Shown: positions 1 to 64,000 of the stretch, in pieces
Layout: the number at the start of each line of letters is the position of its first letter
How positions within the stretch are numbered: position 1 is the first letter of the stretch
NCBI GenBank assembly: GCA_019694465.1
Contig: JAIBBV010000006.1
Location: 18,843 to 82,842, forward strand
Length of the DNA stretch: 64,000 nucleotides
Source of the DNA: Oligoflexia bacterium
Lineage (GTDB): Bacteria > Bdellovibrionota_C > UBA2361 > JAFLCA01
Direction of reading: 5' to 3'
Notes under the pieces: generated by a model
The model's input: the letters and a program-made list of their open reading frames with translations, nothing else
What the model was told of the DNA's origin: nothing
Database searches by the model: none
Translations under genes and position numbers: made by a program

Positions 1-2
1 AT

Positions 3-845
3 GCTGGCGAGCAGTCATGTCTGAATCTAATATTTCTTATATCTCCGGATACATCTACGGGCTTTGAGATCTTTGGTGATAGCGATGAACGATTTAAGAT
101 TAAAGGTGGTAATGAACGCCTAATCGAGGAGCTAGACCAGCGGCTCGCTCGTCCTGTTTTGCTTGAACATCGCCTGGAAGCAATCACTGAAGTAAGTTCA
201 GGCTACAGACTGACTTTTTCAAAGAGCGGGTCGGGTACAGTGGAAGTTGCAGCTGATGTAGTACTACTGACTCTCCCTTTCACGATGCTGCGCCAGGTAC
301 AATTAAATGTTGAGCTGCCGCAGGTGAAATTACAGGCTATTGAGCAGCTTGGGTATGGGACCAATTCAAAGTTGCTTGTTGGCTATCATAGTCCGATTTG
401 GCGATCACAAGGACTGAGTGGCAATTTTTTCACTGACCTTGGTTTTCAATCAGGCTGGGACAATAGCCGACTACAACAGGCAGAGCATGCGGCTGGGCTT
501 ACTCTTTATTTTGGGGGTACACCCGGTGTTGCAGTGGGGCAAGGTACACCTAGTCAGCGCTTGGCCGAATTCCAAAGTGCTCTTGAGCAGCTTTACCCTG
601 GTACTGGCGAAGCTTTGAATGGCAAGGTTTCGCGCTTCCATTGGCCTACCCAGGAATTTACTCAAGGCTCTTACGCCTGCTACAAACCAGGGCAATGGAC
701 CAGTATTGCCGGAGCCGAAATACTTCCTGTAGCTGGTATCTACTTTGCTGGCGAGCATTGTAGCTATGATTTTCAGGGCTATATGAATGGAGCAGCTGAG
801 ACAGGGCGACGCGCTGCTGAGGCAATACTTGCCGCGCTTCCTTAG
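3..845 (+). CDS. flavin-containing amine oxidase family protein, C-terminal part; the 5-prime end lies outside the window
   Basis: The frame is open from the window edge, with no stop from nt 3. The translation ...FEIFGDSDERFKIKGGNERLIEEL... and the tail ...GIYFAGEHCSYDFQGYMNGAAETGRRAAEAI match the FAD-binding C-terminus of MAO/L-amino-acid-oxidase-type enzymes. Stop codon TAG ends at 845. Confidence 0.6.
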   Translation, partial: AGEQSCLNLIFLISPDTSTGFEIFGDSDERFKIKGGNERLIEELDQRLARPVLLEHRLEAITEVSSGYRLTFSKSGSGTVEVAADVVLLTLPFTMLRQVQLNVELPQVKLQAIEQLGYGTNSKLLVGYHSPIWRSQGLSGNFFTDLGFQSGWDNSRLQQAEHAAGLTLYFGGTPGVAVGQGTPSQRLAEFQSALEQLYPGTGEALNGKVSRFHWPTQEFTQGSYACYKPGQWTSIAGAEILPVAGIYFAGEHCSYDFQGYMNGAAETGRRAAEAILAALP

Positions 846-934
846 AACTATTATTTGCCTCAAAATTTATTTTGATTGAATCCTCTGCGCTTCGAAGCTA
901 GTTTTCCCAAGGGGGGCTTCATAAGGTTGGAGGT

Positions 935-1897
935 ATGCCAGTAGTTTTAGCCGCTTTGCCCTGTGAAGAAGACGCTAGTGATAGCGAAGCTATTCTTCCG
1001 GTTCCAAGTGTCGATAGTCCAAATGACTTTGCGGATGCGGTTATAGGTAATGTAGCAGCTGGATTTCACAGACTACATGCTAGAACTGATCAAGATCGCG
1101 TGAAATTTGCCATCATCGATCGGGCAATTGGTTGGGTGGGGCATGAGCTTGAAATGCATGGTGTAGCACCCAGAGCAGAAGTACTCTCACTTTTTTGCCA
1201 ACTTGTGTTGGCCTATTTTTCTGGGAATTCTTCGTCTAGATATGGATTAGATGAACTTCTGGCCCTTAAAAAAGGGGCAATTTTACCGCAGGGTGTCCCT
1301 GAGCAATTTGCTCTGCTCTTTAAGCTGTCGCAGGAGGGACAAGTTTCTGAATCTCCATTACCGCCTTCCCAACGGGCAAGTCGCGAGGCCTTAACTAGAT
1401 TTGCTAAGCAATATCAGATTCTTGGTGAGCAAATTGGGGTTGCTTCCAATTTGCGTGGGGCGGAGGCGATTGCTGCGCTTTGGGCAATTAGTGGTGTGCC
1501 ACCGCAGCTAGCTAATTCAGACACGGAACATGTTTACGTTGGCACTATAGGAAATTGCTTTGAACTTTTTCTGCATGGAGAAATTGAATGGTGGAAACCG
1601 GTAGAATTTCCTGAAGATATGGATGATGGCAATCAGGTTCAGGACCTTAAGTCCCCAAAGTTAGATCCAGCCTGTCAGGCCCTGAATGAGGAGAAGCAAC
1701 AACGAGACAGGATTCGTGATTTACTAGTGGCAGCAAGAGAAAGTGATTTTGTAGAAATCCAACTCGAGGACGGACGTACGTTCAGAGGGGCGCTGGTATT
1801 TAACCCATTTACTGGGGAAGGTCGGTTAATAAACCTCGATGAGGAATTCTCGTTTGATTTCCATTTGGAACAGGTGCAGACGGTTAAGATTTCCTAG
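935..1897 (+). CDS. hypothetical cytoplasmic protein (320 aa)
   Basis: A clean 320-aa ORF with balanced composition that fills the gap between neighbouring genes. No recognisable motif. Confidence 0.5.
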   Translation: MPVVLAALPCEEDASDSEAILPVPSVDSPNDFADAVIGNVAAGFHRLHARTDQDRVKFAIIDRAIGWVGHELEMHGVAPRAEVLSLFCQLVLAYFSGNSSSRYGLDELLALKKGAILPQGVPEQFALLFKLSQEGQVSESPLPPSQRASREALTRFAKQYQILGEQIGVASNLRGAEAIAALWAISGVPPQLANSDTEHVYVGTIGNCFELFLHGEIEWWKPVEFPEDMDDGNQVQDLKSPKLDPACQALNEEKQQRDRIRDLLVAARESDFVEIQLEDGRTFRGALVFNPFTGEGRLINLDEEFSFDFHLEQVQTVKIS

Positions 1898-1971
1898 GGT
1901 TTCTTTGATGTTGAAGCATTTACAGACACTTAGAGTCCGTTTCAAAGGCACCCCAGACAAGACATAATGGG

Positions 1972-2015
1972 CTCAAATTGCGAGCAAAGCGAAGCATTTT
2001 GCTCCATTTTGTGCG
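1972..2015 (+). repeat. copy 1 of a ~45-bp dispersed repeat with core gcgagcaaagcgaagc
   Basis: ctcaaattgcgagcaaagcgaagcattttgctccattttgtg. Related copies are at 4712-4760 and 25272-25320, all in the same orientation, each just downstream of a plus-strand gene. Confidence 0.55.
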
Positions 2016-2089
2016 GACTCTTCGCTGCCCATCTAGCGTCCACACTTTCCATAAATTTTATTGCTCCCTTTTATTAAGCAAGACCTATA

Positions 2090-4615
2090 ATGTGTCGATT
2101 TCTTTTGGAATTGATGCGACGCGCCCTATCTCTCATGCTATTGGCAGTTAGCTGCCTAATTACTCTCGCCACAGCTGCGCGAGCAGATTCCATTTCCGAT
2201 AATCCGATTGTCTTTGTTACCATGGTGCCAAATCCAGCGGACTTTGGAACATTAGCGGCGACATTTGGCAATCACACGGCTACTCCTTCTACAGCGGTGC
2301 GTGGGGGAGATTTGTGGATACGCTACCCGGATGGCTCTTTGAAAAATCTTACTAGTGCTGCCGGGTATGGGAATACTGGATTTCAGGGCGCTGGTGCCAT
2401 TGCTGTGCGGGATCCTTCCGTGCACTGGGATGGGGCAAAGGTAATCTTTAGCATGGTGGTAGGTGCACCGACTCAGCAATATCAACTTACTTCACATCGT
2501 TGGCAGTTATATGAAATTACTGGCTTGGGGGCCTCAGAAACTCCAGTAATTACGAAAGTTGCCGGTCAGCCTGCTAACTACAACAATATTTCTCCGACCT
2601 ATACCAGTGACGACTCCATCATATTTGTCTCGGATCGTCCGCGCGATGATACAGTACTGCATACATATCCGCAGCGTGATGAATATGAGTCATCGCCGGT
2701 CAATTCGGGGCTGTGGAAGCTAAATGTCGCATCGAGTGAATTAAAGCTGCTTGATCACGCTCCATCTGGAGATTTTAACCCGATCGTTGATAGTTTTGGT
2801 CGTGTAGTTTTTACGCGTTGGGATCATCTTCAGCGTGATCAGCAGAATGTTGGCGTAAGTTTTGGTGCATTTAACTACGAAAGTGAAGTTAGCAGCACTG
2901 CTTTATCATCAGCCGCAGAGGTGTTTCCCGAACCTAGATCGACGCTCGACCCCGACTACGTCTCAACTGTGAACTTGCACACATTTAATCAGTTCTTCCC
3001 GTGGATGATGAATCAGGACGGCACCGGACTTGAGACTCTCAATCATGTGGGCCGCCAGGAAATAGGGCTGTACTCGGAGCGAAGCTTTAACAACGATCCC
3101 AACGTTCAAGAGTTCTACGGACAGTACACGACTGGACAGAATCAAAATGAATTCACCATTTTCCTTCATATTAAGGAAAAGCCCACGCTTTCCGGCACGT
3201 ATGTAGGCACAAGTTGCCAGGAGTTTGGTACACACGCTAGCGGACAGATTATCTCTCTAACTGGAGCGCCCGGCCTGAATCCTGACAACATGCAGGTGAA
3301 CTACATTACGCACCCGGATACCGCGGGAGCGACGGACAATCCAAGTGCTAATCATTCTGGGTTGTACCGAGATCCACTACCACTTTCTAATGGTAAGCTA
3401 ATCGCCGCTCACACTAGCAATACAAGGCAAGATTCCAATATCGGTACGTCATCCGCGCCACTTTCGCGTTATGACTTTCGCCTAAAAGTACTTTCTCAAG
3501 GAGCAAGCTACTTTAGCGCAGGCAGTGCCTTGACATCTGGAATAACCAAGAGCATTAGTTTCTGGAATCCCGACACGTTAGTTACTTACAGTGGGCAGCT
3601 CTGGGAGCTGATGCCAGTCGAGCTTAAGAGCAGAAGCCGGCCAAGTGCTACAAGAGATGAATTGCCACCGGTCGAAGATTCTCTAATAAGTTCACTAAAT
3701 ATCGATGTGGCTGAGCTGGTAGCTTATTTGAAGGTGCAGAATTTGGCGTTGGTGGTTAGTCGAAATTTAACCATGCGCGATCGCAATGATCGTCAGCAGC
3801 CATCGAATTTACGGGTTACTGGTACAGACACACAGACGCTACCAAACTCGGGCACGATCTATGACATTTCATTTTTGCAGTTCTTTCAAGGTGATCTTAT
3901 TCGTGCTTATCAAAGTAGTAGCAGTGCTGGGCGCCGGGTCTTGGCTCAGCCCATGCATTCGGTAGCCGACGGGGTGAACATGGTAACCTCAGGAGCGCCA
4001 TTAGGGTCGGTTAAGCTTGGGGATGATGGTTCTATGGCAGCCTTCGTTCCGGCCGGGCGAGCTTTGAGTTGGCAGCTTACGGCTGAAGATGGTACTCCAG
4101 TTGTACGTGAGCGTTATTGGGTTACCTTTCAACCTGGCGAGATCCGGGTGTGCGCCTCTTGCCACGGAATAAATACCGCCGATCATATGGGCAACCCGGC
4201 TCCCCAAAATAGCCCACAGGCATTGGCAGCCTTACTTGCACATTGGAAGAACCTCCCGGCATCCTCAATCCCAAGTTATACACTTAAGGTAACTGCAAAA
4301 AAGAAGTCAACCCTGGAAAAATTTAGCGTTCTTGCTAGCGGTGGTAGTTCTTCAGCACTACTAGCCCTGCGCGCCAAACTTGGCACTTACTCCTGTAAAG
4401 GGTCTAAGAACTTTGCAAGTGGTAAGACCTCTAGAAAATTAAGTGGTAAATTCCCTTCTATTAAAGGGCTGGCCATTAAGTTTAGTCTTACGAACCAGGG
4501 CTCAACTGCAGCGCTTAAAAAGACAAGCCTTAAACTAAGCGGTCCTAGTGCCTTGAAGTTCAGCTCTAAAAAGTTGAGGTCCGCTTGTAGTGAGATGTTT
4601 GCTAGCTTCAAGTGA
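2090..4615 (+). CDS. secreted beta-propeller (PD40/TolB-like repeat) protein with a single CXXCH motif and a Lys-rich repetitive C-terminal tail
   Basis: N-terminal signal peptide (MCRFLLELMRRALSLMLLAVSCLITLATAARA). Repeated SPDG/FVSDR-like blocks typical of PD40 propeller blades. CASCHG at nt 4151-4168. The last ~110 aa are K/S/L-rich with reiterated K[FL]S units. Confidence 0.6.
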   Translation: MCRFLLELMRRALSLMLLAVSCLITLATAARADSISDNPIVFVTMVPNPADFGTLAATFGNHTATPSTAVRGGDLWIRYPDGSLKNLTSAAGYGNTGFQGAGAIAVRDPSVHWDGAKVIFSMVVGAPTQQYQLTSHRWQLYEITGLGASETPVITKVAGQPANYNNISPTYTSDDSIIFVSDRPRDDTVLHTYPQRDEYESSPVNSGLWKLNVASSELKLLDHAPSGDFNPIVDSFGRVVFTRWDHLQRDQQNVGVSFGAFNYESEVSSTALSSAAEVFPEPRSTLDPDYVSTVNLHTFNQFFPWMMNQDGTGLETLNHVGRQEIGLYSERSFNNDPNVQEFYGQYTTGQNQNEFTIFLHIKEKPTLSGTYVGTSCQEFGTHASGQIISLTGAPGLNPDNMQVNYITHPDTAGATDNPSANHSGLYRDPLPLSNGKLIAAHTSNTRQDSNIGTSSAPLSRYDFRLKVLSQGASYFSAGSALTSGITKSISFWNPDTLVTYSGQLWELMPVELKSRSRPSATRDELPPVEDSLISSLNIDVAELVAYLKVQNLALVVSRNLTMRDRNDRQQPSNLRVTGTDTQTLPNSGTIYDISFLQFFQGDLIRAYQSSSSAGRRVLAQPMHSVADGVNMVTSGAPLGSVKLGDDGSMAAFVPAGRALSWQLTAEDGTPVVRERYWVTFQPGEIRVCASCHGINTADHMGNPAPQNSPQALAALLAHWKNLPASSIPSYTLKVTAKKKSTLEKFSVLASGGSSSALLALRAKLGTYSCKGSKNFASGKTSRKLSGKFPSIKGLAIKFSLTNQGSTAALKKTSLKLSGPSALKFSSKKLRSACSEMFASFK

Positions 4616-4711
4616 AGAGAGTTAGTGTCCCGAGCCTACGAACTTGTCTCTTAAACCTATTTCCGACTCTGGACAAGAGAGCCCGCAACAAAGATTGGCT
4701 AGGCAAACCTG

Positions 4712-4760
4712 ACGGACTCGTATTGCGAGCAAAGCGAGGCAATACAACCGATTTTGTTAC
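4712..4760 (+). repeat. copy 2 of the ~45-bp repeat; contains the perfect inverted repeat tattgc(gagcaaagcgag)gcaata
   Basis: ctcgtattgcgagcaaagcgaggcaatacaaccgattttgttacg, about 100 nt downstream of the stop of the 841-aa gene. Confidence 0.55.
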
Positions 4761-4786
4761 GTACGTTAACTCTAAAATGGACAGTT

Positions 4787-5995
4787 CTAGCGGGAGGCTG
4801 CGCTGAGGCAACAGCTTGGGCTTCGCTCGCCGCTCCAGCTTGGCTTTACTCCGAGTTCAACAAATCGCTGTATGGCTTGGTAATGGGGAGTGATATCTAT
4901 CCCCTGCTGCGCAAGCCAGGAATCGCAAAAGTAAGTATGTTGATAGCGTTGGCCACCATCACATAGAACTACCACGATCGATCCTTCACTACCCTCGGCA
5001 TGCATGTCTGCTATTAGCTGTAGTGCTCCATAGAAGTTTGTACCAGTTGAGCCGCCGCACTGGCGACCTAGCACTTGTGATAGGTAACGAGTTGCTGCTA
5101 TTGAGGCTGCATCTGGAACACGCACCATTAGGTCTACTACGTCTCTAAGAAACGATCTTTCCACGCGAGGACGGCCTATTCCTTCGATTCGAGATCCGCG
5201 GGCACACCGCAGTTCGCAGTTGCCAGAAACAAAGTAATCAAAAAATACAGAATTCTCTGGGTCAACCACACAAACCCCGCAGTCGAGTCTACGGTAGCGA
5301 ATATAGCGACCAAGGGTGGCTGATGTGCCGCCGGTGCCTGCTCCACAAACAATCCAGCGCGGGATTGGATGTACCTCACTTTGCATTTGAGAAAGGATTG
5401 ATTCAGCTAGGTTGTTATTTGATCTCCAATCTGTTGCACGTTCGGCGTAAGTAAATTGATCGAGGAAAAGTCCCTTACATTGTGTGGCCAGGCGCCTCGA
5501 TTCGTCATAGACAGCGGTAGGGTCATCAATTAGGTGGCACTTGCCGCCATAAAATTCAATCTGTGAAATTTTTTCAGGCGATGTGCTCTTAGGCATCACA
5601 GCAATGAAGGGAAGCCCAAGCAGGCGCGCGAAGTAGGCTTCCGAGATGGCGGTCGATCCGCTTGAAGCTTCAACTAGTGTAGTTCGCTCATGAATCCAAC
5701 CATTACATAGACCGTATAAGAAAAGCGAGCGGGCCAGTCGATGCTTAAGGCTCCCTGTTGGATGACTGGACTCGTCTTTAAAATATAGGTGAATTTTCGG
5801 GAAAGCTGGTAGGGGATAAGGCACCAGATGAGTATCAGCAGAGCGGTTAAAGTCTGCTTCAATGATGCGGACGGCAGTATTTATCCATTCTCGAGGCTGC
5901 ATGTTTAATCCCCTGCAAAGAACTAAGTCTACTGAAAGGATGCTAACATAGAGCACCGTAGTAGTTGATTGTTTTGACACTATGTCAATTGCCAT
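4787..5995 (-). CDS. PLP-dependent cysteine synthase / cystathionine-beta-synthase family enzyme (tryptophan-synthase-beta fold; SbnA/CysK-like)
   Basis: PLP-lysine motif SLKHR, glycine loop GAGTGGT, and ...[25 protein letters not shown]... The true start is probably an internal Met (MQPREW...). Confidence 0.75.
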
Positions 5996-6226
5996 CGGCT
6001 GCGAGTTGCTTGTTACTTTCTAAGAGTCGCATGTTCGGGCGCGGCCTGGGTGCGCAGCCGATGGGTATGACAAGAGTGGTCTAGAAAGGCCCTTTACATG
6101 GAAAAATCTTAACTATTACCTATGTTTGTTTGAGTTTACAGCTATGTTATACTGGCAACTCAAATTTCTCGGCAGTTCTTTCATTACAGGTTAAATAGGG
6201 TTGATGGGGGTTAGGTATCCTAATGG

Positions 6227-8032
6227 TTGGGAAATACTGTCGAATTACGTGGTGAAATTATAGCGATGTCAGGCGATCTTGATCCAATTACAAGAGGTGC
6301 AACTAGGCGGGAGCCTACTACCACTCCTGTTCAGGAGTTAGCTAGAAGTGCTTCGCTGCGGGAACTCGGAGAGCGAGTTATCGGTGATATTTGTGCATTG
6401 TCTGCACCCACCACCGATGAAGCAGGTGTGGCCTTTGCGTTCCGTGGTTCTCTCGATTATTCCAACCCGGTGCTGGCTGCGCATGGCGTCGAGAGAGAAA
6501 ATAGACCGGTGATATGTTGCCAAAACTTTGTAGTTGATGCCTCGGCTGCACAGCTTCTCAGTACTCCGACAGGAGACGCATATCTAACATTTCTTGGAAT
6601 TGGTGCGGCGGGCCCCGATGACGTAGTACTTACGCTGAAGACTCTGCCTGGGCTCCTCGATTATTATAGAGAGATTGGGTTACTAGCGCCCAGCACAAGA
6701 GTTATTGAAGTAACACCGAAATTGGACGGTGATAAGCTTGGCTACCCGTTTACTTCTCCACTTGCGCTCCTTGCGCAGGATCAGGCGGCGCAAGCCCAAC
6801 TTGCTGAGATATCAGAGGGGAGAGGCCGCCCGATTTTGGTTGGCACGTTCTTAACCGATGAAATGCGGGCGGGATTAGCTCGTCTTGGAGTCGACTTCGT
6901 TCAGCAAACACAGCCTGCACTTACCAGCAATAAGCATTTGTTTGGGCTTGCCGGTAAGTCATTAGGGTTCGAAGTTGCACCGCAAGTGGTCATTTCTCAG
7001 CCCAATGACATTGATGCTGCCTGCACGATGACACTAGAATCTATTCGAAACAGAATAAACCGCGGAGACTTAGTTGGACCGCGCGGTTGGATTGGTGGAT
7101 GGGTAAAACTATCCGGTGGGTCGGGTGGTGACTTTGTCCAAAGCATAGTGATCGGTCCAGAAGCTATAGAGCAACTTCGCAGTGGGATGCAAGGCGGAGT
7201 TACTGGCGACGACGCAGCTTTTGGGAAAGTCGTTTCTTCTAGCGCTGCCTATCTCAGCGCTAGAGCACAAGTTGTCGCAGCGATGGATCGCGTTCGCGCT
7301 TCGGTGCAAGATGCCTTTCGATTTAATGATTATGGGCCTGGTGCTGAGGAAAGATTTTGGCCAAGGGATGCTTTTGCCCCTTCAGGCGCGGTGATTATAG
7401 TTGAGCAAGACGTGCGCGCGCGCGGCAGCATTGTGCTGAATGGCAGCAATCTAATGATCGTTAATGCAAATGGAAGTTCTACCCTCGAGGGTTGTTTTGC
7501 ACAGTTAACAGGCCCAGATGGGGACTACCGTGGAAGCATGCCATTTGATTTGGCAGACTTGGGAGCGGAGGTGCGTAGCGATCTGCAACGCCAATTCAAG
7601 GCTGTTGCAACGCTAGCGCATAGGCTAGGGCATCGTGGATACATAGGTGTGGACTTCTTTGTGGTCAAAGATGCTGAAGGTAGGGCAATTCCAATAATGA
7701 CGGAAATGAATGGTCGGATTCCTATTAGCGGGACAGCAAAGATTATAGCCGATAAACTAGGCGCGTCGGCATGGATCAATGTTAATCTAGCTGCCCCTGG
7801 GCATGAGCCGATCAAGGATATAGCGGACTTTAGGCGATTGTTCGGGGATTATGCGGTGCCTAACACTGACCCAACTGGATGTTTTGTAGTGCCACAGGCT
7901 TTCAGGACCCTGCATGGCACGGACGGCAAGATTGAGCCATCATGTGTGCTTAAGGCACTGATAGTTGGGCCTTCTGCTCAGGCATGTATAGATTTTAGGT
8001 CGCGCCTGGCGGATGAGGGATTTGGAAAATAG
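6227..8032 (+). CDS. pre-ATP-grasp / ATP-grasp domain ligase-like protein
   Basis: C-terminal ...YIGVDFFVVKDAEGRAIPIMTEMNGR... matches the ATP-grasp nucleotide-binding core. Long N-terminal domain. Starts at TTG 6227; an alternative ATG is at 6266. Confidence 0.5.
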   Translation: MGNTVELRGEIIAMSGDLDPITRGATRREPTTTPVQELARSASLRELGERVIGDICALSAPTTDEAGVAFAFRGSLDYSNPVLAAHGVERENRPVICCQNFVVDASAAQLLSTPTGDAYLTFLGIGAAGPDDVVLTLKTLPGLLDYYREIGLLAPSTRVIEVTPKLDGDKLGYPFTSPLALLAQDQAAQAQLAEISEGRGRPILVGTFLTDEMRAGLARLGVDFVQQTQPALTSNKHLFGLAGKSLGFEVAPQVVISQPNDIDAACTMTLESIRNRINRGDLVGPRGWIGGWVKLSGGSGGDFVQSIVIGPEAIEQLRSGMQGGVTGDDAAFGKVVSSSAAYLSARAQVVAAMDRVRASVQDAFRFNDYGPGAEERFWPRDAFAPSGAVIIVEQDVRARGSIVLNGSNLMIVNANGSSTLEGCFAQLTGPDGDYRGSMPFDLADLGAEVRSDLQRQFKAVATLAHRLGHRGYIGVDFFVVKDAEGRAIPIMTEMNGRIPISGTAKIIADKLGASAWINVNLAAPGHEPIKDIADFRRLFGDYAVPNTDPTGCFVVPQAFRTLHGTDGKIEPSCVLKALIVGPSAQACIDFRSRLADEGFGK

Positions 8033-9149
8033 TCTAGTGGATACTCTTTCGATTCTAGAGACACTCGTCGGGATTAAATCTGTTTTCCCAAATGAGCAGG
8101 AAGTATCTGCTTGGATCTCCCGGCGCTTGGAGACGTTAGGCTTTTCAGTTGCGAAAGTATTCACGGATAATGAGCGACCGAATCTAGTCGCTACCCTTGG
8201 TAAGGCCAAGACCTACCTTGGTTTTTATGGGCACATGGATACTGTGCCGCCAGCCGCCGATTACGTTCGAGATCCTTTTACTGTGCATAGGGATGGAGAC
8301 ATCCTTCAAGGTCTTGGTGTGTGTGACATGAAGGGAGGGCTTACCTGCATACTGCAGCTAGCTGAATGGGCGACTAAAAGGAAGCTGCCGCTAAAGCTTG
8401 TTTTTGGTGTAGATGAGGAAGATATCTCAAAAGGCGCGCACGATCTCGTAAATTCTGGATTCTTGAACGACATAGGCTTCATGATTGTCGCAGAGAGTGG
8501 CCAGATTGAAAACTTTGACCAGCCAATTAGCGTTTCCCTAGGCCGTAAAGGGCGAGTTGTATTGCAATTCCAAGTACAGGGTCGAGCCGCTCATGCTGCA
8601 GAGCCTCACAAGGGCGTAAACGCGATTGAGAAGGCTGCTCATCTTATTGGCGAATTGGGAAGTATAAATTTGGGTGCACACCGACGACTTGGATCTAGCA
8701 CTCTAGTTGTTCAGGAAATTACTGCAAGGGCTAGCTCCTTTTCGGTCCCAGACCTCTGTGAGGTGGTAGTATCGCTACTTTCTTCGCCTGGAGTTAATAG
8801 CGCTAAAATTTGTGACGATATTCGTAATTTAGCTGCGAAATTAAATATTAAATTACAAATAGCACCGAAGCCTCGACATACTCCCTATGGGGAGGCGTAT
8901 GAGATTGATACCCAGAATCAGTTTTACAGGCGGATTAGCGATGAGATTCTAACACCGCTTGGTGTAACTCCATTTTATACGCCCTCGGTTGCGGACGAGA
9001 ATGTCTTCGCGAACCGATTGAAGATACCTGTGTTAACAATGGGCGTAATTGGCGGTGGTGATCATACCAAAGATGAGTGGGCTAAACTTAGTTCATACGA
9101 AACTCTTATATCTACCTATCGCAATGTGCTAGAACTCTGGCATCAATAG
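8013..9149 (+). CDS. M20 family metallopeptidase/deacylase (ArgE/DapE-like)
   Basis: ...FYGHMDTVPP... and ...GVCDMKGG... metal-binding motifs. Length typical for ArgE/DapE. The start overlaps the upstream gene by 20 nt, consistent with an operon. Confidence 0.8.
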   Translation: MRDLENSLVDTLSILETLVGIKSVFPNEQEVSAWISRRLETLGFSVAKVFTDNERPNLVATLGKAKTYLGFYGHMDTVPPAADYVRDPFTVHRDGDILQGLGVCDMKGGLTCILQLAEWATKRKLPLKLVFGVDEEDISKGAHDLVNSGFLNDIGFMIVAESGQIENFDQPISVSLGRKGRVVLQFQVQGRAAHAAEPHKGVNAIEKAAHLIGELGSINLGAHRRLGSSTLVVQEITARASSFSVPDLCEVVVSLLSSPGVNSAKICDDIRNLAAKLNIKLQIAPKPRHTPYGEAYEIDTQNQFYRRISDEILTPLGVTPFYTPSVADENVFANRLKIPVLTMGVIGGGDHTKDEWAKLSSYETLISTYRNVLELWHQ

Positions 9150-9154
9150 CCGGC

Positions 9155-10174
9155 TTGCTACTTAACGCTATGACTACAAGTGCCAAACTTTGCCTGCTCA
9201 TCTGCGGCGGGACCATCACTATGGTGCAGGACCCGCGCACCAAGACTTTGGTGCCATCAACTGAAATAGCTGAGCTTACCAAGCAAGTGCCGGAGCTTGC
9301 GTCGATTGCAAAGATAGATTCGCTGTTCGTTACGAATATTGATTCTAGCAACATGCTACCGGATACATGGGTTCGGATTGCGGAAATCATTGTACAGCGC
9401 GCTGAGCAATACGATGGCTTTGTAGTAACACATGGTACAGACACCATGGCCTACACAGCTTCGGCCATGTCATTTTTGCTGCAGGGCCTTGGGAAGCCTG
9501 TCGTATTTACCGGCGCCCAAATGCCGATATCTGAGGAATTTGGCTCGGATGCTCGGAATAATTTGGTCTTCGCGGCCACTTTTGCCACTCAAGATATAGG
9601 TGAAGTCTGCATTTTCTTTGGGGCAGAGCTATTGCGTGCCAATAGAGCCCGCAAGTTTTCGCAATTCGATTTTGATGCATTCAAATCATTTAATACGCCG
9701 GCGATTGGTAAGATTGGGATTCGCCCTAAACTCGCCGAGCACAGAATAAGACGTGCCTTGCCGAGTCGACTCGCTACTCCACATTTAGAGCAATCTGTCT
9801 ACCTGCTGAAGTATTTTCCAGGCATGAAGGCCAGCATCATTCCATTGATTATCGCGCAAGGTTTTAGAGGGATAGTGATCGAAGGAGTGGGCGCTGGTAA
9901 TTTGCCATCTGTGCTTGATTTTGCCGGAGAGATAAAGCGTGCCACTAACAGCGGTGTCCCGGTTGTGATGACTACTCAATGCATAGTTGGTGCAGCAGAA
10001 ATGTACATTTATGAAGTTGGCAAATTTGCGGAGCAAAATGGTGCCATATCAGCTTTCGACATGACACCAGAAGCTGCTCTGACAAAGTTAATGTGGGTAC
10101 TGGGACAGACTAGTGCGATTGACGATGTGCGTAGCCTTATGCAGCGAAATCTGGCTGGGGAAATGTCTGAATAG
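9155..10174 (+). CDS. L-asparaginase, type I (cytoplasmic) family
   Basis: N-terminal ...LICGGTITM... (catalytic Thr in GGTI) and ...THGTDTMAYTA... motifs. About 330 aa. Confidence 0.8.
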   Translation: MLLNAMTTSAKLCLLICGGTITMVQDPRTKTLVPSTEIAELTKQVPELASIAKIDSLFVTNIDSSNMLPDTWVRIAEIIVQRAEQYDGFVVTHGTDTMAYTASAMSFLLQGLGKPVVFTGAQMPISEEFGSDARNNLVFAATFATQDIGEVCIFFGAELLRANRARKFSQFDFDAFKSFNTPAIGKIGIRPKLAEHRIRRALPSRLATPHLEQSVYLLKYFPGMKASIIPLIIAQGFRGIVIEGVGAGNLPSVLDFAGEIKRATNSGVPVVMTTQCIVGAAEMYIYEVGKFAEQNGAISAFDMTPEAALTKLMWVLGQTSAIDDVRSLMQRNLAGEMSE

Positions 10175-10184
10175 GCAATAACCA

Positions 10185-13100
10185 CTAGCCTTTGCTTAAT
10201 GCATCGAGTTCCCTCTGTAGACGCACTAAATTTGGATGTCCCGGAAGCAAACGTAATGCTGATGCTACGTATGGCTTTGCTTCACCGAAGCGACGCCCAT
10301 CAACAAGGTGCAGAGCAGCATGTACGTATGGCTCTGGGTTCTCTGGATTGGCTTGGATACTACTTAGTAGAGCCTTGAGCGTCGCATCCTCTGTTCGTCC
10401 TGCCGCCGGGGCCTTGTGGGCTTCCACGAAGTAGCCCACCGTGAATGCTTCATTGAAGCAAGGAGTGTCCAATTCAAAGAAAAGGCGAGGTAGCGTATCT
10501 GCAAGCAGAGCCCTTAGACCGGCATAGTTTGCTCCAAGCCGCTGCTGTTGAGATTGGATGGCATTGGCGGCACGTGCGCATTCCTGTGCCAGATGCTTGA
10601 AGAATCCACCATTAGGCGTAATTTCATTAATTTCCAGGCCACTCTTCTCGCAAAAATGCCTATACCATTGAGGTGTGTAGCCTCCGTAAAAGTGGAAGGG
10701 CAGCTGATGCAAGCCAGAACCAAGTGGCGCAGTTAATAGTAGGGTTCCGCCCGGCTTAAGGATGCGAGAAATCTCACGCAAGGCGCCTATTGGATCGGGA
10801 ATATGCTCAAATACTTCAGTGCAAATTACTGCGTCAAATGTAGCATCTGGTACAGGTATACTAACGATATCTGATACATAATCAATGTGACCATAGTCTT
10901 TGGTGCCACCCAACTTTTCACCCTCGTACTGCTTGAAATCGTGAGTTTTATATTCGCAATGTGCGAATAAGTGGCGATAAGGGCAAGTGCCTGCACCCAC
11001 ATCTAATACTTTACTGCCGGCGGGAATGCGTTTGGCCTTCTCTTGGATCCAGCGATCTCTTCCGCGTTGGTTGAAATCATAAATCTCTTCAATCGGCACT
11101 TGAGCGCTTGGTCCTACCTCCAGTCCCGGAATATTCTCTAGAATTTGAGTGGTATTGCATGCCCGAGGCTGTTCACCACCTGCCAGCACTTTGCGTAGTT
11201 GCTCACGCCAAACTTCATAAGTTGGTCGCTCGGCATCAGCAACAGTGCTTTCCCAAAGTAGAGCATCCGCTGCTTGTAGCAATTGCTCTCGTGATAGAGA
11301 GCGACTCTTGATTGCTTGAACTTCTACATTACAAAGATGGGGTTCATGCGGCCATGAATTCTGTTGTATGGATACCTGATCAAATCCAAGTGCTGCTAGC
11401 GTTCTGCGGTAACGTTCTGGAAACCAGTGATCGACATGATAAGCCCAGGAAGCGGCTTGGTCTCCAGCTAAGTGACGCACAGTCCCCATCTTTACCCGCC
11501 AGTTTGGGTGTGACAGCAGGTTACGCGCAGCGCCTTCTAGATCGGGAGTCTCAATGTGTAGTTTTCCACCACACTTGAGTGCCTCATGCCATTTTATTAG
11601 CATAGCCAGGGCAGTAACTCGGCTGAAGTGTTCAAAAACATGGTGCAGCCGAATCTCGTCTACACTTTCCTTATTCACTACCAGACGCGTAATATCTGCA
11701 AAGATATCAGCACGTATTTGCATAACATTATGCTCACTGGGTGGATAATCCACGTTGATATAACCATCAAAGTGTTGCTCCCCGCATCCCAGGTGCAGAC
11801 GTAGTGGACTTCCAGTGGCCCATAGGCCGCGTGTTGTCAGTGCTTGGTTGAAGTTCTCGCCAGAGGCTACTGTTGTTGTGTGCACGGTGCTTTTCTCCTT
11901 TTTAGTATCTGTTTTAGTGCCAACGGCTGGCCACCAGGATCGATCCTCTGGGGGCGCAGAAGCTGGGAGACGGTATGGGTCCACGGTGATTAACTTTGTA
12001 ATCCACTCGGGAGTATGTATTCCGATGGTAGCGAGAGCTGACGATAGGCTCCAAAGTACCTTCCAGCCCCCTTGAATCCCGGGGACCTCAAGCAATTCTA
12101 CTAATTCAACAATTTCCGTTGGGAGCGCCTGATGATCCGGTGCGGAGAGTGCTTGAAGAGCTAAGGTACGGTCAATTGGAACAGATAGCGCGTCACTTGC
12201 TCCAAGCTTATCTAATACAGAAAGCAGAGTGGAGAACTTTTGTCTCCCGAAAAATGCATTTGTGTGTAGTAGAATGCAGATAAACCTTGCTGCGTCAGCC
12301 TTTGTTACTAAGGGTATATTAAGCTCTGTGAACAAGTACCGAATAATACTGCCAGTTCCTTGCGGTAGTAGGGCCTGTAGTTCTTTTTCGACGGTCTGGC
12401 ATTGCTCAGCCCACGCTATCCCATAGCCCGCATTGTGTGATTGATTGGCAACCGAGGCCTGTCTATGGCTCTCCAATGGTGGTGAAGGCCTAAGTAGAGC
12501 GCTTGGTTCATCATAGCGAGGTTCGACGCCACTATCTATGAAATTTAGTACCTGAGGAATTAAACTCTCAGTGGTATGTAGCGCCATTAGTTTCTTCCGA
12601 GCGGCCTCAGATATGTTACGTGCAAATTGCTTATCATTTTGTACGCGCTCAATGTGAGCAGCCAGCTGTTCTGGGTTGGATTTTGAGTAGAAAAGAATTT
12701 CCTTTCCGTCTTCAAATAGCGCCTTGGTTCGTGGCCTGAATTCTATTTCCCATGAAATTACTGGACGTGCGGCAGCCATACCATCTATGACTCGGCTAGG
12801 TAACATGCGGCCATATTGAGGAAGATTTACAACCGCACAGCCTTCAGTTAGCCCTTCGAGCCAAAGTCCATAACAGTCGCGTCGGATCGAACGTAGCACC
12901 CTCAAGTATTCAGGAAGCATACGTTGCTCGAATGGCACTTGCCCGCTGAGTTGTTGCTCTAAGGCCCGATGCAAATTGTCGTACATCGCAGGAAGCTTAG
13001 TGAACATCTCTGGTGATGAGTCTGGCCGCACGAGCAATTTGGATAGGCGTGAATGCGCAAGCCACTCTTTACGGTCACCGTAAAGAGCACCGTAAAAAAT

Positions 13101-13655
13101 AGCTTCGGACCGCTTGGGCGCTGAAACTTCGCGCTGAATATAACGGCTGGGTACCTTTGCATTTGATAGCCACATTGAAGGTAAAGTACCTGAGCTGTTA
13201 AATCGCTCTACATCTACCTCGTCTACGGCCAGTAAGTGTGTGGCAAAACGCAGATTTCGTTCGGTATTGGCGATGCGGCGCTTTGTCCCTTCTGGGTTGG
13301 TTGTAAATTCTCGAGGGTCAGTAGCGATCGACTCGCACAGAAAGCCAAGTCGGACTGGAGCGAGGGTTGAGAGCCATTCCAGAAAATTGTCGTCGTACTG
13401 GGAGTGGCCAATATCAAACCACACCATGTCAAAGCGTTTGTTCCCAATCAGATGACGGGCAAATGTAAGCCAGGATGGTCCTTGTGAAGAAGCGAACGTA
13501 GGATGGAAGAGAGAAGGAATAGTCAGAAAATCAATCCCATGAGCTTCGAAGCCCTCCTCGAATCCAAGTCCGGTTGGATACGACCAATGACTAGCATCTT
13601 GCCAGGTGCGAAATTCAAGAGGGATGAAGAGAACTGCTGGCTTCCGTGTCGTCAT
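10185..13655 (-). CDS. multidomain glycan-modifying protein: GT-B (GT1/GT4-like) glycosyltransferase + two class-I SAM-dependent methyltransferase domains + C-terminal TPR
   Basis: N-terminal region ends with a GT-B C-terminal signature (IDGMAAARPVISWEIEF...EDGKEILFYS...). Two separate MTase motif-I stretches (LHLGCGEQHFDGYINVD and LDVGAGTCPYRHL...LKPGGTLLL). TPR-like C-terminus. Start overlaps the stop of the upstream gene (ATGA). Confidence 0.7.
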   Translation of the reverse strand: MTTRKPAVLFIPLEFRTWQDASHWSYPTGLGFEEGFEAHGIDFLTIPSLFHPTFASSQGPSWLTFARHLIGNKRFDMVWFDIGHSQYDDNFLEWLSTLAPVRLGFLCESIATDPREFTTNPEGTKRRIANTERNLRFATHLLAVDEVDVERFNSSGTLPSMWLSNAKVPSRYIQREVSAPKRSEAIFYGALYGDRKEWLAHSRLSKLLVRPDSSPEMFTKLPAMYDNLHRALEQQLSGQVPFEQRMLPEYLRVLRSIRRDCYGLWLEGLTEGCAVVNLPQYGRMLPSRVIDGMAAARPVISWEIEFRPRTKALFEDGKEILFYSKSNPEQLAAHIERVQNDKQFARNISEAARKKLMALHTTESLIPQVLNFIDSGVEPRYDEPSALLRPSPPLESHRQASVANQSHNAGYGIAWAEQCQTVEKELQALLPQGTGSIIRYLFTELNIPLVTKADAARFICILLHTNAFFGRQKFSTLLSVLDKLGASDALSVPIDRTLALQALSAPDHQALPTEIVELVELLEVPGIQGGWKVLWSLSSALATIGIHTPEWITKLITVDPYRLPASAPPEDRSWWPAVGTKTDTKKEKSTVHTTTVASGENFNQALTTRGLWATGSPLRLHLGCGEQHFDGYINVDYPPSEHNVMQIRADIFADITRLVVNKESVDEIRLHHVFEHFSRVTALAMLIKWHEALKCGGKLHIETPDLEGAARNLLSHPNWRVKMGTVRHLAGDQAASWAYHVDHWFPERYRRTLAALGFDQVSIQQNSWPHEPHLCNVEVQAIKSRSLSREQLLQAADALLWESTVADAERPTYEVWREQLRKVLAGGEQPRACNTTQILENIPGLEVGPSAQVPIEEIYDFNQRGRDRWIQEKAKRIPAGSKVLDVGAGTCPYRHLFAHCEYKTHDFKQYEGEKLGGTKDYGHIDYVSDIVSIPVPDATFDAVICTEVFEHIPDPIGALREISRILKPGGTLLLTAPLGSGLHQLPFHFYGGYTPQWYRHFCEKSGLEINEITPNGGFFKHLAQECARAANAIQSQQQRLGANYAGLRALLADTLPRLFFELDTPCFNEAFTVGYFVEAHKAPAAGRTEDATLKALLSSIQANPENPEPYVHAALHLVDGRRFGEAKPYVASALRLLPGHPNLVRLQRELDALSKG

Positions 13656-14197
13656 GAAACTCCCTTAACAGCAGTAGTTCGGTATCCATCGTCACGCTGT
13701 GATACAATGGGATCAGTGACTGGCCACCAAAGTTTTAGGTCCGGATCATTCCAGTATAATGTGAACTGCCCAGCGCGGTTGTAGTATGTGGTCTGCTTGT
13801 AGGCAAAGACTGCCTGCTCTGATAGCACCAAATGGCCGTTGCCAAAATGTGGAGGCACCAATACTTGAGAGCGATTTGTTTCAGAAAGGGTGAATGCCTG
13901 CCATTTTCTATACTGAGCGGACTTTGAGTCGTTGTTGATCACTAGTAAGTACAGAGATCCGACAAGGCAAGAAATTAGCTTCCAGGTTTCAGCGTCACCA
14001 TGCACACCACGCAGTACATTTTTGTTGGACACTGAAATGTTGTCTTGGCAGAAATGCTGATCGATTCCGGCCTCGCGGTAGAGCTTCTCGTTGTAGAGTT
14101 CGACATGCCGGCCGCGGAAATCCTCGAATTGTGTTGGTGGGCTAATCAGTAACACCCCATCCAAGTTAGTCTTTTGCACGTTAAGCTGGGTCGACAT
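13652..14197 (-). CDS. dTDP-4-dehydrorhamnose 3,5-epimerase family (RmlC-like cupin)
   Basis: FEDFRGRHVE, QDNISVSNKNVLRGVHG, KLISCLVGSLYLLVIN, VLVPPHFGNGHLVLSEQAVFAYKQTTYY and WNDPDL match RmlC motif by motif. Confidence 0.75.
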   Translation of the reverse strand: MSTQLNVQKTNLDGVLLISPPTQFEDFRGRHVELYNEKLYREAGIDQHFCQDNISVSNKNVLRGVHGDAETWKLISCLVGSLYLLVINNDSKSAQYRKWQAFTLSETNRSQVLVPPHFGNGHLVLSEQAVFAYKQTTYYNRAGQFTLYWNDPDLKLWWPVTDPIVSQRDDGYRTTAVKGVS

Positions 14198-14516
14198 GTT
14201 GCTAATATCCTGAAAATGTTGAGGTTTCTACGTGTGCGCGGCGCGTGGAACCTCTTTAGTTTGATGCAGCAGACCGGGGGAAGAAACGGGTAAATTTCAT
14301 TGCTAGCCTAGCAAAGCTCTCAATCTTTCCAGGTGTTTAGACAGGGGGCCTGACTGAGCAGCAGCAATCAAGAGATTCATGAATGTCACTCGCGGCCTAG
14401 TCGCATCGAAATTATGGGAGAGCAGTCCCTACAGATCAGTGGAAGTTGGGTTAGGTGATGGTTTGGAGCATGAGCTGTGAATCACACCAATTTGTAGCGC
14501 AAATTATTGAAAAAAT

Positions 14517-15776
14517 ATGAATCAGCCGCTCGTCAGCATTTTAATGCCTATCTATAACTGCGCTAAGTCAGGCTTGCGCGATGGCAAGTGCTATTTGAAT
14601 CATGCTTTGGAGTCGCTGCTGGCTCAAAGTTATAAAAACTTTGAGTTGCTGATTCTGGATAACAGATCCGAGGATAGTACGCCGGACATCTGTCGAAAAT
14701 ATGCCAGTGTGGACGCGCGTATTCAATTCATCACTGATACCCAGAAGCGAACAATTGACGATGCCTTTGCATATCTACCTGAGAAGATGCGCGGCGTCTA
14801 TTGCATGTGCGCGAATGATGATGACCGTTACCACCCGGAATTTGTTAGTCGCCTCGTAGAATTCTTGGAATCCAATAAGGAAATTGATCTAGTTTACCCT
14901 AACTGTGACTTTGTTGACTCAGTCGATCAGGTAACAAATGCTCGAGTAGTTACTAGCGACAGTGCTTATCAAGCGCAGCAGTCCGCCTTCACCAATTTTT
15001 GCCGCTATTCGCAACGTCGCAATCCATTACCCTTTGTCTTCGGCATGTATCGGGCTGATGTATTCAAGAAAATTCAGCCTACCACGGCTTTTGATGTGTG
15101 GGGTGCCAATGTTGATAACCTACTCATCCTAAAATTCTTTTTGATGGGATTTCGCTCAGCATTTTTGGACCAAGTCCTATTTTATTACCGCGCCAAACAT
15201 CGTCCATTGGCTCCCGAGGATCAAAATCGCGCGCGGTTCCCAAGAGATTTTCCGGACTTTGCTGCTCCAGTTGAGGTATGGTTCTACTACGTGCGGCATC
15301 AACTATATTTCAGAATAGCAGTGTTGAGAGCTCTCAAACAGTACAACACATTTTCACCAATACAGGCGCAGATCGCGCGAGCTGTCTTGAACGAATCGCT
15401 GATTCGTCACTCAATGAATCTAATGGAATGGCTAGCGAAGGACGAGACAAAAGTCGATGATGTTCAAAACGCTGGTCGTTTTGCAGCGATTCGTGAATTC
15501 GCGCAAGCAAAATTAACCGGCTTGGCTACGTTAGAGAGCCGACTTAGTGCTTCCGATTACGCACAAATTGATTCAAATCTTGCTTACGCTAAAATGCGCT
15601 CTATTGCTGCTCAGGAGCTTCTACAGCGTTTTGATTCTGTGTTGCGTTTTGCCTGGAACAAGATCGACAATAAAGAGTCTAGTGTTATTGCCGAAGTGAT
15701 GAAATTGATGTCAGAGGAACTTGAGTGCTTCCCAAAAGTTGTTGCCGCGAGTGAAGCGAGCTGTAATAACTTTTAG
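14517..15776 (+). CDS. family-2 glycosyltransferase (GT-A)
   Basis: N-terminal VSILMPIYNCAKS...LESLLAQSYKNFELLILDNRSED... is the GT2 signature. The last ~18 codons lie inside repeat copy A. Confidence 0.7.
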   Translation: MNQPLVSILMPIYNCAKSGLRDGKCYLNHALESLLAQSYKNFELLILDNRSEDSTPDICRKYASVDARIQFITDTQKRTIDDAFAYLPEKMRGVYCMCANDDDRYHPEFVSRLVEFLESNKEIDLVYPNCDFVDSVDQVTNARVVTSDSAYQAQQSAFTNFCRYSQRRNPLPFVFGMYRADVFKKIQPTTAFDVWGANVDNLLILKFFLMGFRSAFLDQVLFYYRAKHRPLAPEDQNRARFPRDFPDFAAPVEVWFYYVRHQLYFRIAVLRALKQYNTFSPIQAQIARAVLNESLIRHSMNLMEWLAKDETKVDDVQNAGRFAAIREFAQAKLTGLATLESRLSASDYAQIDSNLAYAKMRSIAAQELLQRFDSVLRFAWNKIDNKESSVIAEVMKLMSEELECFPKVVAASEASCNNF

Positions 15777-15966
15777 CGCTCGTCCGCCGGAGGCGGACCC
15801 CCGGAGGGGAAATAATTATAGCGGCTCTCTAAAGGGATACAGCTGCGCCGCAGGCGCGACATTAAGATATATCTATTACAATCAAACTCATCATCAAATG
15901 CCAGTACGTCACTGTTTTATATGCTTCCTTTCTCGCGACAATTACTTTTGGGAGTCGCTATAGAAT
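15722..15966 (+). repeat. copy A (~245 bp) of a two-copy dispersed repeat; carries a 63-bp insertion relative to copy B
   Basis: Shares gcttccc-aaagtt-ttRccgcgag...gtaataacttttagcgctcgtc...ggcgcgacattaagatat-tctattac...ttttgggagYcgctatagaa with 21671-21852. Overlaps the 3-prime end of the GT2 CDS and abuts the ATG of the next gene. Confidence 0.7.
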
Positions 15967-17116
15967 GCGCCGTTGTGCCCTCATTATTGCAGTCTTTATC
16001 TGCCTAGCGGATGTTTCTGCCTCTCCAAAGGCAAATTCATTTAAGACATCTTTGACCTATAAAAACCTCAACTTTAGCGCTCCGACAGACATCCAAGTTG
16101 CCTCAGGATCTGAGAAGCGCATGTTTGTGGCGGAACGGGCTGGCCGGATATTGGCATTTGGTCCATCCAAGAGCGCCTCTTCCTCTAGTGTATTTTTAGA
16201 TATTAGTGATCGTGTGACATCTGCTGCTGATGAGGAGGGACTATTAGGGTTTGCATTTCATCCCGACTACTCCACAAATGGGTATATTTTTGTAAATTAT
16301 ACAGCTGCCGGGCCATTACGAACAGTTATCTCGCGCTTCCAGCGTAGCGCAAGCAATGCAGCAGTTGCGGACTCCAGCACTGAGTTAGTGTTACTAGAGT
16401 TTGATCAGCCATTTTCTAATCATAATGGTGGGCAGTTGGCATTTAGTCCGGGTGGCTATTTGTATATTGCTACTGGCGATGGTGGATCAGCCGGTGATCC
16501 TAACAATAATGCCCAATCATTAGGTACTTATTTAGGGAAGATTTTACGCATTGATGTAGACTCAACTGATAGCGGCAAGAACTACGCTATACCTTCTGGA
16601 AATCCCTTTGTGAGTAACTCATCCGCCAAAGCAGAAATTTATGCCTACGGTTTTCGTAATCCCTGGCGGATTAGCTTTGACTCAGTCACCAAGAAATTGT
16701 GGGCAGCGGATGTGGGACAGGATGCTCGCGAGGAGATAGATCTTGTGGCGAAAGGGAAAAACTACGGCTGGCGGATTAGGGAGGGCAGTGCCTGTTACAA
16801 TCCAAACACTGGCTGCCGAAGTAGTGGATTAAGTAAGCCAACTTATGAGTATGGTCACGCTTTAGGCGAGTCCATAACGGGTGGATACGTGTACAGGGGA
16901 AAGAAGTTTCCGGAGCTAGTGGGCTACTATATATATGCTGATTTTATTAGTGGTACGATTTGGGCGCTCTCCTACCCCAAGGGCAAGATGGCCGCGAAGT
17001 CAACTCGCCTAGTAGATACGTCCTTATTGATATCTACATTTGGACAGAGTCGCTCAGGGGAGCTTTACTTGGCCTCGTATGGCGATGGCAGAATCTATCA
17101 GCTGGCGCGGAAGTAG
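15965..17116 (+). CDS. PQQ-dependent soluble glucose/sorbosone dehydrogenase (GSDH, YliI/Asd family), secreted
   Basis: Signal peptide. GLLGFAFHPDY, FSNHNGGQLAFSPGGYLYIATGDGGSAGDP, ILRIDVD and AYGFRNPWRISFD are hallmark GSDH beta-propeller motifs. Confidence 0.8.
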   Translation: MRRCALIIAVFICLADVSASPKANSFKTSLTYKNLNFSAPTDIQVASGSEKRMFVAERAGRILAFGPSKSASSSSVFLDISDRVTSAADEEGLLGFAFHPDYSTNGYIFVNYTAAGPLRTVISRFQRSASNAAVADSSTELVLLEFDQPFSNHNGGQLAFSPGGYLYIATGDGGSAGDPNNNAQSLGTYLGKILRIDVDSTDSGKNYAIPSGNPFVSNSSAKAEIYAYGFRNPWRISFDSVTKKLWAADVGQDAREEIDLVAKGKNYGWRIREGSACYNPNTGCRSSGLSKPTYEYGHALGESITGGYVYRGKKFPELVGYYIYADFISGTIWALSYPKGKMAAKSTRLVDTSLLISTFGQSRSGELYLASYGDGRIYQLARK

Positions 17117-17373
17117 GCCGCGTCAAGCTAGAGTGCAAAGCAAGATCAAGTAATATTTGATTAGAATACGCGGGAAGGGTAGAAATATCGCAGGATTGGC
17201 GCGTGGAAGATTCTTAAGGCAATTTTGTATAGGCTGAGGCCGACCTAGAACCCCTTAAGTCGGGCTCAAGAACGCCTGGATGGCGTTCACGCGAACTGAA
17301 ACGCGAGCGTAAGTTTGCGATGCGACGCGAAGTCTCACGCTGGTTTCGCGCGAGACGTAGCTTGGAGCATTCT

Positions 17374-17399
17374 CAAAACCACCACGGATGGTGGTTTTG
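17374..17399 (+). terminator. perfect 11-bp stem / 4-nt loop hairpin (caaaaccacca cgga tggtggttttg) between GSDH and the 883-aa gene; terminator or attenuator-like, no U-tract
   Basis: Read directly from the sequence. Lies 43 nt upstream of the ATG at 17442, whose RBS is gaggt. Confidence 0.4.
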
Positions 17400-17441
17400 A
17401 GTCAGTCTCAGGCCGTGACGTAACAGAAGAGGTAATTCTGT

Positions 17442-20093
17442 ATGCCCTCGCCGTCTTTACCATCAAAGCCAGAACCTGAGCGGCATGACACAGCTCCTAC
17501 TTTTGTGGAGCGCTCGACGCCTGCCGCAAGAGTGCCGACCGTGCCTGTAATAGATGAAAGACTTGCCTCTGCATCGGGATCCGAACGAGCTTTTTGGTTC
17601 GAAGTTAGGCGTGAGGTTATTGGTGATATACACCAGTCTCTTTTCTGTCGAATTAGTTCAGTTCGAACCATGGCGGCCTCAGAAATGATTAGGCTACTCG
17701 TGGAGATGCGTCTTACACCTGATCGTATCCCAGACATGAGAGGCTTGGCAGCTTTGGCCGCAAGGAAGCTAATTCAGCAGGCCGCAAACCCTGGCTTTCT
17801 GTGCGCCAAGCCTGAACTGCCTAAAGCGGGTCATGTATTTAGGTATATTTCGGCAACAACGCCAAAGGTCCTTTTTAATGATCGGGATTTTTCGGCGCCC
17901 GGAGCATTTTTCCAGCTTTATCAACCAAATGAAAAGGGTGTCTTAGCGGTTTGGCAGGATTCATCACCTGTGCGTGATAGAGCAAGTCTGGACGAGGTCT
18001 TTGTGTTTCTGGCTAAGCTTGAAGGTTTTGGCAGCGAGATGGTTAGACAAGTCGCTCCTGAGTTGGAAGTGGCATGTGGCAGTGAAACCTTAGGAAATAT
18101 TAGCTTCTATCTTAGTCCAGAGATCATTTCATTTAAGGCAGATGGAGCGCACAGCTTTGCCAGGCATTACTGTTTTAAGGTGCCATTTGGTGCTTTGCCA
18201 CATACCAAGGAGGAGATGCTGGCCAGGCAATTGGATATTGAACAGGGCCGACTTGTCAGGGCTACAGTCAATGTTAGTGGTCGTATAGATCCAGGATTCC
18301 TAGCCTGGGCTCAAGGTGCGGGAGTCTTAAGTGCAGGCCCTATTCCAGACGTCGAGATTCTTTACACACTTAGATTGCCAAGCGGAGCGCCATATACAAT
18401 CGCATTAAAAGAGTCCCGGCGCGGCTCCCAGGCAGAGCCAAATCCACTACATTTGTATAAGCCTGAGGACTGGGAGACAGTAAGACACCTTGGAAATTAC
18501 ATGCTGAACCCTGGGAATAGGGCACGCCTTGAGATTTTTTGTGACTTCAGGGGAGCTGCTGCTCAGGCTGCCCAGACCATGCCCAAAGTTATAGATAATG
18601 CGGAGGATGTTAAAGCCTACCTGGCTCTGCGTGAGCAATGGACTAAGGGGGTACACCAGGAGTTGTTAGCGGCGCATCGTGAATTCCGTGCGCCGATCGA
18701 GGTCGATTGGCTGGAGCAGCGTTTTTCAGAAGCGAGTACCTTTAATTCTATAGTCCAGGAGCGTTTAGACGTAATCCCTGCTAAATATCCATTCCGAACA
18801 GCTGGCTTTTTCCAACTAAATGTCGAGGAGCGTGCCGAGTTTGTTAGGCACTACGTGCCAATAATCTTCAAGGTGTGTGCCGAGGAGCGAGCCCGCATTG
18901 CCTCAGAGCAGCAGAGTGATCAGTGTTTGATGCGAGAGAGACTTGGCTATCGAGGTCCTGAGGAGGGATATCCCCTATCGCTTGATTACATGATCATGGA
19001 CATGATTATTGATTATAGAGCGCGAAAGTCATTCGTGCAGAATCGAGCCAGAGAACGTGGGCTGCGTCCCGAAGAAGTTGTAATCCCGGAACACATTGGA
19101 CGTAGATATGATCGACCGCAGCGCTTTATGGGTGTTGGTGATATCCCTAGAATATTATCTGAACGTGGCTCGCAGAGGACAGTGGAGGCCAGATTCTTTG
19201 ATCCAAAGAGTCAGCAAGTTGAAACTGTAACTGGCGAAACTGCAGTTCGAGATAAATTAAATTGTATTCTCAATGAGAATGTAGCGCGAGCACGAGTTGT
19301 AATTGGTGAATTCAAGAATTCCGCTCAATATCGACAGGGGCATGAACATCGATCTTCTCCTTGGCATAATGGGCCGCGTTTAGGGGTTTTGGTGTTGGAG
19401 GGAATTTCCCGCTCCTGTACTCAATCAGAAAATCAGCTAAATGATGCAATTTCTGCCACGGCACGTGCCCTGGCACGCCTCACAATGTCGCGGGCAGGCG
19501 AACCGAAAGTGGCACGGGAGCGAATAGGGGCAGAGGCAGCCAAGCATGACAGGCTAATTGGTACCTTACGTGAGGCTGCTGATAGATCCAAGATTGCGCT
19601 CGTTGAACTAACCAATTATGTGTTGCGCGACTATAGTCAGACTGCCTTTGTGCGTGTCGAGGAAATACTTGATTACGATGTAATTCGTTTCGCCTGTTCA
19701 ATTGGTGCCGATTGTCGCCCTATACTATCAGAGGAGCAAATGAAGCGTGAAGGGCGGACCCGGATGACACACTCGGAGCAGCTTGGCGGGAAGAATATGT
19801 ATGGTGGGGGATTTCTTCTCGTAGGTAGGCATTTTGAAGTGTTTCACGATGCGCGCGAGTGGAGGGCATTTGCGGACGGGTTTGAGCAACGTGAGCTACA
19901 GCCCTGGCGTGCCTTAAAGATTACAAATGATTCAGGACACTACTTCCCTGGACTGAATACTCTTCAGTTCACATCAAACTGCATCTTCAAGGAGTTAGAT
20001 GTTATTGGGATTGATCATTCAGGATGTGTCGTTGCTGACGCTCTTAGTCCAGGGATTAGGACTGCGAGCCTGATAAGACTAGTAGACCTATAG
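17442..20093 (+). CDS. large orphan hypothetical protein (883 aa) with a Ser/Pro-rich N-terminus
   Basis: Long uninterrupted ORF with a good RBS. No signal peptide or TM segment and no recognisable catalytic motifs. Lies between the two repeat copies. Confidence 0.55.
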   Translation: MPSPSLPSKPEPERHDTAPTFVERSTPAARVPTVPVIDERLASASGSERAFWFEVRREVIGDIHQSLFCRISSVRTMAASEMIRLLVEMRLTPDRIPDMRGLAALAARKLIQQAANPGFLCAKPELPKAGHVFRYISATTPKVLFNDRDFSAPGAFFQLYQPNEKGVLAVWQDSSPVRDRASLDEVFVFLAKLEGFGSEMVRQVAPELEVACGSETLGNISFYLSPEIISFKADGAHSFARHYCFKVPFGALPHTKEEMLARQLDIEQGRLVRATVNVSGRIDPGFLAWAQGAGVLSAGPIPDVEILYTLRLPSGAPYTIALKESRRGSQAEPNPLHLYKPEDWETVRHLGNYMLNPGNRARLEIFCDFRGAAAQAAQTMPKVIDNAEDVKAYLALREQWTKGVHQELLAAHREFRAPIEVDWLEQRFSEASTFNSIVQERLDVIPAKYPFRTAGFFQLNVEERAEFVRHYVPIIFKVCAEERARIASEQQSDQCLMRERLGYRGPEEGYPLSLDYMIMDMIIDYRARKSFVQNRARERGLRPEEVVIPEHIGRRYDRPQRFMGVGDIPRILSERGSQRTVEARFFDPKSQQVETVTGETAVRDKLNCILNENVARARVVIGEFKNSAQYRQGHEHRSSPWHNGPRLGVLVLEGISRSCTQSENQLNDAISATARALARLTMSRAGEPKVARERIGAEAAKHDRLIGTLREAADRSKIALVELTNYVLRDYSQTAFVRVEEILDYDVIRFACSIGADCRPILSEEQMKREGRTRMTHSEQLGGKNMYGGGFLLVGRHFEVFHDAREWRAFADGFEQRELQPWRALKITNDSGHYFPGLNTLQFTSNCIFKELDVIGIDHSGCVVADALSPGIRTASLIRLVDL

Positions 20094-20157
20094 AGAACTA
20101 AGACGGCTCCAACTAATTTTATCAGAAAGTTGAGCCGTCCTAAGTTCGATGCAATGA

Positions 20158-20658
20158 TTAGTAGACACTGTTGGTCGATGTGGATGTATCTTTCGATTTA
20201 GCGCTATCTTGTCGGGTGGTGCTTGCCACTCCGAGTAGGTCACTATTCCGACTCTGACGGCTTACTTCCAAAGTCTTGGTTAGTGTTCCTTCGGCAGGGC
20301 TTTCGGTATTCATGCTGCCCTTAATCTTGGCGCCATCCTCTACGCAAATGCGGGGAGCAGTAACGTTCCCAAGCACTTTACCAGAACTGTGAACGATGAC
20401 TTGTTCACTACCAAAAAGGTCGCCTGTAACTTCGCCCTCCACATGAATGACCACACCATAGATGTGAGCGCGTACTTTACCTGTCTTTGCAACCGTTACT
20501 ATGTTCTTTTTGAGGTTGATGGTTCCTTCTACTGAGCCCTCGACTAAAATGTCCTCGTCGCCAGTAATTTCACCTTGAACTGAAATTGATACGCCTATTG
20601 TCGCCTGAGTTTTTGAAGGAGTCGTGGTTCCGCCAGCTCCTTGATTATTTTCCCACAT
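20158..20658 (-). CDS. bactofilin (DUF583) cytoskeletal polymer protein
   Basis: Repetitive beta-helical segments (VQGEITGDEDILVEGSVEGTINLKKNIVTVAKTGKVRAHIYGVVIHVEGEVTGDL...) with disordered N- and C-terminal tails. Confidence 0.75.
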   Translation of the reverse strand: MWENNQGAGGTTTPSKTQATIGVSISVQGEITGDEDILVEGSVEGTINLKKNIVTVAKTGKVRAHIYGVVIHVEGEVTGDLFGSEQVIVHSSGKVLGNVTAPRICVEDGAKIKGSMNTESPAEGTLTKTLEVSRQSRNSDLLGVASTTRQDSAKSKDTSTSTNSVY

Positions 20659-20687
20659 GCTGCTGCTCCATTGTTAAATCGACATCG

Positions 20688-21629
20688 CTACATTTGGATT
20701 CGATCAAGCCAATTCTCGATGCGCGTAAGGGTCCAAAAAATGCCCACCAAGGAGAGGGACCAAAAACTAAGTAGGGCCACGAAGATAGACCCCGATGAAA
20801 CGATGTCTCGCTCCGAGTATCCATCGATAAATTGTGACCAACGAGGTGCGCAAGTTTCATTCCCTAAATTCACCTCTTTATCTAGCTTAGAAAGCTGACC
20901 TAGTAATTGGCCGAGCCCAGGCGCGTGCCCGGCATTACTCGCTGAAATTGTTGTACGAATGAGGCGTAGGAGCCGCCGATAGTGTGCTGACCGCATGCGC
21001 CAAAGGCAACGCAGCGGACTTGCCAAGTAATTGCAGAATTTACGAAGTGGGGGCGGCGAGTTGCTCAAACGTCCGCTTAGCAGCGACAAAGCTAGCTCCG
21101 CGGTGCTGCGGCATAGGATCGCTTCGAATGTCTTAGACCTCTCAGGTGTAGCTAATTGAATCGGATCAACTTTTATATTTCCTGTTCGATCAAGGTAAAT
21201 GTTTTCAGCATTTATGAGGAAGCCGTCTACATTGTTGCTCAGTAGGAAGCGTGATGCTTTAAGTACGGCAATACAAATTTGTAACGACTCAGAAACACTG
21301 AAAACAGTACAGCGAGACAAGTCGGCCAGGCTAATCCCGCGCAGGGACTCGCACGAGATAGCCAAAATGTTGTCTATTTTGTGAACCTCATATGGACAAA
21401 GCACATGTGGATTCTTTAATACACTGAGCTTAGCTACGATCTGCTTAATATCATCTTCACAGGTGTCACCGATTGAAGTGCGATCAATTAATTTTAGACC
21501 AACATAGACTTGTAGTGATTTTAGAGCGTTGCGTTCCTTGTGATCTGAGGCAAGGTAAAGGGCAGCAATCTCATTATGTCTTAGACATTCGAGCAGTTCG
21601 AATCTGTCAGCAAGCAGCGCATTTGTCAC
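20688..21629 (-). CDS. membrane-anchored protein-kinase-like protein, predicted catalytically dead (pseudokinase), C-terminal TM helix
   Basis: Kinase subdomain-like blocks are present (ALK for the VAIK Lys; LKNPHVL; ILAISCESLRGISLADL; LINAENIYLDRTGNIKV). It lacks the Gly-rich loop, HRD and DFG. Hydrophobic C-terminus IFVALLSFWSLSLVGIFWTL. Confidence 0.45.
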   Translation of the reverse strand: MTNALLADRFELLECLRHNEIAALYLASDHKERNALKSLQVYVGLKLIDRTSIGDTCEDDIKQIVAKLSVLKNPHVLCPYEVHKIDNILAISCESLRGISLADLSRCTVFSVSESLQICIAVLKASRFLLSNNVDGFLINAENIYLDRTGNIKVDPIQLATPERSKTFEAILCRSTAELALSLLSGRLSNSPPPLRKFCNYLASPLRCLWRMRSAHYRRLLRLIRTTISASNAGHAPGLGQLLGQLSKLDKEVNLGNETCAPRWSQFIDGYSERDIVSSGSIFVALLSFWSLSLVGIFWTLTRIENWLDRIQM

Positions 21630-21670
21630 AGGTGGGAGCTCCGCTTAATTATGATGCTAGCTGTTAGTTA

Positions 21671-21852
21671 GAGCGCTTCCCGAAAGTTATTACCGCGAGC
21701 AGAACGAGCGGTAATAACTTTTAGCGCTCGTCGGCCAGAGGCGCGACATTAAGATATGTCTATTACGTTCAACTTATCATCCTATGCCGGTACATCAATG
21801 TTTTAGATGCCCCGTTCTCTCTTCGCGATTATTTTTGGGAGCCGCTATAGAA
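21671..21852 (+). repeat. copy B (~182 bp) of the two-copy repeat; contains an 11-bp inverted repeat gttattaccgc(N11)gcggtaataac
   Basis: Aligns with 15722-15966 (see copy A). Intergenic, upstream of the pseudokinase gene start. Confidence 0.7.
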
Positions 21853-21958
21853 GTTACAGCTGGAAATCGCGTAAATTCTGGAGTTTAGCCTATGTTGCAG
21901 CCCCTCGAGGCGCGATGATAGTTCTTAGACGCCAGGTATTTGGAATTTCAAATGCGAA

Positions 21959-23053
21959 TCACACTAGGAGTAAGCTTGGCACCTCCAGTGCGCCATCATA
22001 ATTGGATATCGAAATTGGCCAGCTTGGACTAGGCACTTGTTCCGCCCAGCCTTGAATAGCGCCTTCACTAACAAGCAATCTAGATTCAAGGCGATACTGC
22101 GCAGCAACATTCAATATCTCGTTAATAATCAATGAGCGTAACTGATCCTGCGTGAGCTTTTCCCGTTGGCCCAAAGCGTTGAAGCCCCACTGCTCGCGAT
22201 ACATTCGGATAGTAGGCTCGATAATGCCATTATAGTCACGCCATGTAGCTTGATCGGCAGCGCGTGCGCGTTCACTTTCGAAGCTGTTAAATGAGTACAG
22301 CTCAGACCAAAGTCGTACTGCAGCCCTACCAGCGCCGAAGAATGCATCTGCTTCCTCCTGTAGATTTGCTCTGCGCTTAGCCATTTCCTCTCCAAAGCCT
22401 GACAGCGAGTTAGGATCGCACCAACGCTGACATTGAAATACCGTTAAGTAATCCATGTCGCCGAGAATAAACACAATTTGAACCGGATAGTTTAACTTTT
22501 GCTGAATGTCTCTCAGAGCACTCCAGCCCTTTATTTTTGTTCTATCACTGAAGTTGTCGACGCGTACTGTTTCGCCTGGTGCGAGCTTGTTTAATCGCCA
22601 GGCATCAAAGCCAGCAATAACATCCGTATTCTTCTCCAGACACTGAGATACTGCGATGGTTATAGGCCGGCGCTCCTGTCTAGCTGCTTCTATGGCTTTT
22701 AGGACAGCTCCCCAGGTGGTATTCACAGTTGGGTATTTGGTCAATCGACTCAAATCAACAGTTAAATTCGCGGCGTCCTCTGATGCCCAGACCTGCGGGA
22801 ATGCTGCCCGTAAAAAGTCTGTTTCTTTAAGGGCTTCATCGAAACGTCCTGCAGCTACTGCATTGCTCCACCCTTGTATGAAGCGGGCCGCACGTTGGGA
22901 AGCGCTCAGTTGCTGCCAGACATTATCGGGGCAGGTTCTTGTAAGCGAGGCCGAAGCAATTACCGCTTCAGCCCATTGCAGGTCCTCAGCTGCAACGCTT
23001 CGCACTTGTACGGCTTGTGCTCTAAGTGATTGAACGTAGAGTTCTTTGAACAT
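21959..23053 (-). CDS. hypothetical protein (365 aa)
   Basis: The ORF extends to 23206, but the ATG at 23053 (MFKELYV...) has an AGGA RBS 8 nt upstream. No recognisable domain. Confidence 0.5.
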   Translation of the reverse strand: MFKELYVQSLRAQAVQVRSVAAEDLQWAEAVIASASLTRTCPDNVWQQLSASQRAARFIQGWSNAVAAGRFDEALKETDFLRAAFPQVWASEDAANLTVDLSRLTKYPTVNTTWGAVLKAIEAARQERRPITIAVSQCLEKNTDVIAGFDAWRLNKLAPGETVRVDNFSDRTKIKGWSALRDIQQKLNYPVQIVFILGDMDYLTVFQCQRWCDPNSLSGFGEEMAKRRANLQEEADAFFGAGRAAVRLWSELYSFNSFESERARAADQATWRDYNGIIEPTIRMYREQWGFNALGQREKLTQDQLRSLIINEILNVAAQYRLESRLLVSEGAIQGWAEQVPSPSWPISISNYDGALEVPSLLLV

Positions 23054-23266
23054 AACTATCCTTCGCGCTTCCTGAAGAGCGTGGCTGTTACTGGATGTGC
23101 AGCAGGTAAAACTACCTAACTGATTGCCAGAATTAAAAAAGAAATATGTAAGCGGGAAAGTAGATTTGGTGCTTAGAGCACCATATGCGCGTGATGACTT
23201 GCGCAACCAAAGGACATGTCAGAGTAAATGAATGACATGCAAGTGAGAATAACAGTGTGAGTAGAC

Positions 23267-24139
23267 CTAGTCAAGATGGGTCTGAGGACTTGGATTTCTA
23301 ATTGAGCTCAACACGACGCTACTCATGATCAATAGTCCGCCAAGGAGCTGCGCTGCAAGCAATTGCTCATGATAGATCATAGCGCCAAAGCTCATTCCAA
23401 TTAGAACTTCTAGCGTTAGAACAATACTGCCCAGACTAGGTGCTATTCGTCCAAATGCGTAGTTTAATAAAAAGGCATTCATGCCCTGCTGAAATACAAG
23501 TATTAAGCCAATTTTCCAGCCCAAATTGTTGATGGCTAGTAGCCACTCAGCTATTAAGCCTTTGCTTTGCACCCATAGCAGTAGGAGCGCGGCGGAAATT
23601 GCGTTTCCTAGACAGGCCAATTGTGTATCCCTTAAGTTGCTAGCATGAAGTGGTCGAAGGATTTGAGCTAATGAAATGAAAAGCCCAGAGAGGATTGCGC
23701 ACATGGCAGCATAGTCGAACGTGAAAGACCCGCCTGTTAGCAGCAACACCCCTAATGAGGCGAGTAGTAGGCCTAGAAAAAGAGAAAGGTTGGCCTTCTC
23801 CCGCCATACAAATACTGACCATGCCCCGCCCCATGGAAGAGCGCTCAAAGCGGCTGCATTGGCAAGACTACCATGCTGTACAGCCTCGAAGAAGAAGTAT
23901 CCCCCCAAGCACCACCCGAGCGCTCCACGCGCCAACAAAATTCCAATATCCAGTCTTGGAACTGATTCTAAGCGAAGTGTTGGTAGGAGGCACAGGCATC
24001 CAGCTGTCGCCTGCGTGAGTAGCCATGCCGGCGGGGCAAAGGAAATACCAAATTCACGAGTTAGGCAGCCCGTGCCGGCGAAACTAGTGGCGACTATGCA
24101 TAGGGCTAGAATGGGAAGAGTACTTGAATTGGCCTTCAT
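23267..24139 (-). CDS. EamA/DMT superfamily transporter (about 10 TM segments)
   Basis: Two tandem 5-TM halves and Gly/Leu-rich hydrophobic stretches typical of EamA exporters. Confidence 0.65.
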   Translation of the reverse strand: MKANSSTLPILALCIVATSFAGTGCLTREFGISFAPPAWLLTQATAGCLCLLPTLRLESVPRLDIGILLARGALGWCLGGYFFFEAVQHGSLANAAALSALPWGGAWSVFVWREKANLSLFLGLLLASLGVLLLTGGSFTFDYAAMCAILSGLFISLAQILRPLHASNLRDTQLACLGNAISAALLLLWVQSKGLIAEWLLAINNLGWKIGLILVFQQGMNAFLLNYAFGRIAPSLGSIVLTLEVLIGMSFGAMIYHEQLLAAQLLGGLLIMSSVVLSSIRNPSPQTHLD

Positions 24140-24219
24140 GCCTCCAGTATGCCAAAATATGCATATTGTAGCATTTCACCGTATATTTACGACAATAAAG
24201 CAGCATATAATGTCGCATT

Positions 24220-25200
24220 ATGCCATTAAGTGAGCGTGAACGAATAGTGCTGGGCGCGTGTGAGCTGGATGCTGAAGTCTCGATGCAGGAGATAGCACGG
24301 CGTACTGGGTATCGCGCGCACCAGGTAGCGTACGTTTTACGCTCGCTAAAGGATCGAAAAGCGGTTCGGATTAGACCGTTTGTGAATCTCATGGCGCTAG
24401 GCTACTCCGACTACGGCGCATTCTTTTCTCTTGCCAGTAAAAGTCCACAGGCTAGACGCGCCATTGAAGCGCGCATAATGAAGCATCCGAATGTAGCCTG
24501 GTGTGGCAAGATGGTGGGGGAGTATCAATATGGACTCTCTATTGTGGTGCATCAGACAAACGAATTGGAAGCATGCTTTGAGCATCTCGAGGGGCGTAAC
24601 GAAGAAGTGGTGGCTAGAAAAGTAATATGCCCGCGCATGCGCTTTCGACTTTTTCCACGAAAATATCTCTCCCGTTATGCGCCGAAGCTAGAAAGAGTCT
24701 TTGGACATATGTCAGGCGCGGTAGCTGTAGATGATCTCGATAAGCGAATTTTGTATACACTCGATCAGCTAGAAGATTACTCATTACGCCGAGTGGCTCA
24801 AATACTATCTGTGAATGTTAGAACGGTCGAACGAAGAGTTCAGTGCCTGCGCGAGGCCGGAATACTGCCTGGGTTTTTCTATGATATTCAGCCCTCAACT
24901 CTGGGGGTGGAAACATATCGGGTGCTGGTTACCTGGGCTGGAGCTGGTCAGGGTAGCCGAGTAGATTTGCTAGAATTCTGTAGGGCACATCGGCAGGTGG
25001 TATTCTTAAATGAAGAGTTCGGACGTTGGGACTTTGAAATCGGGATTGAAACCGGACGCGCCTCAGATGTCTCTACTTTTAATGAGGAACTCACCGATCG
25101 ATTTGGCTCTTCTATCTCAGATCTTTCGGTGATGGCCGAAGTAAGCACGCTTAAGTGGAGCTTTTTTCCCTTCAAAATGAGTTTGAAGCCTGCAAAGTAA
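24220..25200 (+). CDS. tandem-fused Lrp/AsnC family transcriptional regulator (two HTH + RAM modules)
   Basis: Two repeats of an AsnC-type HTH (…MQEIARRTGYRAHQVAYVLRSL… and …LRRVAQILSVNVRTVERRVQCLRE…), each followed by a RAM-like effector domain. Confidence 0.65.
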   Translation: MPLSERERIVLGACELDAEVSMQEIARRTGYRAHQVAYVLRSLKDRKAVRIRPFVNLMALGYSDYGAFFSLASKSPQARRAIEARIMKHPNVAWCGKMVGEYQYGLSIVVHQTNELEACFEHLEGRNEEVVARKVICPRMRFRLFPRKYLSRYAPKLERVFGHMSGAVAVDDLDKRILYTLDQLEDYSLRRVAQILSVNVRTVERRVQCLREAGILPGFFYDIQPSTLGVETYRVLVTWAGAGQGSRVDLLEFCRAHRQVVFLNEEFGRWDFEIGIETGRASDVSTFNEELTDRFGSSISDLSVMAEVSTLKWSFFPFKMSLKPAK

Positions 25201-25271
25201 ACGCTTTAGATAAACCTAGCTTCATCCACTTTTTGTCAAAACTCTCTCGCGCAGGGTTTATATTTGGCGGG

Positions 25272-25320
25272 CTCGTATCGCGAGCAAAGCGAAGCAATCC
25301 GCGTAATATTGTTAAGCACT
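25272..25320 (+). repeat. copy 3 of the ~45-bp repeat
   Basis: ctcgtatcgcgagcaaagcgaagcaatccgcgtaatattgttaagc, about 70 nt downstream of the Lrp/AsnC gene stop. Confidence 0.55.
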
Positions 25321-25343
25321 GTTTCAGAAAAGCTGGCGCTGAT

Positions 25344-26249
25344 TTAAGTGCGTGGCTTTTTAAAAACTCTTTGCGCGTTGTCTATGATGCAAGTAACTGA
25401 TGGATTACGAATCTGCCTGGCTAACGAGATTGCGTAGAATTTTTCTGAAATTCCTTTTAAAATAAGAACTGGGCGCGCCTGATATTGAGCTTCTAACTCT
25501 TTGGCTATGATCAGCGGAGCTGGAAATAACCCGTGCCCAGCGCGACCAAAAATTTTCATTAGCGCACTATCTTCGAATTCTCCTGCAACGATTGGTGAAA
25601 TGCCACGTTTGTTGAACCAGAAATCAATTTCCCTTCTTAAGGCAGTGTTGCTGGTTGGGAGCAGGATCGGCAGTTTGCCTAGATCGCTCTCACGAAGCTG
25701 CTTATCTTTCGCTACAGCCCTAATTCCATACAAAGCAACAGCGCTTTCGCCTAACAAATGGTTATAGGCGCGAACGCTAACGTGAGCCGGGACGGGAGAA
25801 TCGCTTATGACCAGGTCCAGCCTATGCAGAGCTAACTCAGCCAGCAACTGCTCGGGTGCGTCCTCCAGGCACGTTAACGCATGTTTCTCGTTCAATGAGA
25901 AAATTGGCTCAATCAGACGATGTGCCACAAATTTTGGTACTACATCAGCAATCCCGATAGACAGGCGAATGGTTGAAGTAGTTGGTCTCTCACGCATTAC
26001 AGCCAACAATTCCTGACCTACAGAAAAGATTTGCTCCGCATAGCGCGCTGCGATTGAGCCGTGCTCGGTTAGCACTAGTCGGCGGCCGTCCTTCTCGAAC
26101 AACTTATGGCCTATGTTATCTTCTAGGTCCTTAATTTGGGCGCTGATAGTCGGTTGCCTTAGCTTAAGTTCGCGCGCCGCATCTGAAACACTTCCGTGCC
26201 GTGCTACAGTCCAGAAATACAGGAGGTGATGATAATTCAACCAATCCAT
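25344..26249 (-). CDS. LysR-family transcriptional regulator (NhaR-like)
   Basis: N-terminal MDWLNYHHLLYFWTVARHGSVSDAARELKLRQPTISAQIKDLE is the NhaR-type LysR HTH. LysR substrate-binding domain follows. Confidence 0.8.
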   Translation of the reverse strand: MDWLNYHHLLYFWTVARHGSVSDAARELKLRQPTISAQIKDLEDNIGHKLFEKDGRRLVLTEHGSIAARYAEQIFSVGQELLAVMRERPTTSTIRLSIGIADVVPKFVAHRLIEPIFSLNEKHALTCLEDAPEQLLAELALHRLDLVISDSPVPAHVSVRAYNHLLGESAVALYGIRAVAKDKQLRESDLGKLPILLPTSNTALRREIDFWFNKRGISPIVAGEFEDSALMKIFGRAGHGLFPAPLIIAKELEAQYQARPVLILKGISEKFYAISLARQIRNPSVTCIIDNAQRVFKKPRT

Positions 26250-26275
26250 CGAGAAGAATCCGTTCGTGAGTTAGC

Positions 26276-26584
26276 TCAAATATCCAGGGTTACTACTTCT
26301 AGTAGAATTAGCACCAGCGGCAGAAGAAAAAAAGCTGCTACTAAGTGCGCAGTGCGACCACGGTTTACAGCTGCCACTAGGCCGCCCAAGCTTACAAGCG
26401 CTGCAGCGGCGGATGTAAGCCCAAGACCAAGTTGCAGTGAAAATGAGCCAGGTATGCGAATGCCCCACAAAAATGGATCGCGTGCTTGAGATACAATTAT
26501 TAGCCGAATGCAAGCGAAGGCTAGTGAAATCCCAAAGTAGGAAAATGCTAGCAGTAGTGTGGGAGATGGCACTTTTAGTTTCAT
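26276..26584 (-). CDS. small 3-TM membrane protein, hypothetical
   Basis: Hydrophobic 102-aa ORF immediately upstream of, and co-directional with, the LysR gene (27-nt gap). Confidence 0.3.
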   Translation of the reverse strand: MKLKVPSPTLLLAFSYFGISLAFACIRLIIVSQARDPFLWGIRIPGSFSLQLGLGLTSAAAALVSLGGLVAAVNRGRTAHLVAAFFLLPLVLILLEVVTLDI

Positions 26585-26800
26585 TTTATAGATTACCGAC
26601 TACTTTGTTAAGATTTGCTATTCAGGTTTTGTGGCCCGACTTGGTGCTGTCAAATACATAGAAATAATCTAAGAGCTTGCAAAATATTATCTATTTTTCA
26701 ATACATCGCGATCGGCGCTATCCTAAATGCGACCCTAAAAGTTGGATCTAGCAGCTTCACAAAGTAAAGGCGCTACACATAAAACAGCAGGAGTAAGTAT

Positions 26801-27145
26801 ATGCGATTACTAATTAGTTGCCAAAAGAAACTATCGTCATCGGCTCTCATGCAGCATATAGAACGCCGACTGCATTTTGCCCTTGATAGATTCTCAGGGC
26901 TGGTTCGAGAAGTCAAAGTGAGAGTCTTTGACGAGAATGGCCCTAAGGGCGGCGCTGATAAGGTGGTAAGAGCGGTAGTGCTGCTTGAAAACGGCGAGGG
27001 TATTCGTATTGAGTCACGTGGCGCAGATCTCTATGGGACGGCTGATTGGCTGGCTGACAGGCTTAAAGCCGCTATTGCACGAGCCTGTGAACGGCGGAAG
27101 GGCTGGCGCAGCACACGGATCGGGCGGGAAATGGAATGGGCCTGA
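26801..27145 (+). CDS. hpf: ribosome hibernation promoting factor / ribosome-associated inhibitor (HPF/YfiA family)
   Basis: Pattern ...VRAVVLLENGEGIRIESRGADLYGTADWLADRLKAAIARACERRKG matches the HPF beta-alpha-beta fold consensus (…AEatv.v.G…a…DmYaAID.l.dkLerQL.K…). Confidence 0.55.
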   Translation: MRLLISCQKKLSSSALMQHIERRLHFALDRFSGLVREVKVRVFDENGPKGGADKVVRAVVLLENGEGIRIESRGADLYGTADWLADRLKAAIARACERRKGWRSTRIGREMEWA

Positions 27146-27247
27146 GTCCGGATAAACTGGACCGCGAACAAAAGGAGAATCGCTGGTCGGGATTAATAGA
27201 GCCAGGCAAGGCGTGTTGACAGGAAGATAGGTAGAAAGTCCTAATTA

Positions 27248-28126
27248 TTGGAAGAGGCAATAAAGACTATGAGTAATCAAATTCGCACATTCGTACTTTT
27301 GGGGGCGCTGAGTGCACTATTGATTGCGATTGGCGGCTTACTTGGCCCAGGCTATGTACTGCCATTCACAATATTCGCTGTGCTAATGAACCTCGGCGCA
27401 TACTACTTCTCTGACAGTATCGTGTTGAGAATGCATGGGGCGCGAGAGGTTAGCCCGAGCGAAGGTGGACGCCTATATAGCATTGTGCAAGAGCTCTCCC
27501 AGCGGGCACAACTTCCGATGCCGCGCGTTTATATTATTCCGTCTGCTGAGGCTAATGCTTTTGCTACAGGTAGAAATCCAGAGCATGGTGTTGTCGCCGT
27601 AACAGAGGGAATACTACGCATACTCGACGAACGTGAACTAAGGGGCGTGATAGCCCATGAGCTAGCGCACATCAAGAATCGTGACATTCTGATTTCTACC
27701 ATTGCAGCGATCGGAGCCGCTGCCATAAGCAGTCTAGCCCAAGCCCTGCAGTTCGCGGCTCTGTTTGGTTCGCGTGATTCTGAGAGTCAACAAGGTGGAG
27801 CTGTGCAAAGTTTAGCATTAATCATCCTCGCACCGCTGGCTGCAACGCTCTTGCAAATGGGGATCTCCCGATCGCGCGAGTATATGGCAGACAGATTAGG
27901 TGCGGAGATTTGTGGCGACCCCGAGGGCCTCGCGCGTGCCCTAGAGCGCTTACATAGACGTACAGAGATGGTTGAGTCTCAATTTCAACCAGCGACGGCG
28001 AGCTTGTACATAGTAAATCCTTTCGCTGCAGCGGGTGGGATCTTACATTTATTCTCAACTCATCCGCCGGTGGAACGGCGCATCGAATTGTTGCAAGCAA
28101 TGATGCGTGGACAAGTGGCAGCTTAA
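27248..28126 (+). CDS. htpX: zinc metalloprotease HtpX (M48)
   Basis: N-terminal TM helices, HELAH zinc motif (…IAHELAHIKNRD…) and typical HtpX length. Confidence 0.85.
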   Translation: MEEAIKTMSNQIRTFVLLGALSALLIAIGGLLGPGYVLPFTIFAVLMNLGAYYFSDSIVLRMHGAREVSPSEGGRLYSIVQELSQRAQLPMPRVYIIPSAEANAFATGRNPEHGVVAVTEGILRILDERELRGVIAHELAHIKNRDILISTIAAIGAAAISSLAQALQFAALFGSRDSESQQGGAVQSLALIILAPLAATLLQMGISRSREYMADRLGAEICGDPEGLARALERLHRRTEMVESQFQPATASLYIVNPFAAAGGILHLFSTHPPVERRIELLQAMMRGQVAA

Positions 28127-28143
28127 GCAGGTAGGTAAGGATA

Positions 28144-29172
28144 ATGGACATACTTTTCCCATTCGTTGAGTACTGGAATTTTTACCTAGGTTTTTTGGTC
28201 TTCGTAGTTTGTCTACTGGCCCTGGATTTAGGCGTTTTTCATAAAAACGATCACGTTATTTCCATCAAAGAAGCGTTAGGCTGGAGTGTGCTGTGGATAT
28301 CCTTGGCGCTACTCTTCAACCTGGCGTTCTACTTTTACGCGTTGGATAAATTTTCCACACACCCCGTGTTGACGACGCAGCCTGGCTTTGACCCTGCCGC
28401 TAATGCAAGTCGTGTTTCGCTAGAGTTCTTAACTGGATTTCTTATTGAGAAGTCCCTTTCTATAGATAATCTTTTCGTCTTTGTTGTCATTTTCACATTC
28501 TTCCGAATACCGGCACAGTACCAACATCGTGTCCTTTTCTTCGGCATTATCGGCGCTCTTCTTTTCCGCGCTCTTTTCATTGCAGCCGGTTCGGTGCTGA
28601 TGAAATACCATGCCTTGGTGGTGTTTTTCGGTGTGTTGCTGATGCTGACAGGCATTAAGCTATTTTTTGCCCCTGAAAAGGGTCCCAATTTGGAGAAGAA
28701 CTGGGCTTGGCGCTTTCTGAAACGTTTCGTGCCTATGACCAGCACGCTGCATGGGAAAAAATTTGTAGTACGTGAAAATGGACGACGTGTTGCCACGCCC
28801 CTACTTTTGGCGCTGATACTGGTTGAGGTGTCTGATGTGATCTTTGCGGTTGATTCTGTGCCAGCAATTTTTGCATTAACCAACGAACCGCTAATTGTGT
28901 TTACTTCGAATGTGTTTGCAATTTTGGGTTTGCGCTCCCTGTATTTCCTCTTAGCTGGTATGTATGAACGCTTTCACTTATTGAAGTATGGCCTTGGTGT
29001 AATTCTTGTCTTTGTTGGCCTCAAGATGGTTTGGCTGAACGAAGCCTTTGGCGGCAAATTTCCGATTAGCTGGTCTTTGGGATTCATCCTCTCGGTATTG
29101 GCACTGTCGATCGGGTTGTCGTTCAGACTTTCCGTAGATCGCAGCTCACGAAAGTTGAGTTCAGGGCGCTAG
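28144..29172 (+). CDS. TerC family integral membrane protein
   Basis: EKSLSIDNLFVFVVIF… and repeated TerC hydrophobic modules. Confidence 0.8.
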   Translation: MDILFPFVEYWNFYLGFLVFVVCLLALDLGVFHKNDHVISIKEALGWSVLWISLALLFNLAFYFYALDKFSTHPVLTTQPGFDPAANASRVSLEFLTGFLIEKSLSIDNLFVFVVIFTFFRIPAQYQHRVLFFGIIGALLFRALFIAAGSVLMKYHALVVFFGVLLMLTGIKLFFAPEKGPNLEKNWAWRFLKRFVPMTSTLHGKKFVVRENGRRVATPLLLALILVEVSDVIFAVDSVPAIFALTNEPLIVFTSNVFAILGLRSLYFLLAGMYERFHLLKYGLGVILVFVGLKMVWLNEAFGGKFPISWSLGFILSVLALSIGLSFRLSVDRSSRKLSSGR

Positions 29173-30311
29173 TTTTCTATCCCTTGTATAGCCCCTGACC
29201 GCACTTGTAAAAGCGTTGGGGTGCGCGGAACTCCTCCCGTGGGATCGAAGCTAATTGTGCCAGAGGCTCCAGCATAGTTATGAATTGCCTGTAACTGCTC
29301 ACGAATTTTATCGGGCGCTAAGCTATTTGCTAATTCTGCCGCTCGCGCGTACAGATGTATGGCATCGTAGGCGGTATCAGAGGAGATGCCAGGCTTCTTT
29401 CCAAAGGCATCTTGAAAGCGACTTTTAAACCAATTTTGTGATTCAGGGTAACGTCCGAAGACTACTCCCTCCAATGTTCCTGAGGCAGCGGTGAGAGTAG
29501 TTTCATCAACTAGAACCGATAGCACAGGGCCATCGAAACCCAGCCCTCTCAGTTGCTTGGCGGCATTGCCTTCTTGATCGCCTAGGCACGTAAAGAGTAT
29601 TGCCTGCGGTTGCGCTCTGATGAGTCTGGTTGCCTCAGCATTTAGCAGATTCTGTGTAGGCACAGGCTCTTCCATCGCGACTACCTGCCCACCAAGACCA
29701 ACCAACTCCTCACTAAATGCAGCAGCCTGAGTTTGTGACCACTGTTGTGTGGCACTCATGATCGCAACACGCTTCAGTTCATGTTCATAAGCATAGTGTG
29801 CCAGGCGACGCGCGATTCCTTCGTCGTGCGGCCAGGTATTGAATAGATTTGGAGAGGCTTCGTTGAAATTCTTTACTCCAAGCGATGGGGAAATCATCAA
29901 AAACTCAGTATCGCGCTCAGCAAGTGGGGCAAGCGCGAGTCCAGCAGGCGTCCAGGTTGGACCCAGGAAAAGTGAAATCCCTTCATTTCGACGTAAATGA
30001 TGGAAGGCGTTTATAGCTTCAGTTGGCTGCTCCTCCTGACTGTCTTGAGGCACTAGCTCAATTTTACGGCCTAACACTCCACCAGTACGGTTAAGCTCCT
30101 CCACTGCAAGTAGGGCCCCTCGCAGTGACTCATTGCCCCACTCGGCGCATATGCCAGTCAGGCAAAGCACTGCTCCAATGCGGATGTTGGCAGAATCCCT
30201 AGCAGTGGAGCCCCCAGATACTAGGCGCTCACGCCAGGACCAGAGCAGCAGCGAGGATCCAGCGATAGCCAAACTGGTGACGGTTATTAGTAATGAGTTG
30301 CTCACGCGCAT
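29169..30311 (-). CDS. periplasmic substrate-binding protein, LivK/Peripla_BP_6 family (orphan, no permease genes adjacent)
   Basis: Signal/anchor sequence, then …IGAVLCLTGICAEWGNESLRGALLAVEELN… typical of type-I periplasmic binding proteins for amino acids/amides. Confidence 0.6.
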   Translation of the reverse strand: MRVSNSLLITVTSLAIAGSSLLLWSWRERLVSGGSTARDSANIRIGAVLCLTGICAEWGNESLRGALLAVEELNRTGGVLGRKIELVPQDSQEEQPTEAINAFHHLRRNEGISLFLGPTWTPAGLALAPLAERDTEFLMISPSLGVKNFNEASPNLFNTWPHDEGIARRLAHYAYEHELKRVAIMSATQQWSQTQAAAFSEELVGLGGQVVAMEEPVPTQNLLNAEATRLIRAQPQAILFTCLGDQEGNAAKQLRGLGFDGPVLSVLVDETTLTAASGTLEGVVFGRYPESQNWFKSRFQDAFGKKPGISSDTAYDAIHLYARAAELANSLAPDKIREQLQAIHNYAGASGTISFDPTGGVPRTPTLLQVRSGAIQGIEN

Positions 30312-30427
30312 AAGGCCTCCTTTGTCTTGAGGCTGATGTTACGTGAGTCAAAAAAGTAATGTCGTAGTTATATAATTGTCTCTATTATATAGTAGATATA
30401 ATATACTGATATAGTTATATTATTTAG

Positions 30428-30469
30428 TGTCGATAAATTGCGACATTATGCTGTCGATGAACTGTCGAC
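30428..30469 (+). promoter_or_regulatory. cluster of TGTCGA/TCGACA half-sites (tgtcg-N8-cgaca; tgtcga-N5-tgtcgac) in an AT-rich divergent promoter region; candidate operator for the adjacent TrmB-family regulator
   Basis: Read directly. Preceded by a ~60-bp TATA-rich tract at 30362-30425. Confidence 0.35.
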
Positions 30470-31241
30470 GTTAGGCTTGACTATGATCGAGAATTTGCTC
30501 CAAGAAATTGGTTTCTCTGAAAAGGAGACCAAAGTGTATTTGCTGCTGGCCGAGGCCGGCAAATCAACTGTGCAGTTGCTAGCGCGACGGGCCGGCATGC
30601 CGCGCACAACCGCATACTCGGTGCTGGAAAACTTGCAGCAACGTGGCCTTGTGTCTGCAGAACATAAGCATGGGACCACCTTCTATGTTATTCAGCAGGC
30701 CAGTGCGCTTCTAAGAATGGTTAACAAGGAACAGGAAGCTCTCAAGCGTAAGGAGGCCAAGACTAAAGAGCTTGTGGAGCTAATAAAGCCATACTTTAAA
30801 TCGAAGTTCTTTAGCGTACCACGCATCCAATTTTTCGAAGGTCATATGGCAATTGAAAACTTGTTATATGACCACACTAAAGAGTGGCTTAATGCGGTGT
30901 ATCAAACCGATTGGACTTGGTGGGGATACCAGGATCATACTTTTGTAGAGCACTATCGCGAATGGCTTGAATGGGTTTGGCAGATCAAGAACCCACAAAT
31001 GAAGATCTGGCTATTGTCAAACCAGGCCAGTACCCCGACCGAGAAGGACATAAATGTGGGCAATCGGATAATCAAGCCCATCGCCCAGGGCAATGATTTT
31101 AATAGCACTGTTTGGGTAGCCGGAGACTTTGTAATAATGCTTATGACCCGAGAAGAGCCATACTACGCATTCCAGCTGCGTGATGCAGTATTTGCTGGAA
31201 ATATGCGCTTCGTCTTTAAATTGCTCTGGAATGCTCTTTAG
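30438..31241 (+). CDS. TrmB-family transcriptional regulator
   Basis: N-terminal HTH (…LQEIGFSEKETKVYLLLAEAGKSTVQLLARRAGMPRTTAYSVLENLQQRGLV…) typical of TrmB. The likely true start is ATG 30483. Confidence 0.6.
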   Translation: MRHYAVDELSTLGLTMIENLLQEIGFSEKETKVYLLLAEAGKSTVQLLARRAGMPRTTAYSVLENLQQRGLVSAEHKHGTTFYVIQQASALLRMVNKEQEALKRKEAKTKELVELIKPYFKSKFFSVPRIQFFEGHMAIENLLYDHTKEWLNAVYQTDWTWWGYQDHTFVEHYREWLEWVWQIKNPQMKIWLLSNQASTPTEKDINVGNRIIKPIAQGNDFNSTVWVAGDFVIMLMTREEPYYAFQLRDAVFAGNMRFVFKLLWNAL

Positions 31242-31331
31242 CGAGACTCTGAATACCAGTGCACAACACTAACGATGCGAGCAGCATCTCCTGCAATTAC
31301 TACTCAACGGTATTTACAAGACAGCTATTTG

Positions 31332-31796
31332 CTACTTGCCATTGTTACGCACAGGTATTACCAGCACTGGACATGGGGCTGATAGGAGAACCTTTTGCAC
31401 AGTACTGCCAAGGACAAGACTAGCTAGTGCGCCGTGGCCGCGCGTGGCTATTACGATCAAATCACAGTTGTGACGTCTAGCATAATCTGTAATTTCCACG
31501 CCCTCTGAGCGCGAGGAAATTAGGACATGCGTCGAAACTTTCTGGCTGTGGAACTTCTCACTGGCTAACTTAGTCAAGCGCTTCTCAGATCCAGCCATGA
31601 CCTGGGCACGATACTCGTCAATTTTCTCTGGTACTGGCACATATTCGAGTAATGAAGGAGGTACCTCCCAATCAGGTACTACTGTTAGGAGCGTAATTGC
31701 TGAGCCTTCCATTTTGGCTTGATAGGCAGCAATGTCAAAGGCTGCCATGGAAGCGTCAGAGAAGTCGGTGGTTACTAGAATGTGCTTATAGTGCAT
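31332..31796 (-). CDS. universal stress protein (UspA family)
   Basis: …ILVTTDFSDAS…LLTVV… and C-terminal …VIATRGHGALASLVLGSTVQKVLLSAPCPVLVIP ATP-binding motif. Confidence 0.8.
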   Translation of the reverse strand: MHYKHILVTTDFSDASMAAFDIAAYQAKMEGSAITLLTVVPDWEVPPSLLEYVPVPEKIDEYRAQVMAGSEKRLTKLASEKFHSQKVSTHVLISSRSEGVEITDYARRHNCDLIVIATRGHGALASLVLGSTVQKVLLSAPCPVLVIPVRNNGK

Positions 31797-32199
31797 GCAG
31801 CCCCCGTAGTTAACTAGAACCTATCTCATTAATACACTTTGAGGCAGGTTTTTGGATTGCTAGGCCCAACAAATCGGGCTTGCAATATGAAGTGGGCCTT
31901 CGTCTTCAGTGCTTCTTAGGCCCTTCTAATCGACAATACAACTACTAGCATATCCACTACTTGAGATAATGCCCATACCCTGATAATTCAAGACCTAAGC
32001 TCATAATATGCTGTCGTGAGAGTTAACTTAAATGCATTGAGTTTGGCCTAGTTCACTAGCTCAGAACATGCACTGATTGGCCTGCATTGTTTGCGTTTAA
32101 TTGTTCATTCTTGTATCGCGCATTCAAATATGAGCCGGCGACAGCATACTGCAATTGTTAAATGCATTCGCGGGTAACCTTAATTATACGGTACTTTTT

Positions 32200-32409
32200 A
32201 TGCGATACATCAAGCTTTCCATTCTTGTTGCTTTGACATTCCTCCTCTCAAGCTGCGGTGGGGGCGGTTCGCATGCCGTGTATGTGAATCGTAGTACTAC
32301 ACTGGGGCAAGAGCTCAATGACCTGCAATCAGCGCTGCAGAAAGGTGTTGTAACTGAAGATGAGTATAAAGAGCAGCGAGCAAAGTTGCTGCGTGGGCAA
32401 GACTCATAA
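32200..32409 (+). CDS. small lipoprotein with SHOCT-like C-terminal motif
   Basis: Lipobox LLSSC after an MRYIKLSILVALTF signal. C-terminal …LNDLQSALQKGVVTEDEYKEQRAKLL resembles the SHOCT (short C-terminal) domain. Confidence 0.45.
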   Translation: MRYIKLSILVALTFLLSSCGGGGSHAVYVNRSTTLGQELNDLQSALQKGVVTEDEYKEQRAKLLRGQDS

Positions 32410-32704
32410 GGACTACTGTCAGTCAGTTTAATGTGTAGTGTCGTGATGTAGGAATGGCTTGGTCCATCATCAGCCACGTTTGCAAAATGGATAGCTTGCT
32501 ATGACCCTATATCCATAGGTAGGTTACCTTTCTGCATCTCGTTGGGCGAGCCCAGCATGCCTAGCGTCCTGGCGTGCCTGCAGACCAGCTAAGCAACTAA
32601 CTATGAAAGTTTTTTAGCTAGGGCTCGTCTCTGCCGGCATGCGCGATACGCAGTCCGTATCTTGAACTTTCTGTAGGGGATGTCAGAAGGGGAGTAAAAG
32701 AGTA

Positions 32705-32741
32705 GCGGGAGTAATAAGTCTTTAAGACTTACCACTCCCGC
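32705..32741. other. 37-nt compound palindrome (gcgggagt aa taagtctt t aagactta cc actcccgc) in a 560-bp non-coding gap between convergent genes
   Basis: Read directly. Two nested 8-bp inverted repeats with no flanking U-tract. Confidence 0.5.
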
Positions 32742-32970
32742 CGGGTGGCGATGCGGGGGTTTGGTGTGTGGTCATTTCTGTAAGCGTGCATCTTGCGCAC
32801 CCGCAATAATAGTATGCATGCTTTTTTCGCGAATGTCACATATTTGAATAAACTTTTTTTATGTATCGCTGATGGATGTAAGTCCTTGAATTACCTGATG
32901 AATAGTCTTGGCGATGGGAGCCAATTTCTAGGTAAAATTATGAGGCAAGCACGATGATAATGTGTGCCGA

Positions 32971-33990
32971 TCATGGTCCCGTTAAAGGCTGGGCCAGCCC
33001 GCCAAGAAGGGCTGCCAAGTCTCTATCAGAAGCCTCGCTCAGCATCGCTAGGGCGTCATAGGGCTCTCCCTGCAGCCCAAGAATCTGGGCGATAGCAGGT
33101 TCAGTTGCATGACCTGCTCGCTTAAGCGCTCGAATCTCTTCGCGCAGCACATCGCCTCCAATTGCCAGCAGTCTTGCGGTGACAACTAGATGTAGATAAG
33201 CGCGTTGCTCCTCGACTTGGATACTAGAAGCGAATAGCTCAATCTCAAATTTTGACAATCGAAAGCCACAAACAACTGAAGCATCGTTTCTTTGCCGAAC
33301 AAAAAAGTTATCAAGGCTTCCAAAGTTAGCGCGAGCTACTTGGGAGAATCTCTCGAGGTTGGGAGCGTAGCAAATGATATCTACGTCACTGTTGGGCGTA
33401 TCTATATCTAAGCAAATCGTGCTTACCACTACAGGGTTGAATTCGGAAAGCAGTTCTAAAAGTTTATGATCGACAAGTGCATCGTGCATGGCGCGCTGCC
33501 GATTGTTCCCTGACTTTAGGTAAGAAATATCGCTCCAGTTGCGCGACGCAATTTGTGCACAGTTTTCACGGCTAACAGCGCTTAGGGGGCGAAGGCACTC
33601 TGTACTTTCAAAAATGTGATCATCCGGCCAGGTGATGCCAACGGCGATAGCCTGTTGCTTTAACTGAGCAAGGTCGTCTACTCGGCGGTATGCCCACCTT
33701 CGCCAGCGTGGGACTGCTAGCGACCACCAGCTCCAAGCCGCAACGATGCTGGTTAGAAACACAATCAATCCAAGCCAACTGTAGTCACGGGAGATCTCTC
33801 CTTGCTCGATATAAGTCGAAAATATCCAAAGTGGGCAAGAAAGATAAACTAGAACTGGAACGTTAACCCAGATTAGCCCAAACCAAATAGCCTTGCCTAC
33901 CGATAAGGTCCTGCTGACATTCCTAGTTTCTTGAGGTTGAGGGGTGTCCATCTCGATTGGAGAATATCTTGATATGCACATCAGAGCCAA
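32971..33990 (-). CDS. membrane-anchored hypothetical protein (2 N-terminal TM helices) with a possible nucleotidyltransferase-like C-terminal domain
   Basis: A hydrophobic N-terminal pair, then …VVSTICLDIDTPNSDVDIICYAPN… resembling a pol-beta-type NTase acidic motif. Weak. Confidence 0.4.
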   Translation of the reverse strand: MALMCISRYSPIEMDTPQPQETRNVSRTLSVGKAIWFGLIWVNVPVLVYLSCPLWIFSTYIEQGEISRDYSWLGLIVFLTSIVAAWSWWSLAVPRWRRWAYRRVDDLAQLKQQAIAVGITWPDDHIFESTECLRPLSAVSRENCAQIASRNWSDISYLKSGNNRQRAMHDALVDHKLLELLSEFNPVVVSTICLDIDTPNSDVDIICYAPNLERFSQVARANFGSLDNFFVRQRNDASVVCGFRLSKFEIELFASSIQVEEQRAYLHLVVTARLLAIGGDVLREEIRALKRAGHATEPAIAQILGLQGEPYDALAMLSEASDRDLAALLGGLAQPLTGP

Positions 33991-34121
33991 TTTTTGAGAC
34001 TTCTTTGTGCAAGAAAAGGTAACGTCATATTTGAAAATGCAGGGTTAAATTTCTATGAACTATTGAGTATACTTGAACGCGTTGATTCTAGCGAAAACAT
34101 TCGTGCGGGGATGGTACAAAT

Positions 34122-34796
34122 TTGTTGTTGGCAAAATATATTATGAATAAAAAGAGACTGCACATTCTAACCGATACTGACTCGCTTGTGTCGGAGTATT
34201 TAGCTGAATTGCGAAATATAAGGATTCAAGGGAATAGAGAGCGATTTCGGCAAAACTTACGGCGCATAGGAATATGCCTAGCTTACGAAATAAGTAAGCA
34301 ACTGAAATACACTAAACAAAACGTGCGTACGCCGCTTGGATCCAAGGTTTGCAGTGTGATTGGGCAACAGCCTGTAGTTGGATCAGTACTGCGGGCCGGA
34401 GTCGCGCTTCACGAGGGACTACTAGAGATGTTCCCTGATGCGGACAACGCCTTTGTTGGGGCATACCGACAGGAAGGGTCGGCAAAAGTTGCGGTTAAGC
34501 TAGATTATGTGGGCGCCCCGAAACTAAGGGGTCGTGTACTAATTTTTGGAGACCCTATGCTGGCCTCTGGAACCTCTATGATCCAGGCATTGCGTGCCGT
34601 TATGCGGTTTGGACAGCCCAAAGCACTTTACCTAGCTGCTGTTATTGCCAGCAGGCAAGGAGTAGCCCGCGTACTTAAGGAATTTCCTGAGGCGAATCTG
34701 TGGGTTGGGGCTATGGATCCCAAACTGGACGCTAAGGCCTATATAGTGCCGGGCCTGGGGGACGCTGGCGATCTGGCATTTGGGCCAAAAGTTTAA
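34122..34796 (+). CDS. upp: uracil phosphoribosyltransferase
   Basis: …VLIFGDPMLASGTSM… PRPP-binding loop and C-terminal …YIVPGLGDAGDLAFGPK, the UPRTase signature. Confidence 0.85.
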   Translation: MLLAKYIMNKKRLHILTDTDSLVSEYLAELRNIRIQGNRERFRQNLRRIGICLAYEISKQLKYTKQNVRTPLGSKVCSVIGQQPVVGSVLRAGVALHEGLLEMFPDADNAFVGAYRQEGSAKVAVKLDYVGAPKLRGRVLIFGDPMLASGTSMIQALRAVMRFGQPKALYLAAVIASRQGVARVLKEFPEANLWVGAMDPKLDAKAYIVPGLGDAGDLAFGPKV

Positions 34797-34864
34797 CGAG
34801 AGTTTAATGTAGTTTTTTTCAACACCTGCCTCCCCTTCTCGATTACTAATTAGGAAGGGGTCGC

Positions 34865-35653
34865 ATGTACGCAGAAACCGTGAGCACAGAAGCACACAAG
34901 AGTCGCCGAGACGCGCTAATCGAAGAGTACCGTAACTATGTTAGTGCGGTGGTTGGGCATTTGATCTCGAGCATGGGGCTGCCACGAAGTTGCTCAGACG
35001 AATTTATTGCAGCAGGCTATTTGGGTCTAGTAGAGGCAGCTGAGCGCTTTGACTTTTCATCCGGGTATCCATTTAAGAACTTTGCTTTCTTGCGCATTCG
35101 CGGCGCAATTATAGATAGCATCCGCGAGTGCTCTGAATTAACCGGCAAAGCCTACCGCTATGCACGAGCGCTCAAGGCGGCCCAGGAAATGCGTGAAGAT
35201 GACGAAGCTTTAGCCACACTTTCTGCCAGTGGTTTCAATGTAAACAGTCAAGTTACCCTCAATGCTGTGATGGGTTACCTAGGCCAGAGTGTGGTAGCGA
35301 ATCGTCTGAATGTGGTGAGTTTCCACGGCCTCTTAAATGCTGAACCAGGTGTTGAAGCTAGCCCGGAGGCCAATTTCCTGCGCCGTGAGGATATTGAGAA
35401 AATGCGAATTTTGGTGCGCGAGTTGCCGAAGCGTGAGCGCACTGTCGTTGAGGAGTTCTACTTCAAGGGGCGCCCTTTCATAGAAATTGGCCAGAAGATG
35501 GGGGGCTACTCAAAGTCTTGGGTTTCGCGGGTGCATTCCAGCGCACTTAAGGCCCTTTTAGAGGCTTATAGTAAGATTCAGGAACTACAAGAGAAGCCCT
35601 GCCCTAAAGTATCCAATTCAAACGGGCGTACTAAGAAAAAGTCTCGCGCTTAA
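34865..35653 (+). CDS. sigma-70 family alternative sigma factor, group 3 (FliA/WhiG sigma-28-like)
   Basis: Region 2 (…DEFIAAGYLGLVEAAERFD…FKNFAFLRIRGAIIDSIRE…) and region 4.2 (…IEIGQKMGGYSKSWVSRVHSSALKAL…). About 260 aa with no region 1.1. Confidence 0.7.
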   Translation: MYAETVSTEAHKSRRDALIEEYRNYVSAVVGHLISSMGLPRSCSDEFIAAGYLGLVEAAERFDFSSGYPFKNFAFLRIRGAIIDSIRECSELTGKAYRYARALKAAQEMREDDEALATLSASGFNVNSQVTLNAVMGYLGQSVVANRLNVVSFHGLLNAEPGVEASPEANFLRREDIEKMRILVRELPKRERTVVEEFYFKGRPFIEIGQKMGGYSKSWVSRVHSSALKALLEAYSKIQELQEKPCPKVSNSNGRTKKKSRA

Positions 35654-35817
35654 GGCAACATCGTAGCCGCTACTCGTAAATAATTTGCAGACCGCAGATC
35701 CTAAGCTGAGCCTAGGGGCAGGCAGGAGAATTGTCGATTACTAGATATGTTACAATGTGCTAAACACCCATCATAACTAAGGAGGGAAGTTTATGTGTCG
35801 CTATTAAGGCATGTTGT

Positions 35818-36201
35818 ATGGCTCACAAGATACTTAGTTACTTGCTGCTAGTTCTCCTTGCATCTCTAGCGCAAGTACAGCCAACCTACGCACAGGCAAA
35901 AACATCTGTTTTGACTCTGCCCATGCATGTGGAAGACTCAAATATACCAGTCCTAATTGGACTCCCCGGGACTGCTACCATGGCAGCCAGTGCCGGCAGA
36001 TATAGTAGCGTACTGCTTAGACATCAAGATATTGCGATTTGTCCGCCTTGTGAATGTACGTTAGCGATAGATGATTCGATTGATTTATACGTACGGATTT
36101 GCATCACCGCGCGTTGCCCGAGCTCAAATTTTCAAGATGATTGGGCGAGATTTTGTAGCGATTACATATCGCGGAATACAGCCTGGCAGCGAATCAATTA
36201 G
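35818..36201 (+). CDS. small secreted Cys-rich hypothetical protein
   Basis: Signal peptide MAHKILSYLLLVLLASLAQVQPTYAQA; 8 Cys in the mature part. Fits the gap between the sigma factor gene and convergent cysNC. Confidence 0.35.
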   Translation: MAHKILSYLLLVLLASLAQVQPTYAQAKTSVLTLPMHVEDSNIPVLIGLPGTATMAASAGRYSSVLLRHQDIAICPPCECTLAIDDSIDLYVRICITARCPSSNFQDDWARFCSDYISRNTAWQRIN

Positions 36202-36277
36202 TCGCGCCAAACAGATCGAGTCCAGCTGGAGGCGCTGAATAGCACTCGACCCAATGCGCCAAGCGCAAGTTCCACCA

Positions 36278-38182
36278 TCAACTAATCGCAATAATTCTGG
36301 CGACACATTCGGTAATCGTTGAATTTGCTGTGTCGAGTTTAAGCGCTGGATTAAGCGGTGGTTCATACGGGGAACCGATGCCTGTGAATTCAGGGATTTC
36401 CCCTTTCCGCGCCTTTTTGTAGAGGCCATGCGGGTCGCGCGCCTCACATACTTGCAGTGGTACATCCAAGTAAATCTCGACGAAACGTTCGCTGCCAATT
36501 ATGCTGCGAGCAGCAGCACGGTCTCTCCTAAATGGTGATACCAAGCTACAAATCACGCTCATGCCAGCTTCGTTAAAAAGTTTGGCCACTTCAGCCGTTC
36601 GACGCACATTCTCCCCGCGGTCCTCAATCGAGAACCCCAAATCCCTGTTAAGCCCGCTTCGAAGATAATCACCATCCAAGTGGAATATTGGAATTTTTTT
36701 ATCAAATAACGCACGTTCCAGGGCTCTGGCTATGCTCGATTTCCCTGAACCCGATAAGCCTGTAAGCCAGTACGTCTTAGCTCGAACGCCGGAGAGTTCC
36801 TCACGCTCTGCTTGCTCCACCAGTTTTGTATCGATATGTAGGTTTCTAGCTTGCTCGGCCGACTGGCGACGTAGCAATTGATTGGCCCAATAATCATTTC
36901 CGAGAGAATCGATGATCATTCCTGCCCCAACTGTATTATAGCTGATGGGATCTATTAGGATGAAGCTGCCCATGGCGCGGTTTCTCTCATACGGATCTAT
37001 CCACATAGGTTTGGTAGATTTGATAGTCCATCGAGCGATTTCATTCAATTGCATCCCGCCTCCGGGGAGACACTTGAGAGAAGAGCAATCAATCTTATAT
37101 TTGCAATTCTGAAGTATTACTTTGCTGTCGAAGGAGGCATGTTTAAGCAATAGAGTCAGGCCAGCATCGACATGATCCGCGCTCATCCAAATGATCATGG
37201 CGTCAAGCTCGCTGCGGGTCTCTGGAATATTATTGGAATCCACGAGAATTGATCCCCTTCCGACATCTAGATGGCGGTCGAGTACAACAGTCACGGATTT
37301 GCCAGCGCAGGCTTGCTCATATTGCTGCATTGTGCCGTCGATTCCAAGTTGCACTAATTGATGAATGCGCGCCTTGGTCTGACTGGGGAGAACAGTTACC
37401 TCGCAACCAACCCGCAATACACCTGAACAAACCTTGCCACCATAGCCCCTGAATGTTGCGCTTGGGTTTATTGTGCACTGGATGGGCACACGTAAGTCCA
37501 GCTGATTTAGATCGCTCTCGACTGGCGCAGTCTCTAAAATTTCGAGTACTGTTGACCCCTGATACCAGGGCATTTTTCTGCTGTTAACAGCGACATTGTC
37601 TCCGTGCAAGGCAGATATGGGGATGAAGGATAGCATGCCAAGGTTCAAATGATTCGCAAACGCAAGAAAATCCTTATTAATCTGATCGAATACTTCCTGC
37701 CGATAATCCACGAGATCCATTTTATTGACGGCCACAATTACTCGAGGAACACGCATTAGAGCTGAGATGAACGCATGGCGCTTCGTTTGCGGGAGGACGC
37801 CCTTGCTCGCGTCGATAAGTATGATAGTGAGCTCAGCGTTTGACGCTGCCGTCGCCATGTTACGGGTGTACTGCTCATGGCCAGGACTATCCACTAAAAT
37901 GAAACGCCGCTTGAGGGTAGAGAAGTAACGATAGGCAACGTCAATAGTAATGCCCTGCTCTTGTTCAGCTTTAAGCCCATCGGTAACTAATGCGAAGTCC
38001 AAAAGCGACGAGGTATTTCGTTTAGAACGTGCTTGCAGAGAGCTAAGCTGGTCGTCGAATAGGGCTCCCGTGTCGTAAAGTAACCTTCCTAGCAGGGTAG
38101 ATTTTCCATCATCAACAGATCCAGCTGTTGAAAAGCATAATAACTCTTGTCGTAGGGGGCTGGCTGAATCCGAGAGTAGCAT
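36278..38182 (-). CDS. cysNC: bifunctional sulfate adenylyltransferase subunit 1 (CysN GTPase) / adenylylsulfate kinase (CysC)
   Basis: N-terminal GTPase motifs (GSVDDGKST, DSPGH, NKMD). C-terminal APS kinase P-loop (GLSGSGKSS) and …FVEIYLDVPLQVCEARDPHGLYKKARKGEIPEFTGI…. Confidence 0.9.
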   Translation of the reverse strand: MLLSDSASPLRQELLCFSTAGSVDDGKSTLLGRLLYDTGALFDDQLSSLQARSKRNTSSLLDFALVTDGLKAEQEQGITIDVAYRYFSTLKRRFILVDSPGHEQYTRNMATAASNAELTIILIDASKGVLPQTKRHAFISALMRVPRVIVAVNKMDLVDYRQEVFDQINKDFLAFANHLNLGMLSFIPISALHGDNVAVNSRKMPWYQGSTVLEILETAPVESDLNQLDLRVPIQCTINPSATFRGYGGKVCSGVLRVGCEVTVLPSQTKARIHQLVQLGIDGTMQQYEQACAGKSVTVVLDRHLDVGRGSILVDSNNIPETRSELDAMIIWMSADHVDAGLTLLLKHASFDSKVILQNCKYKIDCSSLKCLPGGGMQLNEIARWTIKSTKPMWIDPYERNRAMGSFILIDPISYNTVGAGMIIDSLGNDYWANQLLRRQSAEQARNLHIDTKLVEQAEREELSGVRAKTYWLTGLSGSGKSSIARALERALFDKKIPIFHLDGDYLRSGLNRDLGFSIEDRGENVRRTAEVAKLFNEAGMSVICSLVSPFRRDRAAARSIIGSERFVEIYLDVPLQVCEARDPHGLYKKARKGEIPEFTGIGSPYEPPLNPALKLDTANSTITECVARIIAIS

Positions 38183-39075
38183 TAAAAATACCCCTCCCGC
38201 TTTTTTAGCTCCATCGACGCATCTTGGTCATAATCAATCACGCGAGTTTTTCTCTCTGACACACGCGTGTCCTGTAATTCGGCAATAATTTTTGGCACTG
38301 TGTCGGCCTCTGATACTACCGCTCCGGTGCATGGCATGCATCCCAAGGTACGGAAGCGACAACGAAGAGCTACGGGGGACTCATTCGATTTGAGCGGTGC
38401 AAAAGATGTAATTGGGATTAGCATGTTTCCGCGCTGTAACACCTGCCTGATCCTTGAGAAATATAATGAAGCGACGGGAATTCGCTCACGGAGAATATAT
38501 TCCCAAATATCAATTTCGGTCCAATTTGAGAGAGGAAAGGCGCGAATAGACTCGCCCAGCCGCACCTTTCCATTGAGCAGGCTCCAAAGCTCAGGTCGTT
38601 GATTTCTTGGTTCCCACTGTCCGAACTGGTCACGAAATGAAAATACACGCTCTTTAGCTCTAGAGCGTTCTTCTTCGCGCCTTGCACCTCCGATCGCAGC
38701 GTCAACCTTATGCAGGCGAAGTGCCTCAAGTAGCGCTTGGGTTTTAAGTAGGCGACAGCAATGTTCAGTGCCTAACTCGAAAGGGTTGGCTCCATCCGCG
38801 ATGGCGCGTTCATTTCGATAAACTATCAACTCTGCTCCCGCGGTCCTACAAGTTTCGTCACGGAACTCATACATCTCGGGGAACTTGAAGCCTGTGTCGA
38901 TGTGTAACAAGGGAAATGGAATTTTTCCCGGAGCGAAAGCTTTCTGGGCCAAGCGCAGTAGCACAGAAGAATCCTTGCCGACGGAATACAGCATTATAGG
39001 TCGAGCGAACTGAGCGACAATCTCACGAAAAATATATATGCTTTCGGCCTCCAGCCTATCGAGATGACTTTCCAT
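38182..39075 (-). CDS. cysD: sulfate adenylyltransferase subunit 2 (CysD)
   Basis: …IMLYSVGKDSSVLLRLAQKAF…PFPLLHIDTGFKFPEMYEFRDE… PAPS-reductase-like fold. Its stop overlaps the cysNC start. Confidence 0.9.
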   Translation of the reverse strand: MESHLDRLEAESIYIFREIVAQFARPIMLYSVGKDSSVLLRLAQKAFAPGKIPFPLLHIDTGFKFPEMYEFRDETCRTAGAELIVYRNERAIADGANPFELGTEHCCRLLKTQALLEALRLHKVDAAIGGARREEERSRAKERVFSFRDQFGQWEPRNQRPELWSLLNGKVRLGESIRAFPLSNWTEIDIWEYILRERIPVASLYFSRIRQVLQRGNMLIPITSFAPLKSNESPVALRCRFRTLGCMPCTGAVVSEADTVPKIIAELQDTRVSERKTRVIDYDQDASMELKKREGYF

Positions 39076-39154
39076 GCCAGTTCTATAGCTCAGAGGTTCT
39101 ATATAAAACAGGGTTCATTTAAAAGTTCCTTAAAGCGCTAGAGTTTCCCAGAAA

Positions 39155-40339
39155 TTAACTTGCTAGTTGTACTTGACGCTCCCAGCGACAGGAGTAGTCA
39201 GCAGCAACAAAGCCGATAAAGGTGTTGTGTTGGTGCTCTAAGAATAATTGGAGTGGTATCTCAAGCGTGTATCCAAAAAACGATTCACTCGCATTAGGCA
39301 GGAAGTTCGGGTATGCCTTCCTTACATCTACGCGTTCCATGGTGCAGATATTATGAGCGAGTACCCGATCATTGCTACGGAGATATACAAAAGCCGGTGC
39401 CAATCCACTTGCTGATTCAAAGCACCAACCTCCAATACTAATATTACCTGGAGAGTAAAGCACAGAATCAATCGCAAATATGACGGAAGGCTGCGAGCCG
39501 GAATGGAGCGGCTGTATTTGTGGCAGGCCTTGATGAGTGCTGGGGGGGACTGGGGCATCTAAGCTGCCATCAGAATCCTGTTGCTTTGATAAGAAATGCT
39601 CCAATATGAATTCAATCAACTCGTAGTCAGGCGCATTTGCAGCCCGTACGTCATTTAAATCTTGTTCGCTAATTTCAAAGTCTCGATTTGCTCCCGAATT
39701 TACCACCTTGTCAGCACTGGGCGGGTTAAAATGTACACCTAAAAGCGGTGACAGTCGGCGCATACTCTCGGCTAAGTGCTCCGTAATCCCTACGAACGCA
39801 AAGTGATTCAAGATTGTCTTTCGAGCAAGCTTAATTTCCCTTGAACCAATCTGCTTTGGCTGTTCCTCAAGAAAAGCGCGAGTTAGTGCGTTTGAGTTCT
39901 CTGGAAATTCGGGGGATAAACAAAAGTCTCGAAAGTTCAATGGAGAGTTTGAATGACGCCAAAAATTTCGCCCATCAAACCTTAGCGTTGAATGGAAATA
40001 GTCAGATACAAGACGACGCAGGGGATCCCGCACAAATGAAATAAGCTTAAAACCATCAAACTGACAGCAGTCTCGTAAGCCCAGATGGCCAGAAATAAAA
40101 CGTATTGACTGGCGCGAAGTTGGACTAAGCGCGTTCCAGGCTCTGAGACTGCAGTTCTCGGCTCCGTAAAACTGAGCAAATTGCCCGGGTGTAAGGTGCT
40201 TATGGATTGCACTAAGAAACCACTTGCCGGCTGTTTTCGGGATATGCATGAAGCAAAATTTAGAATTCATGTTCGTGTGGTTACCTTTCAGCAACATGCT
40301 TGGTTGATTCACAGAGATACTGGGATCCACCAACATCAA
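39155..40339 (-). CDS. PAPS-dependent sulfotransferase (Sulfotransfer_2-like) with a ~150-aa C-terminal extension
   Basis: 5-prime-PSB motif …MHIPKTAGKWF… and 3-prime-PB-like …RDPLRRLVSDYFH… In an operon upstream of cysD/cysNC on the same strand. Confidence 0.65.
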   Translation of the reverse strand: MMLVDPSISVNQPSMLLKGNHTNMNSKFCFMHIPKTAGKWFLSAIHKHLTPGQFAQFYGAENCSLRAWNALSPTSRQSIRFISGHLGLRDCCQFDGFKLISFVRDPLRRLVSDYFHSTLRFDGRNFWRHSNSPLNFRDFCLSPEFPENSNALTRAFLEEQPKQIGSREIKLARKTILNHFAFVGITEHLAESMRRLSPLLGVHFNPPSADKVVNSGANRDFEISEQDLNDVRAANAPDYELIEFILEHFLSKQQDSDGSLDAPVPPSTHQGLPQIQPLHSGSQPSVIFAIDSVLYSPGNISIGGWCFESASGLAPAFVYLRSNDRVLAHNICTMERVDVRKAYPNFLPNASESFFGYTLEIPLQLFLEHQHNTFIGFVAADYSCRWERQVQLAS

Positions 40340-40869
40340 CGGTCCGACCAGAGTGATCAGGGGCTACAGGCGTAAGCAGGCAACAAATAGTCACAAGGGC
40401 GACCTGGCTGTAAAAATAGCTTGCCTGATATGCAGTCGATTTCATGTTCATCTTCTCTGGATTGAAACAATCATTGAGAGAAGGTCGTAAGGCCCTTAAC
40501 CCGGAGGATCGGGGGATCTATTGAATTTTTATCAACCAACATCAATTTCTTCCGAGTGATTGAGGGGCGCGCACCCCGAGGCCCCAGTAGTTATTAGCAG
40601 GCCCATTATCAACACAACACAGTGGTTGGTCAATCTTTTAGGCAATAAATGATGATGAAAATTGCAAGCGCGGCTAATGGTTCAAAAATTGTAAAACCTA
40701 TTCAATGCGCTTAAGCCACTGGAAGATAGTAAAGAACGCATAACTTGCTGGTGTTTCAGCGCCTGTTTCGAGTCTTCCTTGAAAGGCAATTGGAGACGGC
40801 TAGGAGAAGTCTGAACAATCTAAAGACATTTTTTTCAACACTTGCCATTGGCTACCGATAAGCTCATGT

Positions 40870-41664
40870 GTGCCTTTAACAAAGGGCTTAAGCATGAAAG
40901 CTCGCGCAAAATTTGCATGTGTCGTAACTCGCCTGTCCGTCCTACTTGGCCTACTTTTCCTATGTAGTTGTCGCGAGACAATAGTTCACAATCTTTCAGA
41001 GCGGGACGCCAATCGCCTACTAACGCGCCTGCATGATGTGAGTATAGAGGCCACTAAAGAGAAGCAGCCCGATGGAAATTGGAGTATTGCGACTACTGAG
41101 GACGAGGCACTGCGCGCGATTAAGTTTCTAGATGATGCGCGCTTTTTTAGGCGTGAGGAGCTGCCTCAAGACAACGAAGAGTCGGTATTGGCTAGTCCCG
41201 AAGAACGGCGCGCTCGCACAAACCGCTTATTAGCGCGTGAGTTGGAAGCCAGTATCCGTAGCATCGATGGTATTCTGGAAGCGCACGTACACCTAAACAT
41301 ACCGCCCTTAGATCCAATTTTTGGCACAGTAGCGAGCCTTCAGCATGGCTCAGGCAGCGTGGTGGCAACTGTTGCACCGGGGAATAAGGTCATGGTTGGT
41401 GATTTGCAGGCACTTGTGTCTGGAGCGACTGGAATAGCTCCTAAGGATGTGAGTGTCCTGCTCGCGGATGGAGACATCGCTAGGGATGGCTTATTGCAGC
41501 CAAAGTCGCATGAAGTTGGGAATGAATCTACGTCATGGTGGGCAGCGGTCCTGTTGCGCAGGGAAGTAGTGTTGCTAATTGGGGTCGGACTCCTGCTGCT
41601 AGGTTTTGCTTTGCTGCATGCTTTACAAACATCACGAGGAGTGAGTTCGGAGGTGGCCCAGTGA
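40870..41664 (+). CDS. sctJ: type III secretion inner-membrane ring lipoprotein SctJ (YscJ/PrgK/EscJ family)
   Basis: Lipobox LLFLCSC, YscJ-family core (…LLTRLHDVSIEATKEKQPDGNWSIATTEDEALRAIKFL…ILEAHVHLNIPP…) and C-terminal TM helix. The likely start is ATG 40894. Confidence 0.8.
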   Translation: MPLTKGLSMKARAKFACVVTRLSVLLGLLFLCSCRETIVHNLSERDANRLLTRLHDVSIEATKEKQPDGNWSIATTEDEALRAIKFLDDARFFRREELPQDNEESVLASPEERRARTNRLLARELEASIRSIDGILEAHVHLNIPPLDPIFGTVASLQHGSGSVVATVAPGNKVMVGDLQALVSGATGIAPKDVSVLLADGDIARDGLLQPKSHEVGNESTSWWAAVLLRREVVLLIGVGLLLLGFALLHALQTSRGVSSEVAQ

Positions 41665-41864
41665 GTGAGCCAGAGCCAAATGAAACACGCGCGCAATGGG
41701 AAGAAAAGTTTTTGGCCGCTTTGTTCCTGCATGGCTTGCGACTGCGAGTCAATTGCTTGGCAGGGATAGATAAGGAACGGGTCAGCGCTTTAGCTCGTGA
41801 TATCGAAGATATGCCAGAAGCATGGGCCATGGATTGGGCGCTTAGCCGATTCGACTACAGGTGA
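41661..41864 (+). CDS. small T3SS-associated ORF, translationally coupled to sctJ (GTGA overlap)
   Basis: In frame with listed ORF 41535-41864. GTG at 41661 overlaps the sctJ stop. 67 aa with no recognisable motif. Confidence 0.3.
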   Translation: MSEPEPNETRAQWEEKFLAALFLHGLRLRVNCLAGIDKERVSALARDIEDMPEAWAMDWALSRFDYR

Positions 41865-41868
41865 GCAA

Positions 41869-42795
41869 ATGGGATTGAGGGCTAAATTAATTCAAGACAG
41901 CTGCGTCAATGATGCCGGACTATTAGAGGAATTTATTAGCGAGCTAGCTGGCTATCTGCTTGGATGCTCCGCCAAAGCATATATATCAGATTGTGTATGT
42001 CGCACGATGCAAAGCAACGTATGGGTCTGCCTACGGCAGCAGGGTGGGGCCGCCTTCATGCTAGGTATCCCAGCCCAAACTGAGATAGACCGCGAAGTAT
42101 TTCAATTTTCATGTTTAGCCCGTGTAATGGCGTTCCTCTCAAATACTGGCCGGAATGAAGTAATTCTCCCAAATATTGAGCTAGATTCTGGCTGCAGGAC
42201 ATGGCAGGTGGACATACTTGCCAGCCAGAATTCGACCCTTCTCTCACAATGGACATTGTGCAGACACTCTGCGGCTAAATGTCTTGATAGCGAGAAACAT
42301 GGGCGCGTAGCTTACCCACAGCGTCTCAGGGCAGAAATCGGAATCAAGTTAGGTGCCACTACATCGCTTCAGCGCCGCTATGAACTTAGCAGGTTGAGTT
42401 GGTTTTTGAGGACCAGCGAAGTGGAATGGTCGCTTAAATGTGATGGCACTAATCAATTTTATGTAAGTGGAGAAAACAGCATGAGCAGTGATCGCCTGAA
42501 GCTAGAGATAATGATTGGAAGCGTGGAGATAGGGCTAGAGGAGTTTTCGGCTCTTCGCCCCGGTTGCCGACTTGCACTTGAGATAGGTGCTCCGATTGAA
42601 GGCACCCTATGTGTAAACGGGGTGGCGTGGGCAGCTGTACAGCTGGAGTTTGGTCCTAATGCCAATGAAATTAGGATATTAGAAATGTTGGATTTGACAC
42701 TGCGTAAGGCTGAACTGCCGGAAATGGCAACACTCGCTGAGATATTCCGATTAGATGATCAGACATCCTCAAACGAGAAAGACGCTAGAAGTTGA
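41869..42795 (+). CDS. sctQ: type III secretion cytoplasmic-ring protein SctQ (YscQ/HrcQ; SpoA/FliN-like C-terminal domain)
   Basis: C-terminal …LKLEIMIGSVEIGLEEFSALRPGCRLALEIGAPIEGTLCVNGVAWAAVQLEFGPNANEIRILEM is a SpoA domain. ATG 41869 has the RBS aggtga and directly follows the upstream stop; the listed ORF starts at 41797. Confidence 0.6.
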   Translation: MGLRAKLIQDSCVNDAGLLEEFISELAGYLLGCSAKAYISDCVCRTMQSNVWVCLRQQGGAAFMLGIPAQTEIDREVFQFSCLARVMAFLSNTGRNEVILPNIELDSGCRTWQVDILASQNSTLLSQWTLCRHSAAKCLDSEKHGRVAYPQRLRAEIGIKLGATTSLQRRYELSRLSWFLRTSEVEWSLKCDGTNQFYVSGENSMSSDRLKLEIMIGSVEIGLEEFSALRPGCRLALEIGAPIEGTLCVNGVAWAAVQLEFGPNANEIRILEMLDLTLRKAELPEMATLAEIFRLDDQTSSNEKDARS

Positions 42796-42907
42796 CTCAA
42801 AGATAGCTTCTAGTCGCGCCAAGGATGGCGCGGCAAACGCCGAAGGCGTTTGTAGCGAGGCGAGGCATGGGCACTTTGGGACCCATGCCGAGCTCGAAGC
42901 GAATTAA

Positions 42908-42927
42908 AAATGGGCAGGAGCCCATTT
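42908..42927 (+). terminator. 8-bp stem / 4-nt loop hairpin (aaatgggc agga gcccattt) followed by TT, between sctQ and the needle/rod-like gene; attenuator or terminator-like
   Basis: Read directly. A second 7-bp inverted repeat gcatggg…cccatgc lies at 42865-42888. Confidence 0.35.
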
Positions 42928-42958
42928 TTGAAATGACTTGTACTAAAGGAGAGACAAT

Positions 42959-43258
42959 ATGGAATCAGTAAATGGCAATGATGCAGCGGCAACAATTTCT
43001 AGCTTAGGATACTCACGATTTCTTCCCGAGCCGACTAGCCGGCTATCTTCAGTTTTTAGCAGCATACTACAGGGGATAACTGGAGCAGCCAAAAGTGCAT
43101 CCGGACTCTTCTCCGGTATTGATTCCGGTTACGTCGAGTTGCTCAATAAGCAAATCGAATCGCAACAGCAGATGCAGCTAGTCTCAATGGAATCAAACGT
43201 AGAGAAATCGAAGCACGAAACTCAGATGGCAGCTATTCGTAACGTACGGGTGGGATAA
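42959..43258 (+). CDS. small T3SS needle / inner-rod family protein (SctF/SctI-like)
   Basis: 99 aa; Ser/Ala-rich N-terminus. The C-terminal …LVSMESNVEKSKHETQMAAIRNVRVG fits the needle/rod C-terminal pattern (h..SN..K……IRN[IFV]). Sits between sctQ and sctV with a strong RBS (aaaggagag). Confidence 0.4.
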   Translation: MESVNGNDAAATISSLGYSRFLPEPTSRLSSVFSSILQGITGAAKSASGLFSGIDSGYVELLNKQIESQQQMQLVSMESNVEKSKHETQMAAIRNVRVG

Positions 43259-43289
43259 TTCGGCAACTGAATTCAGCCAGAGGCGGCAT

Positions 43290-45155
43290 ATGAAACAGTT
43301 GATGGTACCTGGAGTGCTGGTCGCAATTGTGGCGAGTATGCTACTCCCGTTGCCGCCTCTAGCGCTTGATTTTCTGATAGTTGCCAACCTAGTCCTGGCA
43401 TTCGTTCTGTTGGCATCAACTGTTTATATCGCCGAGCCAATGAAACTGTCCTCTTTGCCGACAATATTACTGCTCGCCACCTTGTATAGGCTGGCACTTA
43501 ATATTTCTACATCTCGGCAGATTCTTTCACATGGCGAAGCTGGGCAGGTGATTGAGGCGTTTGGAGCAATAGTTATTCAGGGAAATATCTTAGTCGGTCT
43601 GGTTGTATTCATGATCGTATCGATTGTGCAGTTTGTTGTAATCGCAAAGGGCGCTGAACGAGTCGCGGAGGTTACAGCTAGATTTACTCTGGATGCTTTG
43701 CCCGGAAAGCAGATGTCGATCGATGCAGATGTGCGCGCTGGGCTACTAGATGGGGCTGGTGCACAGGCCAAACGCCAAGAGCTGCAAATTGAGTCACGTT
43801 TTTATGGCGCCCTAGATGGGGCAATGAAGTTTATTAAGGGAGATGCTCTGGCTGGGTTGGTGATAGTGGTGCTGAACCTTTGTGGTGGGTTTGGTGTGGG
43901 CGTTGCCATGCAGGGCATGAATCTTAAGCAAGCTGTGACACATTATTCGGTCCTGAGTGTTGGTGATGCGCTTGTCGCGCAGCTTCCAGCTCTGCTTAAT
44001 GCCTTGGCGGCTGGAGTGATAGTAACCCGCGTTTCTCGCGGCGATGGCACTTCACTAGCGAATGAGCTTCCCATGCAGCTTGGGCAGTTGCGTGTTGTTA
44101 AGTTCCTCACAGCTGGATTGGCTGCTGTATGTGCATTTTTGCCCGGCATGCCGACACTTCCATTTCTGATGTTCGGCTTGCTCATGTTGATTATGGCTTG
44201 TGTGCACCAGGCGGCGCAGGAGGAAGTGCCTCTCTGCGCTGATCGGTTTAATCCTAAGGCAGTGCCACTCATAGGATTGGAGTTCGGCACTGAAATTTCG
44301 AAGACTTTGCAGGGGCATGGGAAGGATCTTGTGCGCGCTATCGATGGGGCACGCGAGAGATTGTACGCTTCTACCGGGGTGCTAGTGCCGACCCCCGATG
44401 TGATTAGAGTTGACAAGCTAGGCAGCGCATTTTGCCTGTGCCTGCGTGGCATAGAGGTGGCACGCGAGTCGGCGCAAGGAACAGTGGCAGAGGTAGTATC
44501 GGCTGTTGGCAATTTAGTTCAGGCCGCCCTGATCAAGCATCAGTTAGAGCTCGTTGATGACAGGATGACACGCGCTCTTTTGGATATCCTGGAGCGCGAG
44601 GCGCCCGAGTTGGTTTCGTCAGTTGTGCCCGGCATAGTGAGCATCACGCAGATTAGCATGATTCTCAAGGAGCTGCTGCGCGAGGGAGTGCGAATTAGAA
44701 ACTTTGACCTGATTCTTCAGGCCCTTGCTGAACATGGACCAAAAGCACGCAATGAACGCGCGCTTTTAGAGGAAGTGAGAGTATCGTTGAGCCGCTCCCT
44801 ATGCGCGGACCTTGTAGACTCACAAGGACGCATAGCTTGCTATGAAGTGGCACCATTATTTGATGTTTGGCTAGTAGCAGCAGAGAAAGAAGGCAAAGCA
44901 ATTGATCCACTCTTAATTGCTAAGCTGGCAAACGAAATAAGTGCTGCTGCTGTAAATTGCGGTCCAGTGGTTGTAGTAGTGTCGAAAGGAGGACGGGCCT
45001 ACCTGCGGGATTGCCTTAAGCTACGACAAATATCGGCGACGCTCTTAGCATATGAGGAGATACCTATTGACCTCAGCATAGTCTCACAAGGCAGACTTGG
45101 GTCGTGCATAGCAGAGGAGGAGCATGAAACGATTGTTCAAGCCCTTGCTGCTTAG
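43290..45155 (+). CDS. sctV: type III secretion export-gate protein SctV (FHIPEP family; YscV/InvA/FlhA homologue)
   Basis: N-terminal TM domain is near-identical in pattern to YscV (…LLPLPPLALDFLIVANL…FGAIVIQGNILVGLVVFMIVSIVQFVVIAKGAERVAEVTARFTLDALPGKQMSIDADVRAGL…GAMKFIKGDALAGLVIV…). Context with SctJ (not FliF) argues for a non-flagellar system. Confidence 0.9.
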   Translation: MKQLMVPGVLVAIVASMLLPLPPLALDFLIVANLVLAFVLLASTVYIAEPMKLSSLPTILLLATLYRLALNISTSRQILSHGEAGQVIEAFGAIVIQGNILVGLVVFMIVSIVQFVVIAKGAERVAEVTARFTLDALPGKQMSIDADVRAGLLDGAGAQAKRQELQIESRFYGALDGAMKFIKGDALAGLVIVVLNLCGGFGVGVAMQGMNLKQAVTHYSVLSVGDALVAQLPALLNALAAGVIVTRVSRGDGTSLANELPMQLGQLRVVKFLTAGLAAVCAFLPGMPTLPFLMFGLLMLIMACVHQAAQEEVPLCADRFNPKAVPLIGLEFGTEISKTLQGHGKDLVRAIDGARERLYASTGVLVPTPDVIRVDKLGSAFCLCLRGIEVARESAQGTVAEVVSAVGNLVQAALIKHQLELVDDRMTRALLDILEREAPELVSSVVPGIVSITQISMILKELLREGVRIRNFDLILQALAEHGPKARNERALLEEVRVSLSRSLCADLVDSQGRIACYEVAPLFDVWLVAAEKEGKAIDPLLIAKLANEISAAAVNCGPVVVVVSKGGRAYLRDCLKLRQISATLLAYEEIPIDLSIVSQGRLGSCIAEEEHETIVQALAA

Positions 45156-45723
45156 GGCAGCGCTAGTGTCACTGATCATAAGCGTAACGGCATGCTCACC
45201 AACCATAATTCTCCCTAGTTTGGAGGAACGACGAAGGGCCATCTCGTTGGTTGATGAAGGAACCCTGCAGCTACGCCAAGGAGAGCTTTCTAGTGCGGAG
45301 GCTTCTTTTAGGGTTGCCTATGACTTGGCTTACCTCCCTCAGGCCTTGGATGGCTTGGGTTGTGTGGCACTACGGCGTCAAGACTTCAAAAATGCTGAAA
45401 AGTTTTTTCGAGGTGCATTGGAACTTGATCCAACATATATACAGGCACTTGCTAACCTTGCTTTTCTGCTCGAAGAGCAGGGTAACAGCAAAAAAGCGGA
45501 GCAGTTGTATCGAAAGAGTGTGGAGTTGGACCCGGCGAATGCTGGGGTAAGAAATAACTTCGCAGTTAATTTGGCTCACGGGCCGCATCAACACTTGGCA
45601 CTTGAGCAGTTCCAAGCTGCCCTTGTCTTGAGCGGTAATCCAGCAATTCGGGACAATCGTGCGCTAGCGCTCATGGAGACAGAGCAGGACCTAGCGCTAA
45701 AACCTAAAATTGATCATAATTAA
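45124..45723 (+). CDS. TPR-repeat lipoprotein, T3SS-linked
   Basis: Signal plus lipobox (…LIISVTAC). About 4 TPR units (…AEKFFRGALELDPTYIQALANLAFLLEEQGNSKKAEQLYRKSVELDPANA…). The RBS gaggagg and ATG overlap the sctV 3-prime end. Confidence 0.6.
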   Translation: MKRLFKPLLLRAALVSLIISVTACSPTIILPSLEERRRAISLVDEGTLQLRQGELSSAEASFRVAYDLAYLPQALDGLGCVALRRQDFKNAEKFFRGALELDPTYIQALANLAFLLEEQGNSKKAEQLYRKSVELDPANAGVRNNFAVNLAHGPHQHLALEQFQAALVLSGNPAIRDNRALALMETEQDLALKPKIDHN

Positions 45724-45736
45724 CGGGAGTACAGCC

Positions 45737-46051
45737 ATGGGTGCTAGAACAAAACATAAACTTAAGACTGTAAAGTCACCAGGTGTCAAACGAGAGGTAC
45801 GGCGAAAGTCACAACCTCAGCCACAGCGAATGGGCGCTAGTATCTGGTCTGCTCAAGTGGCTGAGCTCGTAGGGCGCGACTTCGCCAGTACTGAAGCAGC
45901 GATAGCTGCCGTTTGTAGTGGTGTACTCGATCGCTTAGGTGTACAAGGGCAGGAGCGCGCAGAGCAAGAAAAGTTTATGCTTGATCTGATTGAGACTGAT
46001 CCAGAGTTGCGAGGAGTCCTTTTACAGAGTCTAAGAGTTAGGAAGCGCTGA
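45737..46051 (+). CDS. small basic hypothetical protein (104 aa)
   Basis: ATG 45737 with RBS gggag. Lys/Arg-rich N-terminal half. No motif. Confidence 0.35.
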   Translation: MGARTKHKLKTVKSPGVKREVRRKSQPQPQRMGASIWSAQVAELVGRDFASTEAAIAAVCSGVLDRLGVQGQERAEQEKFMLDLIETDPELRGVLLQSLRVRKR

Positions 46052-46879
46052 TGCATCAGCGCTTCCATCAGCTTGATCTTGAGCCTGATCTTCCGTAGCT
46101 GATGTTTCTTTATTTGAGGAGTTTGCGGCTTCCGTTGGCCTTGGCACTTTAACTCCCTTACGATCCCCTAGGCGTTTCCGCAAACGCCCGAGTCTTGTGG
46201 CTGGCCCATTTTGGCGTTCCAGGCAGAAATCTAGAATCGCTTGAGCTAACTTTTCTTCGCCCCCTTGTGCGAAAGTCTTTGCCAGCTCTACGGCGCGTTT
46301 GAAGCCCATAACTTTTTTGCCCAGCTCTCGCTGAGCTGTCTCGAACTGCCGGGCCTGTTTCATAGTTTGTGCCAGGCGATCCAGATTGCTCATCGCTAGT
46401 GAAACAAGAGCCTCATTGCGATTCTTTGCATACAAGATGGCTTCCGACAGTGGTTCGCCCTTAGTAGCCATGGCAATACTACTATCGAGAGTATCTCCGG
46501 CAAATGGTTTTACTATAAATCCGCGCGCGCCAATAACCAACAAGTTGAACACGTCATCGACGCTGGGCTCAGATGATGAAGGCAGCGCTATAATCTTCTC
46601 ATCGCATGCGAGTACTGCCGTGAGGAATTCAGACGCTGGCATGGTGGATTTTTTAGCTTCAAAAATGACATGTGTAATCGGTCGCTCGGCAAGCTTTTGC
46701 AAAGCCATAGCGTGGTTGGGAGCGTCCCAAACCGAGGGATATCCAAGTGAAGCCAGAGTTTGCTTGAAGGTGTTGCGAGTGGTGGCGTCCGATTCAACAA
46801 CCAGGATCTGCGCTCTGTCCTTGTCGAGACTCGACATGACAGGTGCGCCGCCATTGGCTAAAAAGTCCTGGTAGTTCAT
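46031..46879 (-). CDS. atypical receiver-domain protein (pseudo-receiver: phospho-acceptor Asp replaced by Glu) with coiled-coil C-terminal extension
   Basis: CheY-like fold markers (…ILVVESDATTRN…ITHVIFEAKKSTMP…IVKPF…). The D57-equivalent position aligns to E. C-terminal 130 aa is charged and helical. Confidence 0.5.
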   Translation of the reverse strand: MNYQDFLANGGAPVMSSLDKDRAQILVVESDATTRNTFKQTLASLGYPSVWDAPNHAMALQKLAERPITHVIFEAKKSTMPASEFLTAVLACDEKIIALPSSSEPSVDDVFNLLVIGARGFIVKPFAGDTLDSSIAMATKGEPLSEAILYAKNRNEALVSLAMSNLDRLAQTMKQARQFETAQRELGKKVMGFKRAVELAKTFAQGGEEKLAQAILDFCLERQNGPATRLGRLRKRLGDRKGVKVPRPTEAANSSNKETSATEDQAQDQADGSADASALPNS

Positions 46880-47117
46880 GCTCCCCTTACAACGGTCTTT
46901 TGGCGTGGCTCACCATTGAGTCTACACTCTACAAATGCGCCACCCGATCGCCACTCGCCGTAACTAGTCTACCCCTTAATATCGCCTAAATTACTGAACT
47001 TCTTTATGTTTTGTGCTTGTATAGCAGACCGACTAAGCCACTGTAATTGCTGCTATTCCTATCCCTTTTTTATGACGACAGCAAAAGTAAGGGCCTTGTA
47101 GCCTGCTGACGCTAGGA

Positions 47118-47885
47118 TTGTGTCTTGCCCACAGGATAGCTATGAGTACAGCCGCAAATGAAAAACGCACTATTCTTGTCGCTGATGATGACGCAGACAC
47201 ACGCGCCATTGTCACAAGCGCGATTCAGATGCTTGGGCATAACAGTGTCGAAGCCGCTGATGGTAGGCAGGCTTTATCTCTGTCACGTGAACTGGGGATA
47301 GATTTGGCTGTGCTAGATATCATGATGCCGGAAGTAAATGGTAACGAAGTTTGCCAAAGTATTAAGCAAAGTGAGTTCGGACCATACATTCCAGTTTTGA
47401 TGTTGACTGCCCGCGACAATGTCAAAGACAAAGTGAGTTCATTGGATGGTGGTGCAGATGACTATCTAACTAAACCATTTCATTACCAAGAGTTGCAGGC
47501 GCGCATACGCGCGTTGCTCAGAGTTCGTGAACTGAATGAGCGGCTACGTTCACAGAACGATCAACTAAAGGCGATGCAAGCAACGATAGTTTCACAAGAG
47601 CGGCAACTGCTAGTTAATCAATTAGCCGGTACAGCTGCGCATCAGTTAGGGCAACCATTGTCAGCGATTCTATTAAATTGTCACGTGATCGAAACTTTGC
47701 CAGCCGGGGATCCTCGCGCTCAGCGCTCCCTGGCTGCTATCAAGCAAGATGCAAAACGAATGGCTGAAATGATCGAACGTCTAAGATCCGCCGATGCTTC
47801 TAAGACTCAATCGTATCACGGTAAAACTGCGATTTTGGAGCTCGACGACACAGAAAAAACAGATACAAATAAAACTGCACAATAA
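47118..47885 (+). CDS. response-regulator receiver fused to a HisKA-like dimerization/phosphoacceptor domain, no HATPase domain
   Basis: Canonical REC (…ILVADDDADTR…LAVLDIMMPEVNGNEV…VLMLTAR…DDYLTKPF…), then a coiled coil and an H-box-like …LAGTAAHQLGQPLSAIL… The protein ends after ~80 further residues with no ATP-binding G-boxes. Confidence 0.65.
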   Translation: MCLAHRIAMSTAANEKRTILVADDDADTRAIVTSAIQMLGHNSVEAADGRQALSLSRELGIDLAVLDIMMPEVNGNEVCQSIKQSEFGPYIPVLMLTARDNVKDKVSSLDGGADDYLTKPFHYQELQARIRALLRVRELNERLRSQNDQLKAMQATIVSQERQLLVNQLAGTAAHQLGQPLSAILLNCHVIETLPAGDPRAQRSLAAIKQDAKRMAEMIERLRSADASKTQSYHGKTAILELDDTEKTDTNKTAQ

Positions 47886-48019
47886 ACTAAACGGGCCTTC
47901 CCGATCCGAAGATTCAAGGGAAAGCCCGCCAAAACCTATTCACATCCTGTTAAATACCTACATGTAACCCTAAAGAAGCTTGCTCGTTCGCGCAAGAGGG
48001 TATTTTCTCTCTCGCCAGT

Positions 48020-48667
48020 TTAGATCACCTCAGCGGCGCGTTGCGCAAGAAGTTTGGCACGAATAATTTGTCGCTTGCCTGTGAAGTCGTCCCAATATGT
48101 TTGAAGACGTTTGCGAAGCATCAGGCGAGAACGATGTAACCTAGACTTTACCGCCGGAATCGAGAGATCTAAAATCTCACTTACTTCTTGATTGGAGAGA
48201 CCATCAACATCGCGCAGCACAAACACTGCTCTGTATTGATCAGGAAGCTTGTTCAATGCGGCTTCAATAATGTCTCGCATTTCTTTATTGATCGAGAGTA
48301 AGTCTGAACGATTTCCGAAAGATACTTCGCGATCTAAACACTGTTGCTTAACAGCAGGCGCCAAATCTTCAATAGCAACTGTATTGTTTTGTTTGCGCTT
48401 ACGTAACTTCATGAATGCAGCGTTCACGATGATGCGATATAGCCAGCTGGAGAAGGCTGAGTTGCCTTTGAAGCCATCGAGCTTCTGATACAGGGTGGTG
48501 AAAACATCCTGCAGTACTTCTTCGGCATCTTCCTGGTTTCGGGTGAAGCGCATGGCAAGGTTGTAGATCTTTGACTCATAGCGCTCGAGCAACTCTTCAA
48601 AGGCTTCCATTGAGCCTTTGCGGAATTTGGCAATGAGGGTCGCATCAGTAATTTTTTTCTCTTTCAT
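48020..48667 (-). CDS. ECF (sigma-24/RpoE-like) sigma factor
   Basis: Region 2 (…AEEVLQDVFTTLYQKLDGFKGNSAFSSWLYRIIVNAAFMKLRKRKQ…) and region 4 (…RAVFVLRDVDGLSNQEVSEILDLSIPAVKSRLHRSR…). Confidence 0.85.
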   Translation of the reverse strand: MKEKKITDATLIAKFRKGSMEAFEELLERYESKIYNLAMRFTRNQEDAEEVLQDVFTTLYQKLDGFKGNSAFSSWLYRIIVNAAFMKLRKRKQNNTVAIEDLAPAVKQQCLDREVSFGNRSDLLSINKEMRDIIEAALNKLPDQYRAVFVLRDVDGLSNQEVSEILDLSIPAVKSRLHRSRLMLRKRLQTYWDDFTGKRQIIRAKLLAQRAAEVI

Positions 48668-48961
48668 GGCACGTATTCCTGAAGTGTTGTGCTTTGCCTG
48701 GCTGATACATACTTCTAGCCAGCGACTGAGGTGTCTGCTGTTGGCCTAGCCCAACCGCTCCTCACGACGCCCTCTTTTGTGCCACATAGCGGGGTTAGGG
48801 TTGCCACGAACTGGTAACAACTTTGTAATAAAACTGTAAAAACGCCTGGTTCGGATGCGTTGGGTGCCAGAAACATCGGTTGAAAGCCGAAGCTTCTTGC
48901 TATATTTGCTCCGGTAAGGTGGCTAAGCTTGTAGCACTTGGATCAGTGCTAATCGACTGCG

Positions 48962-49804
48962 TTAAACAGTACCGACTTGAGCGGGACTGCCGGCGGCGCG
49001 TGTGGCAGTGTAGTCTGACTCACTAATCTTATGGTGACGAACTTTGAACACCATAATGTCGCGAAACATGCGCAACGCATCAAGGATCAAATTCACCTTT
49101 GAGCCAGGCACGTTCTTCCAGTTGATTGGAACTTCCACGATTTTCATCCTGGCCTTTCGCGCAATGTACAGAACTTCGACATCAAAGCTAAAGCCGTCAC
49201 TTTGTTGCCGCTCGAACAAGAAACGCGCTGCTGGGCCAGTGAACAACTTGAAACCGCATTGCGTGTCGGCAACAGATGGAAGAACTAACATGTTCACACA
49301 GAAATTGAAGGCTCTTCCTAAAAACTTCCTATACCAGCGTGTGATTACTTTAGTATCTGTAGAGGCTAACGCGCGGGAGCCGATGACGACCTCCGCTCCT
49401 TTGGAGAGCTCGGCTTCCAAGCGCTCCACTTCACGGAAGGGAGTGGAACCATCTGCATCAGCAAACAATACTGCTTTACCATGAGCAGTTAACATACCAA
49501 GACGTACGGCGTGACCCTTACCATAATTACGTGGAACTCGAATTAATGAGATCTGAGGCCGGATGCGCTCGAATTTCTTAACAACATCAATGGTCATATC
49601 GTTGCTGCCATCATCAACGACGATAATCTCGTAGGAGATGCCGCGCGTATCCAGATAGTCGACCATATCAATTAGAGTCGGTGGTAAGCGCCACTCTTCA
49701 TTAAATGCTGGCACAACTACGGACAGATCTACGGCGCGATCTGAGGGAGTTTGCTGATCTAGCCAACGCTCAACATCGTGATGTGAGTGCTTCTGTTGTG
49801 TCAT
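48962..49804 (-). CDS. polyprenol-phosphate glycosyltransferase (GT2; DPM1/ArnC/GtrB-like)
   Basis: …LSVVVPAFNEE…YEIIVVDDGSNDMT…GKGHAVRLGM…FADADGSTP… are classical GT2 polyprenyl-phosphate sugar transferase motifs. Confidence 0.8.
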   Translation of the reverse strand: MTQQKHSHHDVERWLDQQTPSDRAVDLSVVVPAFNEEWRLPPTLIDMVDYLDTRGISYEIIVVDDGSNDMTIDVVKKFERIRPQISLIRVPRNYGKGHAVRLGMLTAHGKAVLFADADGSTPFREVERLEAELSKGAEVVIGSRALASTDTKVITRWYRKFLGRAFNFCVNMLVLPSVADTQCGFKLFTGPAARFLFERQQSDGFSFDVEVLYIARKARMKIVEVPINWKNVPGSKVNLILDALRMFRDIMVFKVRHHKISESDYTATRAAGSPAQVGTV

Positions 49805-50783
49805 CTTGAATTGCTCTAATGCTGGCCTTCCAAGTGAGCATAATAATTGCGCCTGGAATCCCTACGACTAGGTATTGGATGATATGTTGCGCAATCACCA
49901 TAGTCAAAGCGAGTTCCTTAGGTATGCCCACCGATACCAGTACTGAAGTAGCTATAGCTTCAATTACGCCAATTGCACCAGGGGCGCTTGGAATCAGTGA
50001 GCTAAAATTGACCGCCACCATAAAGAGTACGCACTCGGATAGTGACAAATGAGCACCGAATGCCCAGGTGACTGTTACGTATACAAAAAGTTCAATCGAC
50101 CAAATTACAAGCGACCATAATGCGACTGGCAGAAACTGGCGCAGTGAACATAGAGGTGATAGTCCCTCCAGGAACACTTGCAGTTTGCCAAAAACATAGT
50201 GCGAGGCGTTGTGATTTATTCGCGCATTTAGCTTCCCGACCGTATTTAGCAGCTGTCGACGCATGAGGAGCGTGGCTATGACAGCTGCCGTTGCTCCCGC
50301 AAAAAGTAGCGCTACGTAGGAGAGGTTCTCCGAGAGTCGAGCGTCGCCAAGATGGAAGGAAAAGACTACGAAAAATACGCTTAAAGTAAGACCATCGACT
50401 AGTCGCTCGCTAGCGATGGTTGCGAGGACCAAAGTGCGTGATTCGCCAGAGGTACGGGAGCCCATATGGGCTCTAACAAGCTCACCCGCACGTGCGGGCA
50501 GAACGTTGTTCATAAAAAAGCCTAACACCAACACGCGAGCGGCTTGAATAAAATCCAGAGTTGGCTTGGGAAACAAGGACTGCCAACGGCGCGAGCGCAT
50601 GAGGTAGGAAAGACAGGTTAAGGCGACAGCTAAGCACAACCAAGTGGGTTGGGCGCTTCCCATGTGTTGTAGGAGAGTGTTCCAGTCGACGCCTCGAAAT
50701 GCTCCGTAGAGTGCTACAAGAGTAATTAGCCAAGGCGCGAGTCGCAGCGTGATTCTGATTACCGGATTACTGCTTAGTGACAC
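49770..50783 (-). CDS. flippase-like / lysylphosphatidylglycerol-synthase-TM-region family membrane protein (TIGR00374-like)
   Basis: 8-TM protein beginning …RLAPWLITLVALYGAFRGVDWNTLLQHM… Overlaps and is co-oriented with the GT2 gene, the usual GtrA/B-type pairing. Confidence 0.55.
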   Translation of the reverse strand: MSLSSNPVIRITLRLAPWLITLVALYGAFRGVDWNTLLQHMGSAQPTWLCLAVALTCLSYLMRSRRWQSLFPKPTLDFIQAARVLVLGFFMNNVLPARAGELVRAHMGSRTSGESRTLVLATIASERLVDGLTLSVFFVVFSFHLGDARLSENLSYVALLFAGATAAVIATLLMRRQLLNTVGKLNARINHNASHYVFGKLQVFLEGLSPLCSLRQFLPVALWSLVIWSIELFVYVTVTWAFGAHLSLSECVLFMVAVNFSSLIPSAPGAIGVIEAIATSVLVSVGIPKELALTMVIAQHIIQYLVVGIPGAIIMLTWKASIRAIQDDTTEALTSRC

Positions 50784-50951
50784 AAATGCTCGCCTGGACA
50801 GACAAAAACTTGATAATTACATGGGTACAATAAAGCGCAACCCAGACACGTCTATATCAAGTTAAGGCCCTGGCGCCAAGTGTAGGCGGCTGTGGGCTAT
50901 ATATTTGCTTTCATAGGGGCAACCAAATCGCCAGACTCCGGGTCACAGCGC

Positions 50952-51626
50952 CTAAGACGCTGGTTTTTCCGACATAATATCTCTAGCGATACAGCTCGCC
51001 AGGTCTCGGACCAGGCCGGCAGTATCCATGATAGTAGGGTCTTCCTTGGCCAGGTAAATGGAGCTCAGCTCAGAATTAACACCGCGCCTATATGAACTTG
51101 CAGTGGTTACGCCAGACCAGAGGGTGATGCCAGACTCAGCCTCGATAAGTTTTGTTTCCGCGCTCAGTTTATCTAAGGAAACTATTGGCTGAACTTTTCC
51201 AACCAGTATCAAATCATATCCGGCATCGCGACCGGCAGCGATGGCACCAAAATTACCCGTGGCAAACTCATCCTTCTTGGAGGGCCAGTCTTGGCGATTA
51301 AGAACCTCGACTATGGGGATCGTGTCGAGATCTACTATTTCACTGCGTACCTGCCAGGCTAGCTCGTTGCCCAGACCTGGCATTTCTGTCCCACGCGAGG
51401 CAAGGTTTGCCGGGGTTGAAAATGGAATAATCCCCAGTCGTACTGGAGCACTTGAGTCATAACGGCTACTTAGGTAGTCCGCAACAACGTTGCGCAAGTA
51501 TGCACGGGAATTGCATCGATCAAGAACGTACTGTTGTGTCAGCGAGCAGCTGACCAGACCAAGGATGGTGGAAAGTGTCAGAAGTTTGACACCAACGACG
51601 GTAAAACGGCGCAGGCTTAATAGCAT
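50952..51626 (-). CDS. lipoprotein, CsgG/LpoB/FlgO-like fold (hypothetical)
   Basis: Lipobox LVSCS, then …VRLGIIPFSTPANLASRGTEMPGLGNELAWQVRSEIV…, the pattern shared by CsgG/LpoB/FlgO-type lipoproteins. Confidence 0.4.
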   Translation of the reverse strand: MLLSLRRFTVVGVKLLTLSTILGLVSCSLTQQYVLDRCNSRAYLRNVVADYLSSRYDSSAPVRLGIIPFSTPANLASRGTEMPGLGNELAWQVRSEIVDLDTIPIVEVLNRQDWPSKKDEFATGNFGAIAAGRDAGYDLILVGKVQPIVSLDKLSAETKLIEAESGITLWSGVTTASSYRRGVNSELSSIYLAKEDPTIMDTAGLVRDLASCIARDIMSEKPAS

Positions 51627-51656
51627 AAGTATCCGTTATTCATAGGATCGACTGTC

Positions 51657-52439
51657 ATGAACTTGAACAAAACATCTACTCGCTGGACTAAACTTCTTCA
51701 ATTTACATGCCATCTATGCGCCATTGTGCTGGTTATGGCATTTGGGTCTGCTTGTAGTAAACGCTATAGCGATGTTCCAGCCTATTCACCATTCCCAATG
51801 GGCGACTATGACAATGAGTCTGCCGGTCGCTTTAAGACTTCTTACATTGTAGACCAAATCGATCACTATTATCGAGGTACAAATCCAGGTCCGATTGGTG
51901 TGACTACCTTTGTTAATGTCGATGACCTCTATTCAACTTCTACCTTTGGTCGCATGTATGCCGAGCAGGTTATGAGCGAATTGGCAATGCGCGGGTTTGA
52001 TGTGATTGAGCTTAGACATGCCGACACATTGCAATTCATGTCGGGGCGCGGTGAATTTGCGATGTCGCGCGATGTTAGTTCAGTGCGACCAGCTCGCCAA
52101 TTGGGCGGAGTAGTCGTAGGTACTTATGTGGTTTCCCCGGTACGCGTATACGTAAACGCACGACTCTTAGATCCAACTACATCAGTCGTATTGTCGGCAG
52201 GTTCGGTTGAAATGTCGAAGAGCGGTGAATTATCACGCTTGCTACGCGGGGGGGCTTTCCCAGCAACTCTTGAGCGTATCCCTGTTCGTCACGTAGGAAT
52301 TTCAACCTATCCAATGAACCTTGGGCCTTCAGAAACAGGACGTTTGTATGATTTGGAGGAGAGCGGTGGCAGTTCCACGCAGTGGCATAATGGCGGAGTT
52401 GAGCCAAAGTTTGCCCCACCTAAGGGTGCTAAGAACTAG
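51657..52439 (+). CDS. lipoprotein, same CsgG/LpoB/FlgO-like family, divergent from the previous gene
   Basis: Lipobox FGSACS, then …IGVTTFVNVDDLYSTSTFGRMYAEQVMSELAMRGFDVIELR…. Confidence 0.4.
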   Translation: MNLNKTSTRWTKLLQFTCHLCAIVLVMAFGSACSKRYSDVPAYSPFPMGDYDNESAGRFKTSYIVDQIDHYYRGTNPGPIGVTTFVNVDDLYSTSTFGRMYAEQVMSELAMRGFDVIELRHADTLQFMSGRGEFAMSRDVSSVRPARQLGGVVVGTYVVSPVRVYVNARLLDPTTSVVLSAGSVEMSKSGELSRLLRGGAFPATLERIPVRHVGISTYPMNLGPSETGRLYDLEESGGSSTQWHNGGVEPKFAPPKGAKN

Positions 52440-52524
52440 GGGAAAGTCGAATATCCCAACTGCTACACTGGCCCAATCTCATCAATACGAAGCGGGCCTT
52501 GTCGTCAGTATCTATGGGATTCTT

Positions 52525-52899
52525 CTAGTGTAAACTAAATGCGCTTGAACCACCACCTCGGTCGCCTAACCCTTTCCATTCGCGCTCGCGTGGTGAGGTT
52601 TTGCCGCGACAATAGGGGTTGTTTCGATTTTGCGATTTGGAGCAGTTAGCATAAACTCCTGATTCCTCGTTAACTAAGAATCCGAGACCTATTGAGCGCA
52701 CTGTTTCCGGGAAATACTTAGCGCCGACCATCGCAGCAACGAAGAAGCCCAATAGCCCGGCTACTGACCAGCCAATAATTCTTACCAAGCGCATATCGCT
52801 GCTGGTTAGCCCAAAGCGGGCTGCGAGTTCGTTCTTAGGAGTAGTAGGCGTATTCTCAGGCATAGGCATTGAAGTTTGCCTAAAATACTCCCTAGCCAA
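52525..52899 (-). CDS. small membrane protein, hypothetical
   Basis: One TM helix (…IIGWSVAGLLGFFVAAMVGA…) and a Gly/Arg-rich C-terminus. Weak. Confidence 0.3.
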   Translation of the reverse strand: MAREYFRQTSMPMPENTPTTPKNELAARFGLTSSDMRLVRIIGWSVAGLLGFFVAAMVGAKYFPETVRSIGLGFLVNEESGVYANCSKSQNRNNPYCRGKTSPREREWKGLGDRGGGSSAFSLH

Positions 52900-52997
52900 T
52901 ATTGCCGCAATTACTTTGAATGTTAGTCAGCATCCTGGGAGCCCGTATACACTTTAATTGGTGTATTCCAATCTTTGAATTGAGTTAAGAACGAAGT

Positions 52998-53708
52998 TTG
53001 GATAAAGTTCCTCGAGAATTATATGTGGGGAGAATGACCTTGGAAGACCTAACCACAACTCACTTGTGGGTGTGCTCATACCCTTACGTGGATAGCACCC
53101 TTTTTGTTGTTCCTCCAGCAGTGTTGGGTGATAGCTCTGCTCGCACAGCGGTGGCGATCTACGATGCGGATGGGAATACGGCTAATGAAGTTGACCTTGA
53201 GTTCCCTTCAAATCAGATTGGAATCATCGAGTTGGAATCCATAATGGGTGGGTGCAAGCTTGAGGCTGGGATCAAGCATGGACATGCTGTTGTTCAGTCG
53301 CCGGTTGGGTACTCACATTTTTGTCGTATCCACACACGTGAGGGCGCCGCTCTGATAGGAGCTCCCGCTTCTTTGACTGCCGATCATAGTTCTTTTTTCC
53401 CCATTACCTTTGACGAGGGACGCCAGTACTTCCTGGCTTTCGTAAATGAGACACGCAGTACAGCAAATGTTAAATGCCGCCTCTTCTGCGGGAAGCGTTC
53501 GCCAGAGACATTGTTGACCATTCCTCCTCTCGGCTCGCGTGTAATTCATGTGGAGACTGAGTTTCCTGATTATGCTGGCGGCGATACGGGCAAACAGCTG
53601 CAGGGTTATGTGCGTATAAGCACAAAATCTGAAGGCAGGATTGGAGTACAGTTGATTGAACGACACGCCACAAAGTCAGAAGGCGGGGTATTTAGCGCGG
53701 TAGGTTGA
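52998..53708 (+). CDS. hypothetical protein; paralog of the next gene
   Basis: C-terminal block FVNETRSTANVKCRLFCGKRSPETLLTIPPLGSRVIHVETEFPDYAGGD aligns with IVNASGEAYAPKIRVRRRLTGGDGEIELLAIDPLGPSAVIEVDLGEQFAPGD of 53710-54465. Confidence 0.45.
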   Translation: MDKVPRELYVGRMTLEDLTTTHLWVCSYPYVDSTLFVVPPAVLGDSSARTAVAIYDADGNTANEVDLEFPSNQIGIIELESIMGGCKLEAGIKHGHAVVQSPVGYSHFCRIHTREGAALIGAPASLTADHSSFFPITFDEGRQYFLAFVNETRSTANVKCRLFCGKRSPETLLTIPPLGSRVIHVETEFPDYAGGDTGKQLQGYVRISTKSEGRIGVQLIERHATKSEGGVFSAVG

Positions 53709-53709
53709 A

Positions 53710-54465
53710 ATGATTCAGAACGTGCAGTGGCTTACATTTTGTATTTCAAATGCTGTAACGCGTAGTATCGTACACTTTTTCCCATCCGCGGCTAACGTGG
53801 CCGCACCTTACTCGGCTGATTGTGCTTTAACTCTCTTTGGTCGGGACTTTCAGCGAAAAACTGTGCGACTCGAAGGAGCGCGCTTTGGCCAGCCTGATGG
53901 TTTAAGAGTGGAAGATGCTTTTCCACAATTGCAGGAGGGTACAAGTGGCTTCTTTGGTCTTGAGTTCAGTATGTCCACAACTCAACCGCGCGCAGATATA
54001 TTGTCGTCAAGTTGTCTGGTAGAGCTCTCCTCACGCGGGCACTCGTGTCGATTCAGGCCACGCCAGGCTGCTCTGCCGGAAGGCACAGTAGCAGCACGTC
54101 CAACCAAGAATTATGGACCACTTCCAGCGGTTGGCATCAAGGACGCGTTTTGTACGACCTCCCTGGTGATTGTGAACGCATCAGGCGAAGCATATGCCCC
54201 GAAGATCCGAGTGCGTCGTCGCCTGACTGGGGGAGACGGAGAAATAGAATTGTTAGCGATCGATCCACTTGGACCTAGCGCAGTAATCGAAGTGGATTTA
54301 GGCGAGCAGTTTGCTCCTGGCGATGCCACTCCGCAGGAGCAAAGTTGGGGATTAGTGCGAACTGGCGGGATATGGTTGCAAGAAGAACCGCCCAAAGACG
54401 CTGCTTTGTTCCTGATGTATCGCGATGTGGTTACACGGCGTCCCATGTCGGTGATGACTTTCTGA
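53710..54465 (+). CDS. hypothetical protein, paralog of 52998-53708
   Basis: See the shared C-terminal block above. A 2-nt intergenic gap indicates co-transcription. Confidence 0.45.
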   Translation: MIQNVQWLTFCISNAVTRSIVHFFPSAANVAAPYSADCALTLFGRDFQRKTVRLEGARFGQPDGLRVEDAFPQLQEGTSGFFGLEFSMSTTQPRADILSSSCLVELSSRGHSCRFRPRQAALPEGTVAARPTKNYGPLPAVGIKDAFCTTSLVIVNASGEAYAPKIRVRRRLTGGDGEIELLAIDPLGPSAVIEVDLGEQFAPGDATPQEQSWGLVRTGGIWLQEEPPKDAALFLMYRDVVTRRPMSVMTF

Positions 54466-54482
54466 GTTGAGGCGTTAGCTTT

Positions 54483-55274
54483 ATGAAGATTTCTGTGTTT
54501 GTGCCATTTGGGTCGCAGAGCCAAGAATCTGGGCTCATGTATCTTTTGGCAAATTACCTCAAGGCATTTTTCCCAGAAGTAGTTCAGCTCCGTTGTAATG
54601 GTGCTTTTTCTTTGTGCGACAGAGATGCTGATTCTAGCTGGACCCGTAATATTGTTAGCTGTTTTACATGCATGAACGATCAGCGCGCACTTAGCTCATG
54701 GAGCGGGATTCCAGTGCAAGACCTTTCCTCCTTTTTATCTCCGGATGATATAAGCCAGACTAAGCGTTGGGCTTTGGCGCTTACTCCCGCCAATTTTCAG
54801 CAAGCTGCTTTAGGCTCGACTAAGATTTTTGAACTATGTCGCGAGTCCTTTATGAACAGATTCGGTTTCACAGAGCCGGATCCGGCGAATAAGAACCACG
54901 AGCAGTTCTTGCGTCGTTTGCTATTGGCGACAGCGCGAATGGTCCTTGCGGCTAGGCGTTATCATATGAAGTTTGCGCCTGATTTGAGTTTGATTAGTGG
55001 CGGCGGGGATTTCCTAACCCGCACTTTCCAAAGCGAAGCGCGCGCTTGTGGCCGTGATGTGGCTTTATTCCATTGGGAAGTGGCCCAGCGAGCTATTCAG
55101 ATCCATCATCCGCGCGAAAGGAAAATGCTGGCCTGTGAGTTGGTTCCCGAGGGAATACGTGGAATGCGCTCAGATACAAAAACTTGGCCGCACGAATTGG
55201 TTACAATTATGGCAGAAATTATGAAATTTCTGGATCTTGAAGGCGGGCAACTTCGCTTGCCTATCGCGCAGTAG
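54483..55274 (+). CDS. hypothetical protein with CX7C…CXXC motif
   Basis: 263-aa ORF with an RBS; …LRCNGAFSLCDRD…SCFTCMND… No other motif. Confidence 0.45.
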   Translation: MKISVFVPFGSQSQESGLMYLLANYLKAFFPEVVQLRCNGAFSLCDRDADSSWTRNIVSCFTCMNDQRALSSWSGIPVQDLSSFLSPDDISQTKRWALALTPANFQQAALGSTKIFELCRESFMNRFGFTEPDPANKNHEQFLRRLLLATARMVLAARRYHMKFAPDLSLISGGGDFLTRTFQSEARACGRDVALFHWEVAQRAIQIHHPRERKMLACELVPEGIRGMRSDTKTWPHELVTIMAEIMKFLDLEGGQLRLPIAQ

Positions 55275-55300
55275 TAAGGCTGCTCTGAGGTTATTGGCAC

Positions 55301-55846
55301 ATGGCTGTGAGCGGAAAACTTCCCGAAGATAGTTGGGTTTGGGGGAAAGAAAAGATTATATGGGGTTTTGACCCCCAGCATAAGTATACCCTAAAGATAC
55401 TTGAGCCGCGGCCTGGGCGTGAGGGCTGTTTAAGTTTACAGTACCATGATGAGAAGAGTGAAAGCTGGGTTTGCCTAAGGGGGTCAGCTTGGATTCTCTT
55501 GGTAGTGGACGGAAAAGTTTGTACGCGCATTCTCCATCCGGGCGATATTCAAAATGTGCCTCAGGGGATTTTGCATAGAATCACAGCGATTGAGCCGGGT
55601 ACCCAGATTCTAGAGCCCTCGACACCTGACCGGCATACGGCTAACAAGCAGGTTCCTAAAGATGTTGTGCGTCTTCATTGCTATCATGGCCGGCCTGTAA
55701 GTCAGGCGCGTGACAACGCAGAAAAGGCATTAGTTTCTGAAGCAGTTATGGCTAGCGATAAGGCCATGGCCGACATTGCAGCCGGAGAGGCTCCAGCTGA
55801 GTTGAATGTCCAGATTTTATCCAAACACGGGGCGTTCACTATTTAG
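55301..55846 (+). CDS. cupin-domain protein related to the C-terminal domain of type II mannose-6-phosphate isomerase / GDP-mannose pyrophosphorylase
   Basis: …ILEPRPGREGCLSLQYHDEKSESWVCLRGSAWILLVVDGKVCTRILHPGDIQNVPQGILHRI… matches the ManC C-terminal cupin consensus (PG..lSlQ.H..R.EhW.vv.G.a.v…ge…ip.g..Hr). Confidence 0.6.
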   Translation: MAVSGKLPEDSWVWGKEKIIWGFDPQHKYTLKILEPRPGREGCLSLQYHDEKSESWVCLRGSAWILLVVDGKVCTRILHPGDIQNVPQGILHRITAIEPGTQILEPSTPDRHTANKQVPKDVVRLHCYHGRPVSQARDNAEKALVSEAVMASDKAMADIAAGEAPAELNVQILSKHGAFTI

Positions 55847-56688
55847 TACAATCACAAGCAGCGGCGCGTGATTAAGGGCATCCAGTAGTTACTAAGAGTG
55901 CGTAATAAAATTAAGCGTATCGCTTCGCTCGTAAAACGAACCCGTCAGGCTTGCCTAGAGCATTCTTGTTGCGATTTCTAAATAGCAGTTCTGGATGTCC
56001 TCTACTTAAACGCAATAAGGTCAGACCGAGCCGTGCTTAGATGCCATTTGAGGACTAGCAAACCTGAGAGTAAGCCTAGGTCCTCATTCAATACTGGCCC
56101 AACCTCATTGCGCTTAAGATTGGTGATTTACCTAACAGACAAGTTTTACTCTAGTTGCTCTGCGGCCAGCTTCCTTGGCGGCTCACAGCACTCGCATTTG
56201 GCCGAGCAGGTTACTTCGGAGTGTATATATATAACCTCAGAACGTCCGTTCATTTGGACCGTGGTAATTGGGTCCCCAACACTTGTGGTAAAGCGCGCAT
56301 TGAATGGGTCGCATTTTGCTGCGCATTTGGCCTGCAAACTCGCCGGGTCGAGCTTAGCCGCTCCAGCAGAGATGCCATAAGAATTCTATGCGGTCGACAT
56401 AAGTCTGATCCCCATGAGGAGCTTCTGGAGCAGGTGGAACTTATTGAGGGTTTCCTTAATTATATGGAGGCTGCCGAGGATGTCGAGGTTGCGCCTAGCT
56501 CGGCTGCGGAACGAATGGGTTTTCCAGAATTAGGGGAAGAGTCCTAGCAATTTGCCATTTTGTAGGGTTGGGACGGACTCCTAAATGCTGACGGCAATAC
56601 TCACTTCATTTTGCTGCGTAATACATAGTAAATGCGCTGTTGGGCTCGGAAGAGGCCGCTAGGTGTGCCTGGTCCTAAGACCTTACCT

Positions 56689-57183
56689 TTATTTGGCCAC
56701 TGATATTGAAAGAGGTATGGCAGCAAGTTTAGGGAGCCTCTGCATTATTTGCTCTGCTTGCTCCTTGGTAAATATTGCAGTTTTTTTATCGGAGGCATTC
56801 TTGTTGACGACAACAGAATTTACCTTTGCAGAGCCGTCCACTAGTTTTGTGAACACATCTCTCAAGTGCAGCGGCATGTACATGGAACCTGACGGTATGC
56901 GCTCTTCATCAGTGTACACAGTAACTGCTAGGTCCTCACTGAAGTCTCTCATGATGGAGGAGTAATGATAGATTGGAGTGAAGTCTGTGCCTCGCACTTC
57001 GCCGTAGTTTTCAAGCGAGGGAGCTAATTTGCTATTCAGCGAATCAAGGCTAGATGGTTCTAGCTCTACAAATACCGGATCCCTATCTTCAATCCACTTG
57101 TTAATTGCTTCCTGGCCCTGGCACCCAAGGATCCAAAGGCTTAAGAAGGTAAGCGAAATAACTTTCATCCCGTGCATGCCCAA
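56689..57183 (-). CDS. secreted hypothetical protein
   Basis: Signal peptide (MKVISLTFLSLWILGC). Co-oriented, with a 3-nt gap to the upstream gene. Confidence 0.45.
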   Translation of the reverse strand: MGMHGMKVISLTFLSLWILGCQGQEAINKWIEDRDPVFVELEPSSLDSLNSKLAPSLENYGEVRGTDFTPIYHYSSIMRDFSEDLAVTVYTDEERIPSGSMYMPLHLRDVFTKLVDGSAKVNSVVVNKNASDKKTAIFTKEQAEQIMQRLPKLAAIPLSISVAK

Positions 57184-57186
57184 TTT

Positions 57187-57795
57187 CTATTTAAGCCAGA
57201 ATTCCATCACTTCCATTGGGTTGTTTTCTGAATATAGCCAATGCCCTTGTACCGCATTGGTAGAGAAGTTGGCTTCCATATGTGACATGGGAATTGCTAT
57301 ACGATTCCCTGACTGGGTTCTGAAGTTTGGAAAGTCTATTCTTCCATCTGAGACCTTTTTGAAGCTTGGATGTCCACCACCCAAAGCATTCCACAGAGCA
57401 GATATCTCCTGCTCCACCTGACTTGCGCGTTGGGGGGTGTAGCCATGTTGTGTGCCGACAAAGGCCGCAGATATTTTCTGAACATACTCTTCGTCTCCTA
57501 CAGTTATGTTTATTCCGCCAGCAAAATCAGCCCCACGCTTCTGATCAAGTTTGCTTGTAAATGAGATGGTTCGCGGGGAGTTCACTGTGCCTAACTCGCC
57601 TTCGAAGCCCACGGAGCTAAGGTAGTGATGAATGGCGATTGGGGTGCCAAGTGGATCGTCCGAGGAAATAGCGTAGCGTGCAGAGCTAAATCCAAAAAGA
57701 GCTAGGGCAGAATTATGAATGCCGGTGCTCCACCCCAACGCTAAAATCCCAACAAGTACCAATAGTCGTTTCATGTGATCGACTCGAAATTGCAA
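57187..57795 (-). CDS. secreted hypothetical protein
   Basis: Signal peptide (MKRLLVLVGILALGWS…). No motif. Confidence 0.45.
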   Translation of the reverse strand: MQFRVDHMKRLLVLVGILALGWSTGIHNSALALFGFSSARYAISSDDPLGTPIAIHHYLSSVGFEGELGTVNSPRTISFTSKLDQKRGADFAGGINITVGDEEYVQKISAAFVGTQHGYTPQRASQVEQEISALWNALGGGHPSFKKVSDGRIDFPNFRTQSGNRIAIPMSHMEANFSTNAVQGHWLYSENNPMEVMEFWLK

Positions 57796-57990
57796 ATAGA
57801 CATCTACAGTGTGGAAATCGGTTGTTTTGACAAATTACTAAACCAGGCATTCGATGCGATTATTACGCAAATTGCTTCGACGCTGAGTAAGACAGAAGTT
57901 ATAAATACGTGTAGTGATGGAAAGTTCGCAGTAAAGTTACTAAGCTTTGTGGTCCTAAATTGGATAGGGAACCTTTAGAATGTTCCGGTC

Positions 57991-58620
57991 TTAGAGTGAA
58001 CTCTTGTCCGCATTTCCAATTTGTACAAGTGTCGCTGTATCTGCTCTGAAGCGGCAAGCGTCATGTACCGAGCACTTGCGGCATTTAGTCGGATGCGGTG
58101 CTGCTTTGGCTGGCGCACCGGCAAGAATCTCATGCATTTCGTCTATCATTTTCTGTAGCCAAGCCTGACGATCGGGTGTGTTCTCAATCTTGAAGCGTCG
58201 GCAGCTGGGACCCAGAATTAAATAACCATAAGGCGGACGTTTGCCCTCAAATTCTTCCACTAAGCGCATGTAAACTAGTAATTGCGCTACATAGCGGTCT
58301 CGAATCTTACGGGCAAGCGGCTTGCGCTCAACGGGTATTATATACCCATTTTCACAAATGAGAGCGTCTGGAACCCCAGCTAATCCTTGCATCTCCGAGA
58401 CATACTTACGTACTGGCAAGGTCTTGCTGCCATCTATACTGACTGCCCCGGACTTTACATCGATACCAGCTTCCGTGCGTTTCGTCTTGGCAAAGCTGGT
58501 AACAGCATCGAGAACGATCAGAGCAGCTACCGAAATTATTAGTAACAAAACCAGATTGGTGTCGGCGGCCGCGATATCCACGAGCAAATCATATACGTAT
58601 TGACGAATCTGCTCGCGCAT
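57991..58620 (-). CDS. C-terminal portion of a Cas4-like PD-(D/E)xK nuclease (N-terminal TM helix; D…E-x-K, QxxxY and C-x2-C-x5-C motifs)
   Basis: …GVPDALICENGYIIPVERKP… (D/E/K), …RDRYVAQLLVYMRLV… (QxxxY) and …TKCRKCSVHDAC… (three Fe-S Cys). Begins 6 nt after, and in the same frame as, the TGA that ends the upstream ORF. Confidence 0.5.
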   Translation of the reverse strand: MREQIRQYVYDLLVDIAAADTNLVLLLIISVAALIVLDAVTSFAKTKRTEAGIDVKSGAVSIDGSKTLPVRKYVSEMQGLAGVPDALICENGYIIPVERKPLARKIRDRYVAQLLVYMRLVEEFEGKRPPYGYLILGPSCRRFKIENTPDRQAWLQKMIDEMHEILAGAPAKAAPHPTKCRKCSVHDACRFRADTATLVQIGNADKSSL

Positions 58621-58626
58621 CGTGCC

Positions 58627-58932
58627 TCACAGCAAAATGTAAATTGCGATGCACAAGAGCATCAGTAGAAGCAGTGCACGCGCAGCACGTCCGAAGTAGA
58701 CCGCTTCCTCATATCCTTGCGCCCATGATTTGTGCAGCGCCATGCCGCGAGTGCTGGATTGATCGTGAGTTGTTCTTACTTTTTCAATGGCTGAAAGCCG
58801 CCAAGATTCAGGGCATACTGTGTAGGCACCGATCTCCCCGGCCGAAAGTATGTATCGATTGTAGTCCGATTTGCGAGCCATGGAGTGGTCCACTAAAGTT
58901 GAAAGAACGAGCGTAAAGCATAAGGCGCCCAA
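58627..58932 (-). CDS. N-terminal portion of the same Cas4-like nuclease (motif I with the first Fe-S cysteine) ending in a TM helix; separated from the C-terminal portion only by an in-frame TGA
   Basis: …YILSAGEIGAYTVCPESWRLSAIEK… matches the Cas4/DUF83 N-terminal motif (aromatic-x-x-C-P-[RE]-x-[WY]-R-L). Hydrophobic C-terminus ALLLLMLLCIAIYILL, then TGA. Confidence 0.45.
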   Translation of the reverse strand: MGALCFTLVLSTLVDHSMARKSDYNRYILSAGEIGAYTVCPESWRLSAIEKVRTTHDQSSTRGMALHKSWAQGYEEAVYFGRAARALLLLMLLCIAIYILL

Positions 58933-59039
58933 TCAGCGCCTACTTAGAAGTTATGTTAGGTTGCGCCCATGTCGCAGCATGTGCAAATTGCTAATTTTGT
59001 GCGTGATAATATGCCGTAATTACTGAGGAAATTGGAGGA

Positions 59040-59552
59040 TTACTGAGCGCCACGCAGCCGCTGAACTATCTTCATCAAGATTGAGGAAATACCACCCACA
59101 TCCGACTCCACCTGGCTTCCCATTTGCGCGAGCTGTTGTAGGGCAGCGGCTTCCTGTTTTTGCTTTAAGTCAGGAGCTGTCCAAAGCTCGTCTTGGCGCG
59201 ACTCTGCTTGGGGTATATGCGCAGTCTCAATTATATATTGCGCTTCCGGAGCCTGATTATTTGTAAGTCTCCAGAAGGCGTAGCGTGCACAAGCAGTCAA
59301 AAATTCGCAACGGAGTGCGTAGCGTGGCTCCGAACCAACCGCCTTCACGCGAAGAATAAAATCATGTTTAGGCTCAAGTAAGAAGCTGTGACCCAATGTT
59401 TCTTCCCAAACTCGACGCGCTCTGTAGGCAGATAGCTGGTCACAGTAGAGTCCTTCGAGCGTTATTCTCTCGGGGTCAAAGCAAACACCCTCGGAGTATG
59501 CAAACTCATCAACAAGTTCAACTACCTGTGATTCACTACCGTCCTTCCCCAT
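59040..59552 (-). CDS. hypothetical protein (170 aa), upstream gene of the Cas4-like locus
   Basis: Clean ORF on the same strand. No motif. Confidence 0.4.
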   Translation of the reverse strand: MGKDGSESQVVELVDEFAYSEGVCFDPERITLEGLYCDQLSAYRARRVWEETLGHSFLLEPKHDFILRVKAVGSEPRYALRCEFLTACARYAFWRLTNNQAPEAQYIIETAHIPQAESRQDELWTAPDLKQKQEAAALQQLAQMGSQVESDVGGISSILMKIVQRLRGAQ

Positions 59553-60081
59553 ACCTCTTGAAACTCTCTGCGATTCCTACCACTTAGGTCATATATCGTC
59601 TGATTTCGATGCTGGCTTAACGAAAGCCTTTCAGGTCTGGACGTCGCTGCTCAGCATTTGCATCGATCTCATACTTAGTCCAAAAGTACTTAAGTCCTTG
59701 GAGATACGCACACTTTTGTCGCTGCTTAGCAGTAGCTCTAATGTCGCTGGTATTGAGCTTGGCAAGGATGAGATGGCTGCTAACCCAAACTGCGAGGTTT
59801 GCTCCCCACATGCCTTGTGCTATAACCCCTTGTCCTTGATGGCTTTCGGAGCCTGCCTCTCGGCACAGGTCTTTGCGACCTAGAATGGAGCTTATCGTAA
59901 CAATGTTTATGCTCTTGGTGCGGGAAGGTGGTGATCTCTTGGCTGTTCCAGATTCAGCGGGTGCGCTTTACAATACTTCCGTCGATCAGCTGGCAATGGC
60001 CCCACTATTTTTTCCGGGAAAGCCTTATCAAAAAAGTAGCAAAGCGCATTTACAGCATTAATGAACAAAAGGTGAAGTTGC

Positions 60082-60849
60082 ATGCGAGGCGATAGAGGAT
60101 TTCGAGGTAGGTCACGTAATGGTGGTGGCGGAGGCGGCGGACGCGGTGGTCGTCGTGGTGGACGCGGTCACGGCGGCGGTCATGGTGGAGGCCACGGTGG
60201 CGGCGGATACGGCGGTGGACGCGGCGGTCGTCGTCGTGGTGGCCGTGGTCGTTCCGGCGGAATGCGCGCAGGTGCAGAGAGCGGAAATCAGCGTGAGAGG
60301 ATAGCGATTGAGAGCGGATTTTTGGTTCTGATTGACCAGTTCATGTTGGCCAATCCGCAATTTATTGAGCGGTTGTCTCAGCTTATTGATTCAGATCCAG
60401 CTCAAAAGGACGTATTGATCGAAGAGTACGGTGGTTGTGTCGTCGAGCTTGAGCCTGGCACATATCGTATCGAGCGCGATCCATTCGCTTATTCTATTGT
60501 TGTTCACCCTGAAGGCGTGCGCATCAATCAAACTGAACTAAGTGAGCGGGCCAAAGATACTCAGAAGCGGTTGTTTGTTGATACACGTTGCTTGGCGATG
60601 ATTGATCGCGAGCTTCTTGACGACAGCAGCTTGCTCGAAAAGTACCAACAGCTGTGGTTCGGCGGTCAAGATAAAGCTTGTCGCGACTTGTTGCGCGACA
60701 ATGGCGGTGCTGTGCGCTATGGATTCCAGCGCAACGGAGATGAGCTTGGCGTCTATACTATCCCTGACGAGCAGGTACTCTGCTTGTGGCCAGACGTAGC
60801 TGAAAAGCTAGATGACGCCCCAGCCGAAGAAGCAGCGGTAAGCGAGTAG
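60082..60849 (+). CDS. protein with N-terminal Gly/Arg-rich (RGG/GGH/GGY) low-complexity region and a C-terminal globular domain
   Basis: The first ~65 aa are almost entirely G/R/H/Y (RGRSRNGGGGGGGRGGRRGGRGHGGGHGGGHGGGGYGGGRGGRRRGGRGRSGG). The DNA shows the matching ggY-cgY repeats. The remainder is a conventional-composition domain. Confidence 0.5.
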   Translation: MRGDRGFRGRSRNGGGGGGGRGGRRGGRGHGGGHGGGHGGGGYGGGRGGRRRGGRGRSGGMRAGAESGNQRERIAIESGFLVLIDQFMLANPQFIERLSQLIDSDPAQKDVLIEEYGGCVVELEPGTYRIERDPFAYSIVVHPEGVRINQTELSERAKDTQKRLFVDTRCLAMIDRELLDDSSLLEKYQQLWFGGQDKACRDLLRDNGGAVRYGFQRNGDELGVYTIPDEQVLCLWPDVAEKLDDAPAEEAAVSE

Positions 60850-60998
60850 CCGCGAAGCGCTCTGCTCCGTTAAGTGCTCCTGTGTGGAATTTTTCAACGG
60901 CATTGCGCCCTATGCATGCCGCGCGAGCATATTCCTAGGACTAATCTAAAAAAGCCCCGATGCGGGGGACTGTATTGCCTCGCTCTAAAAGACTATCT

Positions 60999-62753
60999 CT
61001 AGTTATTAGTTGCGCTTGGCGGAGAGAAAGTGGTGCCACGATTCCATGCATTTGGATCGCGCACGTTTGCTTTGACTATGAACTCCTCCATTTTCGGAAG
61101 GTAGTCGCGCTTCCAGAATGCGTCTTGCCAGCCATAACTCCTGTAGGTTCGGGTGCGTTCATCTCTCTCTGACAGCTTGAAAATATTTTCGCCAGGAAAA
61201 GACCCTTCTATGCCCATAGTTTCAGCTATGCTTCGGGCCACATCTACTGTGCTAACCGGGGCCTGAGAAATACTTAGGGGGCTAGTGAGAGATGCGTGCG
61301 GTGCCTTAACTAAAAGTAAGGGCATTGCTTGCTCAAGGATTGGGAATCCTGATGGTCTCTTAAAAGGCATGTAGTGTAAGGAATGCCCATGATCGGCCAC
61401 TACCAAAATCATGCTGCTATCAAAAACGGAGTGCTTTTTCATTTCTTCGAAGATTTCGCCAATTATATGTAGCGTACAAATGGCCTGATCTTCGTACAGC
61501 TCACGTTCCGAGGCGCCGACGCGTGTGACAGGACCACAACTTGGGCTGAACCTAAATGGTGGGTGAGGTAGTAGGAGATGGATAAATTTGAAAGTGGGCT
61601 GAGTCGCAGTATTACCAATAGCCCGTGCGAAACCTTCACCAACATGGAAAGAATCGAATAGCGCGCGTGGCGTTCCAGACCTAATAAAATAGCGCTGCAA
61701 GAACCAGCGCTCGTTGGCATAGAGCTGGACCTTGACTGGCTGCGGGCTTACTCGGAACAGTGCTACGTCGAGCAGCTCCATAAGGTCGCGCAATTCCATG
61801 TGCGACGTGTCTTTTGAAAGTACCTTATTCAGCGAGTAACAGGGTAGTTTTGTTCTGGCGCAAAGCTGTGGCAAGGTGACAAGTGCAGCTTGGTATCCTT
61901 GAGCGATGGCTCGCATTGGTAAGGATTCTTCTTGTAGTACGCTTTGCCAGAACTTCCTAAGAGGGAGTGAATTATCGTACTGCTTGCCAGTTAGCAAGGC
62001 CGGGATACTTGGAGCGGTAGTAGAGAAAGCTGACAACATATTTTGATAATACGTGAACCCAGCAAAGTGCGAGCGAAGGTCGGGTGATTGCTCCAGCGCA
62101 GCGTCAAAAGCGGGTGCTAGAAATGAGTCCAGTACGAACACCAGTACATTCTTTTCGGGAGAAAACTCGTATACATGCTCAATTGGGCTTGGGCGAGGCT
62201 CTTGCCAGAGCGGTACATCTTTGGAAAAGGCCTGAAGTAGTTGAACCGAGAGGGCTATGACAACTATGAACGGTGAGCTACGTCGACCAAATTGCTGCAT
62301 AGCCACTGGTCTTATCAGGGCTACCAGCAGGACGCCGACCCAGATCAAGCTATCCACATATCCAGCTAGCTTGAAATTCTCCCAAGCAATAGGCTCCCCG
62401 CTTAAAATTCCGTAGTCCCAGACCAAAAGGCTACTTTGTGCATAGGTAAGCACAACCAGCGCAACTACGATCGCAATTATGGCAATGAAAAGTCGGTATG
62501 GGAGGCAGGAGATAAGAACAGCCAGACCGAAAGTTCCAAGGACTAAAGGGACGATTGCATGCTGCAGCATGTTCCAAAAGGCCGTTCCGAATTCAGCATC
62601 GTTGGCAGCATAAATTTGAAATGGCGTTATGAAACCAATTATAAGTAGTAGTACAACTAAGTGCCCAGCAGTTTCCGCAAACCGTGCAAGGAAGGAGCCT
62701 CTATTAGTGAATCCATGCATAGGCGCGCACACTTTGGGTACCTGCATTGGCAC
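60999..62753 (-). CDS. membrane-anchored sulfatase-like hydrolase/transferase (alkaline-phosphatase superfamily; LtaS/EptA/OpgB-like)
   Basis: N-terminal ~5 TM helices, then …NVLVFVLDSF… (nucleophile region) and …MILVVADHGHSL… (metal-binding) motifs. Confidence 0.7.
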   Translation of the reverse strand: MPMQVPKVCAPMHGFTNRGSFLARFAETAGHLVVLLLIIGFITPFQIYAANDAEFGTAFWNMLQHAIVPLVLGTFGLAVLISCLPYRLFIAIIAIVVALVVLTYAQSSLLVWDYGILSGEPIAWENFKLAGYVDSLIWVGVLLVALIRPVAMQQFGRRSSPFIVVIALSVQLLQAFSKDVPLWQEPRPSPIEHVYEFSPEKNVLVFVLDSFLAPAFDAALEQSPDLRSHFAGFTYYQNMLSAFSTTAPSIPALLTGKQYDNSLPLRKFWQSVLQEESLPMRAIAQGYQAALVTLPQLCARTKLPCYSLNKVLSKDTSHMELRDLMELLDVALFRVSPQPVKVQLYANERWFLQRYFIRSGTPRALFDSFHVGEGFARAIGNTATQPTFKFIHLLLPHPPFRFSPSCGPVTRVGASERELYEDQAICTLHIIGEIFEEMKKHSVFDSSMILVVADHGHSLHYMPFKRPSGFPILEQAMPLLLVKAPHASLTSPLSISQAPVSTVDVARSIAETMGIEGSFPGENIFKLSERDERTRTYRSYGWQDAFWKRDYLPKMEEFIVKANVRDPNAWNRGTTFSPPSATNN

Positions 62754-62939
62754 CAGCTGCTGTAGGCTAATACTTCGAGATGCTTAAGTAAATTCTTGCG
62801 TGAACCGACAGCATAATTGCGATAAGATGCTGCCTGTCAGGGCCAGACTACTCCTACACTGAGTAGTACTTTTTGGGGAAATACACCATTGTCGGGAACT
62901 ATTCCTGACCGACTCAATCGATTCAGCGTCGGGTGCTTC

Positions 62940-64000
62940 GTGGCCTATGCGGGCATCGTTGCCCTTACCTATACCGCATTGTGGCAGGAAGGGCATGGAA
63001 TGGTGGTATGGCCAGCGTTTGGCTGCCTACTCTCACTATTAATCCGACTCCCACGACGAGCTTGGCCGGTCTTGATTGCGGGGGCCTTCGCTGTTCATGT
63101 GCTTGCTGCCTTGGCAGTATCCGTTTCTATCTATGGAGCTCTTGGTATTGCCGCAGCTGAGGTAGTTGCAGTTTATATCTGTGCAACACTTGTGATCCGC
63201 GAGACCGAGGGGCGCATCCATTTTGGGACCCTGCGAGAACTAGCTCGTTTCGCCGGCGCTGTCATAGTTGCCGGCATAGCTTCCGGATTGGTCATGGCCG
63301 TCCCCTCGTTTGAGCTCTATGAGCCCCATCATTTTGTATTTCAATGGGTCAATTGGTTCTGTGCCATAGTGTTGTCGGCCTTTCTTGTCGGTCCAGTGCT
63401 TTTGAGATGGGGCGAACTCTCCGAGGTACCGCCGACCTGGGAGCGAGTAATTGAATTTAATCTTTCTTTCCTCACATTACTCCTAGTCTCACTTGGCCTT
63501 TTTCAGCCAGCAGTTATGGCCTGGAGAATAGGTACTGAGTACCTCTTTGTGCCGCCGCTAATAGCAGTGTGGATTGCGCTTAGGTTCGGGGTTCGAGGTG
63601 GGACTTTGGCCACTGTAGCGATCGCAGCAATTTCTTCAATTAATTATCCACCAGCGCGCTTGGTCTTTGATTTTAGCGATCGAAATTATCTGACCTGGAT
63701 GCAGGCGTATATTGGGTCAACAATTTTGTTCTCGCTTCCTCTCGGAGTATTGGTTGCAGAACGTTCCCGTGTAGCAAAAATTCGCAAGCTTGAAACGCGT
63801 GTTTATCAGCTTATGTCTTCAGGTGCGTCGCTCGGGGCAGTACTTGATGCGTTAATTCGGGGATTAGAAAGCCATGCCTCGGATATGCTGTGTTCGGTAC
63901 TGATTTATTCTTCTGAGTCAAAGCGATTACTACATGGGGCAGCCCCAAGTTTGCCAGCCGAATATAACAATGCTGTAGATGGAGTCGAGATTGGACCAAT
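62940..64000 (+). CDS. MASE1-domain membrane sensor with a GAF domain beginning at the window edge; partial, with the 3-prime end outside the window
   Basis: Open frame (codon phase 0) from 62826 to the window end with no ATG before 62997; candidate starts are GTG 62940 and ATG 62997. …VVWPAFGCLLSLLIRLPRRAWPVLIAGAFAVHVL… is a MASE1 start; about 8 TM helices. …LGAVLDALIRGLESHASDMLCSVLIYSSESKRLLHGAAPSLPAEY…GVEIGP begins a GAF domain. Absent from the ORF track because it has no stop in the window. Confidence 0.55.
   Translation, partial: MAYAGIVALTYTALWQEGHGMVVWPAFGCLLSLLIRLPRRAWPVLIAGAFAVHVLAALAVSVSIYGALGIAAAEVVAVYICATLVIRETEGRIHFGTLRELARFAGAVIVAGIASGLVMAVPSFELYEPHHFVFQWVNWFCAIVLSAFLVGPVLLRWGELSEVPPTWERVIEFNLSFLTLLLVSLGLFQPAVMAWRIGTEYLFVPPLIAVWIALRFGVRGGTLATVAIAAISSINYPPARLVFDFSDRNYLTWMQAYIGSTILFSLPLGVLVAERSRVAKIRKLETRVYQLMSSGASLGAVLDALIRGLESHASDMLCSVLIYSSESKRLLHGAAPSLPAEYNNAVDGVEIGP

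Follow-up and report, generated by a model that had tools for sequence, protein, structure and literature searches.

The locus at positions 40870-45723 belongs to a conserved gene cassette whose lineage is so far found almost only in uncultured Bdellovibrionota. On balance, with slightly better than even confidence, we read it as one copy of a reduced, type III secretion-like export apparatus that represents a separate lineage. Within these positions of the window (the whole 64-kb stretch of DNA analysed) lie six ORFs, all on the + strand, encoding an SctJ-type lipoprotein (J), a 67-aa protein (s67), a SpoA protein (Q-like), a 99-aa protein (s99), a 621-aa FHIPEP protein (V), and a TPR lipoprotein (Table 1). 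The initial annotation had taken them for a partial injectisome cluster in unusual order; we abandoned this view of a shuffled canonical system, since the order is fixed over 40 related loci and the cassette has its own sigma factor. A literature search found no published description of the cassette.

Table 1. Features of the cassette and its surroundings in the window
Feature	Position	Strand	Description
Promoter-like motif, copy 1	34820..34845	+	CAACAC-N2-GC-N9-YCGATWA, sigma-28/ECF type; 5' of sigma gene
SIG	34865..35653	+	FliA/WhiG-like sigma factor, usual first gene of the cassette; Pfam Sigma70_r2 and r4
Promoter-like motif, copy 2	40836..40861	+	5' of J
J	40894..41664	+	SctJ-type inner-membrane ring lipoprotein; Pfam YscJ_FliF, E 2.9e-11
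s67	41661..41864	+	Acidic cytoplasmic protein of 67 aa; GTGA coupling to J
Q-like	41869..42795	+	SctQ-like protein; divergent N-terminal ~220 aa, C-terminal SpoA (FliN-type) domain
Promoter-like motif, copy 3	42728..42753	+	3' end of Q-like gene, 206 nt 5' of s99
s99	42959..43258	+	N-terminal (F/Y)xPEPxS motif; highly conserved C-terminal helix ending IRNxRxG
V	43290..45155	+	FHIPEP export-gate subunit (SctV/FlhA homologue), separate lineage; FHIPEP E 4.4e-160
TPR lipoprotein	45124..45723	+	Signal peptide, lipobox VTAC, Ser at +2; start overlaps V end
s113	45737..46051	+	~104-aa protein; Lys/Arg-rich N-terminus, conserved helical C-terminus
Receiver-domain protein	46031..46879	-	Glu replaces phospho-acceptor Asp (VIFEAKK); Response_reg E 3.7e-7
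Receiver + HisKA protein	47118..47885	+	No ATPase domain; Response_reg E 7.2e-27, HisKA E 5.5e-9
ECF sigma factor	48020..48667	-	SigW/RpoE-like; Sigma70_r2, r4_2 and ECF; NCBIfam matches

Results

The unit extends beyond the six ORFs, on the 5' side to the FliA-like sigma gene and on the 3' side through the ~104-aa gene and regulators up to position 48667. All 40 related loci share the order FliA-like sigma factor, J, ~70-aa protein, Q-like protein, s99, V, TPR lipoprotein, and ~105-aa protein, with response regulators and then an ECF sigma factor further 3', and the Pfam context of six independent contigs agrees with it. BLAST clustering over these loci, nearly all of which come from MAGs labeled Bdellovibrionota, Bdellovibrionales, Oligoflexia, "Deltaproteobacteria" or "Dadabacteria", recovered s99 in 40, V in 39, J in 37, the TPR lipoprotein in 37 (the remaining three end before reaching its gene), and the sigma factor in 35. 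The sigma gene lies directly 5' of J in every other locus with upstream sequence; an inserted 5.2-kb sulfation block separates the two in this window alone. V identity among the 40 loci is only 45-55%, yet the gene order and intact ORFs are kept. Between the window and its closest relative, L005, synonymous sites are saturated while seven ORFs are all intact, with amino-acid identities of 31-85%, and no frameshifts or stop codons were seen across the cassette orthologues.

The assignment of J to SctJ was upheld: it scored 83.8 bits against the NCBIfam SctJ model and 24.7 bits against FliF, gave tblastn matches to YscJ and Desulfovibrio SctJ, and its orthologues keep the lipobox Cys and the C-terminal TM segment. 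We rejected FliF as its identity because of these scores and because J is a 250-270-aa lipoprotein. Its longest ORF begins with GTG at 40870, and the ATG at 40894 is the likelier start. The s67 gene starts with the GTG of a GTGA that overlaps the J stop and has GGAGG 8 nt upstream, a junction in line with the translational coupling noted initially. ORFs of 55-120 aa starting -60 to +30 nt from the J stop were present in 23 related loci (two probably spurious), and most loci have an orthologue by position, its sequence weakly conserved (W/C-E...AA; P..W). Searches of Pfam and NCBIfam and profile comparison gave no family or profile match for either s67 or s113; the latter clusters with orthologues in 22 loci and has counterparts by position in others.

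The best start of the Q-like gene is the ATG at 41869, which gives 308 aa and matches the NCBI record (longest ORF, 332 aa). In the window its ORF matched FliMN_C at an E value of 0.033 only, and 21 of 28 orthologues matched this model (best E 7.9e-9), which bears out the SpoA domain of the proposed SctQ. The SpaO_YscQ model gave E values of 0.006 in the window and 6.8e-5 in L006.

The gate subunit had been called an unambiguous SctV. V is indeed a genuine FHIPEP protein, but it falls outside both the SctV and the FlhA clades. Its NCBIfam scores for hrcV (482.9 bits) and FlhA (470.6 bits) are both below the cut-offs, and it matches the chlamydial FlhA model with 233 bits. In a neighbor-joining tree with ten references, none of them chlamydial CdsV, the FlhA paralogue of Chlamydia or a Myxococcales system, the V family was monophyletic in 100 of 100 bootstraps, and the corresponding values were 99 for the FlhA references and 83 for those of SctV; mean Kimura distances were 1.37 (V family-SctV), 1.41 (V family-FlhA), and 1.25 (SctV-FlhA). 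V is a third clade beside FlhA and SctV, about equally far from both. A grouping with flagellar FlhA next to a FliF gene would have spoken against the initial annotation; V did not group so in this tree and there is no FliF gene nearby. The PGKQMSIDAD loop and the GD motif are conserved, and the gate motifs are invariant in 61 family members. In the AF2 model (pLDDT 88.7), a beta-hairpin (380-394) stands alone where SD2 would sit, so that cytoplasmic subdomain 2 is reduced in the predicted structure, and Foldseek matched FlhA_C and SctV_C about equally well.

The best conserved small protein of the cassette is s99, with 85% identity to its L005 counterpart. Because the 67-aa ORF is kept in position and the 99-aa ORF in both position and sequence, the lack of conservation that would have weakened the initial annotation was not observed. 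A word-indexed search returned 88 s99 homologues and an exhaustive search 373 cluster representatives; none of the 88 carries a Pfam domain, and the few named ones are hypothetical proteins. Its initial reading as a needle or rod protein received indirect support, through two other proteins, and direct profile similarity to SctF, SctI or FliE was not detected. The C-terminal 41 columns of s99 aligned with c23, an s99 paralogue in a sister subclade, at an hhalign probability of 95.5%, and c23 aligned with SctF at 74.9% (E 2.6e-5) over 47 columns ending at both C-termini, where 20 column-shuffled controls gave ≤0.3% and the SctI-SctF positive control gave 90%; no Pfam needle family matched c23. 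Furthermore, s99 aligned at 96.5% with a 136-aa protein of Edaphobacter encoded in an sctE-F-G-like position, at the place of the needle gene in a complete T3SS. By transitive homology, s99 is thus a probable member of the needle/rod superfamily. The structure prediction suggested earlier as a check yielded a confident C-terminal helix (AF2, residues 56-98, pLDDT about 90; pTM 0.33), and s99 had no sequence or fold match in the PDB.

The TPR ORF starts 32 nt inside V, after GAGGAGGAG, and a lipoprotein signal peptide is present in seven of seven aligned orthologues, in agreement with its description as a lipoprotein coupled to V. Its best NCBIfam match is PilW, at 67.9 bits against a cut-off of 154, and many unrelated TPR families also match. 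As we found no secretin in the window or within ~10 kb of the 40 loci, the role in secretin assembly suggested for it, like that of a type IV pilus pilotin, is left without support beyond a generic likeness among TPR lipoproteins.

The best NCBIfam match of the sigma factor is FliA_WhiG (83.2 bits, below the 189.6 cut-off), and it also matches the chlamydial sigma-28 model (E 1e-16). The promoter-like motif occurs three times in exact form in the window, where 0.02 occurrences would be expected, the pattern having been derived post hoc from these sites. A related motif, GAAACTTT-N11-xxCGATAA, precedes the orthologous sigma gene in about 15 loci. In L005 the same motif stands 5' of J, and the motif block is invariant in a three-way alignment of the sigma-upstream copy, the J-upstream copy, and L005. 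The motif is found before J as well in this genome probably because the 5.2-kb insertion separated J from the sigma gene. Copy 3, ahead of the 163-nt gap between the Q-like gene and s99, fits an internal promoter for s99-V. Among the downstream regulators, the gene for the Glu-bearing receiver protein is syntenic in many loci, the BLAST cluster that unites the two receiver proteins has members in 29 loci, and the ECF sigma gene is syntenic with the cassette in 17.

Pfam scans of all ORFs of at least 150 aa and tblastn searches with 56 reference proteins (Ysc, Mxi-Spa, Fli, and Desulfovibrio) detected no N, R, S, T, U, C, D, L, K, O, FliG, FliH or FliI gene in the window, as stated initially for sctN, sctR/S/T/U, sctC, and sctD, and no T3SS or flagellar export gene besides the unit. 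Secretin, SctD, and ATPase genes were likewise absent within ~10 kb of any of the 40 loci, and R, S, T, and U genes were absent at 39 of them. At the remaining one, L013, sctR, sctS, a likely sctT, and a C-terminally truncated sctU are divergently adjacent to the cassette. The SctR-like protein scored 128.8 bits with yscR and 121.5 bits with fliP, the SctS-like protein scored 55.7 and 52.2 bits with the injectisome and flagellar models, the SctT position is occupied by a 5-TM protein, and SctU ends after its TM domain; these proteins are as equidistant between the flagellar and injectisome models as V. L013 therefore makes plausible the earlier suggestion that the apparatus is split over several loci, as a single case that could be a coincidence.

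Discussion

The cassette is a real variant of T3SS rather than an accidental fragment, and from its parts we infer the following mechanism. Transcription would start at promoters of the sigma-28 type, recognized by the sigma factor that the cassette itself encodes. J would form an inner-membrane ring around the V gate, and V and the Q-like protein would receive substrates on the cytoplasmic side. SctR, SctS, SctT, and an SctU lacking the autocleaving switch domain would be encoded at another locus of the genome, and export would be driven by the PMF without a dedicated ATPase or with an ATPase encoded elsewhere. The main substrate would be s99, whose subunits would join by their C-terminal helices to build a short needle or rod on the gate. 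In the absence of a secretin, the structure would reach no further than the periplasm or the outer membrane, and there the lipoprotein could hold it by its TPR groove, perhaps with the invariant PEP motif of the disordered s99 N-terminus as ligand; the periplasmic rod and the TPR anchor are steps suggested by anatomy. Candidate uses of the apparatus are predation, envelope assembly, and signaling.

One might instead suppose that the J ring, the V ring, and the Q-like protein are built around the host's flagellar export core (FliPQR-FlhB) and its ATPase (FliHIJ), which we consider unlikely; the product, an equally doubtful one, would be an alternative kind of basal body, one that does not rotate and that exports s99 with a small number of further substrates, the cassette having no channel of its own. 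The absence of R, S, T, U, and N genes from the window and 39 of 40 loci agrees with such a borrowing, as do the sigma factor and promoter of flagellar sigma-28 type and the hosts, which appear flagellated (flagellin genes lie near the cassette in L001 and L008). Precedents are the orphan FlhA, FliF, and FliI of Chlamydia, which interact with T3SS proteins (PMC2830194), and the FlhA_C-like densities in a non-flagellar hat-shaped inner-membrane complex (PMC9380563). However, the R-S-(T)-U set of L013 is separate and divergent, with a truncated U that is unusable for flagellar substrate switching, and V and J differ so strongly from FlhA and FliF that fitting a flagellar core would need co-adaptation.

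We give little credence to a canonical injectisome that is merely split, with the remaining sct genes, secretin included, elsewhere as in Chlamydiae and the TPR lipoprotein as pilotin. Although J is of the SctJ type, needle-subunit-related proteins are present, PilW, a type IV pilus pilotin, is the best NCBIfam match of the TPR lipoprotein, and there are published cases of NF-T3SS loci dispersed around a genome (PMC3459982), V falls outside the clade of SctV references, and no secretin, SctD, ATPase, translocon or tip gene occurs within ~10 kb at any of the 40 loci. Moreover, the sole linked SctU, that of L013, has no switch domain as needed for hierarchical secretion, and the PilW score is far below the cut-off for a protein that matches many unrelated TPR families.

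To a similar degree, it is improbable that J, V, and the Q-like protein serve no secretion and form an inner-membrane signaling or scaffolding complex, for example a checkpoint on the FliA-like sigma factor that sequesters or exports a small anti-sigma factor (s67 or s113), like FlgM-FliA. The syntenic dedicated sigma factor, two small proteins, pseudo-receiver, receiver-HisKA protein, and ECF sigma factor would suit such a complex, and channel genes are unlinked in most loci; but s67 and s113 resemble neither FlgM nor any reference protein, anti-sigma export would still require a channel, and the conserved needle-family proteins and V gate motifs argue for real export. Finally, decay of a flagellar or injectisome gene cluster into a functionless remnant, to which the incomplete gene set and the family scores, all below curated cut-offs, might point, is hardly credible for a cassette with the same order and intact ORFs in 40 loci despite its divergence, ORFs kept at saturated synonymous sites, a highly conserved s99, and the promoter-like motif before both J and the sigma gene after the insertion.

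Comparison with known systems

The reduced export apparatus that we favor shares with injectisomes (Ysc, Mxi-Spa, Desulfovibrio) an SctJ-type ring, an SctQ-like SpoA protein, an FHIPEP gate, and small proteins with a needle-type C-terminal helix, but it differs in having no SctC, SctD, SctN, SctL, SctK, SctO, SctP, SctW or translocon, in a V outside the SctV clade, in the lack of the autocleaving domain from the only linked SctU (that of L013), and in sigma-28-like regulation. A TPR gene also stands beside sctV in Ysc and Desulfovibrio loci; its product there is SctY, a cytosolic chaperone, whereas the cassette gene encodes an exported lipoprotein. A lipoprotein signal with three to four TPR units is common to this protein and the PilF/PilW/Tgl pilotins of type IV pili; unlike theirs, the cassette gene has no secretin gene at any locus and is strictly syntenic with an FHIPEP gene. 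With flagellar export, the cassette has in common the FHIPEP subunit, the FliN-type SpoA domain, and a FliA-like sigma factor with a TAAAGTTT-N11-GCCGATAA-like promoter. In contrast to the flagellum, it lacks FliG, FliE, rod, hook, and motor genes, its J is a 250-270-aa lipoprotein (FliF, ~550 aa), and its V is ~70 aa shorter and outside the FlhA clade.

In Chlamydia, the short FlhA adjoins sigma-28, and FlhA and FliF are both short. At the family level, these orphan "flagellar" genes are like the cassette in comprising a short paralogue of the FHIPEP family, a factor of the sigma-28 type, and a short ring protein resembling FliF/SctJ; unlike the cassette, Chlamydiae offer a complete injectisome for the orphan proteins to interact with. 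We know of no s99, TPR lipoprotein or Q-like partner in the orphan system. The chlamydial FlhA, FliF, and FliI occur without flagellum-specific context (PMC2830194).

By their published description, the Myxococcales NF-T3SSs ("Myxo" short and long loci, including the needleless T3SS* of Myxococcus xanthus) are, like the cassette, reduced, secretin-less systems of predatory former Deltaproteobacteria; they also have no tip or translocon, branch near the flagellum/injectisome root, are conserved over long evolutionary distances, and were judged functional rather than relics (PMC3459982). M. xanthus recruits its T3SS* to the sites where it touches prey, and lysis of the prey requires it (PMC12075869). 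In the Myxo loci a single cluster contains R, S, T, U, V, SctJ, SctI, and the ATPase, and SctF is missing, whereas the cassette has J, the Q-like protein, V, needle-family protein(s), the TPR lipoprotein, and its own FliA-like sigma factor, with channel genes unlinked in 39 of 40 loci and no ATPase found. The T3SS cluster of Edaphobacter aggregans (L043) contains the clear s99 homologue described above, with the C-terminus ...SNLEKSKHETFMAVIQNIT. Unlike the cassette, this cluster has a complete set of Q (with an FHA domain), R, S, T, U, and V, the last a conventional SctV 42% identical to YscV, and its s99-like gene is followed by one for a cytosolic TPR chaperone resembling CdsG/SctY, in place of which the cassette has its TPR lipoprotein.

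Results

All six ORFs named in the initial annotation were present on the + strand of the window, and the unit to which they belong is larger than the interval of 40870-45723 given there. By clustering all ORFs of 40 related loci, we obtained a cassette with the order FliA-like sigma factor gene, J (an SctJ-type lipoprotein), an ORF of ~70 aa, the gene for a SpoA-domain protein (Q-like), s99 (the 99-aa protein), V (the FHIPEP gate protein), a TPR lipoprotein gene and an ORF of ~105 aa, with genes for receiver proteins and for an ECF sigma factor farther downstream. Among these 40 loci s99 was found in 40, V in 39, J and the TPR lipoprotein in 37 each, and the sigma gene in 35, the missing genes being explained by contig ends; on six independent contigs the gene order was identical. 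A scan for the s99 motif with one genome per species gave 35 loci, all in metagenome-assembled genomes (MAGs) except for one match in Edaphobacter, and the MAGs were labelled Bdellovibrionota, Bdellovibrionales, Oligoflexia, "Deltaproteobacteria", "Dadabacteria" or simply "bacterium". Likewise, the best 120 of more than 6,000 FHIPEP matches to V were all 589-657 aa long, and the few named entries among them came from Bdellovibrionota, Bdellovibrionales, Oligoflexia, "Deltaproteobacteria" and "Dadabacteria" MAGs. V itself has an identical NCBI entry, from a MAG with the label Oligoflexia bacterium; an exact-match look-up of the protein retrieved no recorded contig. The sigma gene lies directly 5' of J in every other locus with upstream sequence; in the window it is split off by an inserted block, and the same promoter-like motif stands on both flanks of this block. 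The coordinates of the features are summarized in the table.

Features of the cassette, its surroundings and related loci (L-numbers; L013 belongs to the same main clade as the window, L043 is Edaphobacter aggregans DSM 19364)
Feature	Sequence	Coordinates	Strand	Remarks
FliA-like sigma gene	window	34865-35653		separated from J by 5.2-kb block
Inserted block	window	35654-40835	other strand	~5.2 kb; 127-aa ORF with signal peptide, CysN/C-like sulfate adenylyltransferase/APS kinase, CysD-like subunit, sulfotransferase
J	window	40870-41664	+	likelier start ATG 40894; Pfam YscJ_FliF E 2.9e-11
Q-like ORF	window	probable start ATG 41869	+	332 aa longest; 308 aa from probable start, as in NCBI record
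Variant promoter-like motif	window	34820, 40836, 42728	+	before sigma gene; before J; in Q-like 3' end before s99
Receiver-domain protein	window	46031-46879	-	Glu for phospho-acceptor Asp (VIFEAKK)
Partner protein	window	47118-47885		receiver and HisKA, without ATPase domain
HZS_alpha protein	window	2090-4615		841 aa; hydrazine-synthase alpha middle domain, E 3.1e-10; otherwise unassigned sequence
Lipoprotein-like protein	window	50952-51626		224 aa; lipoprotein-like N-terminus; no family match
FlgO-domain lipoprotein	window	51657-52439		E 4.6e-31
Three consecutive ORFs	window	52998-55274		236, 251, 263 aa; no Pfam match; mutually dissimilar
Cas4/PD-(D/E)XK nuclease-like protein	window	57991-58620	-	209 aa
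Export operon	L013	4341-6478	-	sctR, sctS, (sctT), sctU
SctR-like	L013			yscR 128.8 vs fliP 121.5 bits
SctS-like	L013			55.7 vs 52.2 bits (injectisome vs flagellar model)
Protein at SctT position	L013			209 aa; five predicted TM segments
SctU/FlhB homologue	L013			232 aa; model positions 2-224 of 348
Operon neighbours	L013			cytosolic SctY-like TPR protein; two further FliA-like sigma paralogues
T3SS cluster	L043	200-11200		FHA-SctQ fusion, R, S, T, U, V
Flagellin gene	L008	12761-14635	-	close to cassette
Flagellin gene	L001	17724-19490		close to cassette

As expected of the ring lipoprotein of a non-flagellar type III secretion system (NF-T3SS), J matched the YscJ_FliF family and scored 83.8 bits with the NCBIfam SctJ model vs 24.7 bits with FliF (SctJ equivalog cut-off, 162), and the orthologues keep its lipobox Cys and the one TM segment at its C-terminus, which bears out the naming of this gene as sctJ. 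The following 67-aa ORF (s67) was also correctly described as coupled to J, since its start is the GTG within the GTGA shared with the J stop codon, 8 nt behind a GGAGG. Its position is conserved in related loci, as is that of s113, the small protein of the ~105-aa ORF; the sequences of both are conserved weakly to moderately, and neither matched any of ~60 small T3SS and flagellar reference proteins by hhalign. For the Q-like protein the proposed SpoA domain was weak in the window (FliMN_C E 0.033) and was found in 21 of 28 orthologues (best E 7.9e-9), with weak matches to the SctQ equivalog (E 0.006 to 7e-5). Its N-terminal 220 aa could not be aligned to known families, a word-indexed homologue search returned only the protein itself, and a PDB sequence search gave nothing relevant.

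V is a 621-aa protein and an unambiguous FHIPEP member (E 4.4e-160). It scored 482.9 bits with the hrcV (SctV) equivalog (cut-off 692) and 470.6 bits with FlhA (cut-off 772); against solved structures, SsaV and YscV gave ~325 bits and FlhA somewhat less (255-292 bits). We constructed a neighbour-joining tree of 35 family members with six SctV references (Yersinia, Shigella, Desulfovibrio plasmid, Bradyrhizobium, Ralstonia, Edaphobacter) and four FlhA references, in which the V family was monophyletic (bootstrap 100/100) and separate from both the FlhA (99/100) and the SctV (83/100) clades. The Kimura distances were 1.37 from the V family to SctV, 1.41 to FlhA and 1.25 between SctV and FlhA; the family is thus about equidistant from the two, which are closer to one another than either is to it. 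The PGKQMSIDAD loop and the GD motif in the transmembrane half were invariant across 61 family members, and the C-terminal domain was 45-60 residues shorter than that of SsaV or FlhA. In an AlphaFold model (pLDDT 88.7) a beta-hairpin (380-394) stands alone at the place of subdomain 2 (SD2), and Foldseek aligned the model equally well with FlhA_C and SctV_C (target-normalised TM-scores 0.65-0.73). Judged by this tree, which was built without Myxococcales and chlamydial sequences, V represents a separate lineage: the earlier designation as SctV was right as to the FHIPEP family, and V does not group with injectisome SctV. Grouping with FlhA, which the initial annotation had named as grounds for refutation, was not seen either. 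We also rejected a genuine flagellar FlhA, because V does not fall in the FlhA clade, J differs from FliF and the cassette has no other flagellar assembly gene linked to it.

T3SS export needs SctR/S/T and SctU. The core of NF-T3SS comprises nine proteins, SctC, J, N, Q, R, S, T, U and V (Abby & Rocha 2012). We searched for further members with Pfam on every window ORF of at least 150 aa and by tblastn with 56 reference proteins (Yersinia, Shigella, E. coli flagella, Desulfovibrio plasmid), and neither search yielded another gene of T3SS or flagellar export anywhere in the 64 kb, in agreement with the statement that sctN, sctR/S/T/U, sctC and sctD are absent from the window. SctN, SctC and SctD gave no tblastn or Pfam match in the 64-kb window or in the 40 loci with ~10 kb of flank each, and no FliF-length protein, FliG, FliE, FliH, FliI, FliJ, FliK, FliL, FliM, FliO, FliP, FliQ or FliR was found in the window. 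With these genes absent from the window and V outside the FlhA clade, the locus does not qualify as a flagellar T3SS. SctR, S, T and U were likewise absent from the window and from within ~10 kb of the cassette in 39 loci. L013 carries a sctR-sctS-(sctT)-sctU operon of divergent sequence, transcribed divergently and located one gene upstream of its sigma gene. The SctU homologue of this operon stops after its transmembrane domain, covers only the N-terminal part of the model and so has no autocleaving C-terminal (NPTH) domain. Since the L013 export proteins are about equidistant between flagellar and injectisome models, as V is, this set fits a cognate, co-evolving export core that would be unlinked in most genomes, a reading drawn from a single case. 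When metagenomes were scanned with the SctR-like protein of L013, the sole match was an unrelated fragment of 2.4 kb. The proposed distribution of the apparatus over several loci is thus backed by this one operon, set against the window and 39 loci that contain no R/S/T/U genes. Alternatively, the cassette might borrow the flagellar FliPQR-FlhB-FliHIJ core. Flagellin genes lie close to the cassette in L008 and L001 (one of the two encodes 624 aa with an FG-GAP repeat insert), so the hosts are probably flagellated and would have a separate flagellar export apparatus. In view of the export genes of L013, we consider such borrowing unlikely.

The TPR protein gene overlaps V: its start is preceded by GAGGAGGAG and lies 32 nt inside V. 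All aligned orthologues keep the lipoprotein signal peptide, and for this reason a cytosolic SctY- or SctG-type chaperone was rejected. Ser occupies position +2; under the E. coli rule, which may not apply to this phylum, this marks a lipoprotein for the outer membrane. In three sister-subclade loci (L023, L035, L036) a GT2-type glycosyltransferase gene lies directly 3' of the TPR lipoprotein gene. The initial annotation had proposed this protein as a candidate secretin pilotin. It shares the lipoprotein and TPR features of PilF/PilW pilotins but neither reaches the family threshold (TIGR02521, 67.9 bits; cut-off 154) nor has a cognate secretin, no secretin gene being found beside it at any of the 40 loci, and the pilotin role was therefore not sustained. 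The same evidence bears on a split canonical injectisome that would include a secretin and use the TPR protein as its pilotin; J has the features of such a system, and we regard this explanation as improbable.

We also examined the proposal that s99 is a needle or inner-rod protein. s99 had 88 homologues in a word-indexed search and 373 cluster representatives in an exhaustive search; none of the 88 carried a Pfam domain, and the few named ones were hypothetical proteins. An N-terminal (F/Y)xPEPxS motif lies in a low-confidence region of the AlphaFold model, which consists of one helix (residues 56-98, pLDDT ~90), and the C-terminal helix is almost invariant (Q..Q.QMQ.VSM.SN.EKS(K/R)HE(T/S).MA.IRN.R). 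Members of the SctF family form an 80-90-aa helical hairpin with a conserved C-terminal helix. Direct comparison of s99 with SctF, SctI and FliE (hhalign), PDB and Pfam was negative, and an SctI- or FliE-like identity, considered for the "VSM" motif, was dropped on this result. Foldseek found no match, which says little because the model is essentially a single long helix (pTM 0.33). A subclade of eight loci (bootstrap 100/100) has two extra genes, namely a stand-alone FliN-like gene (FliMN_C E 1.8e-12 to 1.9e-5) and c23, a ~95-aa paralogue of s99 located between s99 and V with the C-terminus ...(V/I)I.N(I/M)R. V is longer (640-690 aa) in the sister subclade with these two genes, for which L023, L030, L031, L033, L035, L036, L037, L041 and L042 are listed. 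c23 had no Pfam match, and neither s99 nor the profiles of s99 and c23 found a relevant PDB sequence. By hhalign, c23 matched a five-member SctF profile at 74.9% (E 2.6e-5) over 47 columns ending at both C-termini, compared with at most 0.3% for 20 column-shuffled controls and 90% for the SctI-SctF positive control, and s99 matched c23 at 95.5% over 41 columns.

A second link came from Edaphobacter aggregans, a cultured acidobacterium and the sole non-MAG match of s99, which has a complete T3SS cluster (FHA-domain Q, R, S, T, U, V). Three genes follow V immediately, one for a 107-aa protein, one for a 136-aa s99-like protein and one for a TPR protein that is cytosolic and matches the needle chaperone CdsG as well as SctY, an order equal to the sctE-sctF-sctG arrangement of Yersinia and Aeromonas. 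The 136-aa protein ends in ...SNLEKSKHETFMAVIQNIT and matched the s99 profile at 96.5%; its gene is a candidate for an unrecognised needle subunit with co-chaperones. Because of the c23-SctF link and this homologue at the needle position, we consider s99 a putative divergent member of the needle/rod superfamily with moderate, transitive support; the needle/rod assignment thus stands through these two links and not by direct comparison with SctF, SctI or FliE.

The cassette sigma protein best matched FliA/WhiG (83 bits; cut-off 189.6). FliA/WhiG sigma factors recognise TAAA-N15-GCCGATAA promoters, and the sigma-28 consensus is TAAAGTTT-N11-GCCGATAA. Upstream of the sigma gene in ~15 loci we found GGAAACTTT-N11-xxCGATAA, which has the same spacing as the consensus and shares most of its bases. 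The window contains the variant TTTTTTTCAACACyTGCC-N9-yCGATwA at three sites, all on the + strand, vs 0.02 expected, a ratio that overstates the significance because the pattern was written after the sites had been seen. A PWM scan for the GAAACTTT-type promoter missed these sites because this lineage uses the TCAACAC variant. The loose pattern xAAC-N16-CGAWx alone occurred 13 times vs 9.8 expected, which is not above chance, and a generic sigma-70 promoter and terminator scan did not exceed the shuffled expectation. Since the motif block is invariant among the window copies before the sigma gene and before J and the sequence upstream of J in L005, the window's closest relative, while the flanks differ, the motif is conserved and not a recent duplication scar. 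After the insertion J and the genes downstream of it likely kept the same control; the motif may be read by the cassette's own sigma factor or, as an alternative, by the neighbouring ECF sigma factor. Downstream of the cassette, the window encodes a receiver-domain protein that is probably phosphorylation-independent because Glu replaces Asp, and a partner protein with receiver and HisKA domains. The association with a sigma factor is also compatible with an inner-membrane signalling or scaffold complex, for example one controlling sigma via a small anti-sigma protein; with needle-family genes in the same cassette, this has in our view little chance of being correct. A decaying relic is hardly credible, because the cassette is conserved across 40 loci, synonymous sites are saturated between the window and L005, so that a dN/dS comparison gave no ratio, and the sigma gene and J each have the promoter-like motif in front of them despite the insertion.

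Elsewhere in the 64 kb, the FlgO-domain lipoprotein gene was the only loosely related item. The gene for a lipoprotein-like protein adjoins it, and the pair is kept in L005, with no other flagellar genes nearby. The three consecutive ORFs at 52998-55274 are conserved in L005 as well. The window further encodes a protein with an HZS_alpha domain and a nuclease-like protein, and no cas genes were recognised among the neighbouring ORFs of the latter that were scanned.

Discussion

The ORFs and coordinates of the initial annotation were confirmed, and its interpretation as a partial, split non-flagellar T3SS held in part only. The cassette is very probably a functional T3SS-type module of a distinct lineage. 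We found no published description of it in the open-access literature searched. Within the type III secretion family it is a genuine, conserved variant that has apparently not been described before.

As to mechanism, the cassette together with an unlinked R/S/T/U core, whose SctU would lack the C-terminal domain, may form an inner-membrane export apparatus driven by proton-motive force; flagellar export can proceed without FliHI. The missing switch domain of SctU and the reduced SD2 of V suggest that the substrate range would be very small, with s99 as the chief substrate. s99 would polymerise on the gate, and because no secretin was found, the resulting structure would stop within the periplasm or reach no farther than the outer membrane, where the lipoprotein could anchor it, for example through binding of the invariant s99 PEP motif in the TPR groove. 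We lean slightly towards this overall picture; the details of the periplasmic rod and the TPR anchor are tentative. A more far-reaching reading, which we regard as doubtful, is that the cassette with unlinked SctR/S/T and a switch-less SctU constitutes an autonomous third type III branch: a minimal machine without ATPase, secretin or substrate switch, in which a short periplasm-spanning rod of s99 (plus c23 in one subclade) would dock to the outer-membrane TPR lipoprotein under its own sigma-28-like control and would serve contact-dependent delivery or envelope remodelling in uncultured, probably predatory Bdellovibrionota. Such a machine could be a surviving intermediate between flagellum and injectisome, or an independent reduction.

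Type III secretion is treated as having two main branches, the flagellum and the injectisome; among reduced forms, to our knowledge only the secretin-less systems of Myxococcales have been cited as an evolutionary intermediate. With a third FHIPEP lineage that is widespread and strongly conserved, a new comparison point would be gained for asking which T3SS parts are indispensable and how the injectisome originated. The minimal gene set of this lineage is a different one: it combines a ring and a gate subunit with a SpoA protein, needle-family proteins, a TPR lipoprotein that is exported and its own sigma-28-like factor, and possibly includes an SctU without its switch domain. The cassette also defines several protein families, all currently annotated as hypothetical, and points to an unstudied envelope machine in uncultured members of Bdellovibrionota, a phylum known for predation.

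Compared with known systems, the cassette is outside the injectisome, the flagellar system and, by gene content, the Myxococcales type. The nearest described systems are the NF-T3SS of Myxococcales, which share the absence of a secretin and encode the export apparatus, ATPase, SctJ and SctI in one locus that has no SctF (PMC3459982); this system has been studied as the needleless T3SS* of predation (PMC12075869). In terms of gene content, that single locus contains R, S, T, U, V, N, J and I, whereas the cassette contains needle-family genes and is without N, R, S, T and U. A second parallel is provided by Chlamydia, which has orphan FlhA, FliF and FliI genes (PMC2830194). Finally, an FlhA-dependent hat-shaped complex of the inner membrane shows that FHIPEP rings may also be part of non-flagellar assemblies (PMC9380563).

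Follow-up and report, generated by a model that had tools for sequence, protein, structure and literature searches.

A conserved gene block of uncultured Bdellovibrionota with a predicted pseudo-receiver, a predicted receiver-DHp protein without ATPase and an ECF sigma factor

Three regulator genes lie side by side in the DNA analyzed here, a stretch of 64,000 nucleotides from an Oligoflexia bacterium (the window). They raise the question whether a receiver-fold protein (gene A), a receiver-DHp protein (gene B) and an ECF sigma factor (gene C) act as one circuit, and how a sigma factor without an anti-sigma gene would be controlled. All three ORFs were present in the ORF list, on the -, + and - strands (Table 1), and the trio predicted originally from the window was also found across orthologous loci. 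A, B and C were co-located in 10 loci from uncultured Bdellovibrionota, and in four of these (L007, L035, L083 and L169) the trio was separate from the SctV gene cluster that precedes it in the window. The trio is a conserved gene block and not a chance neighbourhood, and two of its three proteins are members of uncharacterised families. Domain content, residue conservation, gene order and two cis-elements were seen directly. In each of the 11 loci that showed both genes, A and B lay side by side and divergent, and in L001 and L165 the two were inverted together, independently of the genes around them; this conservation and joint movement argue for functional coupling of A and B. The suggested sigma-regulating link lost ground, since B occurred without A and C in L084 and L167, where it closed the SctJ-SctV operon, and C occurred without A and B in L166 and on the P0345 contig (the latter from the gene table alone). 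Moreover, most A-family members were paralogues at an unrelated housekeeping locus, with B and C absent nearby.

Table 1. Positions of the features described in the text (numbering of the window)
Feature	Position	Strand	Basis or detail
Partial T3SS-like cluster	40870-45723	+	Profile matches
SctJ-like gene	40870-41664	+	
Weak SctQ-like gene	41797-42795	+	
99-aa ORF in T3SS-like cluster	42959-43258	+	
SctV/FHIPEP gene	43290-45155	+	
TPR lipoprotein gene	45124-45723	+	
Protein S, 104 aa, closes SctV cluster	45737-46051	+	C-terminal motif EFL..LIETDP.L
Gene A, predicted pseudo-receiver protein, 282 aa	46031-46879	-	ORF, Pfam, AlphaFold
Four-helix C-terminal domain of A, residues 146-242	46154-46444	-	AlphaFold
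CheY-fold pseudo-receiver domain of A, residues 23-135	46475-46813	-	CheY alignment, Foldseek
FliA (sigma-28)-type predicted promoter of A	46980-47006	-	Motif match, TAAAG-N16-GCGATA
Gene B, receiver-DHp protein, 247 aa	47142-47885	+	Pfam; 100% match to P0121 (247 aa)
Canonical receiver of B, residues 11-127	47172-47522	+	OmpR/PhoB type
Signalling helix and DHp hairpin of B, residues 128-225	47523-47816	+	HisKA match
Weak two-way hairpin between convergent B and C	47979-47996	.	Terminator-like on both strands
Gene C, ECF sigma factor, 215 aa	48020-48667	-	Pfam, NCBIfam
Sigma-4 domain of C	48116-48274	-	
Sigma-2 domain of C	48392-48592	-	
Upstream element of C	48802-48839	-	Direct repeats, 11-bp period, TTACA-N6-TTACA-N6-TTACC-N6-TGGCA
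GT2 glycosyltransferase gene, 5' of C, same strand	48962-49804	-	Pfam
LPG_synthase_TM protein gene, 5' of C, same strand	49770-50783	-	Pfam

The trio had been placed directly after T3SS genes. SctJ-like, weak SctQ-like, SctV/FHIPEP and TPR genes were indeed found there, but the full injectisome gene set was absent. This partial cluster was syntenic in L001, L003, L030, L034, L040, L084 and L165, and was also common to L167 and L168, minus the TPR gene of L167. It is closed by protein S, for which there was no Pfam or NCBIfam match and whose homologues hold the same position in L084, L165, L167 and L168. Protein S also occurs where C is absent; it is part of the SctV cluster and has no specific tie to sigma C. 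Upstream of C, the GT2 gene was found in five loci, including L007, L038, L168 and L169, and the LPG_synthase_TM gene also in L007, L168 and L169.

The protein encoded by gene A was 100% identical to the NCBI entry 'hypothetical protein K1X79_02590' of an Oligoflexia bacterium MAG (P0001). The Response_reg family (PF00072) matched it at 30.7 bits, only just above the Pfam cut-off of 30.2 bits. The AlphaFold model of A (mean pLDDT 85) had an intact (beta-alpha)5 fold, with a TM score of 0.85-0.90 against CheY in Foldseek. The phmmer alignment with CheY put E29/S30 on D12/D13, E74 on D57 and K124 on K109. Glu74 (codon 46658-46660) stands in place of the acceptor Asp, in agreement with the original prediction, Ser30 replaces the second metal-binding Asp, and the T/K markers reported as retained were found as Ser102 (CheY T87) and Lys124 (CheY K109). 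A shifted alignment cannot give A an acceptor, because the 5 residues on either side of E74 (THVIFEAKKSTMP) include no Asp. In the AlphaFold model E74 ends strand beta3 (residues 70-74). Compared with a canonical receiver, A keeps the Ser/Lys pair and the fold but has neither the acceptor Asp nor the metal-acid pair (E29, S30). Its PF00072 match with a missing acceptor and a missing second metal Asp (DD2) is the pattern of aspartate-less pseudo-receivers.

The acceptor position was also compared among relatives of A. It was Glu in 75, Asp in 44 and Gln in one of 120 close homologues, and D34/E22/S20/T7/Q6 among 97 family representatives clustered at 50% identity. Group-1 (T3SS/ECF-linked) proteins had Glu in 8 and Asp in 4 of 12 cases, and group-2 paralogues had Asp in 25/35. 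At the position equivalent to D13, family members had S, P, A, T or K, with no conserved acid, and all A proteins linked to B had S, P or G. The phospho-pocket of the family is degenerate, yet the CheY fold is intact. With metal-binding and acceptor positions degenerate, A would not be open to phosphorylation. Judged by these residues, A is a pseudo-receiver, and this holds for the family as a whole.

The 'coiled-coil tail' assigned earlier to A proved to be a conserved four-helix domain followed by a disordered acidic tail. The helices (residues 154-176, 180-203, 208-223 and 229-242) were confidently modelled by AlphaFold, the domain closes with the invariant motif GPATRLGRLRKRL, and the most conserved segment of A is rich in Arg and Lys. 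The domain had no Pfam match, no PDB sequence match and no Foldseek PDB match with E<1. It was found in only 127 clusters among 1.84 billion representatives, nearly always fused behind a pseudo-receiver, and by these searches it is lineage-restricted, with no known relative in Pfam or PDB. Similarity to anti-sigma, sigma or DHp folds was not found, and hhalign of the domain against the sigma C family gave a probability of 3.7%. Upstream of A, the FliA-type motif was kept in 11 orthologous loci and matched the Bdellovibrio attack-phase FliA consensus, TTAAG-N16-CCGATA (PMC3627812). Among about 700 ORFs of the loci, it stood almost only 5' of A-family genes (22/45). This promoter motif makes A a putative member of the FliA regulon.

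The most likely start of gene B is 47142, and the ORF also opens at TTG 47118. Pfam gave Response_reg (94 bits) and HisKA (36.4 bits) but no HATPase_c match, as had been predicted, and the protein stops 80 residues past the His, about 20 residues past DHp helix 2. B is not a truncation, since all 120 closest homologue clusters (192-276 aa each) have REC and HisKA only, with a CA domain in none. Across these clusters Asp59 (acceptor, codon 47316-47318), Thr89 and Lys111 were invariant (119-120/120), DDD15-17 were nearly invariant (115-118/120), and His167 (codon 47640-47642; H-box QLAGTAAHQLGQPLSAI) was kept in 120/120. An acidic H+1 residue is required for autophosphorylation of HisKA kinases. 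The H+1 residue of B is Gln168, and the acid was lost in 114 of the 120 clusters and present in only 6. B, which has the DHp with its His but neither a CA domain nor the H+1 acid of a histidine kinase, would therefore be unable to autophosphorylate. The spacing from Lys111 (KP motif) to His167 was 56 residues, or 8 heptads, in 112/112 sequences, which fits the rule that the receiver-DHp helix of Rec-controlled kinases has a length that is a multiple of seven (PMC13269768). With a canonical receiver and such a linker to the DHp, B has the Rec-controlled layout of the LvrB type, and the closest solved DHp domains were of the FixL/CckA/LvrB type. By its domain content B is a genuine REC-DHp protein without ATPase, and the invariant His fits the role of a phosphotransfer or phosphatase hub, one of the options raised originally.

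Sigma C contained Sigma70_r2 (62 bits) and Sigma70_r4_2 (66 bits), other regions being absent in Pfam, followed by the short conserved tail motif RYYxDFTG. TIGR02937 (sigma70-ECF) matched it at 115.6 bits against a cut-off of 42.9, which places it among ECF (group 4) sigma factors. The family is highly conserved, with 62-94% identity over more than 120 clusters. A downstream, co-transcribed anti-sigma gene is typical of the ECF family, but not defining. The gene 3' of C is the convergent gene B, after 134 bp with a weak hairpin, and the count of terminator-like sites in the region was not above shuffle expectation. Neither the window genes scanned nor the annotated neighbour genes of four orthologous loci included a Pfam anti-sigma family, which bears out the ECF factor without an anti-sigma gene. 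Gene order revealed no anti-sigma gene beside C in 10 orthologous loci, no HxxxCxxC ORF was present in the whole 64 kb window, and no conserved NepR-like small ORF flanked C in 10 loci. ECF genes without a downstream anti-sigma gene have already been documented in Bdellovibrio, namely bd0743 and bd0881 (PMC3464611). The upstream element of C read TTACA-N6-TTACA-N16-GTGACA in most orthologues. Each of the 10 A-B-C loci had the element exactly once, upstream of C, and L166, where C is alone, had only a single TTACA-N16-GTGACA. Given this conserved promoter element, transcriptional control alone could account for the missing anti-sigma; ECFs under such control are an established class (PMC8999054).

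We tentatively favour a reading in which the block is built from two-component parts without kinase chemistry, B being an LvrB-like Rec-controlled transmitter minus the kinase and A its non-phosphorylatable docking partner. A would be produced under FliA (attack-phase/flagellar) control, and an unlinked kinase would phosphorylate Asp59 of B. The fixed 8-heptad helix would carry this change to the DHp hairpin, on which A would most likely dock as a cognate receiver would, and His167 would be limited to phosphotransfer, dephosphorylation or a docking surface. The phosphorylation state of B would set whether A is held or released, and the output of A would be its lineage-specific, arginine-rich four-helix domain. 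We infer both the docking of A on B and the direction of signal flow. Sigma C, without an anti-sigma gene, would be the prime candidate target of the pair, a candidacy suggested by gene order; action of A or B on sigma C is speculative.

This LvrB-like reading is favoured by the constant divergent pairing of A and B, by the co-location of the trio in 10 loci, including four in which it is separate from the SctV cluster, by the invariant Asp/Thr/Lys/His and near-invariant DD acids of B together with its lost H+1 acid and absent CA domain, by the constant 56-residue spacing of B, and by the degenerate phospho-pocket of A within an intact CheY fold. The lack of any anti-sigma family in the four annotated loci and the window genes scanned also favours it, as do the precedents of ShkA and CikA, in which a pseudo-receiver docks on a DHp, and of LvrB signalling to LvrC. 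However, it is weakened by loci with B but not A and C, or C but not A and B, by the position of most A-family genes at a housekeeping locus lacking B and C, by a C-domain of A unlike anti-sigma, sigma and DHp folds, and by the conserved promoter element that C has of its own.

The three genes could instead be separate regulators, which we consider possible but doubtful, with C under transcriptional control through the TTACA repeats (like HrpL and SigE-CseBC), B a part of a SctJ-SctV phosphorelay and A an unrelated FliA effector. A and C each having a conserved cis-element would be explained in this way, as would B alone at the end of the SctV operon in L084 and L167, C alone in L166 and the A paralogues elsewhere in the genome, and both Bdellovibrio ECF genes without a downstream anti-sigma (PMC3464611) and transcriptionally controlled ECFs (PMC8999054) are known. 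However, the A-B pair has stayed joined in 11 loci and moves as one, which would be hard to understand if the two genes were not functionally coupled, and the trio remained intact where it was detached from the SctV cluster.

It is unlikely that A and B form a new partner switch in which kinase-less B holds or releases A and the four-helix domain of A binds sigma C directly, sequestering or stabilising it, possibly with a nucleotide ligand such as c-di-GMP as input. If true, such a switch would use neither a kinase domain nor a known anti-sigma fold, and it would couple envelope functions that depend on the ECF factor to the attack/motile phase driven by FliA. We regard it as improbable that A is a phosphorylation-independent transcription factor, like ChxR and HP1043, that acts on the TTACA repeats and activates sigma C after FliA makes A, with B modulating A. 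The basic, helix-turn-helix-like C-terminal end of A (…FCLERQNGPATRLGRLRKRL) would be the candidate DNA-binding part, and the Arg/Lys-rich nature of the most conserved segment points the same way. Repeats in direct orientation every 11 bp are typically bound by regulator dimers or oligomers, the double TTACA repeat was found only in loci that also have A and B (L166 has a single copy), and OmpR-type sites, which read GTTACA, offer a lead. Among constitutive atypical regulators, Glu is also the residue found most often at the acceptor position (PMC12632262). However, Pfam, Foldseek PDB and PDB sequence searches detected no DNA-binding fold in A, no TTACA repeats were found near group-2 paralogues of A, and a plain -35/-10 promoter (TTACA-N16-GTGACA) would also account for the C element.

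A multistep phosphorelay, with B as a fused Spo0F-Spo0B-like relay (Asp59 to His167) and A as the terminal phosphoryl acceptor, is very unlikely. The invariant Asp and His of B and its missing kinase-specific acid would suit a relay, as phosphotransfer strictly needs the His and phosphatase activity does not (PMC12632262), and an Asp acceptor is present in 4/12 group-1 proteins and 25/35 group-2 paralogues. However, Glu is found in A of the window and in 8/12 group-1 proteins, every B-linked A has S, P or G at the D13-equivalent, the family acceptor drifts to S, T or Q, and the partner of a relay from B may well be a different receiver encoded elsewhere. The PhyR/NepR/EcfG-type partner switch by sigma mimicry, proposed originally and suggested by a receiver-containing protein beside an ECF sigma without a membrane anti-sigma gene, is extremely improbable and was rejected on two defining features, as A and B have no sigma-like domain (Pfam, and hhalign for the A C-domain) and C has no conserved NepR-like small ORF as a neighbour (protein S being part of the SctV cluster), and A cannot be phosphorylated, as PhyR must be.

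The favoured reading of B and A as a kinase-less transmitter and its docking partner can be set beside known systems. Leptospira LvrB is a Rec-DHp-CA 'Rec-controlled' kinase that signals to LvrC, in which a receiver is joined to an RsbW-like anti-sigma domain (PMC13269768). B has the same order of receiver, signalling helix and DHp and a linker whose length (56 residues) is divisible by seven, but has no CA domain or H+1 acid. As in the Lvr pathway, the partner gene encodes a receiver-fold protein whose output would be other than DNA binding, and a sigma factor is part of the setting. In contrast to LvrC, A has no working acceptor pocket and an all-helical output instead of a Bergerat fold, and the sigma factor here is an ECF encoded next door. 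Docking of a pseudo-receiver on HisKA/DHp has been documented for ShkA and CikA (PMC12632262), and Glu is the commonest acceptor substitution in aspartate-less receivers (PMC12632262, PMC4395418). A resembles these in its receiver fold with a Glu acceptor, but there the pseudo-receiver is inside the kinase polypeptide, whereas A is a separate protein with a novel output domain. Like Spo0B of the Bacillus Spo0F-Spo0B pair and ChpT of Caulobacter, B has a DHp with a conserved His and, as predicted from its sequence, no ATP-dependent kinase activity, and its receiver and DHp would equal a fused Spo0F-Spo0B. However, a degenerate CA-like domain is retained in Spo0B and ChpT, while B stops shortly past DHp helix 2 and has both modules in one polypeptide. 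The PhyR-NepR-EcfG system of the alphaproteobacterial general stress response (ECF15) also links a receiver protein to an ECF without a membrane anti-sigma, but a sigma-like domain, NepR and a phosphorylatable Asp in A are all absent here. ECF248 is an anti-sigma-less group with a glycosyltransferase neighbourhood (PMC8999054), which sigma C resembles in context only, by its upstream GT2 gene. Other ECFs without an anti-sigma are HrpL (ECF32, T3SS regulator), SigE-CseBC (ECF39), Bdellovibrio bd0743/bd0881 and SigP (ECF228), which is stabilised by the regulator PorX. Sigma C differs from hrpL in having no sigma-54 promoter or enhancer-binding protein, and from the CseB case in having no DNA-binding response regulator nearby, but it resembles this class in lying beside secretion-system-like and glycosyltransferase genes, with two-component proteins near.

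The three regulator genes were examined by an ORF check of the window, which comes from a MAG of an uncultured Oligoflexia/Bdellovibrionota bacterium. The check confirmed all three ORFs where the original prediction had placed them, in the alternating pattern that it described: gene A (pseudo-receiver protein) and gene B (receiver-DHp protein) were divergent, and B and gene C (ECF sigma factor) were convergent, with a gap of 134 bp between B and C that held a weak two-way hairpin. Each of the A, B, and C proteins was 100% identical to an NCBI MAG protein. No Rfam RNA family was found between 45 and 50 kb of the window, a PADLOC search gave no defence-system match of note, and scanning of window ORFs outside 23-34 kb revealed no histidine kinase.

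Positions of the regulator genes, upstream elements and neighbouring features in the window
Feature	Position	Strand	Remarks
Gene A	46031-46879	minus	ORF
Gene B	47118/47142-47885	plus	ORF, two possible starts
Gene C	48020-48667	minus	ORF
FliA-type motif upstream of A	47006-46980		T(T/A)AAG-N16-nCGATA; common to 11 orthologous loci
Element upstream of C	48839-48802	minus	TTACA-N6-TTACA-N16-GTGACA; one copy in each of 10 A-B-C loci
T3SS-like cluster	40870-46051		SctJ-like lipoprotein, weak SctQ-like, small ORFs, SctV/FHIPEP, TPR lipoprotein, S
Protein S	45737-46051	plus	about 100-110 aa; basic N-terminus; C-terminal motif EFL..LIETDP.L
FliA/WhiG-type sigma	34865-35653		
Sulfate-activation and sulfotransferase genes	36278-40339		between FliA/WhiG-type sigma and SctJ genes
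GNA1162-like lipoprotein	50952-51626	minus	sub-threshold, E=0.018; divergent pair with FlgO (50952-52439)
FlgO lipoprotein	51657-52439	plus	
Second good FliA-type motif	59594-59620	minus	TTAAG-N16-ACGATA; 42 nt upstream of 170-aa ORF
170-aa unannotated ORF	59040-59552	minus	no Pfam or NCBIfam match
Cas4/PD-(D/E)XK nuclease-like gene	57991-58620	minus	
841-aa protein	2090-4615	plus	hydrazine-synthase-alpha middle domain

The receiver domain of A scored barely above the Pfam threshold (30.7 bits against 30.2), and its fold matched CheY in Foldseek (TM 0.85-0.90). Alignment with CheY by phmmer, which had no gaps near the key sites, paired E29/S30 with D12/D13, E74 with D57, and K124 with K109, and AlphaFold placed E74 at the end of strand beta3 (pLDDT 85). 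Since there is no Asp near E74, the predicted replacement of the acceptor Asp by Glu is genuine. The acceptor was E in 75, D in 44, and Q in one of 120 close homologues, of which none had an acidic D13-equivalent; in a set of 97 full-length representatives from clustering at 50% identity, it was D (34), E (22), S (20), T (7), or Q (6). In the group-1 A proteins, the T3SS/ECF-linked subfamily that includes the window's A (n=12), the acceptor was Glu in 8/12 and Asp in 4/12, with L034 and L169 as examples of Asp, and the second metal ligand was S, P, or G in all 12. The phospho-pocket is thus degenerate family-wide, so that A, proposed as either permanently phosphomimetic or a pseudo-receiver, is a pseudo-receiver and not a mere mimic of the phosphorylated state.

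The coiled-coil tail proposed for A gave way to a four-helix domain, confidently predicted at residues about 146-242, which terminates in the invariant motif GPATRLGRLRKRL. Pfam and PDB sequence searches with this C-domain gave no match, and Foldseek against the PDB gave none below E=1; its profile matched only 127 clusters among 1.84 billion representative proteins, nearly all of which carried it at residues about 130-245 behind the pseudo-receiver. The two exceptions were P0416 (607 aa), with an N-terminal Ser/Thr protein kinase ahead of the pseudo-receiver and C-domain, and P0401 (474 aa), in which these two domains precede HEAT-like repeats.

B is a canonical OmpR/PhoB-type receiver followed by a HisKA/DHp hairpin, and its C-terminus lies about 20 residues past DHp helix 2. 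Its family was analyzed in 120 clusters of closest homologues, with lengths of 192-276 aa. The lack of an ATPase domain was borne out by Pfam and by the family, in which HATPase_c was absent from every member. The acceptor Asp, Thr, and Lys were invariant, as was H167 within QLAGTAAHQLGQPLSAI, and the DD acids were present in 115-118/120. The residue after the His (H+1) is acidic in active HisKA kinases; that of B was Q, S, K, R, or A in 114/120 clusters. In all 112 sequences, the KP-motif Lys and the His were exactly 56 residues (8 heptads) apart, and a heptad-multiple linker is a reported signature of LvrB-type Rec-controlled kinases (PMC13269768). The solved DHp domains nearest to B were of the FixL, CckA, and LvrB type. 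From the linker, these nearest types, and the conserved phospho-sites, B appears to be a transmitter akin to LvrB whose ATPase has been lost and whose two phospho-sites have been kept under strong selection. In a metagenome-contig scan with the B alignment, the matches listed to the generic receiver pattern G[AV]DDYLTK (L085-L164) were unrelated response regulators.

C is a plain ECF sigma factor with sigma-2 and sigma-4 only. Across more than 120 clusters its identity was unusually high, at 62-94%, and its tail carried a short conserved motif, RYYxDFTG. The predicted lack of an anti-sigma gene held in three respects: gene order showed none downstream of C or elsewhere in the block in the window and orthologous loci, the scanned window genes and the annotated neighbours in four orthologous loci included no anti-sigma Pfam family, and the 64 kb window had no HxxxCxxC ORF. 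Bdellovibrio ECF genes lacking an anti-sigma are already documented (PMC3464611). The small ORF S (45710-46051) was rejected as an anti-sigma for C, being a member of the SctV cluster that is also found where C is missing.

Homologous loci were surveyed by a genome scan with the A alignment, then by tblastn and ORF clustering, with look-ups of B and C homologues. The data showed that the A family consists of two subfamilies. The majority, group 2, occupies a housekeeping locus by ribosomal protein genes and followed by a secreted protein (L005, L008-L016, L025, L081, and others), where neither B nor C was found nearby. In most genomes of the clade, the group-2 A gene followed an M48 peptidase gene and preceded genes for a ~220-aa secreted protein, a small protein, and a REC-HisKA-HATPase kinase, in that order; descent of B from this kinase was rejected at ~30% similarity, in the receiver only. 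Group-1 A was always divergent from B. Ten loci carried A, B, and C together. The three genes were immediate neighbours in the window, L003, L007, L035, L168, and L169, a single unrelated gene was inserted in L034, L038, and L083, and L165 had the A-B pair inverted as one unit. The same inversion was seen in L001, where the contig terminates. The genes inserted between B and C were related neither to each other nor to the group-2 secreted protein. B alone (L084, L167) was the final gene of the operon running from the FliA-like sigma and SctJ to SctV, and C alone was found in L166 and on the P0345 contig. Five loci had GT2 upstream of C, usually together with LPG_synthase_TM. The Asp/Glu state of A did not correlate with the H-box of B.

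The T3SS genes predicted beside the regulators proved to be a minimal conserved cluster; SctN, SctR/S/T/U, and a secretin were not found in the scanned window parts. In six or seven of the 10 loci the block was next to the SctJ-SctV-TPR-S cluster; in L007, L035, L083, and L169 it lay elsewhere. The window SctV/FHIPEP is short (621 aa). The FliA/WhiG-type sigma is divergent and directly upstream of SctJ in other genomes, and in the window sulfate-activation and sulfotransferase genes split the two. S, always downstream of the SctV gene and after the TPR gene where one exists, matched nothing in Pfam or NCBIfam. Given the FliA-like sigma of the cluster, it recalls FlgM-like secreted regulators in size and position, but no homology to them was detected. 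FlgO recurred near the block in L084, and flagellin genes flanked it in L165 and L169; this recurrence suggests a motility or flagellar-sheath neighbourhood.

Two conserved cis-elements were found. The motif upstream of A corresponds to TTAAG-N16-CCGATA, the FliA/attack-phase consensus mapped experimentally in B. bacteriovorus (PMC3627812). Among ~700 ORFs in the fetched loci, the FliA motif stood almost exclusively before A-family genes (22/45) and before a single-domain receiver family (4/10). Half of the group-2 paralogues (16/32) had a FliA-type promoter as well. The motif count in the window alone was at chance level (4 observed, 3.3 expected), so the weight of evidence lies in conservation across loci. 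The region upstream of B showed no shared motif, whether FliA-type or other. The element upstream of C showed four direct repeats in the window with an 11-bp period (TTACA/TTACA/TTACC/TGGCA), had as its counterpart in L166, with C alone, a single TTACA-N16-GTGACA, and was absent upstream of A, B, and the SctJ operon. It could serve as the promoter of C, as a site for a regulator, or in both roles. Three other window matches to TTACA-N16-(G/T/C)(T/G/A)G(A/G)CA lay at no convincing promoter position and defined no sigma C regulon.

The inference with most support is that of a functional partnership between A and B, since they form a fixed gene pair that moves as a unit. B would be a Rec-controlled DHp, given its phosphorylatable Asp, invariant His, heptad-locked linker, and lack of both the ATPase and the H+1 acid; its output could be phosphotransfer, dephosphorylation, or docking. 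A, with its intact fold and dead pocket, would be the docking partner, and binding of pseudo-receivers to DHp is documented for ShkA and CikA (PMC12632262). The pair may act on sigma C, as gene order and the missing anti-sigma suggest, and we tentatively favour an A-B docking module with sigma C as candidate target. The link to C is weakened because the parts also occur separately and C has a promoter element of its own, which would suit independent neighbours with sigma C controlled at transcription; this reading is somewhat less likely than the docking module. A role for A as an atypical regulator that binds DNA at the TTACA repeats would fit a binding site before C, and is improbable, the C-domain having no recognizable relative. 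A phosphorelay ending on A would use the phospho-sites of B and meet a dead pocket in A, and is very improbable.

Full-text literature searches gave no description of the A (pseudo-receiver and C-domain) or B (CA-less receiver-DHp) family. Anti-sigma-less ECFs, pseudo-receivers, and incomplete kinases are known categories; the novelty lies in the two families, in the constancy of their pairing, and in both conserved cis-elements. The organisms are uncultured, all parts come from known superfamilies, and all links between the proteins come from gene order. Two sizeable families with no described function form a fixed pair beside a very highly conserved anti-sigma-less ECF sigma. If the favoured docking module is real, it would exemplify a transmitter module still signalling after kinase loss and give a concrete partner for pseudo-receivers, whose switching in bacteria is openly called a mystery (PMC12632262). 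It would also offer a handle on ECF sigma control in predatory-type Bdellovibrionota, where the regulators are unknown (PMC3464611).

The PhyR/NepR/EcfG analogy first proposed was rejected as hardly credible, because PhyR-type sigma mimicry needs a sigma-like domain and a NepR-like protein and the block has neither, A is unphosphorylatable, and S is tied to the SctV cluster. In a broader form, a receiver-type protein may still stand in place of an anti-sigma. B shares with LvrB, a Leptospira Rec-DHp-CA kinase, the Rec-controlled layout and heptad-multiple linker but lacks the ATPase domain. LvrB acting on LvrC, which joins a receiver to an RsbW-like anti-sigma, is a closer precedent than PhyR (PMC13269768), and PorX-SigP is a further precedent for a receiver-type protein replacing an anti-sigma.

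Follow-up and report, generated by a model that had tools for sequence, protein, structure and literature searches.

In Cas4, Dna2 and AddB-type nucleases, as they are currently understood, an Fe-S cluster staples together the two ends, N- and C-terminal, of a soluble domain made of one chain. The Cas4 proteins (PF01930/DUF83; SSO0001, 4IC1; Pcal_0546, 4R5Q; type I-C, 8D3L) combine a RecB-type core bearing the motifs G-x3-H, D, ExK and QxxxY with a 1 + 3 pattern of cysteines, one N-terminal and three in a C-x2-C-x5-C segment, and the locus described here has all of these features in common with them. Known Cas4 proteins are single soluble polypeptides, however, whereas at this locus motif I is carried by one small protein (the N piece) and the remaining motifs by a second (the C piece). 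In the family to which the locus belongs, the Cys1/His element is also separated from the core by two or more inserted membrane helices, and the locus is cut into two genes at that membrane insertion, with no link to cas1, cas2 or an array. We know of no Cas4 member in which the cluster cysteines are distributed over two polypeptides. In the 'iron-staple' domains of Dna2, AddB and AdnAB, an N-terminal cysteine is tied to three C-terminal ones, much as we infer here, but those domains are soluble parts of large helicase-nucleases, whereas the locus has no helicase domain and its staple would join two separate chains.

Among described proteins, the stand-alone solo-Cas4 group (Hudaiberdiev et al. 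2017) resembles the locus in standing alone and in being inherited mostly vertically. That survey (PMC5704561) mentions neither transmembrane forms, nor split forms, nor Bdellovibrionota. As described (PMC12501428), the Solo-Cas4 of M. mazei was purified as a soluble high-order oligomer, unlike the membrane-anchored protein proposed here. No description of a transmembrane or split Cas4 was found in the Cas4 phylogenomics survey, in the PD-(D/E)xK superfamily survey or in the full-text literature, of which the search had incomplete coverage.

The window, by which we mean the whole 64,000-nucleotide stretch of DNA that was analyzed, contains on its minus strand, from 58932 to 57991, a single reading frame with one internal stop (Table 1). 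A first-pass annotation made from the letters alone had read this frame as an interrupted Cas4-like nuclease, with AYTVCPESWRL and a GxxxH segment in the upstream ORF; D, E-x-K, QxxxY and C-x2-C-x5-C in the downstream ORF; and the cluster cysteines divided 1 + 3. On translation all of these are present where they were claimed: Cys23 and G46-x3-H50 on the N piece, and the downstream motifs, including Cys180, Cys183 and Cys189, on the C piece. The stated spacing of six nucleotides between the TGA and the next in-frame ORF is also correct. Two details had to be revised. The upstream ORF does end in a hydrophobic helix followed by TGA, but it starts at ATG 58881, where the starts of homologues coincide in the alignment and where the NCBI gene call agrees, and not at TTG 58932, which sits within a terminator-like hairpin. 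A second helix does lie in the downstream ORF, but it begins at residue 23, after the acidic tail, rather than at the ORF start. In NCBI, the N piece (MARKSDYN...) is MBX7143333.1, an 84-aa hypothetical protein of an Oligoflexia MAG, and the C piece is 100% identical to a 'Dna2/Cas4 domain-containing protein' of an Oligoflexia MAG. These labels carry a warning for annotation: genes for N pieces go under 'hypothetical', and C pieces are labeled Cas4 with no mention of the part that they lack.

Table 1. Features of the split nuclease locus and its conserved neighbors in the window (KD, Kyte-Doolittle hydropathy, 19-residue window)
Feature	Position	Strand	Description
170-aa upstream 'partner'	59040..59552	-	Directly upstream, same strand, in 59/68 loci
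255-aa protein	60082..60849	+	Divergent; Gly/Arg-rich tail; conserved neighbor in 52/68 loci (~240 aa there)
N-piece gene	58627..58881	-	84 aa + TGA; Cys1 and G-x3-H element, then C-terminal hydrophobic helix (tail-anchor-like)
Cys23 codon (VCPESW)	58813..58815	-	Putative first Fe-S ligand; invariant in both clades (alignment A8 and N-piece alignment)
His50 codon (G46-x3-H50)	58732..58734	-	G46 and H50 invariant; aligned to 'EGQHLH' of 8d3l_I
Hydrophobic helix 1	58630..58686	-	N-piece residues 66-84; KD peak 2.62; predicted transmembrane, C-terminus outside
Junction	58621..58629	-	TGA 58629-58627 and 6-nt spacer GGCACG, then ATG 58620
Possible Shine-Dalgarno for C piece (GAGG)	58628-58625	-	Overlaps junction
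C-piece gene	57991..58620	-	209 aa + TAA; 22-residue acidic tail, hydrophobic helix, Cas4 / PD-(D/E)xK core, three cysteines
Hydrophobic helix 2	58498..58554	-	C-piece residues 23-41; KD peak 2.82; predicted transmembrane, N-out/C-in
Motif II Asp85 (GVPD85)	58368-58366	-	Column D172 invariant in alignment A2
Motif III Glu98-x-Lys100 (IPVE98-R-K100)	58329-58321	-	E185 and K187 invariant in A2
Q113-x3-Y117 (Q113LLVY117)	58270..58284	-	Q200 and Y204 invariant in A2
C180-x2-C183-x5-C189	58054..58083	-	Three putative C-terminal Fe-S ligands; C267, C270 and C276 invariant in A2

By its motifs, by Pfam threshold and by the fold of a fused homologue, the locus encodes a Cas4-family domain. Profile searches of the kind proposed in the first-pass annotation place the C piece above the Cas4 threshold (Cas_Cas4 positions 53-158 of 160, E 5e-8, 33.6 bits versus a cut-off of 22.7) and the N piece just under that of PDDEXK_1 (positions 2-50, E 5e-4). 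Joined into a conceptual fusion, the two match PDDEXK_1 over positions 2-247 of 247 (E 2e-13) and score 36.9 bits against the PF01930 cut-off of 22.7. Because the Pfam matches of the two halves are complementary, they support the split of a single domain. On the solved type I-C Cas4 chain 8d3l_I, the C piece has a weak sequence match to residues 97-198 and an N-piece profile matches residues 15-52 (E 0.31, not significant by itself), so that the two matches are weak but collinear; a profile of the whole family found no match among PDB sequences. Asp85 and Glu98-x-Lys100 align to the Cas4 structures 4r5q and 8d3l. By position, His50 would match the catalytic-metal ligand of Cas4 motif I, a histidine that is His62 in SSO0001 as quoted in PMC13621843.

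For the fold, a fused homologue (P0011; 48% alignment identity with the conceptual fusion) was modeled with AlphaFold2. The model (mean pLDDT 82, pTM 0.69) has a confident N-terminal element (pLDDT 89-95) and a confident core, together with two long helices at residues 42-85 and 102-132, and the counterpart of helix 1 is helical. Among PDB structures compared with Foldseek, Dna2 (5EAW) was the top match at E 1e-6, followed by type I-C Cas4 (8D3L, E 1e-5) and by the Cas4-Cas1 complex 7MI5 and SSO0001 4IC1 (both E 3e-5), and the best matches, to Dna2, Cas4 and AdnAB (7SJR, 6PPU), ranged from E 1e-6 to 1e-4. MGME1, Exo5 and the Argonaute-associated Cas4-family protein ACE1 were also recovered. 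As modeled, the fused homologue has a Cas4/Dna2 nuclease fold.

The first-pass annotation placed the stop between two transmembrane helices, and hydropathy agrees (KD peaks in Table 1). Over the split loci, helix 1 has a mean KD of 2.43. In these loci, it is preceded by an enrichment of K+R and is followed by about three residues. The 12 residues after helix 2 average 3.2 K+R versus 1.0 D+E, and the C-piece tail before that helix is net acidic, with 1.8 K+R versus 3.1 D+E. This charge bias fits the positive-inside rule and a topology in which the N piece would be N-in/C-out and the C piece N-out/C-in. With the helices predicted to be transmembrane by hydropathy and by the modeled helices, both soluble parts, including the Cas4 N-terminal element of the N piece, would face the cytoplasm. 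A cytoplasmic location fits the insertion of an Fe-S cluster.

A protein search with the conceptual fusion returned 493 relatives in two length classes. Those of ~210 aa cover only the C piece (56-91% identity), and those of ~280-290 aa cover the entire fusion (44-51% identity) and have two hydrophobic helices at the same place as the split pair. We assembled 67 loci from species-representative genomes, nearly all of them Bdellovibrionota, Oligoflexia or 'Deltaproteobacteria' MAGs, and counted the window as the 68th; all Bdellovibrionota-type sequences come from metagenome-assembled genomes. The first-pass annotation had left it to orthologues to decide between one gene and two, and both states are common, with 35 of the 68 loci split, 33 encoded as a single ORF, and the cysteines invariant. 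The cut always falls within the loop between the two helices, the sequence of which is not conserved. The junctions themselves vary widely: the stop is TAG in 12 split loci, TGA in 12 and TAA in 11; the relative frame of the C piece is 0, +1 or +2 in 8, 8 and 19; and stop-to-start spacing ranges between -11 and +43 nt, ATGA and TAATG overlaps being frequent. A Shine-Dalgarno-like core lies 5' of the C-piece start in 13/35 split loci, compared with 12% at random positions. In the alignment, an N piece with its motifs is kept in all 35, and all split loci of the Bdellovibrionota type place it right beside the C piece, in tight coupling with it. Since the cut is conserved while the junction is not, we take the two ORFs to be real, translationally coupled genes. 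The in-frame layout of the window is not beyond chance, given a prior of one in three and frame 0 in only 8 of the 35 split loci, and on this comparison the in-frame TGA has no special meaning.

The family extends well beyond these loci. When 1.84 billion cluster representatives were searched with a profile, 848 matched at E <= 1e-3, of which 246 reached E <= 1e-10 and 68 reached E <= 1e-30. The best 148 of the 848 include fused proteins in which the Cys1 element is separated from the core by two hydrophobic segments, other fused proteins of 330-600 aa with four or about eight to ten such segments, and ~45 shorter proteins (160-185 aa) in which a single hydrophobic helix stands at the very start and D, ExK, Q..Y and C-x2-C-x5-C are retained; the cysteines are invariant in this distant single-helix group as well. 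The first-pass annotation had considered a membrane hairpin inside a Cas4 fold to be unusual. Judged from these best 148 matches, transmembrane segments placed between Cys1 helix and core are instead the hallmark of a large, uncharacterized Cas4-like family, with hundreds of representatives that have no assigned function.

A profile built from a subgroup of the short single-helix proteins was used to scan metagenomes and found 63 loci, 54 of them with enough upstream sequence to look for a partner. In 33 of these 54 loci, the gene is closely preceded, on its own strand, by a separate ORF of ~85 aa with a match to the N-piece profile and a hydrophobic helix at its end; 6 loci are fused, and in 15 no N piece was detected with the N-piece profile. 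This second clade, from soil and other metagenomes and from a Paludisphaera plasmid, repeats the layout of the window: an N piece of ~90 aa bears the Cys and His motifs and ends in a helix, a C piece of ~170 aa begins with a helix and contains the core, and the genes often overlap by 4 nt. It differs in its low identity to the locus (~30-35%) and in having neither the external tail of the C piece nor the 170-aa partner. On plasmid PALBO2 of Paludisphaera borealis PX4 (Planctomycetota), the pair is BSF38_RS29650 and BSF38_RS29655, which overlap by 4 nt and are annotated as a 91-aa 'hypothetical protein' and a 169-aa 'PD-(D/E)XK nuclease family protein'. Over both clades, A14, C23, L29, G46 and H50 are invariant in the alignment of N pieces. 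Going by these sequences, a natural split of a predicted Fe-S nuclease at its membrane insertion is kept in at least three phyla.

The direction of change can be approached with a neighbor-joining tree of the catalytic core (134 columns; a crude method), in which the fused forms are one clade nested among split forms. When the tree was rooted with the distant split clade, the fused forms were monophyletic in 91 of 100 bootstrap replicates and the split forms in only 4 of 100. The nesting of the fused clade among split forms in the rooted tree makes the two-gene state appear old, and it is likely, though not settled, that the single ORF arose within the family as a secondary fusion by stop loss. 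The idea of one ancestral polypeptide, proposed in the first-pass annotation, therefore applies at the depth of the Cas4 fold but not within the family, where the rooted tree points to an old two-gene state.

These data support a model, which we regard as probable, in which two real, co-transcribed and closely spaced genes jointly encode a heterodimeric, membrane-tethered nuclease domain of the Cas4/Dna2 PD-(D/E)xK type. Reassembly of a two-piece enzyme at the membrane was among the options raised in the first-pass annotation, and the conserved split and the constraint on the N piece favor it. The N piece would provide the first cluster cysteine and the motif I histidine and close with a membrane helix, and the C piece would contribute a short external tail, a membrane helix and then the Asp, Glu-x-Lys, Q-x3-Y and three cysteines. 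The two chains would insert side by side, with their helices pairing like the hairpin of the single-ORF relatives, and the N piece would dock onto the core of the C piece. Docking would complete the cluster across the chains, with Cys23 joining Cys180, Cys183 and Cys189, and would also complete the metal site, with His50 added to Asp85, Glu98 and Lys100. A heterodimeric nuclease would result, placed on the cytoplasmic side of the membrane and acting on DNA, most probably on DNA ends. The sequences show a conserved split, constraint on the N piece, collinearity of both pieces with Cas4, a common architecture in the fused relatives, and hydropathy and charge bias that agree with the topology; physical assembly, cluster binding, nuclease activity, substrate and biological role are inferred.

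An unlikely alternative is that there is no single enzyme. The C piece could be a self-sufficient membrane-anchored nuclease, with three cysteines or no cluster, and the N piece a separate small membrane protein such as a regulator or inhibitor. Activity that does not depend on the cluster has been published for some Cas4 proteins: the M. mazei solo-Cas4 (PMC12501428) and a Leptospira Cas4 are reported to have nuclease activity without it. The C piece might therefore work alone, or the cluster may serve assembly or stability rather than catalysis. The many single-helix forms of ~170 aa and the second-clade loci without a detected N piece lean the same way. What argues against this alternative is the N piece itself, which shares homology with the N-terminal region of both the fused forms and Cas4, bears an invariant Cys and His, and keeps its place beside the C piece in each split locus of the Bdellovibrionota type.

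A role in CRISPR adaptation, with the protein trimming prespacers alongside Cas1-Cas2, is very improbable. The locus does match Cas4 models in Pfam and also in PADLOC, the latter down to E 8e-18, but with the NCBI Cas4 equivalog TIGR00372 it scores 54.1 bits, below the cut-off of 65. The first-pass annotation reported neither an array nor cas genes in the window. The window indeed contains no CRISPR array, and for cas genes the check covered the conserved neighbors, which over the 68 loci include no cas-like gene. Membrane anchoring was also without precedent for an adaptation Cas4 in a literature search of incomplete coverage. A score below the equivalog cut-off combined with the lack of cas context indicates that this is not a CRISPR adaptation Cas4.

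A recent accident in a single 296-aa gene, whether a nonsense mutation, pseudogene formation or an error of sequencing or assembly, was the first option offered by the first-pass annotation, and it is scarcely credible. Both ORFs do share one frame with only a TGA and 6 nt between them, and single-ORF relatives do exist. Yet 35 independent genomes are cut at the same loop with differing stops, frames and overlaps, the key residues of the N piece are retained across deep divergence, and the split forms are paraphyletic around the fused clade. The nearest relatives (L001, L003 and L005, with 83-90% identity in the C piece) are split too, at other junctions. A pseudogene was accordingly rejected, since the split is common to the 35 genomes and the second clade and the N piece is conserved. 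The same variety of stops, frames and spacing beside a conserved N piece all but disposes of programmed UGA readthrough, selenocysteine insertion or other recoding into one 296-aa protein, for which the in-frame TGA and the in-frame ATG 6 nt on might speak but against which stand the scarcity of frame 0, the use of TAA and TAG at other junctions, the placement of the stop in a loop without sequence conservation, the ordinary use of TGA to end 9 of the 43 long ORFs of the window, and the RNA 3' of the TGA, where the SECIS-like element that the first-pass annotation had in mind was sought and no stable stem-loop was found (folding no better than shuffled sequence, z = -1.0; no Rfam match in the window).

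If the pieces do assemble, the Fe-S cluster would hold two proteins together, and the locus would offer both a natural split version of a well-studied fold and a nuclease positioned at the membrane. More speculatively, and as a reading that we think improbable, split membrane Cas4-like pairs could be widespread, undescribed heterodimeric nucleases with the cluster and metal site shared across two chains, in which assembly or the redox state of the cluster would act as a switch that confines attack on DNA ends to the membrane, for example those of incoming phage or plasmid DNA.

Surroundings of the locus differ between the two clades. The first-pass annotation had proposed a possible membrane-associated module for nucleic-acid defense or DNA-uptake processing that takes in the 170-aa gene upstream and two secreted proteins downstream. 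The upstream gene keeps its place at most loci (Table 1), but the two downstream 'secreted' ORFs are not conserved at other loci and were dropped from the module for that reason. The 170-aa partner has 222 homologues, all unnamed, with no family match in the family databases searched and no significant structural match for its AlphaFold2 model (pLDDT 83); the divergent 255-aa protein likewise has no family match in those databases. Both neighbors are absent from the second clade, so the N and C pieces together are the only constant unit. A phage collection contained no relative of the family and a plasmid collection only distant ones, and with its chromosomal, syntenic setting the locus fits the loose solo-Cas4 category. 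In the lineage of the window, this stable synteny suggests a housekeeping-like, core-gene role. In the second clade, the sampled neighbors are defense or plasmid genes, among them an MmeI-like methyltransferase, a YhcG nuclease, a patatin and AbiEi, and this small sample hints at a role in defense or DNA entry there. The pair on PALBO2 is accompanied by a large methyltransferase, an ATPase with an S8 peptidase, umuDC and a MobF relaxase.

Two genes accompany the two-gene membrane-anchored Cas4-like nuclease across its relatives. Among the 68 loci compared (the window and 67 related genomic loci), the N piece, which carries the first cluster cysteine (Cys1), is immediately preceded by the gene for a 170-aa protein in 59, and the nuclease operon is flanked by the divergent gene for a 255-aa protein in 52.

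Genes and hairpin neighbouring the nuclease operon in the window
Feature	Position	Strand	Remarks
170-aa protein	59040-59552	-	Immediately 5' of N piece
Terminator-like hairpin	58923-58941	-	7 pairs, then T-rich tail
255-aa protein, Gly/Arg-rich tail	60082-60849	+	Divergent neighbour of nuclease operon
584-aa protein, sulfatase/phosphoethanolamine-transferase-like domain	60999-62753	-	PF00884, E 7e-14

The 170-aa protein has 222 homologues, none of them named, which share the invariant block TAC.RYAFWRLT..QAPE.QY..ETAH.P. Its AlphaFold2 model is confident (pLDDT 83) and predicts a beta-beta-alpha-beta-beta-alpha core followed by a long C-terminal helix; a structural search with this model returned no significant match. 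Between this gene and the N piece lies the hairpin, which overlaps an alternative TTG start; terminator-like hairpin sites in the region are no more numerous than expected from shuffled sequence.

In the 255-aa protein, residues 1 to ~65 are nearly all Gly and Arg, forming an RGG-like tail of a kind uncommon among bacteria. The tail varies in length yet was present in every homologue seen, and it is followed by a strongly conserved domain of ~180 aa that contains …SGNQRERIAIESG…DTRCLAMIDRELLDD…RDLLRDNGGAVRYGF…. Searches of Pfam, NCBIfam, and PADLOC gave no matches to this protein. The gene of the 584-aa protein is not conserved beside the nuclease genes; the N-terminal part of that protein has several hydrophobic segments.

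A search of representatives recovered single-chain relatives of 330 to 600 aa (P0336, P0340, P0348, P0356, P0358, P0360, and P0376) in which inserted hydrophobic segments, four in some and about eight to ten in others, separate the Cys1 element from the nuclease core. The site between these two elements can accept entire membrane domains. Another relative, the 242-aa P0108 from an ENA contig, runs from the N piece through an unrelated stretch into the C piece and terminates early; this gene call is probably frameshifted or chimeric rather than a true fusion.

A membrane Cas4-like pair with the same two-gene layout also occurs in a distant second clade, comprising metagenome contigs (L068-L130) and the Paludisphaera borealis plasmid PALBO2 (L131/L132; 30615-31396). 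At the sampled loci of this clade, the neighbours are defence or plasmid genes, encoding an MmeI-like methyltransferase, a YhcG nuclease, a patatin, AbiEi, and a MobF relaxase.
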